DNA of 32,000 bases. Origin: an uncultured bacterium (GTDB lineage Bacteria > Auribacterota > JACPWU01). Positions 1-32,000 of the stretch are shown one piece after another (position 1 is the stretch's first letter; each line of letters starts with the position of its first letter). The notes under the pieces were generated by a model. That model did not search any database. It had not been told where the DNA came from and saw only the letters and a program-made list of their open reading frames with translations. The stretch covers positions 366,403-398,402 of the forward strand of contig CAZXEQ010000001.1 in NCBI GenBank assembly GCA_964640155.1, read 5' to 3'. The position numbers were made by a program, and so were the translations under genes.

Positions 1-168
1 ATCATCTAAAAGCTCGGCTTTTTCAGCACGTTCATAAACATGCTGAATCATGGGCTTACCCAAAAGATCCGCCAAAACTTTTCCTGGAAATCGTGTAGAG
101 GCAAACCGGGCAGGAATGACACCGATGACGCGGGATTTATTTTCTTTTGTTTTAGCCCCTTGCGTCAT
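1..168 (-). CDS. kdsB: 3-deoxy-manno-octulosonate cytidylyltransferase (CMP-Kdo synthetase), N-terminal fragment; the gene runs off the left edge
   Basis: My own minus-strand translation from the ATG at 166-168 gives [56 protein letters not shown]. The IPAR-ASTR-PGK...GKPMI block is the KdsB N-terminal signature. The ORF is absent from the track because it is truncated. Its start lies 3 nt from the gmhB stop. Confidence 0.7.
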
Positions 169-170
169 TT

Positions 171-779
171 TTAATCCTTACGTTTAATACCTATCTCCGC
201 TTTAATCACTTCAAGCGCGCCACTGTCCTTCAAAATCCATTCTACTGCACCACTCAAATGATCTGCTACATAATCAGGAGAAGGCCACTCTTCATCCTCT
301 TCATCTACATTGGCAGCTTCATCCTCTTCAGATAAGAGAAGAATGGTTTTGCATGTCGCATTTTTCCCCGTCAACACATCTGAAATCTTATCTCCCACAA
401 TGTAAGATTTTTTCAAATCAACATCATATTTCTTCGCCAAATCTTTAATCATTTTAGGAGAAGGTTTTCGACAAGCGCATTTTTCTTCAGGACGATGTGG
501 GCAATAGACCACGCCATCAAACTCAATATCTGAATGTGCAAACTCTTCACGCATTTTCTCATGAATGGCATCCAGTACTTCTTGTGAAACAATACCTCGT
601 CCAATCCCTGACTGATTACTCACAACAAAAACTTTAAATCCCATTTCTTTTAACAAACCTACTGCTGGTTTTGCACCAGAAATCAGTTTGAAGTTTTCGA
701 CCTTATTCAAATAACCCACATCTTCATTAATGGTTCCATCACGGTCCAAGAAAACTGCTTTAAACTTACCAGATGACAT
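171..779 (-). CDS. gmhB: D-glycero-D-manno-heptose 1,7-bisphosphate phosphatase (HAD-IIIA, histidinol-phosphatase-like)
   Basis: Shows the HAD motifs [20 protein letters not shown] and VGDKISD, plus the Cys-rich zinc loop [14 protein letters not shown] typical of GmhB. ATG at 777-779. Overlaps the upstream kinase gene by 14 nt. Confidence 0.8.
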
Positions 780-1758
780 TTTCTAATTCCTCCCCCATTT
801 CAACTTGACTGACCACCGCTGTTCCGAGTTTACCTACCACAATTCCTGCTGCAAGATTTGCTAATTGAGCCGCCTCTTTGAAATTTGCTCCACTTAAAAG
901 AGATGTTACAAATGTTCCTATCACCGTATCTCCTGCACCCGAAACATCATAAACTTCACGTGCTCTTGTAGGAATACGATAAGGTTTCTGTCCTTTTTCA
1001 AAAAGACACATCCCTTTAGAGCCCAAAGTAATTAAAACAGCATTACACTCCCACTTGTTTAGCAAAATCGAACCTATCTTGTCTATCTCAGAATCTTTTT
1101 CTGCCCCCATAAGTTCAATACCTGCAAAATAAGCAGCTTCTTCTAAGTTAGGAGTTGCAAAATGAATTCCGCGATAATTTAACAAATGTCCCTTCTTCGG
1201 ATCAACGCCAATCAACAATCGATGACACTTTGAAAAATCAATAAGCCAAGAAAGAAATTCTTGTGTGAGAACTCCTTTTCCATAATCTTCAACTAATATC
1301 GCCTGAATTTTTTTTGAATTTTGCATCAACATACGTTTCATATTATCCACATCTCGGGAACTTGTAGGACGAATGACTTCCCTATCAATACGAACCACCT
1401 GCTGCTGATGTGCCACCACGCGTGTTTTTAAAGTGGTATGTCGCGCTTGATCTTTTCCAATTCCAGAAATATTTATTCCACGCTCAGTCATTTGATCCAA
1501 TAAAAGCTTACCCTCTTGATCTTTTCCAACCACTCCAGCGACAAAAACCTTTCCGCCCAAAGCCACAATGTTATTGGCAACGTTAGCCGCTCCACCAGGG
1601 ACATAAGAATCTCTTTCAACTTCTACCACAGGAACAGGGGCTTCTGGAGAAATACGTCTGACCTTTCCCCAAATAAAACAATCCAAAATTAAATCTCCGA
1701 TGACACAAACTTTTGTTTTATCAAATCCTGATAATATTTTTTTAAATCGTGATTTCAT
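766..1758 (-). CDS. hldA: D-beta-D-heptose 7-phosphate kinase (RfaE domain I type, PfkB/ribokinase family)
   Basis: Motifs VCVIGDLILDCF, GGAANVANN and the C-terminal DVSGAGDTV...GTAVV follow the PfkB sugar-kinase pattern. Sits in LPS context with gmhB and kdsB. The track start at 1770 is a GTG, so I use the first ATG (MKSRFKKIL) at 1758; either start is possible. Confidence 0.7.
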   Translation of the reverse strand: MKSRFKKILSGFDKTKVCVIGDLILDCFIWGKVRRISPEAPVPVVEVERDSYVPGGAANVANNIVALGGKVFVAGVVGKDQEGKLLLDQMTERGINISGIGKDQARHTTLKTRVVAHQQQVVRIDREVIRPTSSRDVDNMKRMLMQNSKKIQAILVEDYGKGVLTQEFLSWLIDFSKCHRLLIGVDPKKGHLLNYRGIHFATPNLEEAAYFAGIELMGAEKDSEIDKIGSILLNKWECNAVLITLGSKGMCLFEKGQKPYRIPTRAREVYDVSGAGDTVIGTFVTSLLSGANFKEAAQLANLAAGIVVGKLGTAVVSQVEMGEELENVIW

Positions 1759-1810
1759 CGACTTTTTCACTTTCTTTAACTTAAATATTCCGAAAAACTC
1801 TTATGTTTAG

Positions 1811-1948
1811 AAACCTCTCAAAAAGGTCTCAGACATGTTTTTATAGTCCCCTTAAGGGGATGCAAGGCGCCTGCAAGCGACTGCGGGGAGGCGTACAATG
1901 TACGCCCCGCACAAAGAAGCTCAGCAGATGGGCCTTTTTCAGAGGTTT
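1811..1948. repeat. GC-enriched structured intergenic element C, closed by a 16-nt terminal inverted repeat
   Basis: AAACCTCTCAAAAAGG (1811-1826) pairs with CCTTTTTCAGAGGTTT (1933-1948) at 15 of 16 positions. Inside are a 14-nt perfect palindrome TCCCCTTAAGGGGA and a GC-rich hairpin GCGGGGAGGCGTACA/TGTACGCCCCGC (1883-1910). The right arm overlaps the stop codon of the DUF3108-like gene. Confidence 0.5.
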
Positions 1949-2723
1949 AAGTTACATTCTTCTTTTTTATAATTTCGGCTTTCACTAAAGTAGCTGTCAC
2001 ACTCCCAAAAGGAACTTTGCTGCGCACAAAAAATGGTAGACGCCTTCGATCTGTAGAGATCCAAACCCAAACTCTTCCACGACGTTCAAACATACCTTTA
2101 AATTGAGCTAAAGGCTCTACATAAAAAGCGTCCATTAAACCAAATTTTCGGACTTCTTTATTTTTTTCAAAATCTTTCACCTGTATTTCTAATTTCCAAT
2201 TTTTCTCATCTGCATTCACATCCATGAAAAGACTTTCACCTTTTTTTATAGGAAGTGATCGAAAATAATAAATGGAAGAAAGAGCATCTTGCACATGAAC
2301 AGGAATTTCAAACTCTTTTGAAGAACCATTTCGAAAAGAATGATAGAACCCTTTTTTCTTTTCATAATCAAACCTTATCTCTTCATCCGCCCGATAGCCT
2401 CCTTCAGATTGATTCTTATAAAAACGATGTGAAAAAAGTCCTTCTACATCCATGTATGTTTCTACAGTGTCCCGCAGTTTATAAAATGTAGAAAGAAATG
2501 AATTTGACCACGCCTTCATTACAATATGATAAACACGCTTGCCTTCATACTCTTTAATTTCTTGAACATGGAGGGTGGCCCAACCCACAGGAATAAATCC
2601 CCATCTCAAAATATAAGTTAATTTTTCTCCAAGAATTGGGCCTTTAGTTCCTGGGACTTCCTCAGACCAAAGTGAAGCCACAATCCCAAACAAACAGAGG
2701 ATAATAAAAAATTTTTGTCTCAT
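1947..2723 (-). CDS. Secreted DUF3108-like protein
   Basis: Signal peptide MRQKFFIILCLFGIVASLWS. The GEKLTYILRWGFIPVGWATLHV opening and the ~250-aa beta-rich body resemble the DUF3108 family as I recall it. The track start at 2744 is a TTG, so I use the ATG at 2723. Confidence 0.45.
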   Translation of the reverse strand: MRQKFFIILCLFGIVASLWSEEVPGTKGPILGEKLTYILRWGFIPVGWATLHVQEIKEYEGKRVYHIVMKAWSNSFLSTFYKLRDTVETYMDVEGLFSHRFYKNQSEGGYRADEEIRFDYEKKKGFYHSFRNGSSKEFEIPVHVQDALSSIYYFRSLPIKKGESLFMDVNADEKNWKLEIQVKDFEKNKEVRKFGLMDAFYVEPLAQFKGMFERRGRVWVWISTDRRRLPFFVRSKVPFGSVTATLVKAEIIKKKNVT

Positions 2724-2802
2724 AACTTTCTGTACTTTACACAAACAGTTTTACTTTGCAACAAAAGCCAACATCACGAAATTCTACCATAAACGATTAT
2801 TA

Positions 2803-2939
2803 TTTTTCATCAGAGGGTGAAGACCATTGGAACTCGAGCACGCATGGTATCCCGATATTAATCGGGATGAGCGAGAGTTTCATTGAGTTCGTTTGACTCG
2901 CAGGGACAAATGAACGTGTCTGAACACTCTGATAAAAAA
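2803..2939. repeat. GC-enriched structured intergenic element A, homologous to element B at 15077-15224
   Basis: Outer stem TTTTTCATCAGAG (2803-2815) pairs with CTCTGATAAAAAA (2927-2939). Inner hairpins are ATCCCGAT-ATTA-ATCGGGAT (2849-2868) and GAGT-TCGTTTG-ACTC (2885-2899). Shares the blocks CATGGT, CCGAT, ATCGG, CAT-GAGT, ACTCG, GGG and TGA-CG-GTCTGA, in the same order, with element B. Confidence 0.6.
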
Positions 2940-3011
2940 TCCCTCAATTCCTGCTTGAAGATACGCTGCATTGTACAAGTAACCCTTTTACCATATAAGA
3001 CTCATTTTTCA

Positions 3012-4901
3012 TCAGACAATTACTTCGTAAACCGTCACTGGCTTTTCTTTTCCCTTTACCTTCACCTCTCCTAACAAGCGACCTTTAATACACTCTTTCA
3101 CTCGATCATAAGTCGACTGACTGATCACAATATCCACATTAAATTGTCGGGTCAACCCTTCCAATCGAGAAGCTAAATTCACTTCATCTCCTACCACCGT
3201 ATAGTTCATCACGTGGGACGAACCCATATTACCAACAACCATTGAGCCTGTATTAATACCAATCCCCATCTGCAAGGGTTCTTTTCCCTCTTTTTCCCAA
3301 ATCCTTTTTAATTCTTTAAGTTTTTCTTGCATTTCAATCGCAGCCATTACTGCACATAAAGCATGATCTTTTTCTAAATCAACCGGGGCACCAAAAATAG
3401 CCATTAGGCCATCCCCTAAATATTTATCCAGAGTTCCTCCATGCTTTAAAATAATGCCTGTCATCACTTCAAAATATTCATTCAAGATAGAAATCACCTC
3501 TTCAGGCGTTTTACGTTCACAATAGGAAGAAAACATTCGGATATCAGAAAAAAGTACAGTTAGCTCATTTCTCTTTCCCCCTAATGCTAAAGCACGAGGA
3601 TCATCTAAGACTTTTTTCATAATGGAGGGGGACACAAAATGTTGAAAAGCCTTTTTCACAAAACGCTTTTCTTTTTCTTCAAGCAAAAAACGAGCTGTGG
3701 TTGCTAAAACATAAGACAAAATAATGCCTAGACTAGGAGCAACCATAGGAAATTGAAAATTTTTCCAAGAAAAAAGAAATCCATTCAAACAACCATATCC
3801 TATAAAAATGAAAGATGTATATAAAGCTGCCTTCCAACGCTGCGATAAATAACTCACCCAAGCTGTTAAAAGAGAAAATAGCAAAAGAATCAAGATTGAA
3901 AAAGAGATAGGGAAAATTCTCAAAAAATCTCTTTGCAAAATATTTTGAATCGCATTCAAATGAACTAGCACCAAGGGAGTATTTGGGCTTAGTGGAGTTG
4001 GATCAATATCTGTAACTCCAGTTCCTGTAAGTCCGACCACTACAATATCGCCCTGCACTTTTTTATCTCTAAGCACTTGTGCAAAAGACCCGGATTTGAA
4101 ATTTTCCAGATTTGAGCGAAAATTAATTGTAAAATTTCCTTGAGAGTCCGTTGGAATATCTAAAACTTGATTTTTTAAACGAAGTCGAATACCTGAATTT
4201 TTAATCCATTCCAAATCTGATCCAGAAAGTCCGTAATAATCCATAATTAATCTTAAGGATAAACTAGGATAAAGTTTCTTGTGAAAATGGAAAATCAGAG
4301 GGAGCTGTCTCAAAGAACCATCCATATCTTTGGGCGCATTGATAAATCCAACATGCGAAGCTTCCGAAATCTCTTTGATAGGAAGCTGTACTCCTTGCAT
4401 TTCTCTTATCTCAGAACCTTTATTTTCTAAATTCAAAATCTTATTCTTTTCGAGAACAGTTTCAGTCCAAGAAGAAAGAGAAAAAGATTGTTTCTTATTT
4501 TCAAAAAATCCCGCAAAGGTAATAGCATCAAAAGCACGACTGACCTGAGCCAAGCTCTCATCTGCTTGAGGCATGGACTCATCACTTTGAGTAAAAAGGA
4601 TATCAAAGCCCAAGGCCATAGGAGGGTTATTTTTAAATCCTTCTAACAAAGCAGCATGGTAAGTCCTTGGCCATGGCCACCGCCCTAATGTTTGAATAGA
4701 AGGATCATCGATACCAATCAAAAATATGCGCGGGTCTGCCTTTAAAAACCCCCGCAGATTAAATTTAAGATCACTAGACCTTAACTCCAATTGTTTCAGA
4801 AAAGAGGTACATGAAAGAATAAGAACAATACCAAAAGAAAGAAGACCAATAACAAGACTTTTTAGGATTTTTGTCCCTTTCGGGATTATTCTCTTTAACA
4901 T
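3012..4901 (-). CDS. CHASE2 sensor-domain class III adenylate/guanylate cyclase
   Basis: N-terminal TM segment, then the periplasmic CHASE2 hallmark LIGIDDPSIQTLGRWPWPRTYHAALL...LGFDILF. A block of hydrophobic TM segments follows. The C-terminal cyclase homology domain reads ELTVLFSDIRMFSSY...LDKYLGDGLMAIFGAP...GINTGSMVVGNMGS...YTVVGDEVNLASRLE. The track start at 4907 is a TTG; the ATG at 4901 is used. Confidence 0.85.
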   Translation of the reverse strand: MLKRIIPKGTKILKSLVIGLLSFGIVLILSCTSFLKQLELRSSDLKFNLRGFLKADPRIFLIGIDDPSIQTLGRWPWPRTYHAALLEGFKNNPPMALGFDILFTQSDESMPQADESLAQVSRAFDAITFAGFFENKKQSFSLSSWTETVLEKNKILNLENKGSEIREMQGVQLPIKEISEASHVGFINAPKDMDGSLRQLPLIFHFHKKLYPSLSLRLIMDYYGLSGSDLEWIKNSGIRLRLKNQVLDIPTDSQGNFTINFRSNLENFKSGSFAQVLRDKKVQGDIVVVGLTGTGVTDIDPTPLSPNTPLVLVHLNAIQNILQRDFLRIFPISFSILILLLFSLLTAWVSYLSQRWKAALYTSFIFIGYGCLNGFLFSWKNFQFPMVAPSLGIILSYVLATTARFLLEEKEKRFVKKAFQHFVSPSIMKKVLDDPRALALGGKRNELTVLFSDIRMFSSYCERKTPEEVISILNEYFEVMTGIILKHGGTLDKYLGDGLMAIFGAPVDLEKDHALCAVMAAIEMQEKLKELKRIWEKEGKEPLQMGIGINTGSMVVGNMGSSHVMNYTVVGDEVNLASRLEGLTRQFNVDIVISQSTYDRVKECIKGRLLGEVKVKGKEKPVTVYEVIV

Positions 4902-4942
4902 TGCCAAAGAACCTTTCAGTTCTTATACTATGAGTTTCAAAT

Positions 4943-4974
4943 AAGACACAAAAGCAAATTGCTTTACTTGTCTT
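4943..4974. promoter_or_regulatory. Extended imperfect palindrome (candidate operator) in the divergent cyclase / FecR-LPP20 promoter region
   Basis: The sequence is AAGACAcAAAAGCAAaTTGCTTTacTTGTCTT. The core AAAGCAAATTGCTTT (4951-4965) is a perfect 15-nt palindrome, and the outer AAGACA/TGTCTT arms extend it. Confidence 0.35.
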
Positions 4975-4991
4975 GTCTGTTGATTCAGTTT

Positions 4992-5006
4992 TGGCGTTTA
5001 TTTTGA
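4992..5006 (+). promoter_or_regulatory. Weak sigma-54-like element upstream of the FecR-LPP20 gene
   Basis: TGGCGT-TTATT-TTGA has correct GG-to-G spacing, but the near-invariant -12 GC is GA. It lies 28 nt upstream of the ATG at 5034. Confidence 0.2.
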
Positions 5007-5033
5007 GGATGTCATAGACATAAGGAGCTTTCA

Positions 5034-6356
5034 ATGAAAAAAACTTTAGTTTTTGCATTTTTAATCACTTCCCTTTCATTCCCTGTTTTTTCAAATGTAA
5101 AAAATCAAGGTCAAATACAAGCCCTTCAAGGAGAAGTCCAGTTTTTTGAGAAGGAAGGAGCCTCTTCTCAAGCTGCAAAAGTGGGAATGACGGTGATCTC
5201 TTCGAATATTATTGAAACTGGCAATCATGCTTATTGCGTCATACAACTCGATGAACAAAATTCTTTGCGAATCAAACAAAATGCACGTGTTAAAATTGAG
5301 AAAATATGGGAAGCTTCTAAGAAGCCTGATGGATCTGTGGTCAATGAAGCTCGTTTAGATTTAATGAGAGGCGAGCTCACCGCGAAACTCAATAAAATTC
5401 CTGCTAATTCTAAATTTGAAGTTTCAAGTCCAGTCGCTATCGCAGGAGCAACCGGAACGGCCTACACCGTCTATGTAGAACCCGAAAATTCAAAAACCTC
5501 TGTCACTGTTTTAGATCATCAAGTCGAGGTCATCAACACCAATGAATCTGGGAAAAGCGTTCAAGTACAAAAATTTCAAAGAGTTGAAACAGCCCCATGG
5601 GCCCAAACAACTGTTTCAGCTTTAGGTCGAGGCGTATTATCAGAAGCCATTTTAGGGAAAGATTTTGTAAAGCAAGCCGAAAACAATATTGAAATTCAGT
5701 CTGTTGGCACGGGAACCAATCCAGAAGAAGCAAAACTTCAGGCCTTGTATCAATTATCTAAAATCATTCTCAATCTTCATGTGGATCAGGAAAAAACTCT
5801 TGAAAAGGTTATGGCTGAAGATCTGATTCTGACTCAAAAAGTTTATCAAATGATTTCAAATGCTCAGATCGTTGAATCCACCACTGCTGACGGGAAATCT
5901 CAAAGCAAAGCAAAGATTGATCTTGTATCTTTAAATCAAGCGTTAGGCAAATCCCTTTTCGGACTGACTCAAAGCGTGATTCCAATTTCTCAAAGTGAAT
6001 ACTCTAAGAAATTTAGTGCCTTAGCCCGTGTAACCACCGTTCGAGCTGCTCAAGTGGAAGGCTACCGCAATTTGGCTGAAATCATTTATGGAACAGTTAT
6101 TAACGCCGACACTACCGTAGAAGATTTTGCAGTTAAAAACGATACCGTTAGGACTAAAGTACAGGGCCTTGTTAAAGGAGCACAAGTCATTAACACTCAA
6201 TATTTTTCGGATGGCTCTGTTATTGTTTCATTGGAGATTCGAGGAGATCTCATCCCTGAAAACTTGAGTTCTGTCACAGGAGATGTTTTTGGGAAAAATT
6301 ATCTTTCTGGACCTCGATTAATTGAATATAGAGAATTTATAGATTTGGACTTTTAA
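5034..6356 (+). CDS. Secreted FecR-domain protein fused to LPP20-type domain(s)
   Basis: AAGGAG RBS 6 nt upstream. Signal peptide MKKTLVFAFLITSLSFPVFS. FecR-like beta-sandwich pattern (LQGEVQFF...VGMTVISSNIIETGNHAYCVIQLDEQNSLRIKQNARVKI...VSSPVAIAGATGTAYTV). The C-terminal LPP20-type domain reads RAAQVEGYRNLAEIIYGTVINADTTVEDFAVKNDTVRTKVQGLVKGAQV...DGSVIVSLEI. A more degenerate copy begins at SVGTGTNPEEAKLQALYQL. Confidence 0.65.
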   Translation: MKKTLVFAFLITSLSFPVFSNVKNQGQIQALQGEVQFFEKEGASSQAAKVGMTVISSNIIETGNHAYCVIQLDEQNSLRIKQNARVKIEKIWEASKKPDGSVVNEARLDLMRGELTAKLNKIPANSKFEVSSPVAIAGATGTAYTVYVEPENSKTSVTVLDHQVEVINTNESGKSVQVQKFQRVETAPWAQTTVSALGRGVLSEAILGKDFVKQAENNIEIQSVGTGTNPEEAKLQALYQLSKIILNLHVDQEKTLEKVMAEDLILTQKVYQMISNAQIVESTTADGKSQSKAKIDLVSLNQALGKSLFGLTQSVIPISQSEYSKKFSALARVTTVRAAQVEGYRNLAEIIYGTVINADTTVEDFAVKNDTVRTKVQGLVKGAQVINTQYFSDGSVIVSLEIRGDLIPENLSSVTGDVFGKNYLSGPRLIEYREFIDLDF

Positions 6357-7094
6357 ATGTTTTTATTCTTACGCCTATTGCTTGCCCATTTCGTTGGGGA
6401 TTTTCCGCTCCAATTTCGCTTTGTCTATTCCGCCAAAGTAAAAAACATTCGAGGCAAAGCCATTCACGCTGGGATCGTAACAGCAACCATGATCCCCTTT
6501 TCTTATCCCTATTGGAAAGAACCTATTCTTTGGTTTTTGTTAGCAATCATTGGAGTCACACATTTTTTCCAAGATTGGGCAAAGCTCATTATTGTCCATC
6601 GTCTTAAAAACCCAAACAATTTTTTTGTATTTCTTGCCGATCAAATTCTACATATTGCAACATTAGGGGTAATATGGCTCACTCCTTTAGCTCAACAAAC
6701 ACCGAAAGCTATTAGAAATTCTTTTCTAGAGAAACTCTATTTGGATCATACTTTTATTTTAATTTCGATTGTTCTGATATCAGCCAGCTTTGCTGGAACA
6801 TTTATGATTGCAACTTTTAAAGCTACTTTCTTATCACAGAAACTTGCCACTCCTTATCTAGAACCCCTTGAACGAATTTACGGCATTATTGAAAGAGCTT
6901 TGATGATTCTTCTAATGATTTGGTCTTATTACACAGTTATCTTGCTCCCTCTTTTTTTACTGCCCAAATTTATCTATGCTAATTTTCAAATAAAAAGGCT
7001 CAAAGGAAATTCCTTTGAGCCTTTCTTATCTGATACGATTGCTGGAATGATTTTTGTTATTATAAATTATGCATTTTATGCCCTTCTTGCATAA
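6357..7094 (+). CDS. Polytopic membrane protein, DUF3307-like
   Basis: N-terminal LLLAHFVGDFPLQ motif (H-x3-DF-x-Q) and about 6 hydrophobic segments. The ATG directly abuts the TAA of the upstream gene (TAAATG), which suggests translational coupling. Confidence 0.5.
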   Translation: MFLFLRLLLAHFVGDFPLQFRFVYSAKVKNIRGKAIHAGIVTATMIPFSYPYWKEPILWFLLAIIGVTHFFQDWAKLIIVHRLKNPNNFFVFLADQILHIATLGVIWLTPLAQQTPKAIRNSFLEKLYLDHTFILISIVLISASFAGTFMIATFKATFLSQKLATPYLEPLERIYGIIERALMILLMIWSYYTVILLPLFLLPKFIYANFQIKRLKGNSFEPFLSDTIAGMIFVIINYAFYALLA

Positions 7095-7126
7095 TTCATA
7101 CTGCTTGCTATCTAATCAATACGCCA

Positions 7127-8071
7127 TTAGAAATGATACGTAAGCCCTAACGCTGCACTCCAAGATTTCCAATTCACCTCATCAAGAATCGCATGCCCAG
7201 ATGTCCCGTCTGCAAAAAAAGTTCTATCCTCTCCTGTATCTGTCGACCAATCTTGATAAGTAAGATCTAAATTAATAGACCAGTGAGAGGAGAAAGCGTA
7301 ATCTGCTCCTCCTGATAATTTTAGACCATCCCCATCCGCATCATGAGAATAGCTCTTGGGATGTTGGAAATCTTCACGTTGAGCCCAATTCCCCACAGCA
7401 CTATAATTAACAAAGTGATATTCAAAACCAAAAAGAAATGTCAGCTTTTTTGTAGCATCATAAGATAGATCCATTCCTAGCCAAGCCCCATGCCACTGAG
7501 TTTCATAAGAACTGTTCACATCTCCCGTCGCAGAACCTACGGGAGTATCATCGATTTGATTTAATGTTATAACCCCATCATGAATTTCCAAATTCTGTTC
7601 TTGATATGAGTATCCAACAAGAGGAGTAAAGCTCAATCGATTCGAACAAAAATCGAATTGCACTCCTATCCCAGATGATGTATCCAAAACATTTCCACCC
7701 TCTGCAGAATGGTGAGTCCTTGAGAATTCGTCCTGGCGGGGATGTTTTACATCTCCAACAAAATCTGAGTCCTGTACTTGTCCATCCAAAATCCAACCAT
7801 AGGCAAATTTACCTTTAAGAACAAAAGTATCATTCACAATAATCTTGCCATTGGTACTGAGTTGGTCTATATCCAAATCCTTCCAAGTCAGGTCAGAAGC
7901 AATTCCCAGCAAACCCCCAACATCATCGGGTTGTACTCCATGAAGAGAAAATTTTAAGTCATCCGAGCGATACCCATTCGCCACATTCAATTCTGTTTCA
8001 ATTTTTCCAAACGCAAGTGTATTTGCAAAAATAACAGCAAACAAAGAAACCCATTTGAACCATTTTTTCAT
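7127..8071 (-). CDS. Omptin-like outer-membrane beta-barrel protein
   Basis: Signal peptide MKKWFKWVSLFAVIFANTLAFG. Alternating amphipathic strands and a terminal LGLTYHF (C-terminal Phe). By-eye collinearity with E. coli OmpT: SDLTWKD ~ SQLDWKF, QVQDSDFVGD ~ MVDQDWMD, YETQWHGAWLGMDLSY ~ YKQRFKMPYIGLTGSY, and LGLTYHF ~ AGLKYTF. Confidence 0.5.
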   Translation of the reverse strand: MKKWFKWVSLFAVIFANTLAFGKIETELNVANGYRSDDLKFSLHGVQPDDVGGLLGIASDLTWKDLDIDQLSTNGKIIVNDTFVLKGKFAYGWILDGQVQDSDFVGDVKHPRQDEFSRTHHSAEGGNVLDTSSGIGVQFDFCSNRLSFTPLVGYSYQEQNLEIHDGVITLNQIDDTPVGSATGDVNSSYETQWHGAWLGMDLSYDATKKLTFLFGFEYHFVNYSAVGNWAQREDFQHPKSYSHDADGDGLKLSGGADYAFSSHWSINLDLTYQDWSTDTGEDRTFFADGTSGHAILDEVNWKSWSAALGLTYHF

Positions 8072-8156
8072 ATTTTCATTCTCTTTTACAAGTTAGTTAA
8101 TTTATTACTATTTACAGGCATTTGCAGCACTTTAGTGTAAAACAACTCTATGGTAC

Positions 8157-8211
8157 AAGGAGGCCAGAAGTATAAGAAAATTATGTACGTATAGCCTAAT
8201 ATGGCCTCCTT
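8157..8211. repeat. Perfect 10-bp inverted repeat with a 35-nt spacer
   Basis: AAGGAGGCCA (8157-8166) pairs with TGGCCTCCTT (8202-8211). Each arm reads as a Shine-Dalgarno-like AAGGAGG on one strand, but no start codon follows on either strand. Confidence 0.4.
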
Positions 8212-8256
8212 AGAATTTAATGTTTAGGATTCCCCCGTTGTATAATGTCCAAAGTC

Positions 8257-8305
8257 TGTAAAAAAAGAGCCAAGAATGTTCAGCTTAAAAACATCCTTGG
8301 CTCTT
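8257..8305 (-). terminator. Rho-independent terminator ending the CsgG-like operon
   Basis: On the minus strand, AAGAGCCAAG-(21-nt loop)-CTTGGCTCTT forms a 10-bp perfect stem. A TTTTTTT run follows immediately. It lies about 40 nt after the stop at 8344. Confidence 0.7.
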
Positions 8306-8343
8306 AAATAATCTAACAATCAATCCTTCATTCCCTGAATTCC

Positions 8344-9327
8344 TTAGGGCTCATTCTCAAACTTCAGAATATCTCCTCTCTGAAATCCAGCACCACCCAC
8401 AGCACTTGCAATGGAGAATTTGTCTTGCACTTGAAGAATTTGAATACGACCAACTTTGGTCAATTCAGATCCTAAACTCATACCAGACTCAGGATCTACC
8501 AATTCCTCACCTGCTTTGTAAACATTCATCATATCTCCATTAGAAATACCTGCATTGGCTCCAGCATTGACAAAAACCTTTCCATCTGGTTTCACATCAA
8601 CAATACGACCAGACCATGGAATATTTTGCATTCGGCTAACAATAAAAAACACTGCTTTGCTAATAGCCATTTGACATGCTTTGCCCAAAGGTGTTCTATC
8701 AAAACCACCTCCACCAAAAGCAAAATCTCTATCTGTATAAGAGAAAGATAAACCTCCCTCTTCAGCAATACCTTCACAACGTTGAGAATCAAGAACCTGC
8801 CCTGTGGTTGTATCATAAATACGAATATTCACAGCCACCTTGGCTCTTGCAGAATTTCCTCCTATCGTAAAACCCTTCACAGAAAAACCTCCGCCTTCAC
8901 CACCACCAGAAGCTTCAAACTCTGTGACAGCTCCACTGATCATAATCTGAGCTTTCAAGATTTTACCGATTTTAGCAGCTTCTCCACCCGCAGTACGGCC
9001 ACTTACACCAAAATCTTGCTCAGTAATCACTTTTTCAATCTCAGGTCTTTCAACCACAATAAATCGACCACTGGCAATCAATGAGGTAGTTAACATTTCA
9101 GCCATACCGTTTCCTAAATCCCATTTAGCAAATTGCCCAGCTTTGTTCTCAAAGCTACCTACAGCAATGGTTTTTTTAGGTCCCATGGGAGCTGGCAATG
9201 CAACTACAGGAGCTGCATGAACAGGACGACCACGAGCGGGACGTCGATCATAGCTAAAGCCTAAAGACTGAATTAAAAAAACAATGAGAAACCCTCCTAA
9301 AATACTTCTTATCATTCTGACACACAT
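8344..9327 (-). CDS. CsgG-family outer-membrane channel protein with a C-terminal beta-domain extension
   Basis: Collinear with E. coli CsgG as I recall it. TIAVGSFENKAGQF ~ IFVSVYNIQDETGQF. MAEMLTTSLIASGRFIVVERPEIEKVITEQ ~ ATAMLVTALKDSRWFIPLERQGLQNLLNER. The Gly-rich hairpin region AQIMISGAVTEFEASGGGEGGGFSVKG...AKVAVNIRIYDTTTGQVLDS ~ ANIMVEGSIIGYESNVKSGGVGARYFG...IAVNLRVVNVSTGEILSS. About 90 extra C-terminal residues (GRIVDVKPDGKVFVNAGANAGISNGDMMNVY...RGDILKF) follow. AGGAGG RBS 10 nt upstream. Confidence 0.8.
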   Translation of the reverse strand: MCVRMIRSILGGFLIVFLIQSLGFSYDRRPARGRPVHAAPVVALPAPMGPKKTIAVGSFENKAGQFAKWDLGNGMAEMLTTSLIASGRFIVVERPEIEKVITEQDFGVSGRTAGGEAAKIGKILKAQIMISGAVTEFEASGGGEGGGFSVKGFTIGGNSARAKVAVNIRIYDTTTGQVLDSQRCEGIAEEGGLSFSYTDRDFAFGGGGFDRTPLGKACQMAISKAVFFIVSRMQNIPWSGRIVDVKPDGKVFVNAGANAGISNGDMMNVYKAGEELVDPESGMSLGSELTKVGRIQILQVQDKFSIASAVGGAGFQRGDILKFENEP

Positions 9328-9355
9328 GTTAAATACACCTCCTGTTTTTTAAATC

Positions 9356-9394
9356 GTTAATCCGTTTGCCTGTTAACCTGTTTTTCCAGTTAAC
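9356..9394. promoter_or_regulatory. Three GTTAA(C/T) hexamers spaced 16-17 bp apart in the gap before the CsgG-like gene
   Basis: GTTAAT at 9356-9361, GTTAAC at 9372-9377 and GTTAAC at 9389-9394. The function is unknown. Confidence 0.2.
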
Positions 9395-9448
9395 GCTAAG
9401 AACTCTTAGTCTGCTCAACTAACAAACTGGAGAACTAGCTAACTGAGA

Positions 9449-10624
9449 CTATTCTGGTTGAAGCGGTGTTAAATTTTCCCCCGCTGGTTCAGCACCAGCC
9501 GTCCCTATAACTTTCACATCAATTCTGTTCTGTGTTTTCCCTGTAACAGATAAAGAAAGACTTGGCAAACTTTCCAATCTTTCATCGAAATCTTTCCAAA
9601 TGGCGCCATCAACATTCACATCCAAGATAACTACCCCATTGACAAAACTTCTTTCGCTAACACTTTCCACTCCGCGAATGGATTCTAAATCCTTAACAAG
9701 CATGCGGCGTGTTGTAGCATTCGCTCCTTCTGCAATAATTTGTATATTCACCGTATTAAAAGCTTCGCTTCTCATACGATCCACCACTTGAACCATCATT
9801 CTTTCAGCAAGCTGAGCCGCACCCTGACGAAGAGAATCCTTAGCTGTAGGAATACGTCCTCCGCCACGTGCTTCTGAATCAGCTTGATCTGAAACCATGA
9901 CTTCGGCTGTATCTGTTTTAATGGCTTTAGCGGAAATCTGTGAACGATAGGCAAACACAGAAACACCATAAGGTCTAGAATTATCAACCAAATCTGATGT
10001 CGCCTGTCCTACGATCACGATCTCAGCTCCGTATTGACGGCCTAAAGCAGCAGCTTTTTGAGGATCTGCATAACTCAAAGAAGCATCTCTTTCTTTAATC
10101 ATTTGCATTTGAGCTTTATCTACCAAAGGAAACTCTTTCGCCAAAAAAGCTCTTTCCATCTCTGTCTGAGTAACAGCACCTGCTTGTTCCAAACCATCAA
10201 TCAATTCAGAGAAAATAAACATGGTTCTTGGATTCCCACGACGTTTCATCGTAAGTTTAAGCGCCTTGAGATTCTTCTCTAAAAGACCCAATGCAACGGT
10301 CGCTCGTACACGAACAATATAGATTCCACCTTCACCGTGATTATCTCCAATCACTTCATAATTTGTCACATATCCTTTTACATGAGAATAAACTTGATCA
10401 TCCAAAAGTTGAAAATTACTGACCATTGTTTCTGAATCAATAACAGAACCCACTCCTTGTTCGATTGCAGCACGCAAAGCTCGATTCAAAGCCTCATCAT
10501 GAGCTTTAAGATCAGAACCTGCAGCTTTACCTTCAAGCTCAATAATTTTTTCGGATGCTTGTCCCATCACGATGGAACTAACCATCCACACGCTCAAAAA
10601 AAACATGCTTAGTAATCTTTTCAT
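9449..10624 (-). CDS. Secreted FlgT-like three-domain protein (LPP20/FlgT_N-like, then TolB-N/CsgG-like alpha/beta domain, then a C-terminal domain)
   Basis: Signal peptide MKRLLSMFFLSVWMVSSIVMGQA. The N-terminal domain reads AHDEALNRALRAAIEQGVGSVIDSETMVSNFQ...VKGYVTNYEVIGD...GIYIVRVRATV. The middle domain has the PRTMFIFSE...EFPLVDKAQ...ALGRQYGAEIVIVGQATSD pattern, as in CsgG/TolB-N folds. The track start at 10663 lies inside a GC hairpin, so the ATG at 10624 is used. Confidence 0.45.
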   Translation of the reverse strand: MKRLLSMFFLSVWMVSSIVMGQASEKIIELEGKAAGSDLKAHDEALNRALRAAIEQGVGSVIDSETMVSNFQLLDDQVYSHVKGYVTNYEVIGDNHGEGGIYIVRVRATVALGLLEKNLKALKLTMKRRGNPRTMFIFSELIDGLEQAGAVTQTEMERAFLAKEFPLVDKAQMQMIKERDASLSYADPQKAAALGRQYGAEIVIVGQATSDLVDNSRPYGVSVFAYRSQISAKAIKTDTAEVMVSDQADSEARGGGRIPTAKDSLRQGAAQLAERMMVQVVDRMRSEAFNTVNIQIIAEGANATTRRMLVKDLESIRGVESVSERSFVNGVVILDVNVDGAIWKDFDERLESLPSLSLSVTGKTQNRIDVKVIGTAGAEPAGENLTPLQPE

Positions 10625-10662
10625 TTTTAATCTTTCCCTTTCTACCCCAGATTCAAGAACCA

Positions 10663-10688
10663 CTCGCCCCGACGTAAGTCGGGGCGAG
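10663..10688 (-). terminator. Intercistronic GC-rich hairpin (attenuator, processing or stability element)
   Basis: CTCGCCCCGAC-GTAA-GTCGGGGCGAG forms a perfect 11-bp stem with a 4-nt loop. The downstream tract on the minus strand is only weakly U-rich (UGGUUCUUG). Confidence 0.4.
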
Positions 10689-10703
10689 ATGATTCACGCT
10701 TAA

Positions 10704-10841
10704 TTATTCAACCACTTCTTGTTGCTCAACAACTCTTTCGCTTACAACTTCACGATCCGTATGACAAGCACATCCTGTTAAAGTAACCAAAAGAATTCCT
10801 ACATAAGCTACACTCACCCATTTCAAAAGCTTCATAATCAT
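10704..10841 (-). CDS. Small lipoprotein (45 aa), not in the ORF track
   Basis: My translation is MIMKLLKWVSVAYVGILLVTLTGCACHTDREVVSERVVEQQEVVE*. Lipobox L-T-G-C. An AAGGAG RBS lies 4 nt before the first ATG and 10 nt before the third-codon ATG at 10835, which may be the true start. Confidence 0.55.
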   Translation of the reverse strand: MIMKLLKWVSVAYVGILLVTLTGCACHTDREVVSERVVEQQEVVE

Positions 10842-10876
10842 TTAACTCCTTCGTTGAGGGTTTTTGTTTTAATACA

Positions 10877-10918
10877 GTGCTGTGTATGAATCACCCTTAG
10901 GGACTTCACACACAGCAC
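10877..10918 (-). terminator. Intercistronic hairpin after the triple-LPP20 gene
   Basis: GTGCTGTGTATGAA pairs with TTCACACACAGCAC at 13 of 14 positions around a 14-nt loop. No U-tract follows on the minus strand, so this is an attenuator or stability element rather than a full terminator. Confidence 0.35.
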
Positions 10919-10934
10919 ATTTCAAGCAACTTCT

Positions 10935-12275
10935 TTATGAATGATACTGACGAATCTTCTCCCAAAGGCTCGTTAAAGAAATTTGAGCCTCTACTTCAGC
11001 GCTACCATCTTCGAGAAATCGTGGCTCGCTGACCTGAGCACCCGCCAAGAATGTCTGAACTTCAGCTTTAATATTGTCATTCTCAACCGCAAAATCTTGA
11101 ACGGTTGTATCAGAATCAATTTTAACGCCATAGACCATTTCAGCCAAATTTCTCTTGGCATCAATTTCAGCAGCACGAGCAGCAGCTAATTTTCCTTCTG
11201 TTCCACTGCCTTCAGGTGCAATACCTGTTCCTTTTGCACTTACAACCTGACTTGCCCATTCAGGAGATTCTTCAATCGTCTGAGGAGCCATAGCCATAGG
11301 TTCAGGAGCAGGACCATTCTTATATTTCTCAGGAGGAACACCTTCTCCTGTAACGCGAATGTATTTTTTAGGATAGAACTTTACAACTTCCTCAAATCGT
11401 GTCGTTTTTAAATGATCATGTGACCAACGATGATAAGGATCATGATGATGATACCAATCACGAATCGTCGTTAATTCCTTAATAACGGTTTGAATGGCCA
11501 CTTCAACGTCGACTTGGCATATCCCATCTGGCATATAACGATAAGCTCCAACTGTTTTCATGCCTTTGATAAAGGTATCCACTCGTGTTGAAATCTGATC
11601 TGATTCAGCCACAAAATCACGAACATAGGTATCAGCTGTAATCTGAAGACCTTTAATACGTTCAGCCATATTACGATAAGCATCTACCTTTGCAGCTCTT
11701 TCAGCCATCATACGACCCCGGGCAGAAACATTCTCCCATCCAGGTATTCCTGTCGTAGGAGCAGCTAAAGTAGGCTCCACTGGAATTGCGGCAGGTGCTT
11801 CTTGCATTACTTCTGGTGTTTCCCGAGGAGCACCACGACCTGTTTCACGAATCACTTTTAAACGATTGATTGTGACCATCTTATCAAATGAATAAACATG
11901 ACCATGACACAAATGATGGTATGTTTTATAAAAACGTTGAAGTTGTTGAACCAACTCTTGAAGTGTGATTTCAACCGTAACTTCAGCAGATCCATCCTCA
12001 AAATAGCGAGGAGCACCTACTACTCTTGCGCCTTTAAGGAAAGTATCCAAAGAAGTACGAATTTCATCTGCTTCTGCCACAAAATCACGAACATAGGTAT
12101 TGGCATCAATCTTCAAACCTTTGATTCTTTCCGCCAAATTCCGATATCCATCCACAATTGCTGCTCTTTTTGCTAACAACTTCTGCTGCCCTGGCTGTAA
12201 AGCCCAAGACGTAGAACTGATGCTGGCCATAAAAACAGCGGCCAATGCTAGAAAACTTATGACCCTTCTCTTCAT
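10935..12275 (-). CDS. Secreted protein with three tandem LPP20-type domains joined by His/Tyr-rich linkers
   Basis: AGGAG RBS and signal peptide MKRRVISFLALAAVFMASISSTSWA. The three repeats are LAKRAAIVDGYRNLAERIKGLKIDANTYVRDFVAEADEI..., MAERAAKVDAYRNMAERIKGLQITADTYVRDFVAESDQI... and AAARAAEIDAKRNLAEMVYGVKIDSDTTVQDFAVENDNI... The linkers are YKTYHHLCHGHVY and DWYHHHDPYHRWSHDH. Confidence 0.7.
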   Translation of the reverse strand: MKRRVISFLALAAVFMASISSTSWALQPGQQKLLAKRAAIVDGYRNLAERIKGLKIDANTYVRDFVAEADEIRTSLDTFLKGARVVGAPRYFEDGSAEVTVEITLQELVQQLQRFYKTYHHLCHGHVYSFDKMVTINRLKVIRETGRGAPRETPEVMQEAPAAIPVEPTLAAPTTGIPGWENVSARGRMMAERAAKVDAYRNMAERIKGLQITADTYVRDFVAESDQISTRVDTFIKGMKTVGAYRYMPDGICQVDVEVAIQTVIKELTTIRDWYHHHDPYHRWSHDHLKTTRFEEVVKFYPKKYIRVTGEGVPPEKYKNGPAPEPMAMAPQTIEESPEWASQVVSAKGTGIAPEGSGTEGKLAAARAAEIDAKRNLAEMVYGVKIDSDTTVQDFAVENDNIKAEVQTFLAGAQVSEPRFLEDGSAEVEAQISLTSLWEKIRQYHS

Positions 12276-12358
12276 TTTGTTTCTCCTTTTTCTTTGTATT
12301 ACAGTCTAACTCATTCCCTAAAGGGCTATGAGAATCTTTCACTCATTATCTTATAAAA

Positions 12359-12883
12359 CTACTTATTCCACTCCACCCACGCTTCTTCAGAAATGGTTTC
12401 CACTTTTCGATCTACCGTGTATATATGGACACCAAAATCTTTCACTCTCTTGATAATCCATACTTCATTCTTAGATTCAGGAAAACGAATATCTAATGCA
12501 AGCTTCACCTGTACACGTCCATCAGGAAGATAGTTCTTTTCAACAACACGAGCCCCACGAATAAATCCTGTTGTCGAAACCATTCCTGTTCCATGATCAA
12601 GAATCGGGTTTAATCGATCCACTGCAGATATCAGGTTACGATAAGCTCTTAACTTTGCAGCACGTTCTGCTAATAATTTTCCTTGAGCTTTCCCTCTTCC
12701 ATGAGGAGCTCGCCCCACACCTACAACTTCAAGAACACCTGTGGAAGAATTTTTTTCGATAGATTCATTTGTTGTCAATGCCACGGTAACAGAAGAATCA
12801 GTTGCTGCCTTAAGTGAGGGGATTCCTCCCCCTAACATAGTCAACAGAAGTATGTTAGATATTATAACTTTTAATATTCTCAT
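12359..12883 (-). CDS. Secreted single-LPP20-domain protein
   Basis: Signal peptide MRILKVIISNILLLTMLGGGIPSLKA. The LPP20 pattern is VVGVGRAPHGRGKAQGKLLAERAAKLRAYRNLISAV...GFIRGARVVEKNYLPDGRVQVKLALD. Confidence 0.6.
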   Translation of the reverse strand: MRILKVIISNILLLTMLGGGIPSLKAATDSSVTVALTTNESIEKNSSTGVLEVVGVGRAPHGRGKAQGKLLAERAAKLRAYRNLISAVDRLNPILDHGTGMVSTTGFIRGARVVEKNYLPDGRVQVKLALDIRFPESKNEVWIIKRVKDFGVHIYTVDRKVETISEEAWVEWNK

Positions 12884-12925
12884 ATCGCAATACCTTTCTA
12901 AAAGCGGAACTCAAGAACAATCGAC

Positions 12926-12947
12926 CCTCTGCATTTTATTGCAGAGG
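12926..12947 (-). terminator. Hairpin immediately after the small Tyr/Arg-rich gene (candidate partial terminator or attenuator)
   Basis: CCTCTGCA-TTTTAT-TGCAGAGG forms an 8-bp stem. On the minus strand a moderately U-rich tract follows (GUCGAUUGUUCUUG). It starts 24 nt after the stop codon. Confidence 0.4.
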
Positions 12948-12970
12948 CTCGAAGTTCAGTTTTTGTATTA

Positions 12971-13255
12971 CTAGCAATCCCTATAATAACCATGTCTATA
13001 GCCATGATGACGATATTCACGATATCCATAATAAGGTCTGTAGACCACTGGACGATACACGACAGGGCGATAAACAGGTTCTTCATAATAATAGCTTCCT
13101 CTGTGGCATGAAGAATCTGCCAAAACTGCACCTGTTACAACTCCTGCAAACGCTCCAGCTGCAAACCACGCTGCATCATCACTGGCTTTTGACTGCTCTG
13201 GTGCTGCAAAAGAAAACAATCCTAATACTACCAAAATAACGATTAACTTTTTCAT
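12971..13255 (-). CDS. Small exported glycine-zipper protein with a Tyr/Arg/His-rich repeat tail
   Basis: AAGGAG RBS and signal peptide MKKLIVILVVLGLFSFAAPEQSKA. GxxxGxxxG zipper (GAFAGVVTG). The 48-residue tail holds 13 Tyr, 8 Arg, 4 His, the repeat PVYR-PVVYR-PVVYR, and Cys at both ends. Confidence 0.7.
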   Translation of the reverse strand: MKKLIVILVVLGLFSFAAPEQSKASDDAAWFAAGAFAGVVTGAVLADSSCHRGSYYYEEPVYRPVVYRPVVYRPYYGYREYRHHGYRHGYYRDC

Positions 13256-13289
13256 TTTAAATCTCCTTTTTTCATCTGGCTATATATTG

Positions 13290-13305
13290 AGCAAGATCAA
13301 TGCCA
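13290..13305 (-). promoter_or_regulatory. Sigma-54 (-24/-12) promoter
   Basis: The minus strand reads TTGGCATTGATCTTGCTC, that is TGGCAT-N5-TTGCT against the consensus TGGCAC-N5-TTGCW with exact GG/GC spacing. It lies about 35 nt upstream of the ATG at 13255. A sigma-54 activator gene is divergent from it. Confidence 0.75.
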
Positions 13306-13368
13306 ATCCAATTAACACATTCCAATAGAACGAGTTATGATATTTTATCTATTTAAGACCTAAAAATA

Positions 13369-13399
13369 TTGTTTCAAAATGGAGCAAATTTTATATAAT
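13369..13399 (+). promoter_or_regulatory. Candidate sigma-70 promoter for the activator gene
   Basis: TTGTTT (13369-13374), then 17 nt, then TATATAAT (13392-13399). Confidence 0.3.
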
Positions 13400-13401
13400 A
13401 A

Positions 13402-13485
13402 CGTTGTGCGTACTGCGGGATGAGTCATGTGCAAAATAAAAAAACCAAATCTTTAAGCTTTCACGCATAGCGCAGCACGCAACAC
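13402..13485. promoter_or_regulatory. TGCGT/ACGCA motif array (candidate enhancer/UAS and/or leader structure)
   Basis: CGTTGTGCGTA (13402-13412), ACGCATAGC (13463-13471) and ACGCAACAC (13477-13485). The two ACGCA units have a 14-nt period. The array lies 97-180 bp upstream of the -24 box and within the presumed leader of the activator gene. The same arrangement occurs upstream of glmS. Confidence 0.4.
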
Positions 13486-13501
13486 GAACGACGAGGGAAA
13501 A

Positions 13502-15049
13502 ATGGCATTCGAAAGTAAACATTTACAGCAGGTTCTTCATCAATTAGGTGATGAGGCTCTGGGAGAACTGATCAAAGTCAGTACTCTCATTAATTCGTCC
13601 TTGGATTTATCCGAAATTCTTGCCTTTGTCATGGATTTGACCAATCGACTTCTCAATTGTGAAGCCAGTTCCCTTTTACTTTTAGATGAAAAAACAAATG
13701 AGCTTGTATTTCGATCTGCCACAGGACAAAAAGCCAAAGATTTAAAACAAATCAGTCTCAAAATGGGACAAGGCATTGCAGGTTGGGTCGCTGAAAAAGA
13801 AAAGCCTTTGATCGTTTCAGATGCTGAAAATGATCCACGCCATTTTCAAGGAACAGATGGGAAAATTGGATTTAAAACAAAATCTATTCTTTGTGTCCCT
13901 ATGAAAGCTAAAGGCAAGTTAATCGGTGTAGCGGAAGCGATTAATAAAAAAGGTAATATGGAATTTGATAATGATGATTTATCTCTTCTTTCTATTCTTG
14001 CTGATCAAGCAGCCATTGCCATTCAAAACGCTAGAACTTTTGAAGAACTTCAACAAAACCACCAAAATCTAAAACAAGAAATTGAATCCAAATATAACTT
14101 AGTAGGAAAATCTGATCAGATCCAGGAAATCCTTAAAATAGCGAAGAAAGTAGCAGCTGGAGATTCAACCCTTCTAATCCGGGGGAAAAGCGGAACAGGT
14201 AAGGAGATGTTGTCACGAACAGTGCACAATTTAAGTCCTCGTTCCAATAAACCCTTTGTTGCAGTGACTTGTTCTATTCTGACACCCACCCTTCTTGAAA
14301 GCGAACTTTTTGGACATGAGAAAGGGGCTTTTACAGGCGCTGATGCTAGAAAAATTGGCCGTTTTGAAATGGCAAATGGAGGAACACTTTTTTTAGATGA
14401 AATTGGAACTTTAGCTCCTGAAACACAATTAAGACTCTTACGTGTTTTGCAGGAAAAAGAGTTTGAACGTGTCGGAGGCACAGAAACAATTAAAGTTAAC
14501 GTGCGCATCATTGCCGCAACCAATGCTGACCTTGAAAAAGCGATTGCCAGTGGAGAATTTAGAGAAGATTTATATTATCGACTCAAAGTCATTGAAGTTT
14601 TTATGCCCGATCTCAAAGACAGACCCGATGATATTGAAACTTTGAGCAAACATTTTCTTGAGATTTATTCACGTGAAATGAGTCGAACTGTGAAGGGATT
14701 TTCAAAAGAAGCCATGGAAATTCTAAAAAATTATGCCTGGCCTGGAAATGTTCGTGAACTAAAAAATACCATTGAAAGAGCTGTGGTCTTGGGTGGCAGC
14801 GAACAGATTATTCCTGAAGACCTTCCCATGGAAATACGCATGGGTAAAATTTCCTCTTCTTCATCTCAAAGCACCGTAACAACTCCCTCTTCTTCCCTGC
14901 CTGAAGGATTTTCACTAGAGGCTGCAGAAGCTAGACACATTCAGGAAGTGCTACAGAAAACCAATTGGAATAAAAGCAAGGCCGCAGAACTTTTGGGGAT
15001 TTCAAGAAATCGTCTGGATAGAAAGATTGAAGGATACAAATTACAATAA
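13502..15049 (+). CDS. Sigma-54-dependent transcriptional activator (GAF - AAA+ - Fis-type HTH)
   Basis: N-terminal GAF-like domain. Walker A GKSGTGKE, sigma-54 contact loop EKGAFTGA and Walker B TLFLDEIG. C-terminal HTH KSKAAELLGISRNRLDRKI. There is no receiver domain. Confidence 0.9.
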   Translation: MAFESKHLQQVLHQLGDEALGELIKVSTLINSSLDLSEILAFVMDLTNRLLNCEASSLLLLDEKTNELVFRSATGQKAKDLKQISLKMGQGIAGWVAEKEKPLIVSDAENDPRHFQGTDGKIGFKTKSILCVPMKAKGKLIGVAEAINKKGNMEFDNDDLSLLSILADQAAIAIQNARTFEELQQNHQNLKQEIESKYNLVGKSDQIQEILKIAKKVAAGDSTLLIRGKSGTGKEMLSRTVHNLSPRSNKPFVAVTCSILTPTLLESELFGHEKGAFTGADARKIGRFEMANGGTLFLDEIGTLAPETQLRLLRVLQEKEFERVGGTETIKVNVRIIAATNADLEKAIASGEFREDLYYRLKVIEVFMPDLKDRPDDIETLSKHFLEIYSREMSRTVKGFSKEAMEILKNYAWPGNVRELKNTIERAVVLGGSEQIIPEDLPMEIRMGKISSSSSQSTVTTPSSSLPEGFSLEAAEARHIQEVLQKTNWNKSKAAELLGISRNRLDRKIEGYKLQ

Positions 15050-15076
15050 TTTTATTTTTCTTTATTCCCCCCTAAT

Positions 15077-15224
15077 AAAATCATGAATTATTTTTTAAAG
15101 ATCGTTGATGAGGCTTGTGACCATGGTGAGCCGATTTTATATCGGCTCGAACAAGCCGAATCATCGAGTGAAGTTAACTCGGTGGGTTAACTGAGCGCGT
15201 CTGATAAAAATAATTCATGATTTT
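15077..15224. repeat. GC-enriched structured intergenic element B with a perfect 19-bp terminal inverted repeat; homologous to element A
   Basis: AAAATCATGAATTATTTTT (15077-15095) pairs with AAAAATAATTCATGATTTT (15206-15224). Inner hairpins are GAGCCGAT-TTTAT-ATCGGCTC (15128-15148) and CGAGT-GAAGTTA-ACTCG (15165-15181). It sits between the convergent activator gene and glmS. Confidence 0.6.
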
Positions 15225-15226
15225 CT

Positions 15227-17068
15227 TCACTCCACCGTCACACTCTTTGCCAAATTTCTCGGCTTATCAATATCACATCCTCTATAAAGAGCAATGTAAT
15301 AAGCCAAAAGCTGTAGAGGAATCACATTAAGCAAAGGAGAAAGCTCTTCAACCGTTTCAGGAACTTCAATGACATGACGCGTGAGTTGTTTAACAATTCT
15401 GTCGCCAGGATTGGCAATCGCAATGATTTTACCACCACGCGCTTCAATCTCTTTTACATTGGAAATCATTTTTTCGTATGTATTGCCTTGTGTACAAATA
15501 CACACAACAGGAAACTGTTTATCAATCAAGGCAATAGGCCCATGCTTCATTTCTCCTGCTGCATAGGCTTCTGCATGACTATAGGAAATTTCTTTATTCT
15601 TAAGTGCTCCTTCCAAAGCTGTGGGATAATTAAATCCTCGCCCCAGATAAAAAGAGCTTTTGGCCTGATGATATTTTTTAGCAGCAATTTTGATCGCGTC
15701 TTGATGATCTAAAATCCATTGAATTTTTTCTGGGATTTTCATCAACTCTGAAAGAAGCCCCCTTGCAGCCTGATTCGTCATTTGTCGACGTGCACGCCCC
15801 AAGAAAACACTTAAAAGATAGAGGGCTGCGAGTTGAGTCAAATAAGCTTTGGTAGATGCCACACTGATTTCAGGCCCTGCTTGCGTATAAATGACATGGT
15901 CACTTTCACGTGTCAAAGTGCTCCCCACCACATTCACAATGGATATCACCCGACAACCTAATTCACGGGCTTTACGAACACTAGCGAGTGTGTCTGCTGT
16001 TTCCCCCGATTGACTCACAGCCAGAACTGCAGTTCCAGGACTGAGTTGAATGGCTCGATATCTAAATTCACTTCCTAATTCTACTTCTACTGGAATGCTG
16101 GTATAGCGCTCCAAAATATATTTACCACACAGTCCCGCATAATAAGCCGTTCCACAACCAATAATCATCAATCGTTCAATGGATCTAGATTCAGCCAAAT
16201 CCAGGATTTTTTCTTCGAAAGAGACAGCCCCTTTTTCAAGATTAATCCTGCCCATCCAAACATTTTTTAAAATATTTGGTTGCTCATAAATTTCTTTGAG
16301 CATGAACTTTTCAAAACCACCTTTTTCAGCCTCTTCAACTTTCAATGTGACATGATCTACTTTAAAAGGTACACTTCGACCTAAAAGATCTTTCACCTGA
16401 CAATGATCTTTATGAATCACAGCCATTTGACTATCTTTAAGATAGATGATTTTTCTGGTTTTAGAAATAAGAGCAGATACATCACTGGCAATAAAATTTT
16501 CATCTTGCCCTAGTCCCACCACCAAGGGGCTTCCAAAACGTACTGCAATTAAAATATCTGGTTCTTTCTTATCAATAACGCCAAGTGCGTAAGTTCCTCT
16601 TAATTTCTTCAAAGTCTGACGAACAGCTTCCTCTAATCCCAAAGCTTCTTTGTTCAACTTTTCTTCAATCAAATGAGCAATCACTTCTGTATCGGTGACA
16701 GAACGAAATCGATGCGATTTTTTAAGAAGTTCTTCTCTTAATTCCTGGAAATTTTCAATAATGCCATTATGAACAACCGCAATCGATTTATGACAATCCA
16801 TATGGGGATGTGCATTGAGATCAGAAGGTTGGCCGTGAGTGGCCCATCGGGTATGACCCAAACCTAAATGAGATTTAATATGAAGCGGCGTAGTAACTTT
16901 AATGAGCTCTTCTAATTTGCCAAGTTTTTTAAAAATCTTGAGATTCCCGTTTCCATTCAGAACACTTATCCCTGATGAATCATAGCCGCGATATTCCAAG
17001 CGAGCTAGTCCATCTATCAAAACAGGAACTGCATTATTTTTACCAATATATCCAATGATTCCACACAT
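15227..17068 (-). CDS. glmS: Glutamine--fructose-6-phosphate aminotransferase (isomerizing)
   Basis: N-terminal MCGIIGYIG (Ntn nucleophile Cys2) and HTRWATHG. Two SIS domains. The C-terminal ...DKPRNLAKSVTVE ending is typical of GlmS. 613 aa. Confidence 0.95.
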   Translation of the reverse strand: MCGIIGYIGKNNAVPVLIDGLARLEYRGYDSSGISVLNGNGNLKIFKKLGKLEELIKVTTPLHIKSHLGLGHTRWATHGQPSDLNAHPHMDCHKSIAVVHNGIIENFQELREELLKKSHRFRSVTDTEVIAHLIEEKLNKEALGLEEAVRQTLKKLRGTYALGVIDKKEPDILIAVRFGSPLVVGLGQDENFIASDVSALISKTRKIIYLKDSQMAVIHKDHCQVKDLLGRSVPFKVDHVTLKVEEAEKGGFEKFMLKEIYEQPNILKNVWMGRINLEKGAVSFEEKILDLAESRSIERLMIIGCGTAYYAGLCGKYILERYTSIPVEVELGSEFRYRAIQLSPGTAVLAVSQSGETADTLASVRKARELGCRVISIVNVVGSTLTRESDHVIYTQAGPEISVASTKAYLTQLAALYLLSVFLGRARRQMTNQAARGLLSELMKIPEKIQWILDHQDAIKIAAKKYHQAKSSFYLGRGFNYPTALEGALKNKEISYSHAEAYAAGEMKHGPIALIDKQFPVVCICTQGNTYEKMISNVKEIEARGGKIIAIANPGDRIVKQLTRHVIEVPETVEELSPLLNVIPLQLLAYYIALYRGCDIDKPRNLAKSVTVE

Positions 17069-17084
17069 AGAAAATCCGTCACAT

Positions 17085-17142
17085 GTAATGCGTCATGGGT
17101 AATGCGTAAAAACAATAAAATATTTTTCTTTTACGCACAACG
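17085..17142 (-). promoter_or_regulatory. TGCGT/ACGCA motif array in the glmS leader
   Basis: The minus strand reads CGTTGTGCGTAAAA-(17 nt)-TTTTACGCATTAC-CCATG-ACGCATTAC, followed by 17 nt and then the ATG. The first two blocks can form a ~13-bp hairpin. The 11-mer CGTTGTGCGTA is identical to that at 13402-13412. Confidence 0.4.
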
Positions 17143-17169
17143 CGCGACGCATGCCGCATCACATCCTTT

Positions 17170-18285
17170 TTAATGAAAGACAACTTTTCCACTAACCATT
17201 GTTAATTTAACATTCAAATGTTTATCCATTAAAACAATATCTGCCCACTTGCCTGTATCCAAACTCCCAGTCTTATTCTCTATCCCCAGCAATCGAGCTG
17301 GATTCAAAGTAATGGTTTGAATCGCGTCAGGCAAATCTAAAGAGGAAAATTCTATCAAATTGATAAGCGCCCTGCGAAGAGAAAGTGCGCTCCCCATTAA
17401 ATTTCCGTCCGGTAAACGAGGAGGATCACGCCCATCATCCTTTTCAAGTTCTGTAAAACAATCTGTAGCTAAAATAATTTTTTGAAGATTTTTAATTTTG
17501 GTGACCATTTTAACCATCAATGGATGAAGATGAAAGCCATCTGCAATCACTTCGGCAAAAACTCTTTCATCGAAAAGAGCGGCTCCTGATGCTCCTAACT
17601 CACGATGATGAAGGCCTCGCATTTGATTAAAAAGATGCGTGGCGTATTGAACCCCTAAACTTATTCCATGCAAAGCTTCTTGATAAGTGGCATGCGTATG
17701 TCCCATAGAAGTAAGAATATGCTTCCCAGTCAAAAATTTGATAATGGAATCCATCCCTTTAAGTTCTGGAGCTAAGGTCATCAAACGCAAAGCATTTCCA
17801 AAATAAGTAAGAATCTTTTTCATCGAGGAAAGCTTTGGTTCCAGCATGAATTCTGGAGGTTGTGCCCCTGCTCTTTTAGGATTTAGAAATGGACCTTCTA
17901 AATGAACTCCTAAAAGCTGTGCCCCCATCAATTGCGTCTTGGCTAATTTTAATGCGTAAGCATACGATTTAAGATTTGCCAAGGAACAGGTGCAATAAGT
18001 TGCCAAGAATCGCGTCGTTCCAAAACGGGCATGATTGAGTGAAATTTTCTGCAAATGCTCTATATCGCTTTTTTTTTGTTGGAGAACATCGCAATGAAGG
18101 TGAAGATCAATAAAACCAGGGACAACGTATAATCCAGAGGCATCAATTTTCTGAGTATGACGAGAAGAGGATTTTGAATCAATCACAACAATTTTCCCAT
18201 TTTTAACAAGAAGGTTTTTACGAGAAAGGAACCGATTGCCTTGTAAAATTTTGCCACCAACAATTGCCAAAGATTGATTTTTCAT
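17170..18285 (-). CDS. nagA: N-acetylglucosamine-6-phosphate deacetylase (amidohydrolase superfamily)
   Basis: VPGFIDLHLHC, HLEGPFLNP and the TSMGHTHA/ATHLFN pattern. About 370 aa. Adjacent to glmS. Confidence 0.75.
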   Translation of the reverse strand: MKNQSLAIVGGKILQGNRFLSRKNLLVKNGKIVVIDSKSSSRHTQKIDASGLYVVPGFIDLHLHCDVLQQKKSDIEHLQKISLNHARFGTTRFLATYCTCSLANLKSYAYALKLAKTQLMGAQLLGVHLEGPFLNPKRAGAQPPEFMLEPKLSSMKKILTYFGNALRLMTLAPELKGMDSIIKFLTGKHILTSMGHTHATYQEALHGISLGVQYATHLFNQMRGLHHRELGASGAALFDERVFAEVIADGFHLHPLMVKMVTKIKNLQKIILATDCFTELEKDDGRDPPRLPDGNLMGSALSLRRALINLIEFSSLDLPDAIQTITLNPARLLGIENKTGSLDTGKWADIVLMDKHLNVKLTMVSGKVVFH

Positions 18286-18304
18286 AAAAAACTTTCAATA
18301 AATT

Positions 18305-19435
18305 CTAAACTCTGTCCTCTAACGTAAACAATCGCTTATGTTCATTAAGTGCAAATCGGTCCGTCATACCTGCAATATAATCACAAATCACTTGTTTTAA
18401 ATCGCTTTTCTTAATTTTTGCTTGAGTTGTTTCTTTTAACAAATGAGGTTGTTCAGCATAAACTTTAAAGAGATCACAAATAACTTCTTGAGCATGAAGA
18501 TTCATTTTCTGAACTTGAATATGATTATAAAGATTCTTGAATAAAAATTCTCTTAACTTCTGAACTTGTTTTCGAAGAGAGGGACTAAAATCAACAATGC
18601 GTTGATTCAATTTATGTAAACTCTGAGGACTATCTAAATGGTAGGCCTGAATGTTTTCCCCAGTCTGTTCAATAAGATCTGTGACAAGCGCATTGACCAT
18701 ATTACGAACGGTATAATAACAACGGATTTCTAGTAATGCATCAGGATGATTTTTATGAATTTCTTCAAATGCATCAGACCATAATTGAACGGTATTCAAA
18801 TCTTTTTCTGTCAAAAAACCTGAAGTCAAACCATCATCCACATCATGGCAAAGATAAGCAATATCATCTGAGATATCCGCTACTTGACCTTCTAGACTTG
18901 CACAATTCGCTTTTTGACCAGGGCGATGTTTCTGAATTCCTTCACGAACTTCCCAGGTAAGATTAAGCCCATCAAATTGAGGATAACGTTTTTCGAGTTT
19001 TTCAACAAGGCGAAGGCTTTGTTGATTATGTTCAAATCCTCCTGCGTCCTTCATCATGATATCTAATGCCTTCTCTCCACTATGACCAAAAGGAGGATGC
19101 CCTAAGTCATGCGCCAAAGCTACAGCTTCAGTTAAATCCTCATTCAAACGTAAGGCTCGAGCTATATTTCTTCCAATTTGAGCCACTTCCAAACTGTGAG
19201 TGATGCGTGTTCGATAATGATCTCCCTCATGATTTACAAAAACTTGAGTTTTATACTCTAATCTTCGGAAAGCTCTGGAATGGACAATGCGGTCACGATC
19301 ACGTTGAAAAGCTGTTCTAACAGGATGTTCTGGTTCTGAGTGGACACGTCCCTTACTTTGCCCACTTTTATAAGCATACGGGGCTAAAATTTTTTCTTCT
19401 ATTGATTCATAGTCTTGACGTGTGAATAAAGCCAT
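18305..19435 (-). CDS. dgt: dGTP triphosphohydrolase-like HD-domain protein
   Basis: RTAFQRDRDRIVHSRAFRRLEYKTQVF, HSLEVAQIGR and AHDLGHPPFGH are the HD and dGTPase-family motifs. Confidence 0.8.
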   Translation of the reverse strand: MALFTRQDYESIEEKILAPYAYKSGQSKGRVHSEPEHPVRTAFQRDRDRIVHSRAFRRLEYKTQVFVNHEGDHYRTRITHSLEVAQIGRNIARALRLNEDLTEAVALAHDLGHPPFGHSGEKALDIMMKDAGGFEHNQQSLRLVEKLEKRYPQFDGLNLTWEVREGIQKHRPGQKANCASLEGQVADISDDIAYLCHDVDDGLTSGFLTEKDLNTVQLWSDAFEEIHKNHPDALLEIRCYYTVRNMVNALVTDLIEQTGENIQAYHLDSPQSLHKLNQRIVDFSPSLRKQVQKLREFLFKNLYNHIQVQKMNLHAQEVICDLFKVYAEQPHLLKETTQAKIKKSDLKQVICDYIAGMTDRFALNEHKRLFTLEDRV

Positions 19436-19520
19436 ATTTTATCCTATAACTTATTTTACCATAGAATTTACACCGTTAGGAGGGGACAAACCATTGAAGT
19501 TCGTTTTTGCAAAGTACAAA

Positions 19521-20825
19521 CTATCCCTTTTGAAACATCAATCGCACAGGGACTCCTTCAAAGCCTGGGAAACGCGTTCGTAGTTCTCGTTCGAGAAAAA
19601 GTTTGTAGGACTCTTTGACATATTCAGAGTGATTAACGTAAATCGTAAATTGGGGAGGACAAATACCCGATTGTTTGATGGAATGAAAACGAGGAAGATG
19701 CCCTTCTTCAGAGGGAGGTTGTCTTTTATCTACAGCGTCATCCAAAAACTTTTGGAGTTCTCTTCGACCAATTTCTCGATGATTATTGTTATAGACTTGT
19801 AAAACTTGATCCATCAAAGTCTCGATTTTGGCTCCCTTCAAAGCAGAACAATAAATCAAAGGATAAATCTCTAACCACTTCCATCTTTCAATCAAAGATT
19901 TTGTAAAATGTTCCTGTCTAATTTTTTTAACAAGATCCCATTTATTAAGAGCGATGACACAAGCCTTCCCTGCCCTACGTATTTCAGTAAGAATTCTTAA
20001 ATCTTGTGCCATCACTCCCTCTGAGACATCAACCATCAAAATCACAAGATCTGATCTTTTGATGGAACGATAAGATCTCATCACGCTAAATGTCTCGGGT
20101 CCTCGACGCACTTGCTTTCTTCGACGCATTCCGGCCGTATCAATCAAGGTAAATAAACGATCTTTGACTCTGATATCCACATCGACAGAATCTCGTGTTG
20201 TCCCAGGGGTATCATCTACAATCACACGCTTACTTCCAAAGAGATGATTTAATAATGTAGACTTCCCTACATTAGGTTTCCCCACAATGGCCACTTTAAT
20301 AGAATCTTCTGTTTCTTCAGAACAAGCCTTCAGAGTTCGTTCAATACGATCTTGCAATTCAAAAAAGCCCAATCCATGTAAAGAAGAAATCATGACAATG
20401 TTTTCGAAACCTAAACGATGAAATTCTTGAGCATCTACTTCCAGGGAAGGATTGTCGACTTTATTCACTACGACAATCACATCTTTACCTGAATGTCTCA
20501 CCCATTCAGAAACTTCTTCATCTAAGGGGGTAATACCTGCGACTGCATCCATGACCAGTAAAACAAGAGTTCCTTCTTTAAGTGCTTCTTTAACCTGCTC
20601 TCGAATACCCGTTCGAATAGGATCAACCCCACCTAGCTCTACCCCGCCTGTATCCAAAAGCTTTAAAGGAAATCCATTCCATTTTAGTTTTACTTCAACA
20701 CGATCACGTGTCACCCCAGCTTCTTCATGGACAATCGACATACGACGTCCCACCAAGCGATTGAAAAGAGTGGATTTGCCCACATTCGGGCGACCTACGA
20801 TGACAACAACGTTTTTTGAATTCAT
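19521..20825 (-). CDS. der: Ribosome-associated GTPase Der/EngA
   Basis: Two tandem G domains (GRPNVGKSTLFN...DTGG...NKVD and GKPNVGKSTLLN...DTAG...NKWD) plus a KH-like C-terminal domain. Confidence 0.9.
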   Translation of the reverse strand: MNSKNVVVIVGRPNVGKSTLFNRLVGRRMSIVHEEAGVTRDRVEVKLKWNGFPLKLLDTGGVELGGVDPIRTGIREQVKEALKEGTLVLLVMDAVAGITPLDEEVSEWVRHSGKDVIVVVNKVDNPSLEVDAQEFHRLGFENIVMISSLHGLGFFELQDRIERTLKACSEETEDSIKVAIVGKPNVGKSTLLNHLFGSKRVIVDDTPGTTRDSVDVDIRVKDRLFTLIDTAGMRRRKQVRRGPETFSVMRSYRSIKRSDLVILMVDVSEGVMAQDLRILTEIRRAGKACVIALNKWDLVKKIRQEHFTKSLIERWKWLEIYPLIYCSALKGAKIETLMDQVLQVYNNNHREIGRRELQKFLDDAVDKRQPPSEEGHLPRFHSIKQSGICPPQFTIYVNHSEYVKESYKLFLERELRTRFPGFEGVPVRLMFQKG

Positions 20826-20865
20826 AAAAAACCTGTATTGCGAAATACTAATTTCTAATTACGAA

Positions 20866-21453
20866 CTATTGTATTTTTGGAGAGCTCAACTGTCGGCTGC
20901 CAAAAATAAGATATCCAATCCCTGAAGCAAGTGTCAGGGAAGCAGCCCCATACACCCAAATTTCAGGATGTGGCCATTTCAATAAAATCCAAAGCACACA
21001 AACCATTTGAGAAACAGTAGCCAGCTTTCCTAAAATACTGGGCACCACTTTAACATGTCCGTTGAGAATATGGATTAAAAGTACGCCTGAACAAATAAAA
21101 AGATCTCGCGAAATGGCTAAAATAGAAAACCAAGAAGGCAAATAAAAACCTAGGGGTGGACTTTTAAAACTCAAAACTACAATCGCCGAAACTAAAAGAA
21201 GCTTATCAGCGATAGGATCTAAAAATGTCCCCAAGGGTGTTTTTTGATTTCTTGTCCTCGCAATAAAACCATCCACTGCATCTGAAAGCGTCGCGGCAAT
21301 AAAAACAAGAATAGCCGAAAAACGAAGAATTTCTTGCTCTCCTTGAGCAGCGTCTCGATAACTCAAAAGGAGAAGTACAAAAATTGGAACCAAAATGATT
21401 CGAGCAATAGTGATCTTATTTGCTAAATTTAAATTACTTTTAATATCAGACAT
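20866..21453 (-). CDS. pgsA: CDP-diacylglycerol--glycerol-3-phosphate 3-phosphatidyltransferase
   Basis: CDP-alcohol phosphatidyltransferase motif DAVDGFIARTRNQKTPLGTFLDPIADK. Polytopic membrane protein of 195 aa. Confidence 0.8.
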   Translation of the reverse strand: MSDIKSNLNLANKITIARIILVPIFVLLLLSYRDAAQGEQEILRFSAILVFIAATLSDAVDGFIARTRNQKTPLGTFLDPIADKLLLVSAIVVLSFKSPPLGFYLPSWFSILAISRDLFICSGVLLIHILNGHVKVVPSILGKLATVSQMVCVLWILLKWPHPEIWVYGAASLTLASGIGYLIFGSRQLSSPKIQ

Positions 21454-21469
21454 AAAAATCTTTTTACCT

Positions 21470-22771
21470 TTAATTCTTGATTTGAATTGCTTCTTCCAAT
21501 CTTTTCAAAACTTTTTCTTTCCCTAAAATGTTCATAACCTCAAAAATTCCAGGACTCACGGTTTTCCCTGTTAAAGCAACTCGAGCAGGATGAATAAGAT
21601 CCCCTGCCTTCACTCCTAAAGCTTGAGCTAATAAACGTATCTCAGCTTCAAGTGTCTGAATATCAAAAGAAGAAAGTTCCGTTAATTTCTCTTTTAATTT
21701 CTTAAGCAGTTCTTTTTTCTCTTCAGGAATCAAAAATTTTTCGACCGCTTGGGCATCACGTTCAAGTTTTTCAACAAAGAAATAAGAAGTTTCTTTTGGA
21801 AAATCACTTAAAGTTTTGATCCTATCTTTAAAAAGATCGATGAGCGAGCTAGGGATATCATGATTTGTATTTAAAAAACCTGCTGTCTTCAAAAAAGGTT
21901 CTACCTCTTTTTTAAAACGATTTAAATCTAAATTTTTAATATATTGCGTGTTCATCCATGTGAATTTATCCATATCAAAAATGGCGGCTTTTTTATTCAC
22001 ACGTTCAAGCGAAAAAAGATCGATTAGTTCTTGGATTCCCATCATTTCTCTATCTTCTCCAGGAGACCATCCCAAAAGAGAAAGAAAATTCACAATGGCT
22101 TCGGCAAGAAAACCTGCTTCTCGATATTGTGTGACAGCCGTTGCACCATGTCGCTTGCTTAAGCGCTTTCCATCTGATCCCAAAATCATGGGAACATGTG
22201 CAAAAATAGGGAGTTCAAATCCCAACGCCTGATACAAAGCAACTTGTTTAGGGGTATTGGAAATATGATCATCTCCACGAATAATATGGGTAATCCCCAT
22301 CAAAGCATCATCAATGACACAGGAGAAATTATACGTTGGAGTTTGATCTGATTTCAAAATAACCAGTTCACCTAACAAGCTATTATCAAATTCCAAATCT
22401 CCATAAACCACGTCATGAATACGCACCGTCTGCTCTGGAATTTTAAAAACAACAGCTCCTTCTCTCTTCTGAGCTAGACCCTGTTGAGTCAACTTTTCGG
22501 CATATTCACGATATAAATCGAAACGATGAGATTGATAAAGGGGTCCCTCATCCCAATTCAAGCCCAGCCATGTCAGGCTTTCTAAAATTTCATCACGAAA
22601 TCTATCTTCAGAACGCGCCTGATCTGTATCTTCAATTCTTAAAACAAAAATTCCACCTAAATGCCGTGCAAATAACCAGTTAAAAAGGGCTGTCCTGGCT
22701 CCTCCAATATGGAGAAAGCCTGTTGGGCTTGGGGCAAAACGAACCTTTGGTTGAACTAATTTTGATTTCAT
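21470..22771 (-). CDS. gltX: Glutamate--tRNA ligase
   Basis: RFAPSPTGFLHIGGARTALFNW (HIGH) and KRLSKRHG (KMSKS). The GluRS-type C-terminal segment HPARVALTGKTVSPGIFEVM is present. Confidence 0.9.
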   Translation of the reverse strand: MKSKLVQPKVRFAPSPTGFLHIGGARTALFNWLFARHLGGIFVLRIEDTDQARSEDRFRDEILESLTWLGLNWDEGPLYQSHRFDLYREYAEKLTQQGLAQKREGAVVFKIPEQTVRIHDVVYGDLEFDNSLLGELVILKSDQTPTYNFSCVIDDALMGITHIIRGDDHISNTPKQVALYQALGFELPIFAHVPMILGSDGKRLSKRHGATAVTQYREAGFLAEAIVNFLSLLGWSPGEDREMMGIQELIDLFSLERVNKKAAIFDMDKFTWMNTQYIKNLDLNRFKKEVEPFLKTAGFLNTNHDIPSSLIDLFKDRIKTLSDFPKETSYFFVEKLERDAQAVEKFLIPEEKKELLKKLKEKLTELSSFDIQTLEAEIRLLAQALGVKAGDLIHPARVALTGKTVSPGIFEVMNILGKEKVLKRLEEAIQIKN

Positions 22772-22843
22772 AGTTTACAGATCTTAAAATAATTAATTTC
22801 TTTTTTCTACTGAGGATTGATTCGTATTAAAAAAATCCCAAAG

Positions 22844-25800
22844 TTAAAGTTTTATTTTTGAATGCTGGGATTTTTTTGAAAGAGAAGAAGGAACTTCTTT
22901 TTCTCGGCGGGATGACCCCAAAAGCTCACTCACCTTCAAACGCGCTTCTTCCATTTTAGGATAACGTACTTTTCGATAACCTCTAACTTCTTCTGGCGTT
23001 TGAAGCGCTCTCATATAAAGAACATAAGAAGACTCATCTTGATAATCAAATCGATCTACCAATTTGCTATACCATTGTCGAAAATCTTTCTCTTTTTGAT
23101 GCCATTGAGGGAGAAGCTTTCTTAAAAACTTAAAATGTTTCATTAAATTGAGCTGCCAGTCTTTTGTCACCATATCAAATTCAATATCCTTCCCTAATAT
23201 TGTAAATTGGGGACGATTCAAATGGCGATAACTGACACGATCCCCTGCCTTTTCATCCACATGATAACGAATACGATCACGCTCTCTTTTTTCAGGACTG
23301 GTCAAAAGATGAGCTACATAGACTTCATCTTTAATGAGCATGACTTTAGCCAAATTAAAAATAACAGCTTTCGTGGCATCATATTTAAATTCAAAGCGAT
23401 CCTTGTGATAGATAGAAATCACTCGATCGATATAAGTTTTTGCGTAATGTTTTCCTTCAAACTGAATAAGATCATAAACCCGAAGGGCAAAATGCCTTAA
23501 AATCTCATCATCCAAATCTAATTGTGTTAAAGCCCCTTGAACCAATTCTCGATAGACAAGAGAAAGCTTACGACCCTTCCATCTCAAAGATAAAAATTTT
23601 TGTTTCTCTTCAAACAAACTTTGAAAACTGGCCGTGCTTTCCTTATCTCTAAAAAGTTCTGGGGAAAGAACCAGACGACGTCCTAAACTAAACGCCGTTA
23701 TATTTTTCTTCAAATCACCCCGAATCGTATCCTGAATGGCTCCCAAAATATTTTCTAAACTGAGCGGCAAGGTTCCTCGTTGAAACGCAGCACCGAGCAT
23801 AACCAAATTAGCATAGAGCTTGGATCCCAAAAATTTTTCAGAGATTTCTGAAAAATCAAAACCATAATATTGATCTTTTCTTGTGTACTGCTTCACCATG
23901 GATTCTAAATTTTGAATTGAAAAATGATCAAGGCCCATCAAAGTTCTTATCGTTGGAGTCTTATGTGTATTTAAAAAGGCTTCTGTTCTGTCAGGACTTC
24001 CAATACGCAAACGCATGTTAGGATCTAAAGCACGTACCGCTTCAAGAGCATCGAGGCCCCAAAGTAAATCTGCTTTTCCATTTGGGATAAGAGGAGAAAG
24101 TCGCATGGGACCTTTTAAAAAAGTTATTTCAGAATAAACACCCCCATTACGAATAGCTAAACCTTTCTTATCACAAAATAAAACATGATACCCTGCTTTC
24201 ATACCTGCATGAACAAGAATAGAAGTCAAAACGCCTATTCCCATACCCCCTACTCCAGAAATGTAAGTCCGCCACTGCGAATCTACAAACCAACGGCGAG
24301 GCTCCGGAAATCGATCGAGATTAATGCCCGAGAGAGGATCTTTCATTTTTGCTGATCGTTTGATAATGATATTTTCAAAAGAGGGACAAGCCTTGATCTT
24401 GGTACAAGCCATGTCTGAAACGCATGTTGAAAGATCCGTCACAACTTTAGGTCCATAATCTGTTTCTTCAAAAGTAAGTCCAGGGCACCCTGTAGACTTG
24501 GTACATTCCAGACAATACTCACAAACTTCAGGTGTAATATTTACAAATTCTTCACGGGGCAAATACCCTTTTTGACGAAGGATTTTTCCTTTTTCACGAC
24601 GAATTTTTCGATGATAGGTAATACCGCATTCTTTATCTGCAATAATCACTTTCACGCCATCTTTCAAAATGGTCTCTTCTAAAACATCACGATAATCTTG
24701 GCGATAAGCTGGATTCACACGCATGACCGGGATTGTCCCTTCACGCGTCATTCCCTTGAGAACAGCTTCAATGTCTTGAGCAAAAGTAGGACGACCTAAA
24801 ATATCCACTTCAGATTCGGGGGTAGGTTGATGGCCTGTCATGGCTGTCGTTTTATTGTCTAAAATAACATAGGTAATATCTTGATGATTTTTGATGGAAT
24901 CTGAAATGGCTGCGATGCCACTGTGAAAAAAGGTTGAATCCCCCATGAAAACAACTTGCTTATTTACAATAAAAGGATCAATGCCTGCGCCTGTTCCTCC
25001 GCCCAAACCCATTCCAGAATAGTTATGCATCAATTCTTGATTGGGTTCAAACATTAACATGGTATAGCAACCCGTGTCCCCGTGAAAAAGAAGGTCCACT
25101 GGATTTTGATTAAAATGTTTTTTCATGTACTGAGGATTACGAAAATCTTTTTTAACATCTAAAAGAACACTTGAAGAATCTCGATGCGGACATCCCGGAC
25201 AAAAAGTGGGAGTACGAGAAGGAATTTGAATATTAAAAGTGGCAACTTCACGAATCAAATTTATTTCAGACTCAATTCTTTTTTGATCCATTCCTTCCAC
25301 TGGAAATTTAAGAAAAAGTACTCCTAATCGATCAATCAAAATCGATGGATTCAAACCTCGCGTTGCAGGGATAGCTGGTAAAGCAGCAGGAAAGGTCTTT
25401 CCCCATATTTGAGGAGGCTCGGAAAATTGAGAAGATTGCACTGCTTCCTTAAGAATGGAAGTAACCTGCTCTTCAATAAAACCTCTTTTTTCTTCAATCA
25501 CCACAATATTTCGAACCTGGCTTGCAAAATCTAAAACAATATTGGGATCCAATGGGAAAGTAATTCCCATTTTGAGAATAGGGAAACGTCCCTGTAATCC
25601 CAATTCCCAAAGCGCATGTTCTAAATAAGAATAAGCAAGCCCCGAAGTGATAAATCCAAATTCTTGAATGGATTGCGTGGGATATAAAATCGTATTGATC
25701 TGCTTTTCTCTGGCAGCTTGATGCAATTTTTGAAAACGCTCTTCCACATCCATTTCACGCCGCCCTGTTCTGGGAGGTAAAAGTACCGTTTCAGAAACAG

Positions 25801-26443
25801 GAATCTTTTTTGTGTCTAATTCAACGCGCTGATGCATATTGATTTTAGGATATTGATTTTTGAAAACTTCTACAATCCCACCGCCATCAGCTTGATTGGT
25901 GGTTACCAAATACACAAGATAAAGATTGGTATCTCGAGAGAGTTCAAAACCTAATCTTACCCAATCTTTCAATTCTTGAAAGGTGCTGGGTTCCATGACA
26001 GGGACTTGAAGATGTTTGGCAAGATATCGAGAATCAGCAGGAACTTGAGTACTGTCCGTCCAAGGGTCATCTCCTACAACAACAAGCGCTCCACCCTTAT
26101 GCCCATATTTTGAAAGATTGCCTAGAGCTAACCCATCGGCAGCGACATGAAGCCCTACACTTTTCATCACAGCCATAGCGCGAATATCTTCCATTTGAGA
26201 ACCATTTAAGCGGGCTAAACTCAAAGCTTCATTATTAGCCAATTGAGCTAGAATGCCTCGCTCCAGAAGAAGATCTTTAATGGATTGAGCTACATCAAAA
26301 ACATCTGCCAGTGGAGATCCAGGATAACCTGTAATCAGGCTCACGCCCGCCTCTAAAGCCCCTTTGATCAGGAGCTCGTTTCCGTTAAAAACTTCGAAAT
26401 CCCGCTCTTTGATGAATCGTTTGTCCATAAAGTTTACTCTCAT
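22844..26443 (-). CDS. Indolepyruvate:ferredoxin oxidoreductase family protein (fused alpha/beta, ~1200 aa)
   Basis: N-terminal 2-oxoacid:ferredoxin oxidoreductase region (GYPGSPLADV), TPP-binding region (GDTGCY...GDSTFFHSG) and a Cys cluster (CEYCLECTKSTGCPG). The C-terminal IorB-like half includes GVGGMGIG. An alternative ATG at 26428 is possible. Confidence 0.75.
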   Translation of the reverse strand: MRVNFMDKRFIKERDFEVFNGNELLIKGALEAGVSLITGYPGSPLADVFDVAQSIKDLLLERGILAQLANNEALSLARLNGSQMEDIRAMAVMKSVGLHVAADGLALGNLSKYGHKGGALVVVGDDPWTDSTQVPADSRYLAKHLQVPVMEPSTFQELKDWVRLGFELSRDTNLYLVYLVTTNQADGGGIVEVFKNQYPKINMHQRVELDTKKIPVSETVLLPPRTGRREMDVEERFQKLHQAAREKQINTILYPTQSIQEFGFITSGLAYSYLEHALWELGLQGRFPILKMGITFPLDPNIVLDFASQVRNIVVIEEKRGFIEEQVTSILKEAVQSSQFSEPPQIWGKTFPAALPAIPATRGLNPSILIDRLGVLFLKFPVEGMDQKRIESEINLIREVATFNIQIPSRTPTFCPGCPHRDSSSVLLDVKKDFRNPQYMKKHFNQNPVDLLFHGDTGCYTMLMFEPNQELMHNYSGMGLGGGTGAGIDPFIVNKQVVFMGDSTFFHSGIAAISDSIKNHQDITYVILDNKTTAMTGHQPTPESEVDILGRPTFAQDIEAVLKGMTREGTIPVMRVNPAYRQDYRDVLEETILKDGVKVIIADKECGITYHRKIRREKGKILRQKGYLPREEFVNITPEVCEYCLECTKSTGCPGLTFEETDYGPKVVTDLSTCVSDMACTKIKACPSFENIIIKRSAKMKDPLSGINLDRFPEPRRWFVDSQWRTYISGVGGMGIGVLTSILVHAGMKAGYHVLFCDKKGLAIRNGGVYSEITFLKGPMRLSPLIPNGKADLLWGLDALEAVRALDPNMRLRIGSPDRTEAFLNTHKTPTIRTLMGLDHFSIQNLESMVKQYTRKDQYYGFDFSEISEKFLGSKLYANLVMLGAAFQRGTLPLSLENILGAIQDTIRGDLKKNITAFSLGRRLVLSPELFRDKESTASFQSLFEEKQKFLSLRWKGRKLSLVYRELVQGALTQLDLDDEILRHFALRVYDLIQFEGKHYAKTYIDRVISIYHKDRFEFKYDATKAVIFNLAKVMLIKDEVYVAHLLTSPEKRERDRIRYHVDEKAGDRVSYRHLNRPQFTILGKDIEFDMVTKDWQLNLMKHFKFLRKLLPQWHQKEKDFRQWYSKLVDRFDYQDESSYVLYMRALQTPEEVRGYRKVRYPKMEEARLKVSELLGSSRREKEVPSSLSKKSQHSKIKL

Positions 26444-26525
26444 CCCAAAAACAACTCTTTATTCAATTATAACTCAAGCTTACCAGAAATAACTACTTTT
26501 ATTGAAAAGAGAAACCAGCACTCCT

Positions 26526-28997
26526 TTATTCTTCTTTTGATCCTGCCTTCTGAAGCAGGGCTTCAATCTCTGGCCGATGATATTGACGCGCCACTTTTAA
26601 AGAAGATTCTCCCGAATTATCTTTCAAATTTACATCGGCACCACGATTTATCAATAGTTGAACAAGTTCAACCGAGGCATTTGGAACAACCTGCATGAGT
26701 GTTGTCCGCCCCCAAGAATCTTTTGCATTTACGTCTGCTCCCTTATCCAATAAAAACTGAACTGTTTGAATGTCTCCTTCATTCACGGCTATAAAAAGAG
26801 GCGTCATGTCTTTTTGATATGGATCATACCCTGCACTTCTCATATTAACGTCTGCTCCTGCAGCTACTAAGGCTTTCACAATTTCAAATTTTCTATGACG
26901 CACGGCTAATACCAGCCAACTTTGCCCCGTATTTACTTTTATATTTACATCCGCCCCTGCCTTAATCAGGGCTTGAACCATTTCTAAATCCCCTGCTTCT
27001 GTCACCCATTGAGGGACTGAAACCTGAGGTTGTCCCAAAGTAACAGATGCATTTAAATCAGCTCCTAACTTTAACAAACTCCTGAAACGTAATATTTCAC
27101 GATCTGCGACAGCTTCTCGAAACATTTTATTCAAAACCTCTTTAAAATCTTTGTCTTCAGAAAATTTTTCTAATTTTTCTTGTAAAAAGGATGGGAGTGC
27201 TTGCATCATCGTTAACTGTTCAGCAATGAGAACACGAAGGGGTACACCACTTTTCTCCATCATTTTAAAAAGAGATTCTATAGCCTCCGCCCCCATTTTT
27301 TGTAATGTAAGAATGATTTCTTTTTTCACCTCCGGACTTGCAACTTCAAACATTTCAGTCAAAATAGGAATGGCTTCTGAAACGGGAATGCCGACCTTCC
27401 CCAATCCCATCACACCTGCTTTATTCAAATACTCTTCAGGTTTTTTCAGTAATTCCATCAAAGTTGGAATGGCATCTTTGGCTTCTGCCCTTAAATATTC
27501 TAATGCTCCTAGAAAAACCGCTATTTTAGTTCCATTCCAAGTCCCTTTCATTTCATCAATCATCACAGGAATTGCCTCTTTTCCTATGCGTCCAATCGCC
27601 TCTGATAAAACAAACTCTAAGTCATAATCCCAAGGACCCAAAGCACGAACCATCGTTGAGACTACTTTTAAAGCTGAAGGACCTATTAATCCCAAAGTAC
27701 GAATAACCCTTGCCGTCTCTTGCTTCTTTTTCAAAAGCTCTTCTAAAATAGGAATAGCCGAAACAGCATCCGCCCCCAAACTCCCCAACGCTTCAATTGA
27801 AGCCGCCTGAACATCCGGATCAGAGCCAGCTGCCAACTCTATTAATGAAGAAAGTGCTTCAGGCATGATGGGTTTCATTCTTGCCAAAGCAGAGATGCAG
27901 TAAAATTTCATTTTTTTATCAGAACTATTCTTTAACAAATCAACAACAGCATTTACAGTTTCTTTTGTAGAAATTCCAATAAACCCTAAAGCTCCTACAA
28001 CAAAAAGTTTTATTTCTTCATTCCCAGTTTTTAATAGATGAAGCAATTCTGGGATAGCATTTTTAGAATTTGCTTCCCTCCTGGCTAAAAGAGCAATTGT
28101 AATTTTTTGAATATCCATCTCATTACTTTTTAAAAGAGGGATGAGATTAGAAATAATTTGTGTCTCTTTCAATTTTGAAAGTTCTATAGCTGCGATCCAA
28201 CGCCTTGCAGGTTCCTTGCTTTGAAGCTCTTTTAAAAGAAATTCACTATTCAAATTCTGAAATTCTGCATGCTGTTGCCATTTTTCTGTTAAATGCTGCA
28301 GCTGATCTTCCAAACTTTTTCTAAAACTTCCTAAAGTTTCACAAATGTTCGTCTCATGATTTTTGAGAGCTTGCTCAGGCCTAGATAAATCTTTCCAAGG
28401 ATAAGATTCAAATATCCCTGGATCCATCAAACGTTCAGCTGTAAAAACAATCATATCTGAAATGACTTCTTGGTTCTTTTTCTCAAAAGCAGCAGGCACT
28501 TGAAAATCCATCAAGAGTAAAGAATCTGCATCACAGGGAGAAAATACTTTAGCTGCAAGTTGATCGTGAACATACGCATTCAGAGAGTCTTCATCCCACA
28601 AACTTTTTTCCCCCTTTTTAGCTGTACTGAAAGTGAAAGGCTTAATCCCAGGTCCATACACAAAAGCAACCGCATAGAAATAGCGCATAACACCCAACGA
28701 CAAAAAGGCATAGCGACAAGGTAAATGAACAATCCCCTGTGCATCAGGTTTGAGAAAATCAAAATCAACAAGTGTTGTTCTAGCGGTACTTGCACGGGGA
28801 CAATCAAAAGATCCAAAGTCCACAACCTGATATTCCATCCAGACTACGCGTGCTTGAGAAGGAAGACGAATTGAATGAACACGATTCACTTTTTGAATGA
28901 GAGAAATATTTTCAGAATCTGAAAATATATTTTTTGAGAAAAGAAAAAAAAGAGAGAAATTTAAAATATAGAAAACTTGTTTTAAAAGTTTTCGCAT
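26526..28997 (-). CDS. Exported HEAT-repeat plus ankyrin-repeat protein
   Basis: The N-terminal hydrophobic leader MRKLLKQVFYILNFSLFFLFSKNIFS precedes a ~250-aa domain I cannot assign. The central part is a run of PBS-lyase-type HEAT repeats (AIPELLHLLK..., AIPILEELLKK, AIPTLMELLKK, AIPILTEMF). The C-terminal part carries about 4 ankyrin repeats (ALIKAGADVN, ALVAAGADVN, FLLDKGADVNAKD, LLINRGADVNLKD). Confidence 0.7.
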   Translation of the reverse strand: MRKLLKQVFYILNFSLFFLFSKNIFSDSENISLIQKVNRVHSIRLPSQARVVWMEYQVVDFGSFDCPRASTARTTLVDFDFLKPDAQGIVHLPCRYAFLSLGVMRYFYAVAFVYGPGIKPFTFSTAKKGEKSLWDEDSLNAYVHDQLAAKVFSPCDADSLLLMDFQVPAAFEKKNQEVISDMIVFTAERLMDPGIFESYPWKDLSRPEQALKNHETNICETLGSFRKSLEDQLQHLTEKWQQHAEFQNLNSEFLLKELQSKEPARRWIAAIELSKLKETQIISNLIPLLKSNEMDIQKITIALLARREANSKNAIPELLHLLKTGNEEIKLFVVGALGFIGISTKETVNAVVDLLKNSSDKKMKFYCISALARMKPIMPEALSSLIELAAGSDPDVQAASIEALGSLGADAVSAIPILEELLKKKQETARVIRTLGLIGPSALKVVSTMVRALGPWDYDLEFVLSEAIGRIGKEAIPVMIDEMKGTWNGTKIAVFLGALEYLRAEAKDAIPTLMELLKKPEEYLNKAGVMGLGKVGIPVSEAIPILTEMFEVASPEVKKEIILTLQKMGAEAIESLFKMMEKSGVPLRVLIAEQLTMMQALPSFLQEKLEKFSEDKDFKEVLNKMFREAVADREILRFRSLLKLGADLNASVTLGQPQVSVPQWVTEAGDLEMVQALIKAGADVNIKVNTGQSWLVLAVRHRKFEIVKALVAAGADVNMRSAGYDPYQKDMTPLFIAVNEGDIQTVQFLLDKGADVNAKDSWGRTTLMQVVPNASVELVQLLINRGADVNLKDNSGESSLKVARQYHRPEIEALLQKAGSKEE

Positions 28998-29010
28998 AAT
29001 GACCTATCGT

Positions 29011-29871
29011 TCAGACACTCGATCCACGCCAGCCAAGTTTTTCGCGAAGGACTTGATAATAATCATAATCAAAACGAATGAGAGGAATGGTTCTTTTGGC
29101 TTTGCGAATCACAACCCCATCTCCTTGACGAAGTTCAAAACCCACTTGACCATCCAAAGTCAATCCTACTTTTTCGGAGAAAGAGGTTAATTGAATCCTG
29201 ATTTCACTTTTATCAGAAATGACAAGAGGACGATTTGAAAGAGTGTGAGGGCAAATGGGTGTTATCAAAATCGCTCCTACATGGGATTCTACAATAGGTC
29301 CTCCACTGGAGAGAGAATGCGCCGTCGATCCTGTCGGAGTTGCAACAATCAAACCATCCGATCGATACGTGGTCAAAGATTTATCATCAACACTTACATC
29401 CAAACTCAACATACGAGACAAAGAACCTTTGGTGATCACAGCATCATTCAACGACTCATACCACGGGCCTTGTCGACCTTTCGTCACAAGACTCACTTCA
29501 AGTAGAGTGCGAAAGTCCAAATAATATTTTTTCTTGAGCAAATTTGGAAATTGATTTAGAAAACCAAGAGGTGAAAATTCAGTAAGAAATCCCATCCCTC
29601 CTAAATTGACACCTAATACAGGAAGGCCAGATTTAGCAACGCGCTTCACCGCATGAAGGAGTGTCCCATCCCCTCCCAGTACAATTAAAACATCCGCTGT
29701 CTTTGCCATTTTTTCATCGCTGGCGTAAAAGCGATTTTGCTTAAGCAAGCTCGCAAGTCTTTTATCTAATAAAAAAGAAAACGAACGCGATGGAGGAAAT
29801 GAATCCCACAAATCTTTGATCACTTGTGGGGCTTCTTTCTTTTCAGGATTGGCAATAATTGCAATTTTCAT
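29011..29871 (-). CDS. nadK: NAD(+) kinase
   Basis: VLGGDGTLLH and NLGGMGFLT motifs, plus the DGLIVATPTGSTAHSLSSGGP block. Confidence 0.9.
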   Translation of the reverse strand: MKIAIIANPEKKEAPQVIKDLWDSFPPSRSFSFLLDKRLASLLKQNRFYASDEKMAKTADVLIVLGGDGTLLHAVKRVAKSGLPVLGVNLGGMGFLTEFSPLGFLNQFPNLLKKKYYLDFRTLLEVSLVTKGRQGPWYESLNDAVITKGSLSRMLSLDVSVDDKSLTTYRSDGLIVATPTGSTAHSLSSGGPIVESHVGAILITPICPHTLSNRPLVISDKSEIRIQLTSFSEKVGLTLDGQVGFELRQGDGVVIRKAKRTIPLIRFDYDYYQVLREKLGWRGSSV

Positions 29872-29965
29872 GATTGTCCTTTTGCAGATTTTATTATAGT
29901 CATTTTACTCTCCAAAACAGAAGCAAACATTGAAAATCATCTTAACCAATCATCAAATTCCAATG

Positions 29966-31993
29966 CTATGCTGCCACATCAAACCGACGCAAAGATAATC
30001 GCGCAGGTTCCCTTCGTATGCGATCAAAAAGAACGGATTCATCTGATAATCCAAGAGACAGAGAAGAACCTATCTGCATTATTTTATAAGCTTTGTTCTG
30101 GAGAGGTTCTTTTAGAAGAACATGATCCCATGAGCCTGGCAATAGAGGATCTGTAACTCCAAGCAAACTTTCCCAACTATTGATCATTCTTTCAATTCCC
30201 AAGTTAGAATTCCAAAAAATATTATGAATATGATAAGAAGTCCATCTTGTCTTCAAAATTTCATAATTACTTGAATTTTTGAAAAATGCTTTAGCGTCAT
30301 AAGTAGCGATCTCTTTTGATCCTTGTATCACTCTAATTGTATCTTTTCGGATATCCCAATGAAGAGAAATCGAAGCAGACCATGATGTCTTCTTAAGAGT
30401 GTCTCTTAATAAGTTATGATCGAGAACTTGATCTCTTCTTGAGAATACAAGACCTCTCATATGATCAGCTCTTGCATCAAATCCTGAAACTCCATAAATC
30501 CCTTGAAGAAGCGTTGTAAAAGCAGCGCGATAATAATGCTCTCTTACATCATCACTTTTAGCTAAAGCCGCACGTGTTAGAAAAACATCTACCTTGTCAT
30601 AAGCAAACAGCACATATCCCTTCTCAAGGGTAATAGAATCTCCAACGTTGATACGCGTTTGAACAACATAATACGATCTTGATCCTAAAAGTTCCGCGTT
30701 AAGCATAAAATGAAGCTTTCCAGAGTTTAATTTCTCTTTCAAATCAGCCCAAGAATCTAATCCTAAACTTTCAAACCACGGACGAAGACGCGCTTCACCT
30801 CCCAAAACATCCAAAACAGAACCATTCACTTCAAACAGATCTTTTCCTCGGCCTTGTAATTCTTTAAGTCTAGTTTCTAAAACTTGATCTTGATCATGAA
30901 CTGTTATATTTGCTTTTTCACTCCTTAAAATAACTTCTCTAAAAGCATTTTTCAATTCCAGAAAAAGCTGCTCTCGAGAATAAGTTAAAGCCATTTTCCC
31001 AACATAAATCTTCCCTTCTTTAACAATAATTCCTGGATCAGATTCCGAATCAATTACTACTTCAAAAGAAGATGGGTTTTTTCCCGTAAGAAATGCAAAG
31101 GCCTTAATAGCCCAATCGTGTAAAACTTCTGTGGAACCCTGTGGATGAACTCTTGCCATTCTCAATGAATCAAAGCTTAAGGAAAAATGCTCAAGAAGAA
31201 ACAAAAAATGAGAATAATCTTTTTCTAGATAATCCGAAGGAAGATGCACTTTAATTCCTATAGAATTAAGAGAAATCACAATTTTCCCTTGAAAATCTTT
31301 CAAGATACTGACATAGAATTTTTTCAAAGTTTGAATATATGGATCTTGTCCCAATGATGCAATCAATTTAGTAATCCATTTGGGCTGAAAATATGGATTT
31401 TGTCTCAGAGCATCTAACCATTTTTGCTTATCTACATCCTTCGTTTGTTTTAAAAGCTTTTCATAAAATTTTAAAACTTTTTCTTCTTCCTTTTCATTTT
31501 TCAGAATGGATTCGATTAAATTTGGATGACTCAACAAAAGTTCCCAGACTTTTTTCTTCACTTTATCCGCAATTTGTCCGGCCCTATCCTCTATTTCATC
31601 ATCCAATTGCAGAAGAGGATCCTTTTTCCAAGATTCCGTCATTCTCCTTAAATAATTCCAATCTTCCTCAAGAGCTGCTTGCTCCAAAATCCAAACCATT
31701 AAATCACTCAATTCGCCACATCCATCCTTTGCGTTTTCTCGACTTTGAGCATCTCGATTGTAAAAAGGTTCGTGCTGAACAGCATCTGTATGAGGGAGAT
31801 ACCCTATCCGCTCTATTAAAGGATGAACCAACGTCTGAGCTAAAATGGAAGCAGATACAGATTGCACAAAAGCTTCCGTCACATACACCCTAATAACCGC
31901 TTCTGCTTTTTCTTCAATTATATCTGTCCATTCATAAATAGGTCGGGTGCGCCCTTTTAATCGGAAACCCTTATCATCACCCATATTTATCAC
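29966..31993 (-). CDS. Hypothetical protein (675 aa or longer), no recognisable domain
   Basis: Long open frame with no signal peptide. The track start at 31993 is a GTG and the frame stays open to the window edge. The true start may therefore be the ATG at 31984 or may lie outside the window. Confidence 0.5.
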   Translation of the reverse strand: MINMGDDKGFRLKGRTRPIYEWTDIIEEKAEAVIRVYVTEAFVQSVSASILAQTLVHPLIERIGYLPHTDAVQHEPFYNRDAQSRENAKDGCGELSDLMVWILEQAALEEDWNYLRRMTESWKKDPLLQLDDEIEDRAGQIADKVKKKVWELLLSHPNLIESILKNEKEEEKVLKFYEKLLKQTKDVDKQKWLDALRQNPYFQPKWITKLIASLGQDPYIQTLKKFYVSILKDFQGKIVISLNSIGIKVHLPSDYLEKDYSHFLFLLEHFSLSFDSLRMARVHPQGSTEVLHDWAIKAFAFLTGKNPSSFEVVIDSESDPGIIVKEGKIYVGKMALTYSREQLFLELKNAFREVILRSEKANITVHDQDQVLETRLKELQGRGKDLFEVNGSVLDVLGGEARLRPWFESLGLDSWADLKEKLNSGKLHFMLNAELLGSRSYYVVQTRINVGDSITLEKGYVLFAYDKVDVFLTRAALAKSDDVREHYYRAAFTTLLQGIYGVSGFDARADHMRGLVFSRRDQVLDHNLLRDTLKKTSWSASISLHWDIRKDTIRVIQGSKEIATYDAKAFFKNSSNYEILKTRWTSYHIHNIFWNSNLGIERMINSWESLLGVTDPLLPGSWDHVLLKEPLQNKAYKIMQIGSSLSLGLSDESVLFDRIRREPARLSLRRFDVAA

Positions 31994-32000
31994 ACAAACT

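Follow-up and report, generated by a model that had tools for sequence, protein, structure and literature searches.

The question raised by this locus is what an operon encoding relatives of the curli exporter CsgG and of flagellar ring proteins would build where neither curli nor flagellar genes lie beside it. In the window, by which we mean the whole 32,000-nt stretch of DNA analysed, no flagellar or curli family was matched by the ORFs of at least 120 aa or by the 94-aa lead gene, in agreement with the first-pass annotation. CsgA, CsgB, CsgE and CsgF families were absent from the window, and FlgO, MotX and MotY were not found. No paper describing the gene combination was found in the literature, and the operon probably encodes an undescribed outer-membrane ring or pore.

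The six co-directional genes on the minus strand from 13255 to 8344, with coordinates that agree with the ORF list, form one operon and all of the products have export signals (Table 1). The promoter TGGCATTGATCTTGCT is the best sigma-54 match in the window, where no other site comes within one mismatch of TGGCAC-N5-TTGCW; sites with two mismatches occur at chance frequency, and the significance of the promoter therefore rests on its position. The placing of the six genes between a sigma-54 promoter and a clean terminator is upheld, and the sigma-54-linked module is conserved, with a -24/-12 element upstream of the first operon gene also in 12 related loci. The activator gene is divergent from the operon and faces this promoter, and its product matches Sigma54_activat (E 3e-69), GAF_2 (E 6e-21) and HTH_8 (E 1e-13) in Pfam. 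Its divergent placement recurs in L005, L009, L010, L011, L014, L017, L021, L023 and L025, in accordance with the suggestion that the module has its own regulator. The run of nine exported or membrane proteins described earlier between 5034 and 13255 also holds, each being multi-pass or having a signal-peptide-like N-terminal segment, as judged by reading the sequences; among the nine, only the mini-lipoprotein has a lipobox.

Table 1. Coordinates of the operon, its control elements and neighbouring genes in the window.
Feature	Position	Strand	Evidence or description
CHASE2 sensor fused to adenylate/guanylate cyclase	3012..4907	-	Pfam CHASE2 E 2e-50, Guanylate_cyc E 3e-28
Exported FecR protein with two LPP20-type domains	5034..6356	+	Pfam FecR E 1.8e-10, LPP20 E 1e-5
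DUF3307 multi-pass membrane protein	6357..7094	+	Pfam DUF3307 E 3.5e-15; starts right after FecR stop codon
Intrinsic terminator of operon	8265..8305	-	17-bp stem then T run, 39 nt past stop codon
CsgG-family domain with FlgT_C/TsaP-type beta-roll, 327 aa	8344..9327	-	Pfam CsgG E 1.9e-36
FlgT-like/LipL46-superfamily protein, 391 aa including signal peptide	9449..10624	-	AlphaFold2 and Foldseek
GC-rich intercistronic hairpin	10663..10688	-	11-bp stem, 9 GC pairs, no T run
Mini-lipoprotein, 43-45 aa	10704..10841	-	Signal peptide, lipobox LTGC, ~21 mature residues, EVVE end (translation)
LPP3, three tandem LPP20/FlgP-type domains	10935..12275	-	Pfam LPP20 E 8.9e-19, three stretches
LPP1, one-domain LPP20-type periplasmic protein	12359..12883	-	BLASTP against the three LPP3 repeats E 5e-9 to 3e-6
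Lead gene, 94-aa exported protein	12971..13255	-	Signal peptide, glycine-zipper segment, Tyr/Arg/Pro-rich tail (sequence)
Sigma-54 -24/-12 promoter TGGCAT-N5-TTGCT	13290..13305	-	~35 nt 5' of first ATG
Sigma-54 enhancer-binding activator	13502..15049	+	GAF sensor, AAA+ with GAFTGA motif, HTH_8 DNA-binding

The operon encodes two FlgT-type proteins, FlgP-type LPP20 domains (one in LPP1 and three in LPP3) and a mini-lipoprotein as sole lipid anchor. With two more domains in the FecR protein, seen by Pfam and BLASTP, the earlier count of at least five LPP20-type domains in 8 kb is reached. LPP3 carries a type I signal peptide and lacks a lipobox. Its alignments are free of gaps, hairpin segment included, both with Vibrio FlgP (8z5n_2, E 1.3e-5) and with a lipoprotein chain of C. 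jejuni that we take for FlgP (9hmf_C, E 3.4e-7). The LPP20 domain of LPP1 was missed by the Pfam scan; relative to LPP3 its beta-hairpin is shortened by about 10 aa, and its C-terminal ISExEW motif is conserved. LPP1 homologues occur at the same position in 18 loci, and LPP3 is syntenic in about 22. The FlgP hairpin has been linked to ring formation by Drobnic et al. (PMC12222027), FlgP trimers of the Campylobacter basal disk being joined via a beta-hairpin sheet, and the tandem repeats of the module recall both the two-repeat FlgQ and the trimers that FlgP forms in the disk's innermost ring (PMC12222027). Flagellar FlgP is lipidated, whereas the FlgP-type proteins of the module are not.

The 391-aa protein consists of an N-terminal SHS2/LPP20-like, a middle CsgG/TolB_N-like and a C-terminal alpha/beta domain. 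The best Foldseek matches of its AlphaFold2 model (pLDDT 80) are to FlgT, namely 8z5n at E 3.7e-12 and 3w1e at E 9.6e-11, with alignments of about 392 columns and a sequence identity of about 14-16%, and phmmer against PDB gave no match; the FlgT-like assignment thus holds at the fold level. FlgT_N was matched by 8 of 19 members of its family, and none of FlgT_N, FlgT_M or FlgT_C passed the Pfam threshold on the window's own proteins. The profile searches proposed in the first-pass annotation accordingly gave CsgG, LPP20, FecR and DUF3307, but neither these FlgT models nor Omptin. Full-length homology is also seen to the NCBIfam family of Leptospira LipL46 (relatives score E 1e-9 to 1e-22, the window protein E 2.7e-5), but the scores are far under the equivalog cut-off of 400 bits and a lipobox is lacking in the window protein. 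LipL46 is an outer-membrane lipoprotein studied as antigen and adhesin. The middle domains of the 391-aa and 327-aa proteins share their fold with GNA1162, PelC, LptE and HpaA; PelC forms a dodecameric ring beneath an outer-membrane exporter. PelC, GNA1162 and LptE are however single-domain lipoproteins, and no PelB- or LptD-like partner is present in the module.

The 327-aa protein is clearly a CsgG-family member by sequence, which sets it apart from the H-ring proteins, and it was matched in PDB by profile search to CsgG (4.7e-16) and TsaP (1.9e-10), whereas Foldseek placed FlgT first (E 1.8e-16, TM 0.59) and CsgG at E 1e-9. At the family level 26 of 30 members match FlgT_C and 18 of 30 FlgT_M. 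Both barrel-forming hairpin segments of CsgG are present with two conserved Gly/aromatic loops, which have low confidence in the model; TM1 has the length found in E. coli CsgG and TM2 lacks 4 aa relative to that protein, and in both a conserved aromatic/hydrophobic alternation is seen. The signal peptide lacks a lipobox and the constriction loop (Y51/N55/F56 in CsgG) is 7 residues shorter. Of the "CsgG-like channel" annotated earlier the family domain therefore remains, while the added C-terminal beta-roll, the FlgT fold, the shortened loop and the missing lipobox depart from it, and a channel is possible. TsaP is a secretin-encircling ring protein of type IV pili (bioRxiv 10.1101/2020.05.29.123786), and its beta-roll domains are spokes around the outer-membrane channel, but a LysM domain is missing from the module protein, and the module contains neither secretin nor pilus genes.

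The mini-lipoprotein is the only product of the operon predicted to be lipidated, and its position is taken in at least 14 related loci by between one and three genes of this kind, with a lipobox and a C-terminal VVE-type end. The hairpin beside it (RNA fold -33 kcal/mol, z = -4.3) might serve mRNA stability or stoichiometry control. The related loci, from GTDB species-representative genomes and metagenome contigs of several candidate phyla, are labelled Auribacterota, Omnitrophota, Chlamydiota or carry no label. The core order LPP1, LPP3, mini-lipoprotein, FlgT-like, CsgG-family is conserved in about 20 of the 29 examined, so that the co-occurrence to be looked for by gene neighbourhood is found. 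Short motifs are conserved in the mini-lipoproteins and in C-terminal peptides. FlgT-like genes are solitary in Verrucomicrobia and CsgG+FlgT_C genes in a Bacteroidota-labelled genome and one further contig, indicating that parts can work outside the module.

The FecR/LPP20 gene is convergent with the operon and lies beside the module in 11 loci; its LPP20 domains match the LPP3 repeats in BLASTP (E 2e-16 and 3e-5). The pair with DUF3307 is kept in L005, L007-L010, L012, L016, L019 and L025, and the CHASE2 cyclase, a candidate signal input, adjoins the pair in L005, L008, L009, L010, L012 and L025. These neighbours have no counterpart in the H-ring or basal disk. The barrel encoded at 7127-8071, earlier taken for an omptin-like surface protease, belongs to the Pom family (PF17251, E 2e-63) without any omptin match in Pfam; outside the window it is seen with the module only in L008, a 95%-identical relative, and it was rejected as a protease and as part of the conserved module.

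In the lead gene the Tyr/Arg/Pro-rich tail is flanked by two Cys. Apart from the window, the gene was found in 9 related loci only, and an operon led by this architecture is seen in L005, L009, L010, L011, L014, L017, L025 and L031. It was not found in L006, L007, L013, L016, L018, L021, L022 and L030, in the 414-nt stretch upstream of L035's operon, or in the Omnitrophota-labelled loci examined. The lead gene is thus a lineage-specific accessory and no defining substrate; of the cargo role given to it earlier, the leading position stands and export of its product is possible. Curli- or holdfast-like secretion after the pattern of CsgG and of the holdfast anchor protein HfaB, where the CsgG-family protein as outer-membrane channel would export this unfolded product for adhesion or as matrix material with the LPP20 and FlgT-like proteins as periplasmic accessories, comparable to CsgE/CsgF or HfaA/HfaD, is consistent with the strong CsgG matches, the conserved hairpin segments and a low-complexity exported protein leading the operon. 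We regard it as unlikely, since the core is kept where the Tyr-rich gene was not found (most Omnitrophota-labelled loci, L006, L013, L018 and the stretch upstream of L035), FlgT and not CsgG is the best fold, the lipobox and full constriction loop are missing, and neither csgA/B/E/F nor hfaA/D accompany the module. The earlier proposal of an outer-membrane-anchored ring or secretion apparatus is accordingly retained in its first part, the module being better described as FlgT-type and FlgP-type parts than as a curli-like secretion system.

Envelope maintenance without a higher-order ring is somewhat less probable again: LpoB/TolB_N/LptE-like periplasmic proteins, induced through sigma-54 by envelope stress, would act as regulators of peptidoglycan synthases or as tethers between outer membrane and peptidoglycan. 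It agrees with weak LpoB and TolB_N Pfam matches, the shared middle-domain fold and the adjoining CHASE2 and FecR-type envelope sensors, but the LpoB matches on window proteins are under the Pfam threshold, the best at family level (E 3.3e-9) is far weaker than CsgG (E 1.3e-46), and four to six FlgP-type domains with a ring-forming hairpin and the TsaP/FlgT_C beta-roll are left unexplained. In L005, L010 and L014 the genes next to the activator encode GlmS and NagA, two proteins of amino-sugar metabolism, and GlmS is again a neighbour in L011 and L017; the GlmS gene, however, converges on that of the activator and is not co-transcribed with it, and the other carrier lineages lack this flank. 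Sigma-54 controls flagellar genes in many bacteria, and the closest solved structures or sequences are FlgT and FlgP, as would be expected of divergent H-ring or basal-disk genes in a host with flagella encoded elsewhere. Such flagella are reported for Ca. Auribacter fodinae (PMC9324843), and the L035 contig has a weak Flagellin_N match about 4 kb from the module. This origin is nevertheless improbable: apart from that match no flagellar gene adjoins the module in about 30 loci, FlgO, MotX and MotY were not found, identity to FlgT of about 15% is far under orthologue level, and the module is carried by two Ace Lake Auribacterota, Ca. Theseobacter exili (L010) and Ca. Tritonobacter lacicola (L016), with genomes 88-92% complete and reported to lack flagella (PMC9324843). 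That the exported proteins are merely co-transcribed without joint function would fit the single FlgT-like and CsgG+FlgT_C genes of other lineages, but is very improbable, as a five-gene order with tiny lipoprotein genes kept across phyla, at 45-60% identity for the 391-aa protein, is hard to explain without functional coupling.

The reading we favour, at about even probability, is a flagellum-independent ring or pore assembly of FlgT- and FlgP-type parts under the outer membrane, and we infer ring formation from homology and predicted fold alone. The Vibrio H-ring consists of a FlgT ring and of FlgP and FlgO rings (bioRxiv 10.64898/2025.12.02.691832), and the module resembles it and the basal disk in the FlgT-type multi-domain fold, present twice, in the hairpin-bearing LPP20/SHS2 domains, in sigma-54 control and in exported parts with lipoprotein attachment under the outer membrane. 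By analogy the FlgP-type domains would polymerise into rings or arcs, with LPP3 acting as a covalent trimer, and the FlgT-type proteins would form an inner ring. The CsgG-family protein would oligomerise, and its two amphipathic hairpins may enter the outer membrane as pore or anchor, while the mini-lipoprotein and the conserved C-terminal peptides would hold the parts together and fix them to the membrane. An envelope signal sensed by the CHASE2 cyclase and the FecR/LPP20-DUF3307 pair may set expression, passed to the GAF domain of the activator, possibly as a cyclic nucleotide, a link suggested by the conserved neighbourhood only. Such an assembly would serve either to scaffold or reinforce the outer membrane or as an export pore with rings, through which the Tyr/Arg-rich protein could leave in the lineages carrying it.

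The six co-directional genes read on the reverse strand from 13255 down to 8344 form one operon for exported proteins that is conserved and linked to sigma-54, with a dedicated activator and exactly one lipid-anchored product. The predicted promoter, TGGCATTGATCTTGCT, is the sole site in the window with at most one mismatch to the sigma-54 consensus, and matches with two mismatches occur at chance level. It is located about 35 nt upstream of the first ATG, facing the activator gene, and has the -24 GG and -12 GC elements at the correct spacing. A -24/-12 element is also found upstream of the first operon gene in 12 related loci. The divergent gene encodes the cognate enhancer-binding protein, with Pfam sigma-54 activator domains and the GAFTGA loop, and the last gene is followed by a T-tailed terminator. 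Promoter, terminator and own activator had all been proposed in the first-pass annotation and are supported here, and we have high confidence in the operon as a genuine, conserved and sigma-54-linked unit. An inverted-repeat search of 13256–13520 for activator binding sites gave nothing convincing. An NKFDE-like motif (NK-x5-F-x3-D) is visible in the activator GAF domain but was discounted as a sign of cNMP binding, being too common among GAF domains.

Features of the module and its surroundings (window coordinates, or those of the related locus named; window genes mapped from the ORF list and from Pfam and NCBIfam scans)
Feature	Position	Strand	Evidence or remark
CHASE2 sensor fused to adenylate/guanylate cyclase	3012–4907	-	
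Exported FecR-domain protein, two LPP20-type domains	5034–6356	+	
DUF3307 membrane protein	6357–7094	+	
Pom-family beta-barrel	7127–8071	-	PF17251, E 2e-63; between operon terminator and DUF3307 gene
Operon terminator	8305–8265	-	17-bp stem
CsgG-family protein, FlgT_C tail sub-threshold	8344–9327	-	PF03783, E 1.9e-36
391-aa FlgT-like protein	9449–10624	-	No Pfam match
Hairpin 3' of mini-lipoprotein gene	10663–10688	-	11-bp stem, no T run, -33 kcal/mol, z = -4.3
Mini-lipoprotein, 43–45 aa	10704–10841	-	Lipobox LTGC
Hairpin 3' of three-domain LPP20 gene	about 10878–10919	-	Strong, no T run
Protein with three LPP20 domains (LPP3)	10935–12275	-	Pfam LPP20, E 8.9e-19
174-aa one-domain LPP20-type protein (LPP1)	12359–12883	-	Missed by Pfam
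94-aa Tyr/Arg-rich protein, lead gene	12971–13255	-	
Sigma-54 promoter	13305–13290	-	
GAF / sigma-54 AAA+ / HTH_8 activator	13502–15049	+	GAFTGA motif
GlmS/NagA region	15227–18285	-	
823-aa HEAT and ankyrin repeat protein	26526–28997	-	Eukaryote-like
675-aa ORF	29966–31993	-	No Pfam match
Mini-lipoprotein, L005	9859–9984		
Mini-lipoproteins, L006	9433–9558, 9835–10014		
Mini-lipoproteins, L013 and L015			Three copies each
Partner-switching module, L005	17248–19384		GAF-SpoIIE (PP2C) phosphatase, RsbW-like kinase, STAS protein; downstream of CHASE2 cyclase
FlgT-like gene, L026	9932–11053		Weak FlgT_N match
FlgT-like gene, L029	9962–11083		Weak FlgT_N match

Within the operon, the mini-lipoprotein gene and the three-domain LPP20 gene are each followed by a strong hairpin, and such intercistronic structures might lead to differing levels of the upstream and downstream gene products. 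The former hairpin is not kept in the related locus L005, where the gap is just 17 nt.

Judging from the gene neighbourhood, the state of the envelope would be sensed by the CHASE2 cyclase and by the FecR/LPP20-DUF3307 pair and passed on to the GAF domain of the activator. We put up for testing this path from CHASE2 cyclase and FecR-type sensors through the GAF activator to sigma-54. The partner-switching module of L005 would be a second GAF-containing output beside the same cyclase; at the equivalent position in L012 and L025 a GAF-type match alone is seen.

Beyond the activator the window continues with GlmS, NagA and other housekeeping genes, and on the opposite flank lie genes of the PfkB kinase, HAD phosphatase and DUF3108 families. 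In five related loci (L005, L010, L011, L014 and L017) GlmS is the neighbour of the activator gene, followed by NagA in L005, L010 and L014, but since GlmS is convergent with the activator the adjacency may be lineage synteny and not a functional link. The HEAT and ankyrin repeat protein is eukaryote-like and may point to life in association with a host. No RNA genes came out of Rfam and tRNA scans covering the window. As the first-pass annotation had stated, there are no flagellar or curli genes nearby; Pfam detects none of these families among the window ORFs of at least 120 aa and the lead gene.

Synteny was followed through gene neighbourhoods, a scan of one genome per GTDB species (8-sequence alignment, 25 loci) and an all-locus BLASTP map. 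The same gene order is kept in about 20 of 29 related loci, so that the co-occurrence expected from the first reading is found: divergent activator, Tyr-rich gene (in nine related loci), one-domain LPP20 gene, three-domain LPP20 gene, one to three mini-lipoproteins, FlgT-like gene and one or two CsgG-family genes, often beside a convergent DUF3307 and FecR/LPP20 pair and a CHASE2 cyclase. FlgT-like homologues from different metagenome-assembled genomes are 45–60% identical; these genomes bear the labels Chlamydiota, Auribacterota/Aureabacteria and Omnitrophota, among others, and all carriers found are uncultivated. The public labels conflict: the closest relative (L008, 95% identical) is assigned to Candidatus Auribacterota, the next ones (72–78%; L009, P0010 and P0011) to Chlamydiae/Chlamydiota. 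The window belongs somewhere among these groups. The FlgT-like family as a whole comprises 847 clusters (50% identity) at E <= 1e-30. Four Verrucomicrobia loci (L024, L026, L027 and L029) have a 373-aa FlgT-like gene with 42–44% identity; no other module genes are located near it in L026 and L029, and as its neighbours there are unrelated housekeeping genes, the gene is solitary in these two loci. The CsgG+FlgT_C gene is likewise solitary in the Bacteroidota-labelled genome L033 and in contig L034. The barrel gene between the terminator and the DUF3307 gene, first read as omptin-like, gave no omptin match at E <= 0.1 and belongs instead to the Pom (Protochlamydia outer membrane protein) family; it travels with the module in the window and L008 only, and is probably an unrelated porin-type gene.

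The LPP20-type domains are as numerous as originally counted, namely three in LPP3, one in LPP1 and two in the FecR protein (BLASTP E 2e-16 and 3e-5). LPP1 is related to the three LPP3 repeats (BLASTP E 5e-9), with a hairpin about 10 residues shorter. The LPP3 domains align without gaps, hairpin included, to Vibrio FlgP chains and to the C. jejuni lipoprotein chain 9hmf_C, which we take to be FlgP. The FlgP beta-hairpin has been associated with ring formation by Drobnic et al. (PMC12222027). The LPP20 proteins of the window have type I signal peptides and are not lipidated, in contrast to flagellar FlgP and FlgO, and no Pfam match to FlgO is found in the window. His and aromatic residues are frequent in the linkers between the LPP3 domains (YKTYHHLCHGH and DWYHHHDPYHRWSHDH), which might bind metal.

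The sole operon product in the window with a lipobox is the mini-lipoprotein. These proteins consist of a signal peptide, a lipobox and 20–40 residues with a VVE-type C-terminus, and their genes always lie between those for the three-domain LPP20 protein and the FlgT-like protein. LPP1 ends in an I-S/D-E-x-E-W (ISExEW) motif that is kept across phyla (homologues in L005, L006, L010, L015, L016, L021 and L022), and L005-type Tyr-rich proteins have the C-terminus EPVVIVEE..WW, resembling the mini-lipoprotein ends; the ISExEW and VVE-type ends may be shared docking peptides. The architecture of the Tyr-rich lead protein, with signal peptide, glycine zipper and Tyr-rich tail, is kept in the nine related loci that have it. 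The earlier proposal of the lead gene as a candidate cargo gene agrees with its position and architecture there, but the protein is not found in the other loci examined, indicating an accessory or lineage-specific cargo.

The AlphaFold2 model of the 391-aa protein (pLDDT 80) has Vibrio FlgT as its best fold match (8z5n, E 3.7e-12; 3w1e, E 9.6e-11) over about 392 columns with 14% identity, and further matches of its middle domain are GNA1162, PelC, CsgG and LptE. The designation FlgT-like is therefore sound as regards the fold, but sequence identity is about 15% and the Pfam FlgT models (FlgT_N, FlgT_M, FlgT_C) stay below threshold on the window's own proteins; FlgT_N matches 8 of 19 family members. 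A phmmer search against the PDB gave no match at E <= 1, and orthology to Vibrio FlgT was rejected. The family profile gave a single PDB match, a weak one of the N-domain to 9hmf_C (E 0.013). The Leptospira antigen LipL46 (NCBIfam NF033164) scores 23 bits on the window protein and 36–80 bits on family members (E 1e-9 to 1e-22), far under the equivalog cut-off of 400 bits, indicating the same superfamily but not an orthologue. The module thereby lends context to a large unannotated FlgT-like family, distant kin of LipL46.

The CsgG domain of the last operon product (327 aa) reaches 125.8 bits where the cut-off is 20.8, and all 30 family members match it. In the profile search the N part matches CsgG (4.7e-16) and the C-terminal beta-roll matches TsaP (1.9e-10), which forms spokes around the secretin of type IV pili (bioRxiv 10.1101/2020.05.29.123786). 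Across the family, Pfam detects FlgT_C in 26 and FlgT_M in 18 of the 30 members. The fold search with the model (pLDDT 77, pTM 0.71) has FlgT as best match (E 1.8e-16, TM 0.59, middle and C domains) and CsgG second (E 1e-9). In E. coli CsgG, two transmembrane beta-hairpins build a 36-strand barrel; the corresponding segments are here 24 and 21 aa long against 24 and 25, keep the alternating aromatics and appear as low-confidence loops in the monomer model. The protein may form a pore. Unlike CsgG, the protein has no lipobox, the signal peptide ending ...LIQSLGFS/YD without Cys (few homologues have one), and when aligned to E. coli CsgG its constriction loop (Tyr51/Asn55/Phe56) is 7 residues shorter. 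Of the CsgG-like channel first proposed, the CsgG domain stands, but lipobox and constriction loop deviate and FlgT fits the fold better.

All statements about the function of the module are computational inference. One reading is secretion of the Tyr-rich protein, as cargo, by a curli-like system. The CsgG domain and the leading position of the Tyr-rich gene agree with it, but the constriction loop is altered, and Pfam finds neither curlin subunits nor CsgE/CsgF in the window ORFs of at least 120 aa, the lead gene or the related-locus neighbourhoods; we regard this system as improbable. The favoured reading is a ring assembly, which as a whole has about an even chance of being correct and draws on the flagellar counterparts. 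In Vibrio, FlgT makes a 26-fold ring, 58-fold rings of lipidated FlgP and of lipidated FlgO lie beneath the outer membrane, and FlgP's C-terminal loop inserts into clefts of the FlgT ring (bioRxiv 10.64898/2025.12.02.691832), while in Campylobacter the innermost disk ring consists of 17 FlgP trimers and FlgQ looks like a two-FlgP repeat (PMC12222027). By analogy, the FlgP-type domains of the module would polymerise into rings, inner rings would be formed by the two FlgT-type proteins and the CsgG-family protein may insert in the outer membrane, with the VVE ends of the mini-lipoproteins and the ISExEW peptide of LPP1 as putative docking elements comparable to the FlgP loop. What results would be either a scaffold or an export pore with rings.

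The module has the same kinds of parts as the flagellar H-ring and basal disk, but the flagellar context is absent. Two carriers are Ace Lake genomes, Ca. Theseobacter exili (L010, 88% complete) and Ca. Tritonobacter lacicola (L016, 92% complete), and according to Williams et al. flagella are encoded in no Auribacterota genome from Ace Lake (PMC9324843), so that in these relatives the genes are not flgO, flgP and flgT orthologues of a flagellar regulon. On a more far-reaching reading, which we offer tentatively and consider somewhat doubtful, the module would be a free-standing outer-membrane ring organelle around a CsgG-family pore, widespread among Auribacterota, Omnitrophota and the uncultivated lineages related to them, and a sibling or ancestor of the H-ring and basal disk whose FlgT- and FlgP-type parts were later recruited by flagellar motors.

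A full-text literature search on the gene combination and the component families gave no description of the module; the families are known, but their assembly, non-flagellar setting and regulation appear undescribed. It is assumed that envelope proteins which already existed were recruited for the outer rings and disks of flagella, with FlgT and FlgP, and to our knowledge no autonomous system built of such parts has been described. The module is a concrete candidate for such a system, with 45–60% identity between phyla and with carrier genomes reported as flagellum-free. If it is a free-standing organelle, FlgT- and FlgP-type rings would have existed, or would persist, as an autonomous machine, and the module may be a secretion or adhesion apparatus of a new kind.

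Follow-up and report, generated by a model that had tools for sequence, protein, structure and literature searches.

A small glycine-zipper, tyrosine-rich protein family encoded upstream of LPP20/FlgP-like genes in uncultured bacteria

Flagellar motors are known to contain large periplasmic disks made of FlgP-type proteins, and small proteins are routinely missed by annotation. The window analysed here (the whole stretch of DNA, 32,000 nt) brings both subjects together, as a short ORF stands directly in front of genes for LPP20/FlgP-like proteins and a CsgG-family protein. The locus raises the question of whether this ORF is a genuine gene and, if so, whether its product serves the FlgP-like proteins, passes through the CsgG-like channel or acts in the membrane on its own.

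The small gene, its product and its expression signals

The ORF lies at positions 12971..13255 on the minus strand (94 codons plus stop) and encodes the protein MKKLIVILVVLGLFSFAAPEQSKASDDAAWFAAGAFAGVVTGAVLADSSCHRGSYYYEEPVYRPVVYRPVVYRPYYGYREYRHHGYRHGYYRDC; the first-pass annotation had placed a 94-aa protein here, with the strand left unstated. Its dN/dS values of 0.08-0.26 indicate purifying selection, and by this measure the small ORF is a genuine, selected coding gene, in which the zipper is the best-conserved segment and has the lowest dN/dS (0.11-0.14). Residues 1-24 (13184..13255, minus strand) read as a signal peptide, with MKK as the n-region, then a hydrophobic core and finally an S-K-A/S site that fits the -3/-1 rule, which agrees with the signal peptide claimed earlier. 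Across the family, A24 is invariant and S22 almost invariant, and the cleavage motif is conserved as S/G/V-x-A. Because the signal peptide contains no Cys, it is of the signal peptidase I type and not that of a lipoprotein; no lipobox Cys is present in the small protein, and no Cys precedes residue 50.

The signal peptide is followed by an apolar Gly-zipper helix at residues 26-49 (13109..13180, minus strand) with Asp on both flanks, and its core GAFAGVVTG (residues 34-42, 13130-13156, minus strand) is indeed the GxxxGxxxG zipper reported before. AlphaFold2 predicted this helix at residues 26-49 or 27-50 with a pLDDT of 72-81, as the only helix after the signal peptide and with no two-helix hairpin, while the tail was predicted to be disordered (pLDDT <50); alignments of 3 and of 45 sequences led to the same outcome of one helix plus a disordered tail. 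The summed Hessa free energy of the zipper, which is a crude position-independent sum, was +1.8 kcal/mol for the window protein, within a range of +1.8 to +3.8 kcal/mol. In all members of the window's own lineage, hereafter type A, both helix ends carry Asp and not Lys or Arg.

The Tyr/Arg/His-rich tail (residues 50-94, 12974..13108, minus strand) is bounded by C50 and C94, the only two Cys of the protein, and the hand counts of 13 Tyr, 8 Arg and 4 His in the 48 residues from 47 to 94 proved to be correct. Such a Tyr excess has a binomial P of 3e-10 against the 2.7% Tyr of the window's 20 long ORFs, where the maximum is 6 Tyr per 48-residue stretch. The tail is rich in Tyr, Arg and Pro, has one Gln and no Asn, and is net positive in charge (8 Arg versus 5 acidic residues). 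It holds the PVYR-PVVYR-PVVYR units (residues 60-73, 13037..13078, minus strand), which begin at residues 60, 64 and 69 and use different codons per unit (CCTGTTTATCGC / CCTGTCGTGTATCGT / CCAGTGGTCTACAGA), confirming both the triple repeat and its divergence at the nucleotide level.

Across the family, tail Tyr is kept at 16-34%, and P-[VIAC]1-2-Y motifs recur in the tails of relatives with a mean of 2.4 per tail. The tails contain 0 to 5 Cys, with zero in 14 of 43, and their His and Arg contents range over 0-26% and 0-17%, respectively. What the family conserves throughout is limited to the signal peptide, the apolar helix with its Gly zipper and the Tyr content of the tail; on this comparison of sequences, the Cys caps, the abundance of Arg and His and the triple PVVYR in its exact form belong to particular lineages. 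Since Cys, Arg and His are so variable, a disulfide-closed tail or metal chemistry cannot be the core function of the family.

Upstream of the small gene, the ribosome-binding site AAGGAG (13263..13268, minus strand) stands 8 nt 5' of the ATG, as first noted, and is conserved as AGGAGG in orthologues. A pattern match to a sigma-54-type -24/-12 element, TGGCAT-N5-TTGCT (TGGCATTGATCTTGCT; 13290..13305, minus strand), is the sole TGGCAY-N5-TTGCW match in the 32-kb window; by itself it is not significant, because 11 of 100 shuffled windows also contained a match. The element keeps its place at -47 to -51 relative to the ATG in five of six type A loci and in all three type C loci. Further upstream, a dyad-like element (TTGCTCCATTTTGAAACA; 13370..13387, minus strand) forms a conserved block in all type A loci, becomes a perfect palindrome (TGCTCCA-N3-TGGAGCA) in L092, and is a probable site for an enhancer-binding protein. 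The combination of sigma-54 promoter and upstream dyad is common to types A and C, and, on this evidence, the small gene is the cistron nearest to a conserved sigma-54 promoter, which upholds its earlier description as promoter-proximal. A gene for a sigma-54 activator with GAF, AAA+ and HTH_8 domains (13502..15049, plus strand) is divergent from the small gene and adjoins it in every type A locus with a readable upstream side.

In the intergenic gap downstream of the small gene lies a stem-loop with the core CCTCTGCA / TGCAGAGG (12921..12952, minus strand), and 92 nt around it fold to -30.7 kcal/mol (z = -4.7). The hairpin behind the gene is therefore real and its fold is strong; as a canonical terminator it does not stand, because it has no T-run, and no terminator-like site was found there. 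Analogous hairpins of other sequence occur in L001, L003, L010, L069, L071, L053 and L096; a 3' stem-loop is present in 4/6 type A and 4/5 type B loci and absent in type C loci and in L006 and L008. Its presence in many relatives, though not in all, is consistent with higher expression of the first gene. The promoter-proximal site, the strong ribosome-binding site and the frequent 3' stem-loop together suggest that the cell makes more of the small protein than of those encoded downstream.

Operon neighbours and distribution of the family

The second gene (12359..12883, minus strand) encodes a 174-aa secreted LPP20/FlgP-like protein with profile matches to the FlgP structures 8z5n and 9hmf. It is followed by a gene for a 446-aa protein (10935..12275, minus strand) with three LPP20/FlgP-type domains, which was matched by Pfam LPP20 (8.9e-19 over three stretches) and by PDB FlgP chains. 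The LPP20 domains align to ring-forming FlgP structures with no gaps through the beta-hairpin insert, and the FlgP-type insert has been reported to correlate with ring formation (PMC12222027). Next in the operon are a 45-aa micro-lipoprotein ORF with the lipobox LTGC (10704..10841, minus strand), at whose position a 43-45 aa gene is called in relatives, and a 404-aa secreted protein whose family is unknown (9449..10663, minus strand; GTG start 10663), which has weak LipL46/LpoB similarity and would be about 391 aa long if its true start were the internal Met at 10624. The gene for the latter (~375 aa in relatives) is conserved in types A and C. Further along the operon (8344..9327, minus strand) is the gene for a CsgG-family protein (Pfam CsgG, 1.9e-36) with a FlgT_C-like C-terminal domain. 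Within the window, the 45-aa ORF has the only lipobox Cys of the operon, with no clear one in the 174-aa, 446-aa, 404-aa and CsgG-like proteins. As well, a secreted FecR+LPP20 protein found by domain search (5034..6356, plus strand) probably belongs to the same system; its homologue is the last operon gene in L093, and in L003 and L006 it is found as a conserved neighbour.

It had been hinted that the tail of the small protein shares an interaction or a metal-binding chemistry with the Y/H-rich linkers of the triple-LPP20 protein. These linkers are invariant only in type A and absent in the sister lineage, and tail His varies as given above; a shared conserved chemistry was thus rejected.

According to profile searches, the family comprises about 50 clusters among 5.8 billion proteins, all of them unnamed; a single-sequence homologue search gave 3 proteins, and the remaining members needed profiles. 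Against the family A4 profile, the window protein reaches 135 bits. For the gene and its flanks, nothing scored above threshold in Pfam, NCBIfam, PDB sequences or Rfam, and matches to Ibs_toxin, mini-MOMP and PG1828 were discarded, as they cover only the signal peptide. On its aligned members, this is a new family with a signal peptide, a D-x-GW-x-AAG-xxx-G-xxx-G zipper and a Tyr-rich tail, whose gene lies 5' of an LPP20-like gene. The strict GxxxGxxxG is found in 31 of 43 relatives, and several relatives carry His/Cys-rich GCGH repeats. Its hosts are uncultured bacteria of the PVC group (Candidatus Auribacterota and relatives), joined by one further lineage at the least; a family profile scan of species-representative genome contigs returned one locus, in a Candidatus Auribacterota MAG.

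The first-pass annotation had advised looking for the same small gene upstream of CsgG-like/LPP20 operons elsewhere, and it was consistently found in other genomes. An LPP20/FlgP-like gene is located directly downstream of it in all readable neighbourhoods, that is, in three lineages and 20+ loci. Types A and C also carry the triple-LPP20, ~375-aa and CsgG-like genes. The synteny of type B, read over 6 kb flanks in 12 metagenome loci and in L096, includes LPP20-type genes; neither CsgG nor an activator gene was seen there, and the tails of type B members contain neither His nor Cys. Because type B shows no CsgG in these flanks, the constant partner of the small gene is the FlgP/LPP20 proteins and not the channel. 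In the metagenome scan, the LPP20-like genes most closely related to the second gene (L012-L014) lack such a small gene upstream; the LPP20-like fold therefore does not require the partnership. The homology of type B to types A and C rests on low-complexity segments (E ~1e-9, small database), and type B is therefore possibly convergent.

Candidate roles of the small protein

We tentatively favour a role as a Sec-exported, abundant small subunit that may anchor or cross-link an LPP20/FlgP-type envelope assembly. The precursor would be exported and cleaved after Ala24, giving a mature protein of ~70 aa. The zipper lacks a polar side, and its hydrophobicity is too low for a firm stop-transfer sequence, so it would have to be buried, either by homo-oligomerising in the periplasmic leaflet of a membrane, on the model of the outer-membrane zippers of SlyB, YfgH and OsmB, or by fitting into a groove that the LPP20-like partner offers. 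Rich in Tyr and multivalent, the tail could then act as a sticky tether that binds, through pi or cation-pi interactions or by stacking on sugars, the FlgP-like lattice, the tail itself or the cell wall. Since the LPP20-domain proteins of the operon have no lipid anchor, the small protein and the 45-aa lipoprotein are together plausible as their membrane anchor or cross-linker. Against such an anchor, the small protein appears to be non-lipidated, a difficulty for its arrival and retention at the membrane.

In a bolder version, which we hold to be rather improbable, the operon would build an undescribed sigma-54-induced structure, in which FlgP-type rings or sheets are combined with a CsgG/FlgT-like component and which is kin to the basal disk or H-ring and used outside or independently of the flagellum, with the mature 70-residue protein as its abundant, membrane-embedded glue. 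Zipper helices would bundle in the membrane, and the Tyr tails would form a multivalent, possibly gel-like or cross-linked layer tying the lattice to the envelope.

A weaker rival to the LPP20/FlgP anchor is the earlier proposal that the small protein is cargo of the CsgG-like protein. After Sec export, the unfolded Tyr-rich protein would cross the outer-membrane channel and polymerise or cross-link on the surface, with the conserved N-terminal segment as a targeting signal, on the models of CsgA via CsgG and HfaA via HfaB. HfaA is a small secreted, multimerising structural subunit encoded with the CsgG-family HfaB (PMC6707917), and this pair serves as a precedent for a protein which is small, disordered, equipped with a signal peptide, first-encoded and probably abundant, in an operon that contains a CsgG-family gene in types A and C. 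Moreover, the CsgG-like protein retains, 2-4 residues shorter, the segments that align with the E. coli CsgG transmembrane hairpins. The same alignment, however, has 7 residues deleted in the constriction loop (Y51/N55/F56 region), no CsgE/CsgF-like genes are present, and type B keeps the small gene and LPP20 genes with no CsgG in the flanking 6 kb. A soluble unfolded secretion substrate would also be unlikely to contain a fully apolar helix of 20 residues, Q/N-rich curlin repeats and any Curlin or HfaA similarity are absent, and neither the window protein nor its relatives gave a match above threshold to Curlin_rpt or another domain. With one lineage having no CsgG nearby, the channel-substrate idea does not describe the conserved relationship, and we consider it unlikely.

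Quite improbable, too, is a free-standing membrane-stabilising protein, that is, a non-lipidated analogue of SlyB, YfgH or OsmB which oligomerises in a membrane in response to a stress that the GAF-sigma-54 activator detects and is co-regulated with the LPP20/CsgG proteins while not physically in their complex. Such a role would fit the GxxxGxxxG helix, the inducible sigma-54 control, a weak OsmB match in NCBIfam (13 bits versus a cut-off of 98) and sub-threshold Gly-zipper_YMGG and Rick_17kDa matches in 3 of 45 members. Stress-specific zipper lipoproteins have been described, and the Gly-zipper helices of SlyB and YfgH sit in the outer membrane (bioRxiv 10.64898/2025.12.22.696046). However, membership in the SlyB/Pcp group, as first suggested, did not hold, given that the protein has no lipobox, one helix instead of a two-helix hairpin and no HMM match; the window protein matched nothing in Pfam, including PF05433, PF13488 and PF13441. 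The LPP20-like adjacency is strict in three lineages with differing promoters and neighbourhoods, which argues for a specific partnership over mere co-regulation.

A bitopic inner-membrane protein, with the zipper as stop-transfer (N-out, C-in) and a cytoplasmic Arg/His/Tyr tail that acts, for example, as an activator regulator or a metal-binding peptide, is very improbable: the apolar segment is 19-20 residues long, the window tail is net positive and several relatives have GCGH repeats, but the summed free energy is positive throughout its range, Asp occupies both helix ends in type A, and type B tails have no His/Cys and no activator gene nearby. In many relatives the tails are neutral or acidic (0-4% Arg), so there is no consistent positive-inside signal. 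A metal-binding peptide as such, a RiPP precursor and a toxin were set aside on account of non-conserved His/Cys, the absence of modifying enzymes and immunity genes, and a stable, housekeeping-like synteny.

Significance and comparison with known systems

None of the ~50 family clusters has a name or a domain assignment, and the family marks a conserved gene set of small protein, LPP20/FlgP-like protein, micro-lipoprotein, ~375-aa protein, CsgG-like protein and FecR-LPP20 protein. A Gly-zipper, Tyr-rich partner of FlgP was not found in the flagellar-motor papers or the other literature searched, and searches for LPP20 with CsgG or for LPP20 domains returned no papers. A dedicated zipper partner under GAF/sigma-54 control would provide a clonable system for the roles of LPP20/FlgP proteins outside the well-studied flagellar motors, and likewise for non-lipidated zipper helices and Tyr-rich disordered tails in the periplasm; the wider impact would be modest if the gene is a lineage-specific accessory only.

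The only PDB sequence matched by the family profile is the mammalian prion protein (E = 0.004), in which, at about residues 110-170, an Ala/Gly-rich zipper AGAAAAGAVVGGLGG is followed by a Tyr/Arg-rich stretch (YYR). The match is marginal and compositional and gives no ground for assuming homology, and this prion region folds into a globular domain. The likeness is a reminder that the combination of zipper and Tyr/Arg is aggregation-prone.

The BA14K (PF07886) and PXPV (PF12778) proteins (P0027, P0013, P0020) also combine a signal peptide, a Gly-zipper segment and a Pro/Val/Tyr-rich stretch, and P0027, a weak profile match, is a genuine BA14K protein that shares this N-terminal arrangement. 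The proteobacterial proteins, however, have a Cys-bounded C-terminal BA14K domain or PXPV repeats at or near the Pfam threshold, and the small family has neither; a PXPV match was obtained for 1 of 45 relatives (E = 0.076) and not for the window protein.

SlyB/Pcp, YfgH and OsmB are likewise small exported envelope proteins with a GxxxGxxxG apolar helix, and the known ones self-associate in the membrane and are induced by stress or by regulators. They are lipobox lipoproteins, and SlyB and YfgH have in addition a two-helix hairpin and a folded periplasmic domain, whereas the protein described here combines a site for signal peptidase I with a single helix and a disordered Tyr-rich tail.

Similar to HfaA-HfaB of the Caulobacter holdfast anchor and to CsgA-CsgG of curli, a small secreted protein is encoded here alongside a CsgG-family protein. 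Unlike HfaA and CsgA, the small protein has no sequence similarity to them and no curlin-type repeats, and it also occurs where no CsgG is found. The CsgG-like protein, in turn, has a constriction loop shorter than that of E. coli CsgG and carries an additional FlgT_C-like domain.

Finally, the operon resembles the FlgP basal-disk and H-ring systems (FlgP, FlgQ, FlgT and FlgO; Helicobacter FapH). It differs from them in that neither the window nor any related locus showed flagellar genes and in that its LPP20 proteins are not lipoproteins. What the two have in common are FlgP/LPP20 (SHS2-like) domains and a FlgT_C-like domain, and in flagellar FlgP systems, too, small accessory proteins are encoded beside flgP.

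The small gene and its family

The small gene, which opens the operon, occupies 12971-13255 on the minus strand and encodes the 94-aa product MKKLIVILVVLGLFSFAAPEQSKASDDAAWFAAGAFAGVVTGAVLADSSCHRGSYYYEEPVYRPVVYRPVVYRPYYGYREYRHHGYRHGYYRDC. On recount, every feature counted by hand in the first-pass annotation was correct, including the zipper motif GAFAGVVTG at residues 34-42, the 13 Tyr, 8 Arg and 4 His of the 48-residue tail (residues 47-94), the only two cysteines (C50 and C94), and the units PVYR, PVVYR and PVVYR starting at residues 60, 64 and 69, which are indeed each written in different codons. Against the 2.7% Tyr background of the window's 20 long ORFs, whose richest 48-residue stretch holds 6, this Tyr count stands well apart (binomial P 3e-10). 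Orthologues are found at the equivalent position in other assemblies (two at ~70% identity and one identical copy). The small gene is a real coding gene under selection: pairwise dN/dS is 0.08-0.26 over the full length, while the zipper segment alone gives 0.11-0.14 and the tail 0.10-0.51.

When 1.84 billion representative proteins were searched exhaustively with a profile, 19 matched at E <= 1e-3, and two more profile searches of a 5.8-billion-protein set brought the family to ~50 clusters, every one of which is unnamed or 'hypothetical' and, weak outliers excepted, carries no precomputed Pfam domain. A Pfam scan of 45 members assigned no family, giving sub-threshold glycine-zipper matches in 3. 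Two source MAGs are labelled 'Chlamydiae bacterium' at NCBI, and the GTDB-representative MAG carrying the member P0002 is labelled 'Candidatus Auribacterota bacterium', a candidate phylum of the PVC group.

According to an alignment of 45 members and per-sequence statistics (43 tails for the Cys count), the family keeps an MKK signal peptide that ends in a small-x-Ala cleavage motif and is without a lipobox, from which we infer export and cleavage. This is followed by a short acidic stretch and a wholly apolar Gly/Ala-rich helix, with the consensus D-D-W-G-W-F-A-A-G-A-x-A-G-x-x-T-G-A-V-L-A-D in the window's lineage, Y-A-G-D-E-G-W-A-A-A-G-G-L-L-G-G-L-I-L-G in the second and G-T-A-F-x-x-G-A-L-T-G-A-L-V-A-G-A-V in the third, and then by a 41-74-residue tail in which Tyr makes up 16-34% (mean 26%) and P-[VIAC]-Y motifs recur. 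The remaining tail composition is variable (His 0-26%, Arg 0-17%, Pro 0-20%, Cys 0-5, with 14 of 43 tails Cys-free), and therefore, among the annotated tail features, Tyr-richness is family-wide, whereas the window shares the Cys caps, the abundance of Arg and His and the exact triple PVVYR only with its close relatives.

Promoter and gene neighbourhood

The annotated AAGGAG RBS is present 8 nt 5' of the small-gene ATG. The sigma-54-type element TGGCATTGATCTTGCT (13290-13305, minus strand) is the sole TGGCAY-N5-TTGCW match in 32 kb, but 11 of 100 shuffles also gave one match, so a lone match is not significant. Across loci, TGGCAY-N5-TTGCT lies 47-51 nt 5' of the ATG in five of six loci of the window's own lineage, type A (the sixth has a near match), and in all three loci with upstream sequence of a more divergent lineage, type C, so that the annotated sigma-54 promoter is conserved in both; loci of the third lineage, type B, have no strict match. 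About 70 nt upstream of the -24/-12 element, a conserved dyad-like element, TTGCTCCATTTTGAAACA (TGCTCCA-N3-TGRARCA; 13370-13387, minus strand), is a candidate site that is probably bound by the GAF-sigma-54 activator. It is a perfect palindrome, TGCTCCA-N3-TGGAGCA, in the type C locus L092 (about 755-775), and is kept even in type C loci without an adjoining activator gene. Conservation of both elements makes the predicted sigma-54 dependence with an enhancer site well supported.

The hairpin annotated as a partial terminator is a stable stem-loop (-30.7 kcal/mol, z = -4.7, for the 92 nt past the stop), but a simple terminator scan found nothing there because no T-run follows, and an Rfam search of 12300-13520 gave no match. 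Strong stem-loops of unrelated sequence stand right after the small gene in the window, L001, L003 and L010 (terminator-like in the last), and, at the same position, in the type B loci L069 (5504-5648), L071 (4220-4331), L053 (3861-4017) and L096 (7720-7887), where they are very long and GC-rich, with 17-20-bp stems and -54 to -75 kcal/mol. They are absent in L006, L008, L043 and all type C loci. The recurrence would be compatible with differential expression of the first cistron.

The small gene was found upstream of CsgG-like/LPP20 operons elsewhere, where the first-pass annotation had proposed to look for it, in types A and C. Type A loci (L001-L010) carry a divergent GAF/AAA+/HTH_8 sigma-54 activator gene, the small gene, and genes for a 170-175-aa LPP20-like protein, a 440-447-aa triple-LPP20 protein, a 43-45-aa ORF, a 378-425-aa protein of unknown family and a CsgG-family member whose C-terminal domain is FlgT_C-like; DUF3307 and CHASE2-cyclase genes are further conserved neighbours. 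Type C loci (L092-L095) have GHL10 and DUF4416 genes upstream and no adjoining activator gene, followed by the small gene, LPP20-like, triple-LPP20, a 44-aa ORF, a ~375-aa protein, CsgG-like and, last, FecR+LPP20. The window's FecR+LPP20 secreted protein (5034-6356, plus strand) is encoded near the operon on the opposite strand, and probably belongs to the same system, since its homologue in L093 (12401-13684) is the operon's final gene. As well, a Pom-family (Protochlamydia outer-membrane protein) beta-barrel gene (7127-8071, minus strand) follows the CsgG-like gene in the window and in L004, and is absent from that position in L003 and L006. Toxin-antitoxin pairs (PIN; HigB/HTH_3; ParE-like), not seen in the window, lie beside the operon in L003 (15687-16303) and L006 (3616-4754), a sign that the flanks vary locally while the gene order is otherwise fixed.

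Seeding a metagenome scan with the second gene (12359-12883, minus strand) yielded 80 distant LPP20-like loci, and in 12 of these a profile search of all ORFs recovered a small gene with the same architecture, upstream of LPP20-like genes on the same strand. In 9 it adjoins the matched gene; the other three, L053, L057 and L071, have it ahead of a neighbouring 186-190-aa LPP20-like gene. It is absent from the remaining loci, including L012-L014, which score best against the second gene. These high-GC type B loci, together with L096, carry an S41 CtpA-like peptidase gene, the small gene, and genes for a 185-196-aa LPP20-like protein, an 84-91-aa Pro-rich lipoprotein and a 170-174-aa LPP20 lipoprotein, then unrelated genes (GlnE, ArsA), while CsgG and activator genes are both absent. 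The 84-85-aa form of the Pro-rich lipoprotein (L053 4645-4899, L057 2264-2518, L071 4919-5176), a small low-complexity envelope protein, has the lipobox GSAGC followed by PPPPYPVQ... and PPVYVPAPP. The similarity of type B to types A and C rests on low-complexity segments and might reflect convergence, which would be at least as telling for the functional argument. The invariable neighbour of the small gene is an LPP20/FlgP-like gene, not CsgG, and the persistence of this linkage in three promoter and neighbourhood contexts points to a physical or functional partnership instead of chance linkage.

Partner proteins, topology and proposed role

Both the 174-aa family and the 446-aa protein, the latter in all three of its domains, match solved FlgP chains (8z5n, 9hmf_C, 9yds and others), and the alignment to Campylobacter FlgP is gap-free across the beta-hairpin insert, which correlates with ring formation in the SHS2-like family (PMC12222027). 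Unlike FlgP (with some exceptions) and Lpp20, which are described as lipoproteins, the operon's LPP20-domain proteins have no lipobox. A 45-aa ORF (10704-10841, minus strand; MIMKLLKWVSVAYVGILLVTLTGC, then ACHTDREVV...) has the lipobox LTGC, and a 43-45-aa gene recurs between the triple-LPP20 and ~375-404-aa genes in L003, L004, L006, L095 and the contig of P0007, so a conserved micro-lipoprotein of the system is likely. The triple-LPP20 protein (10935-12275, minus strand) has the linkers YHHLCHGHVYSFD (residues ~115-131) and RDWYHHHDPYHRWSHDHL (residues ~272-290), whose His/Cys/Tyr-rich patterns YHHLCHxHVYSFD and RDWYxHxDPYHxWxHxHL are invariant in type A and may form a lineage-specific metal-binding site. 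In type C they are replaced by ordinary sequence; they therefore do not explain the conserved features of the small protein, and the chemistry that the first-pass annotation hinted linkers and tail might share is not general.

AlphaFold2 models from 3- and 45-sequence alignments agree on a signal-peptide helix and one helix at 27-50 (pLDDT 72-81), with the tail below pLDDT 50 in both. From the sequence, the zipper helix has no polar face, with G34/G38/G42 and A33/A37/T41 on one side and F/V/L on the other. The best 19-mers of the family sum to +1.8 to +3.8 kcal/mol on the Hessa scale, a crude position-independent sum, and the helix is flanked by Asp at both ends, not Lys/Arg; this argues, as far as so crude a calculation allows, that the segment would not hold firmly as a stop-transfer anchor and that the mature protein passes through the inner membrane in full. 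The comparable helices of SlyB and YfgH, both outer-membrane lipoproteins, likewise cross it (bioRxiv 10.64898/2025.12.22.696046).

As the best-supported reading, we tentatively propose for the mature protein of ~70 residues a role as a small structural accessory, probably abundant, in an envelope assembly of LPP20/FlgP type. The apolar helix would bundle within a membrane leaflet or a partner and so become buried, and the Tyr-rich tail, being multivalent, would act as a tether to FlgP-like proteins, to itself or to the cell wall. A CsgG-dependent cargo or fibre subunit, as the first-pass annotation had considered, is unlikely. The CsgG-family protein (8344-9327, minus strand; FlgT_C-like domain at residues 250-319, weak FlgT_M match) does match E. 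coli CsgG (E = 5e-8) and keeps both transmembrane-hairpin segments, 2-4 residues shorter, but the constriction-forming loop of E. coli CsgG is 7 residues shorter here; it also has no clear lipobox and may not be a curli-type channel. Type B loci, with no CsgG in the 6-kb flanks covered, likewise speak against the cargo reading. A free-standing SlyB-like membrane stabiliser, merely co-regulated, is decidedly improbable: glycine-zipper envelope proteins are the closest working likeness, but the small protein has no HMM match to them, carries no lipid anchor and has a single helix in place of their two, so the annotated SlyB/Pcp-like candidacy fell. A bitopic inner-membrane protein with its tail cytoplasmic is very improbable, given the poor anchor that its single helix would make. 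Returning to the envelope accessory, the whole operon may have a motor-accessory role; flagella are encoded by some Auribacterota and not others (PMC9324843), and neither the window nor the related loci showed any flagellar gene.

Comparison with known systems

Both family and operon are new and open to cloning, with roles proposed at the sequence level. BA14K and PXPV-repeat proteins have a similar layout, but their defining domains are absent from the small protein, and the sole parallel to HfaA/CsgA is that it is encoded together with a CsgG relative. Searching PDB with A4, the alignment of the family, matched only mammalian prion proteins (residues ~110-170, E = 0.004-0.05), a marginal, compositional match of an Ala/Gly zipper followed by a Tyr/Arg-rich (YYR) stretch that we do not take as a relationship, and PLA2G6 (E = 1.3), which is weak and unrelated. 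The small protein is thus a new take on the small glycine-zipper envelope protein theme, in an unnamed, new family set apart by a disordered, Tyr-rich tail and by a constant FlgP/LPP20 partnership.
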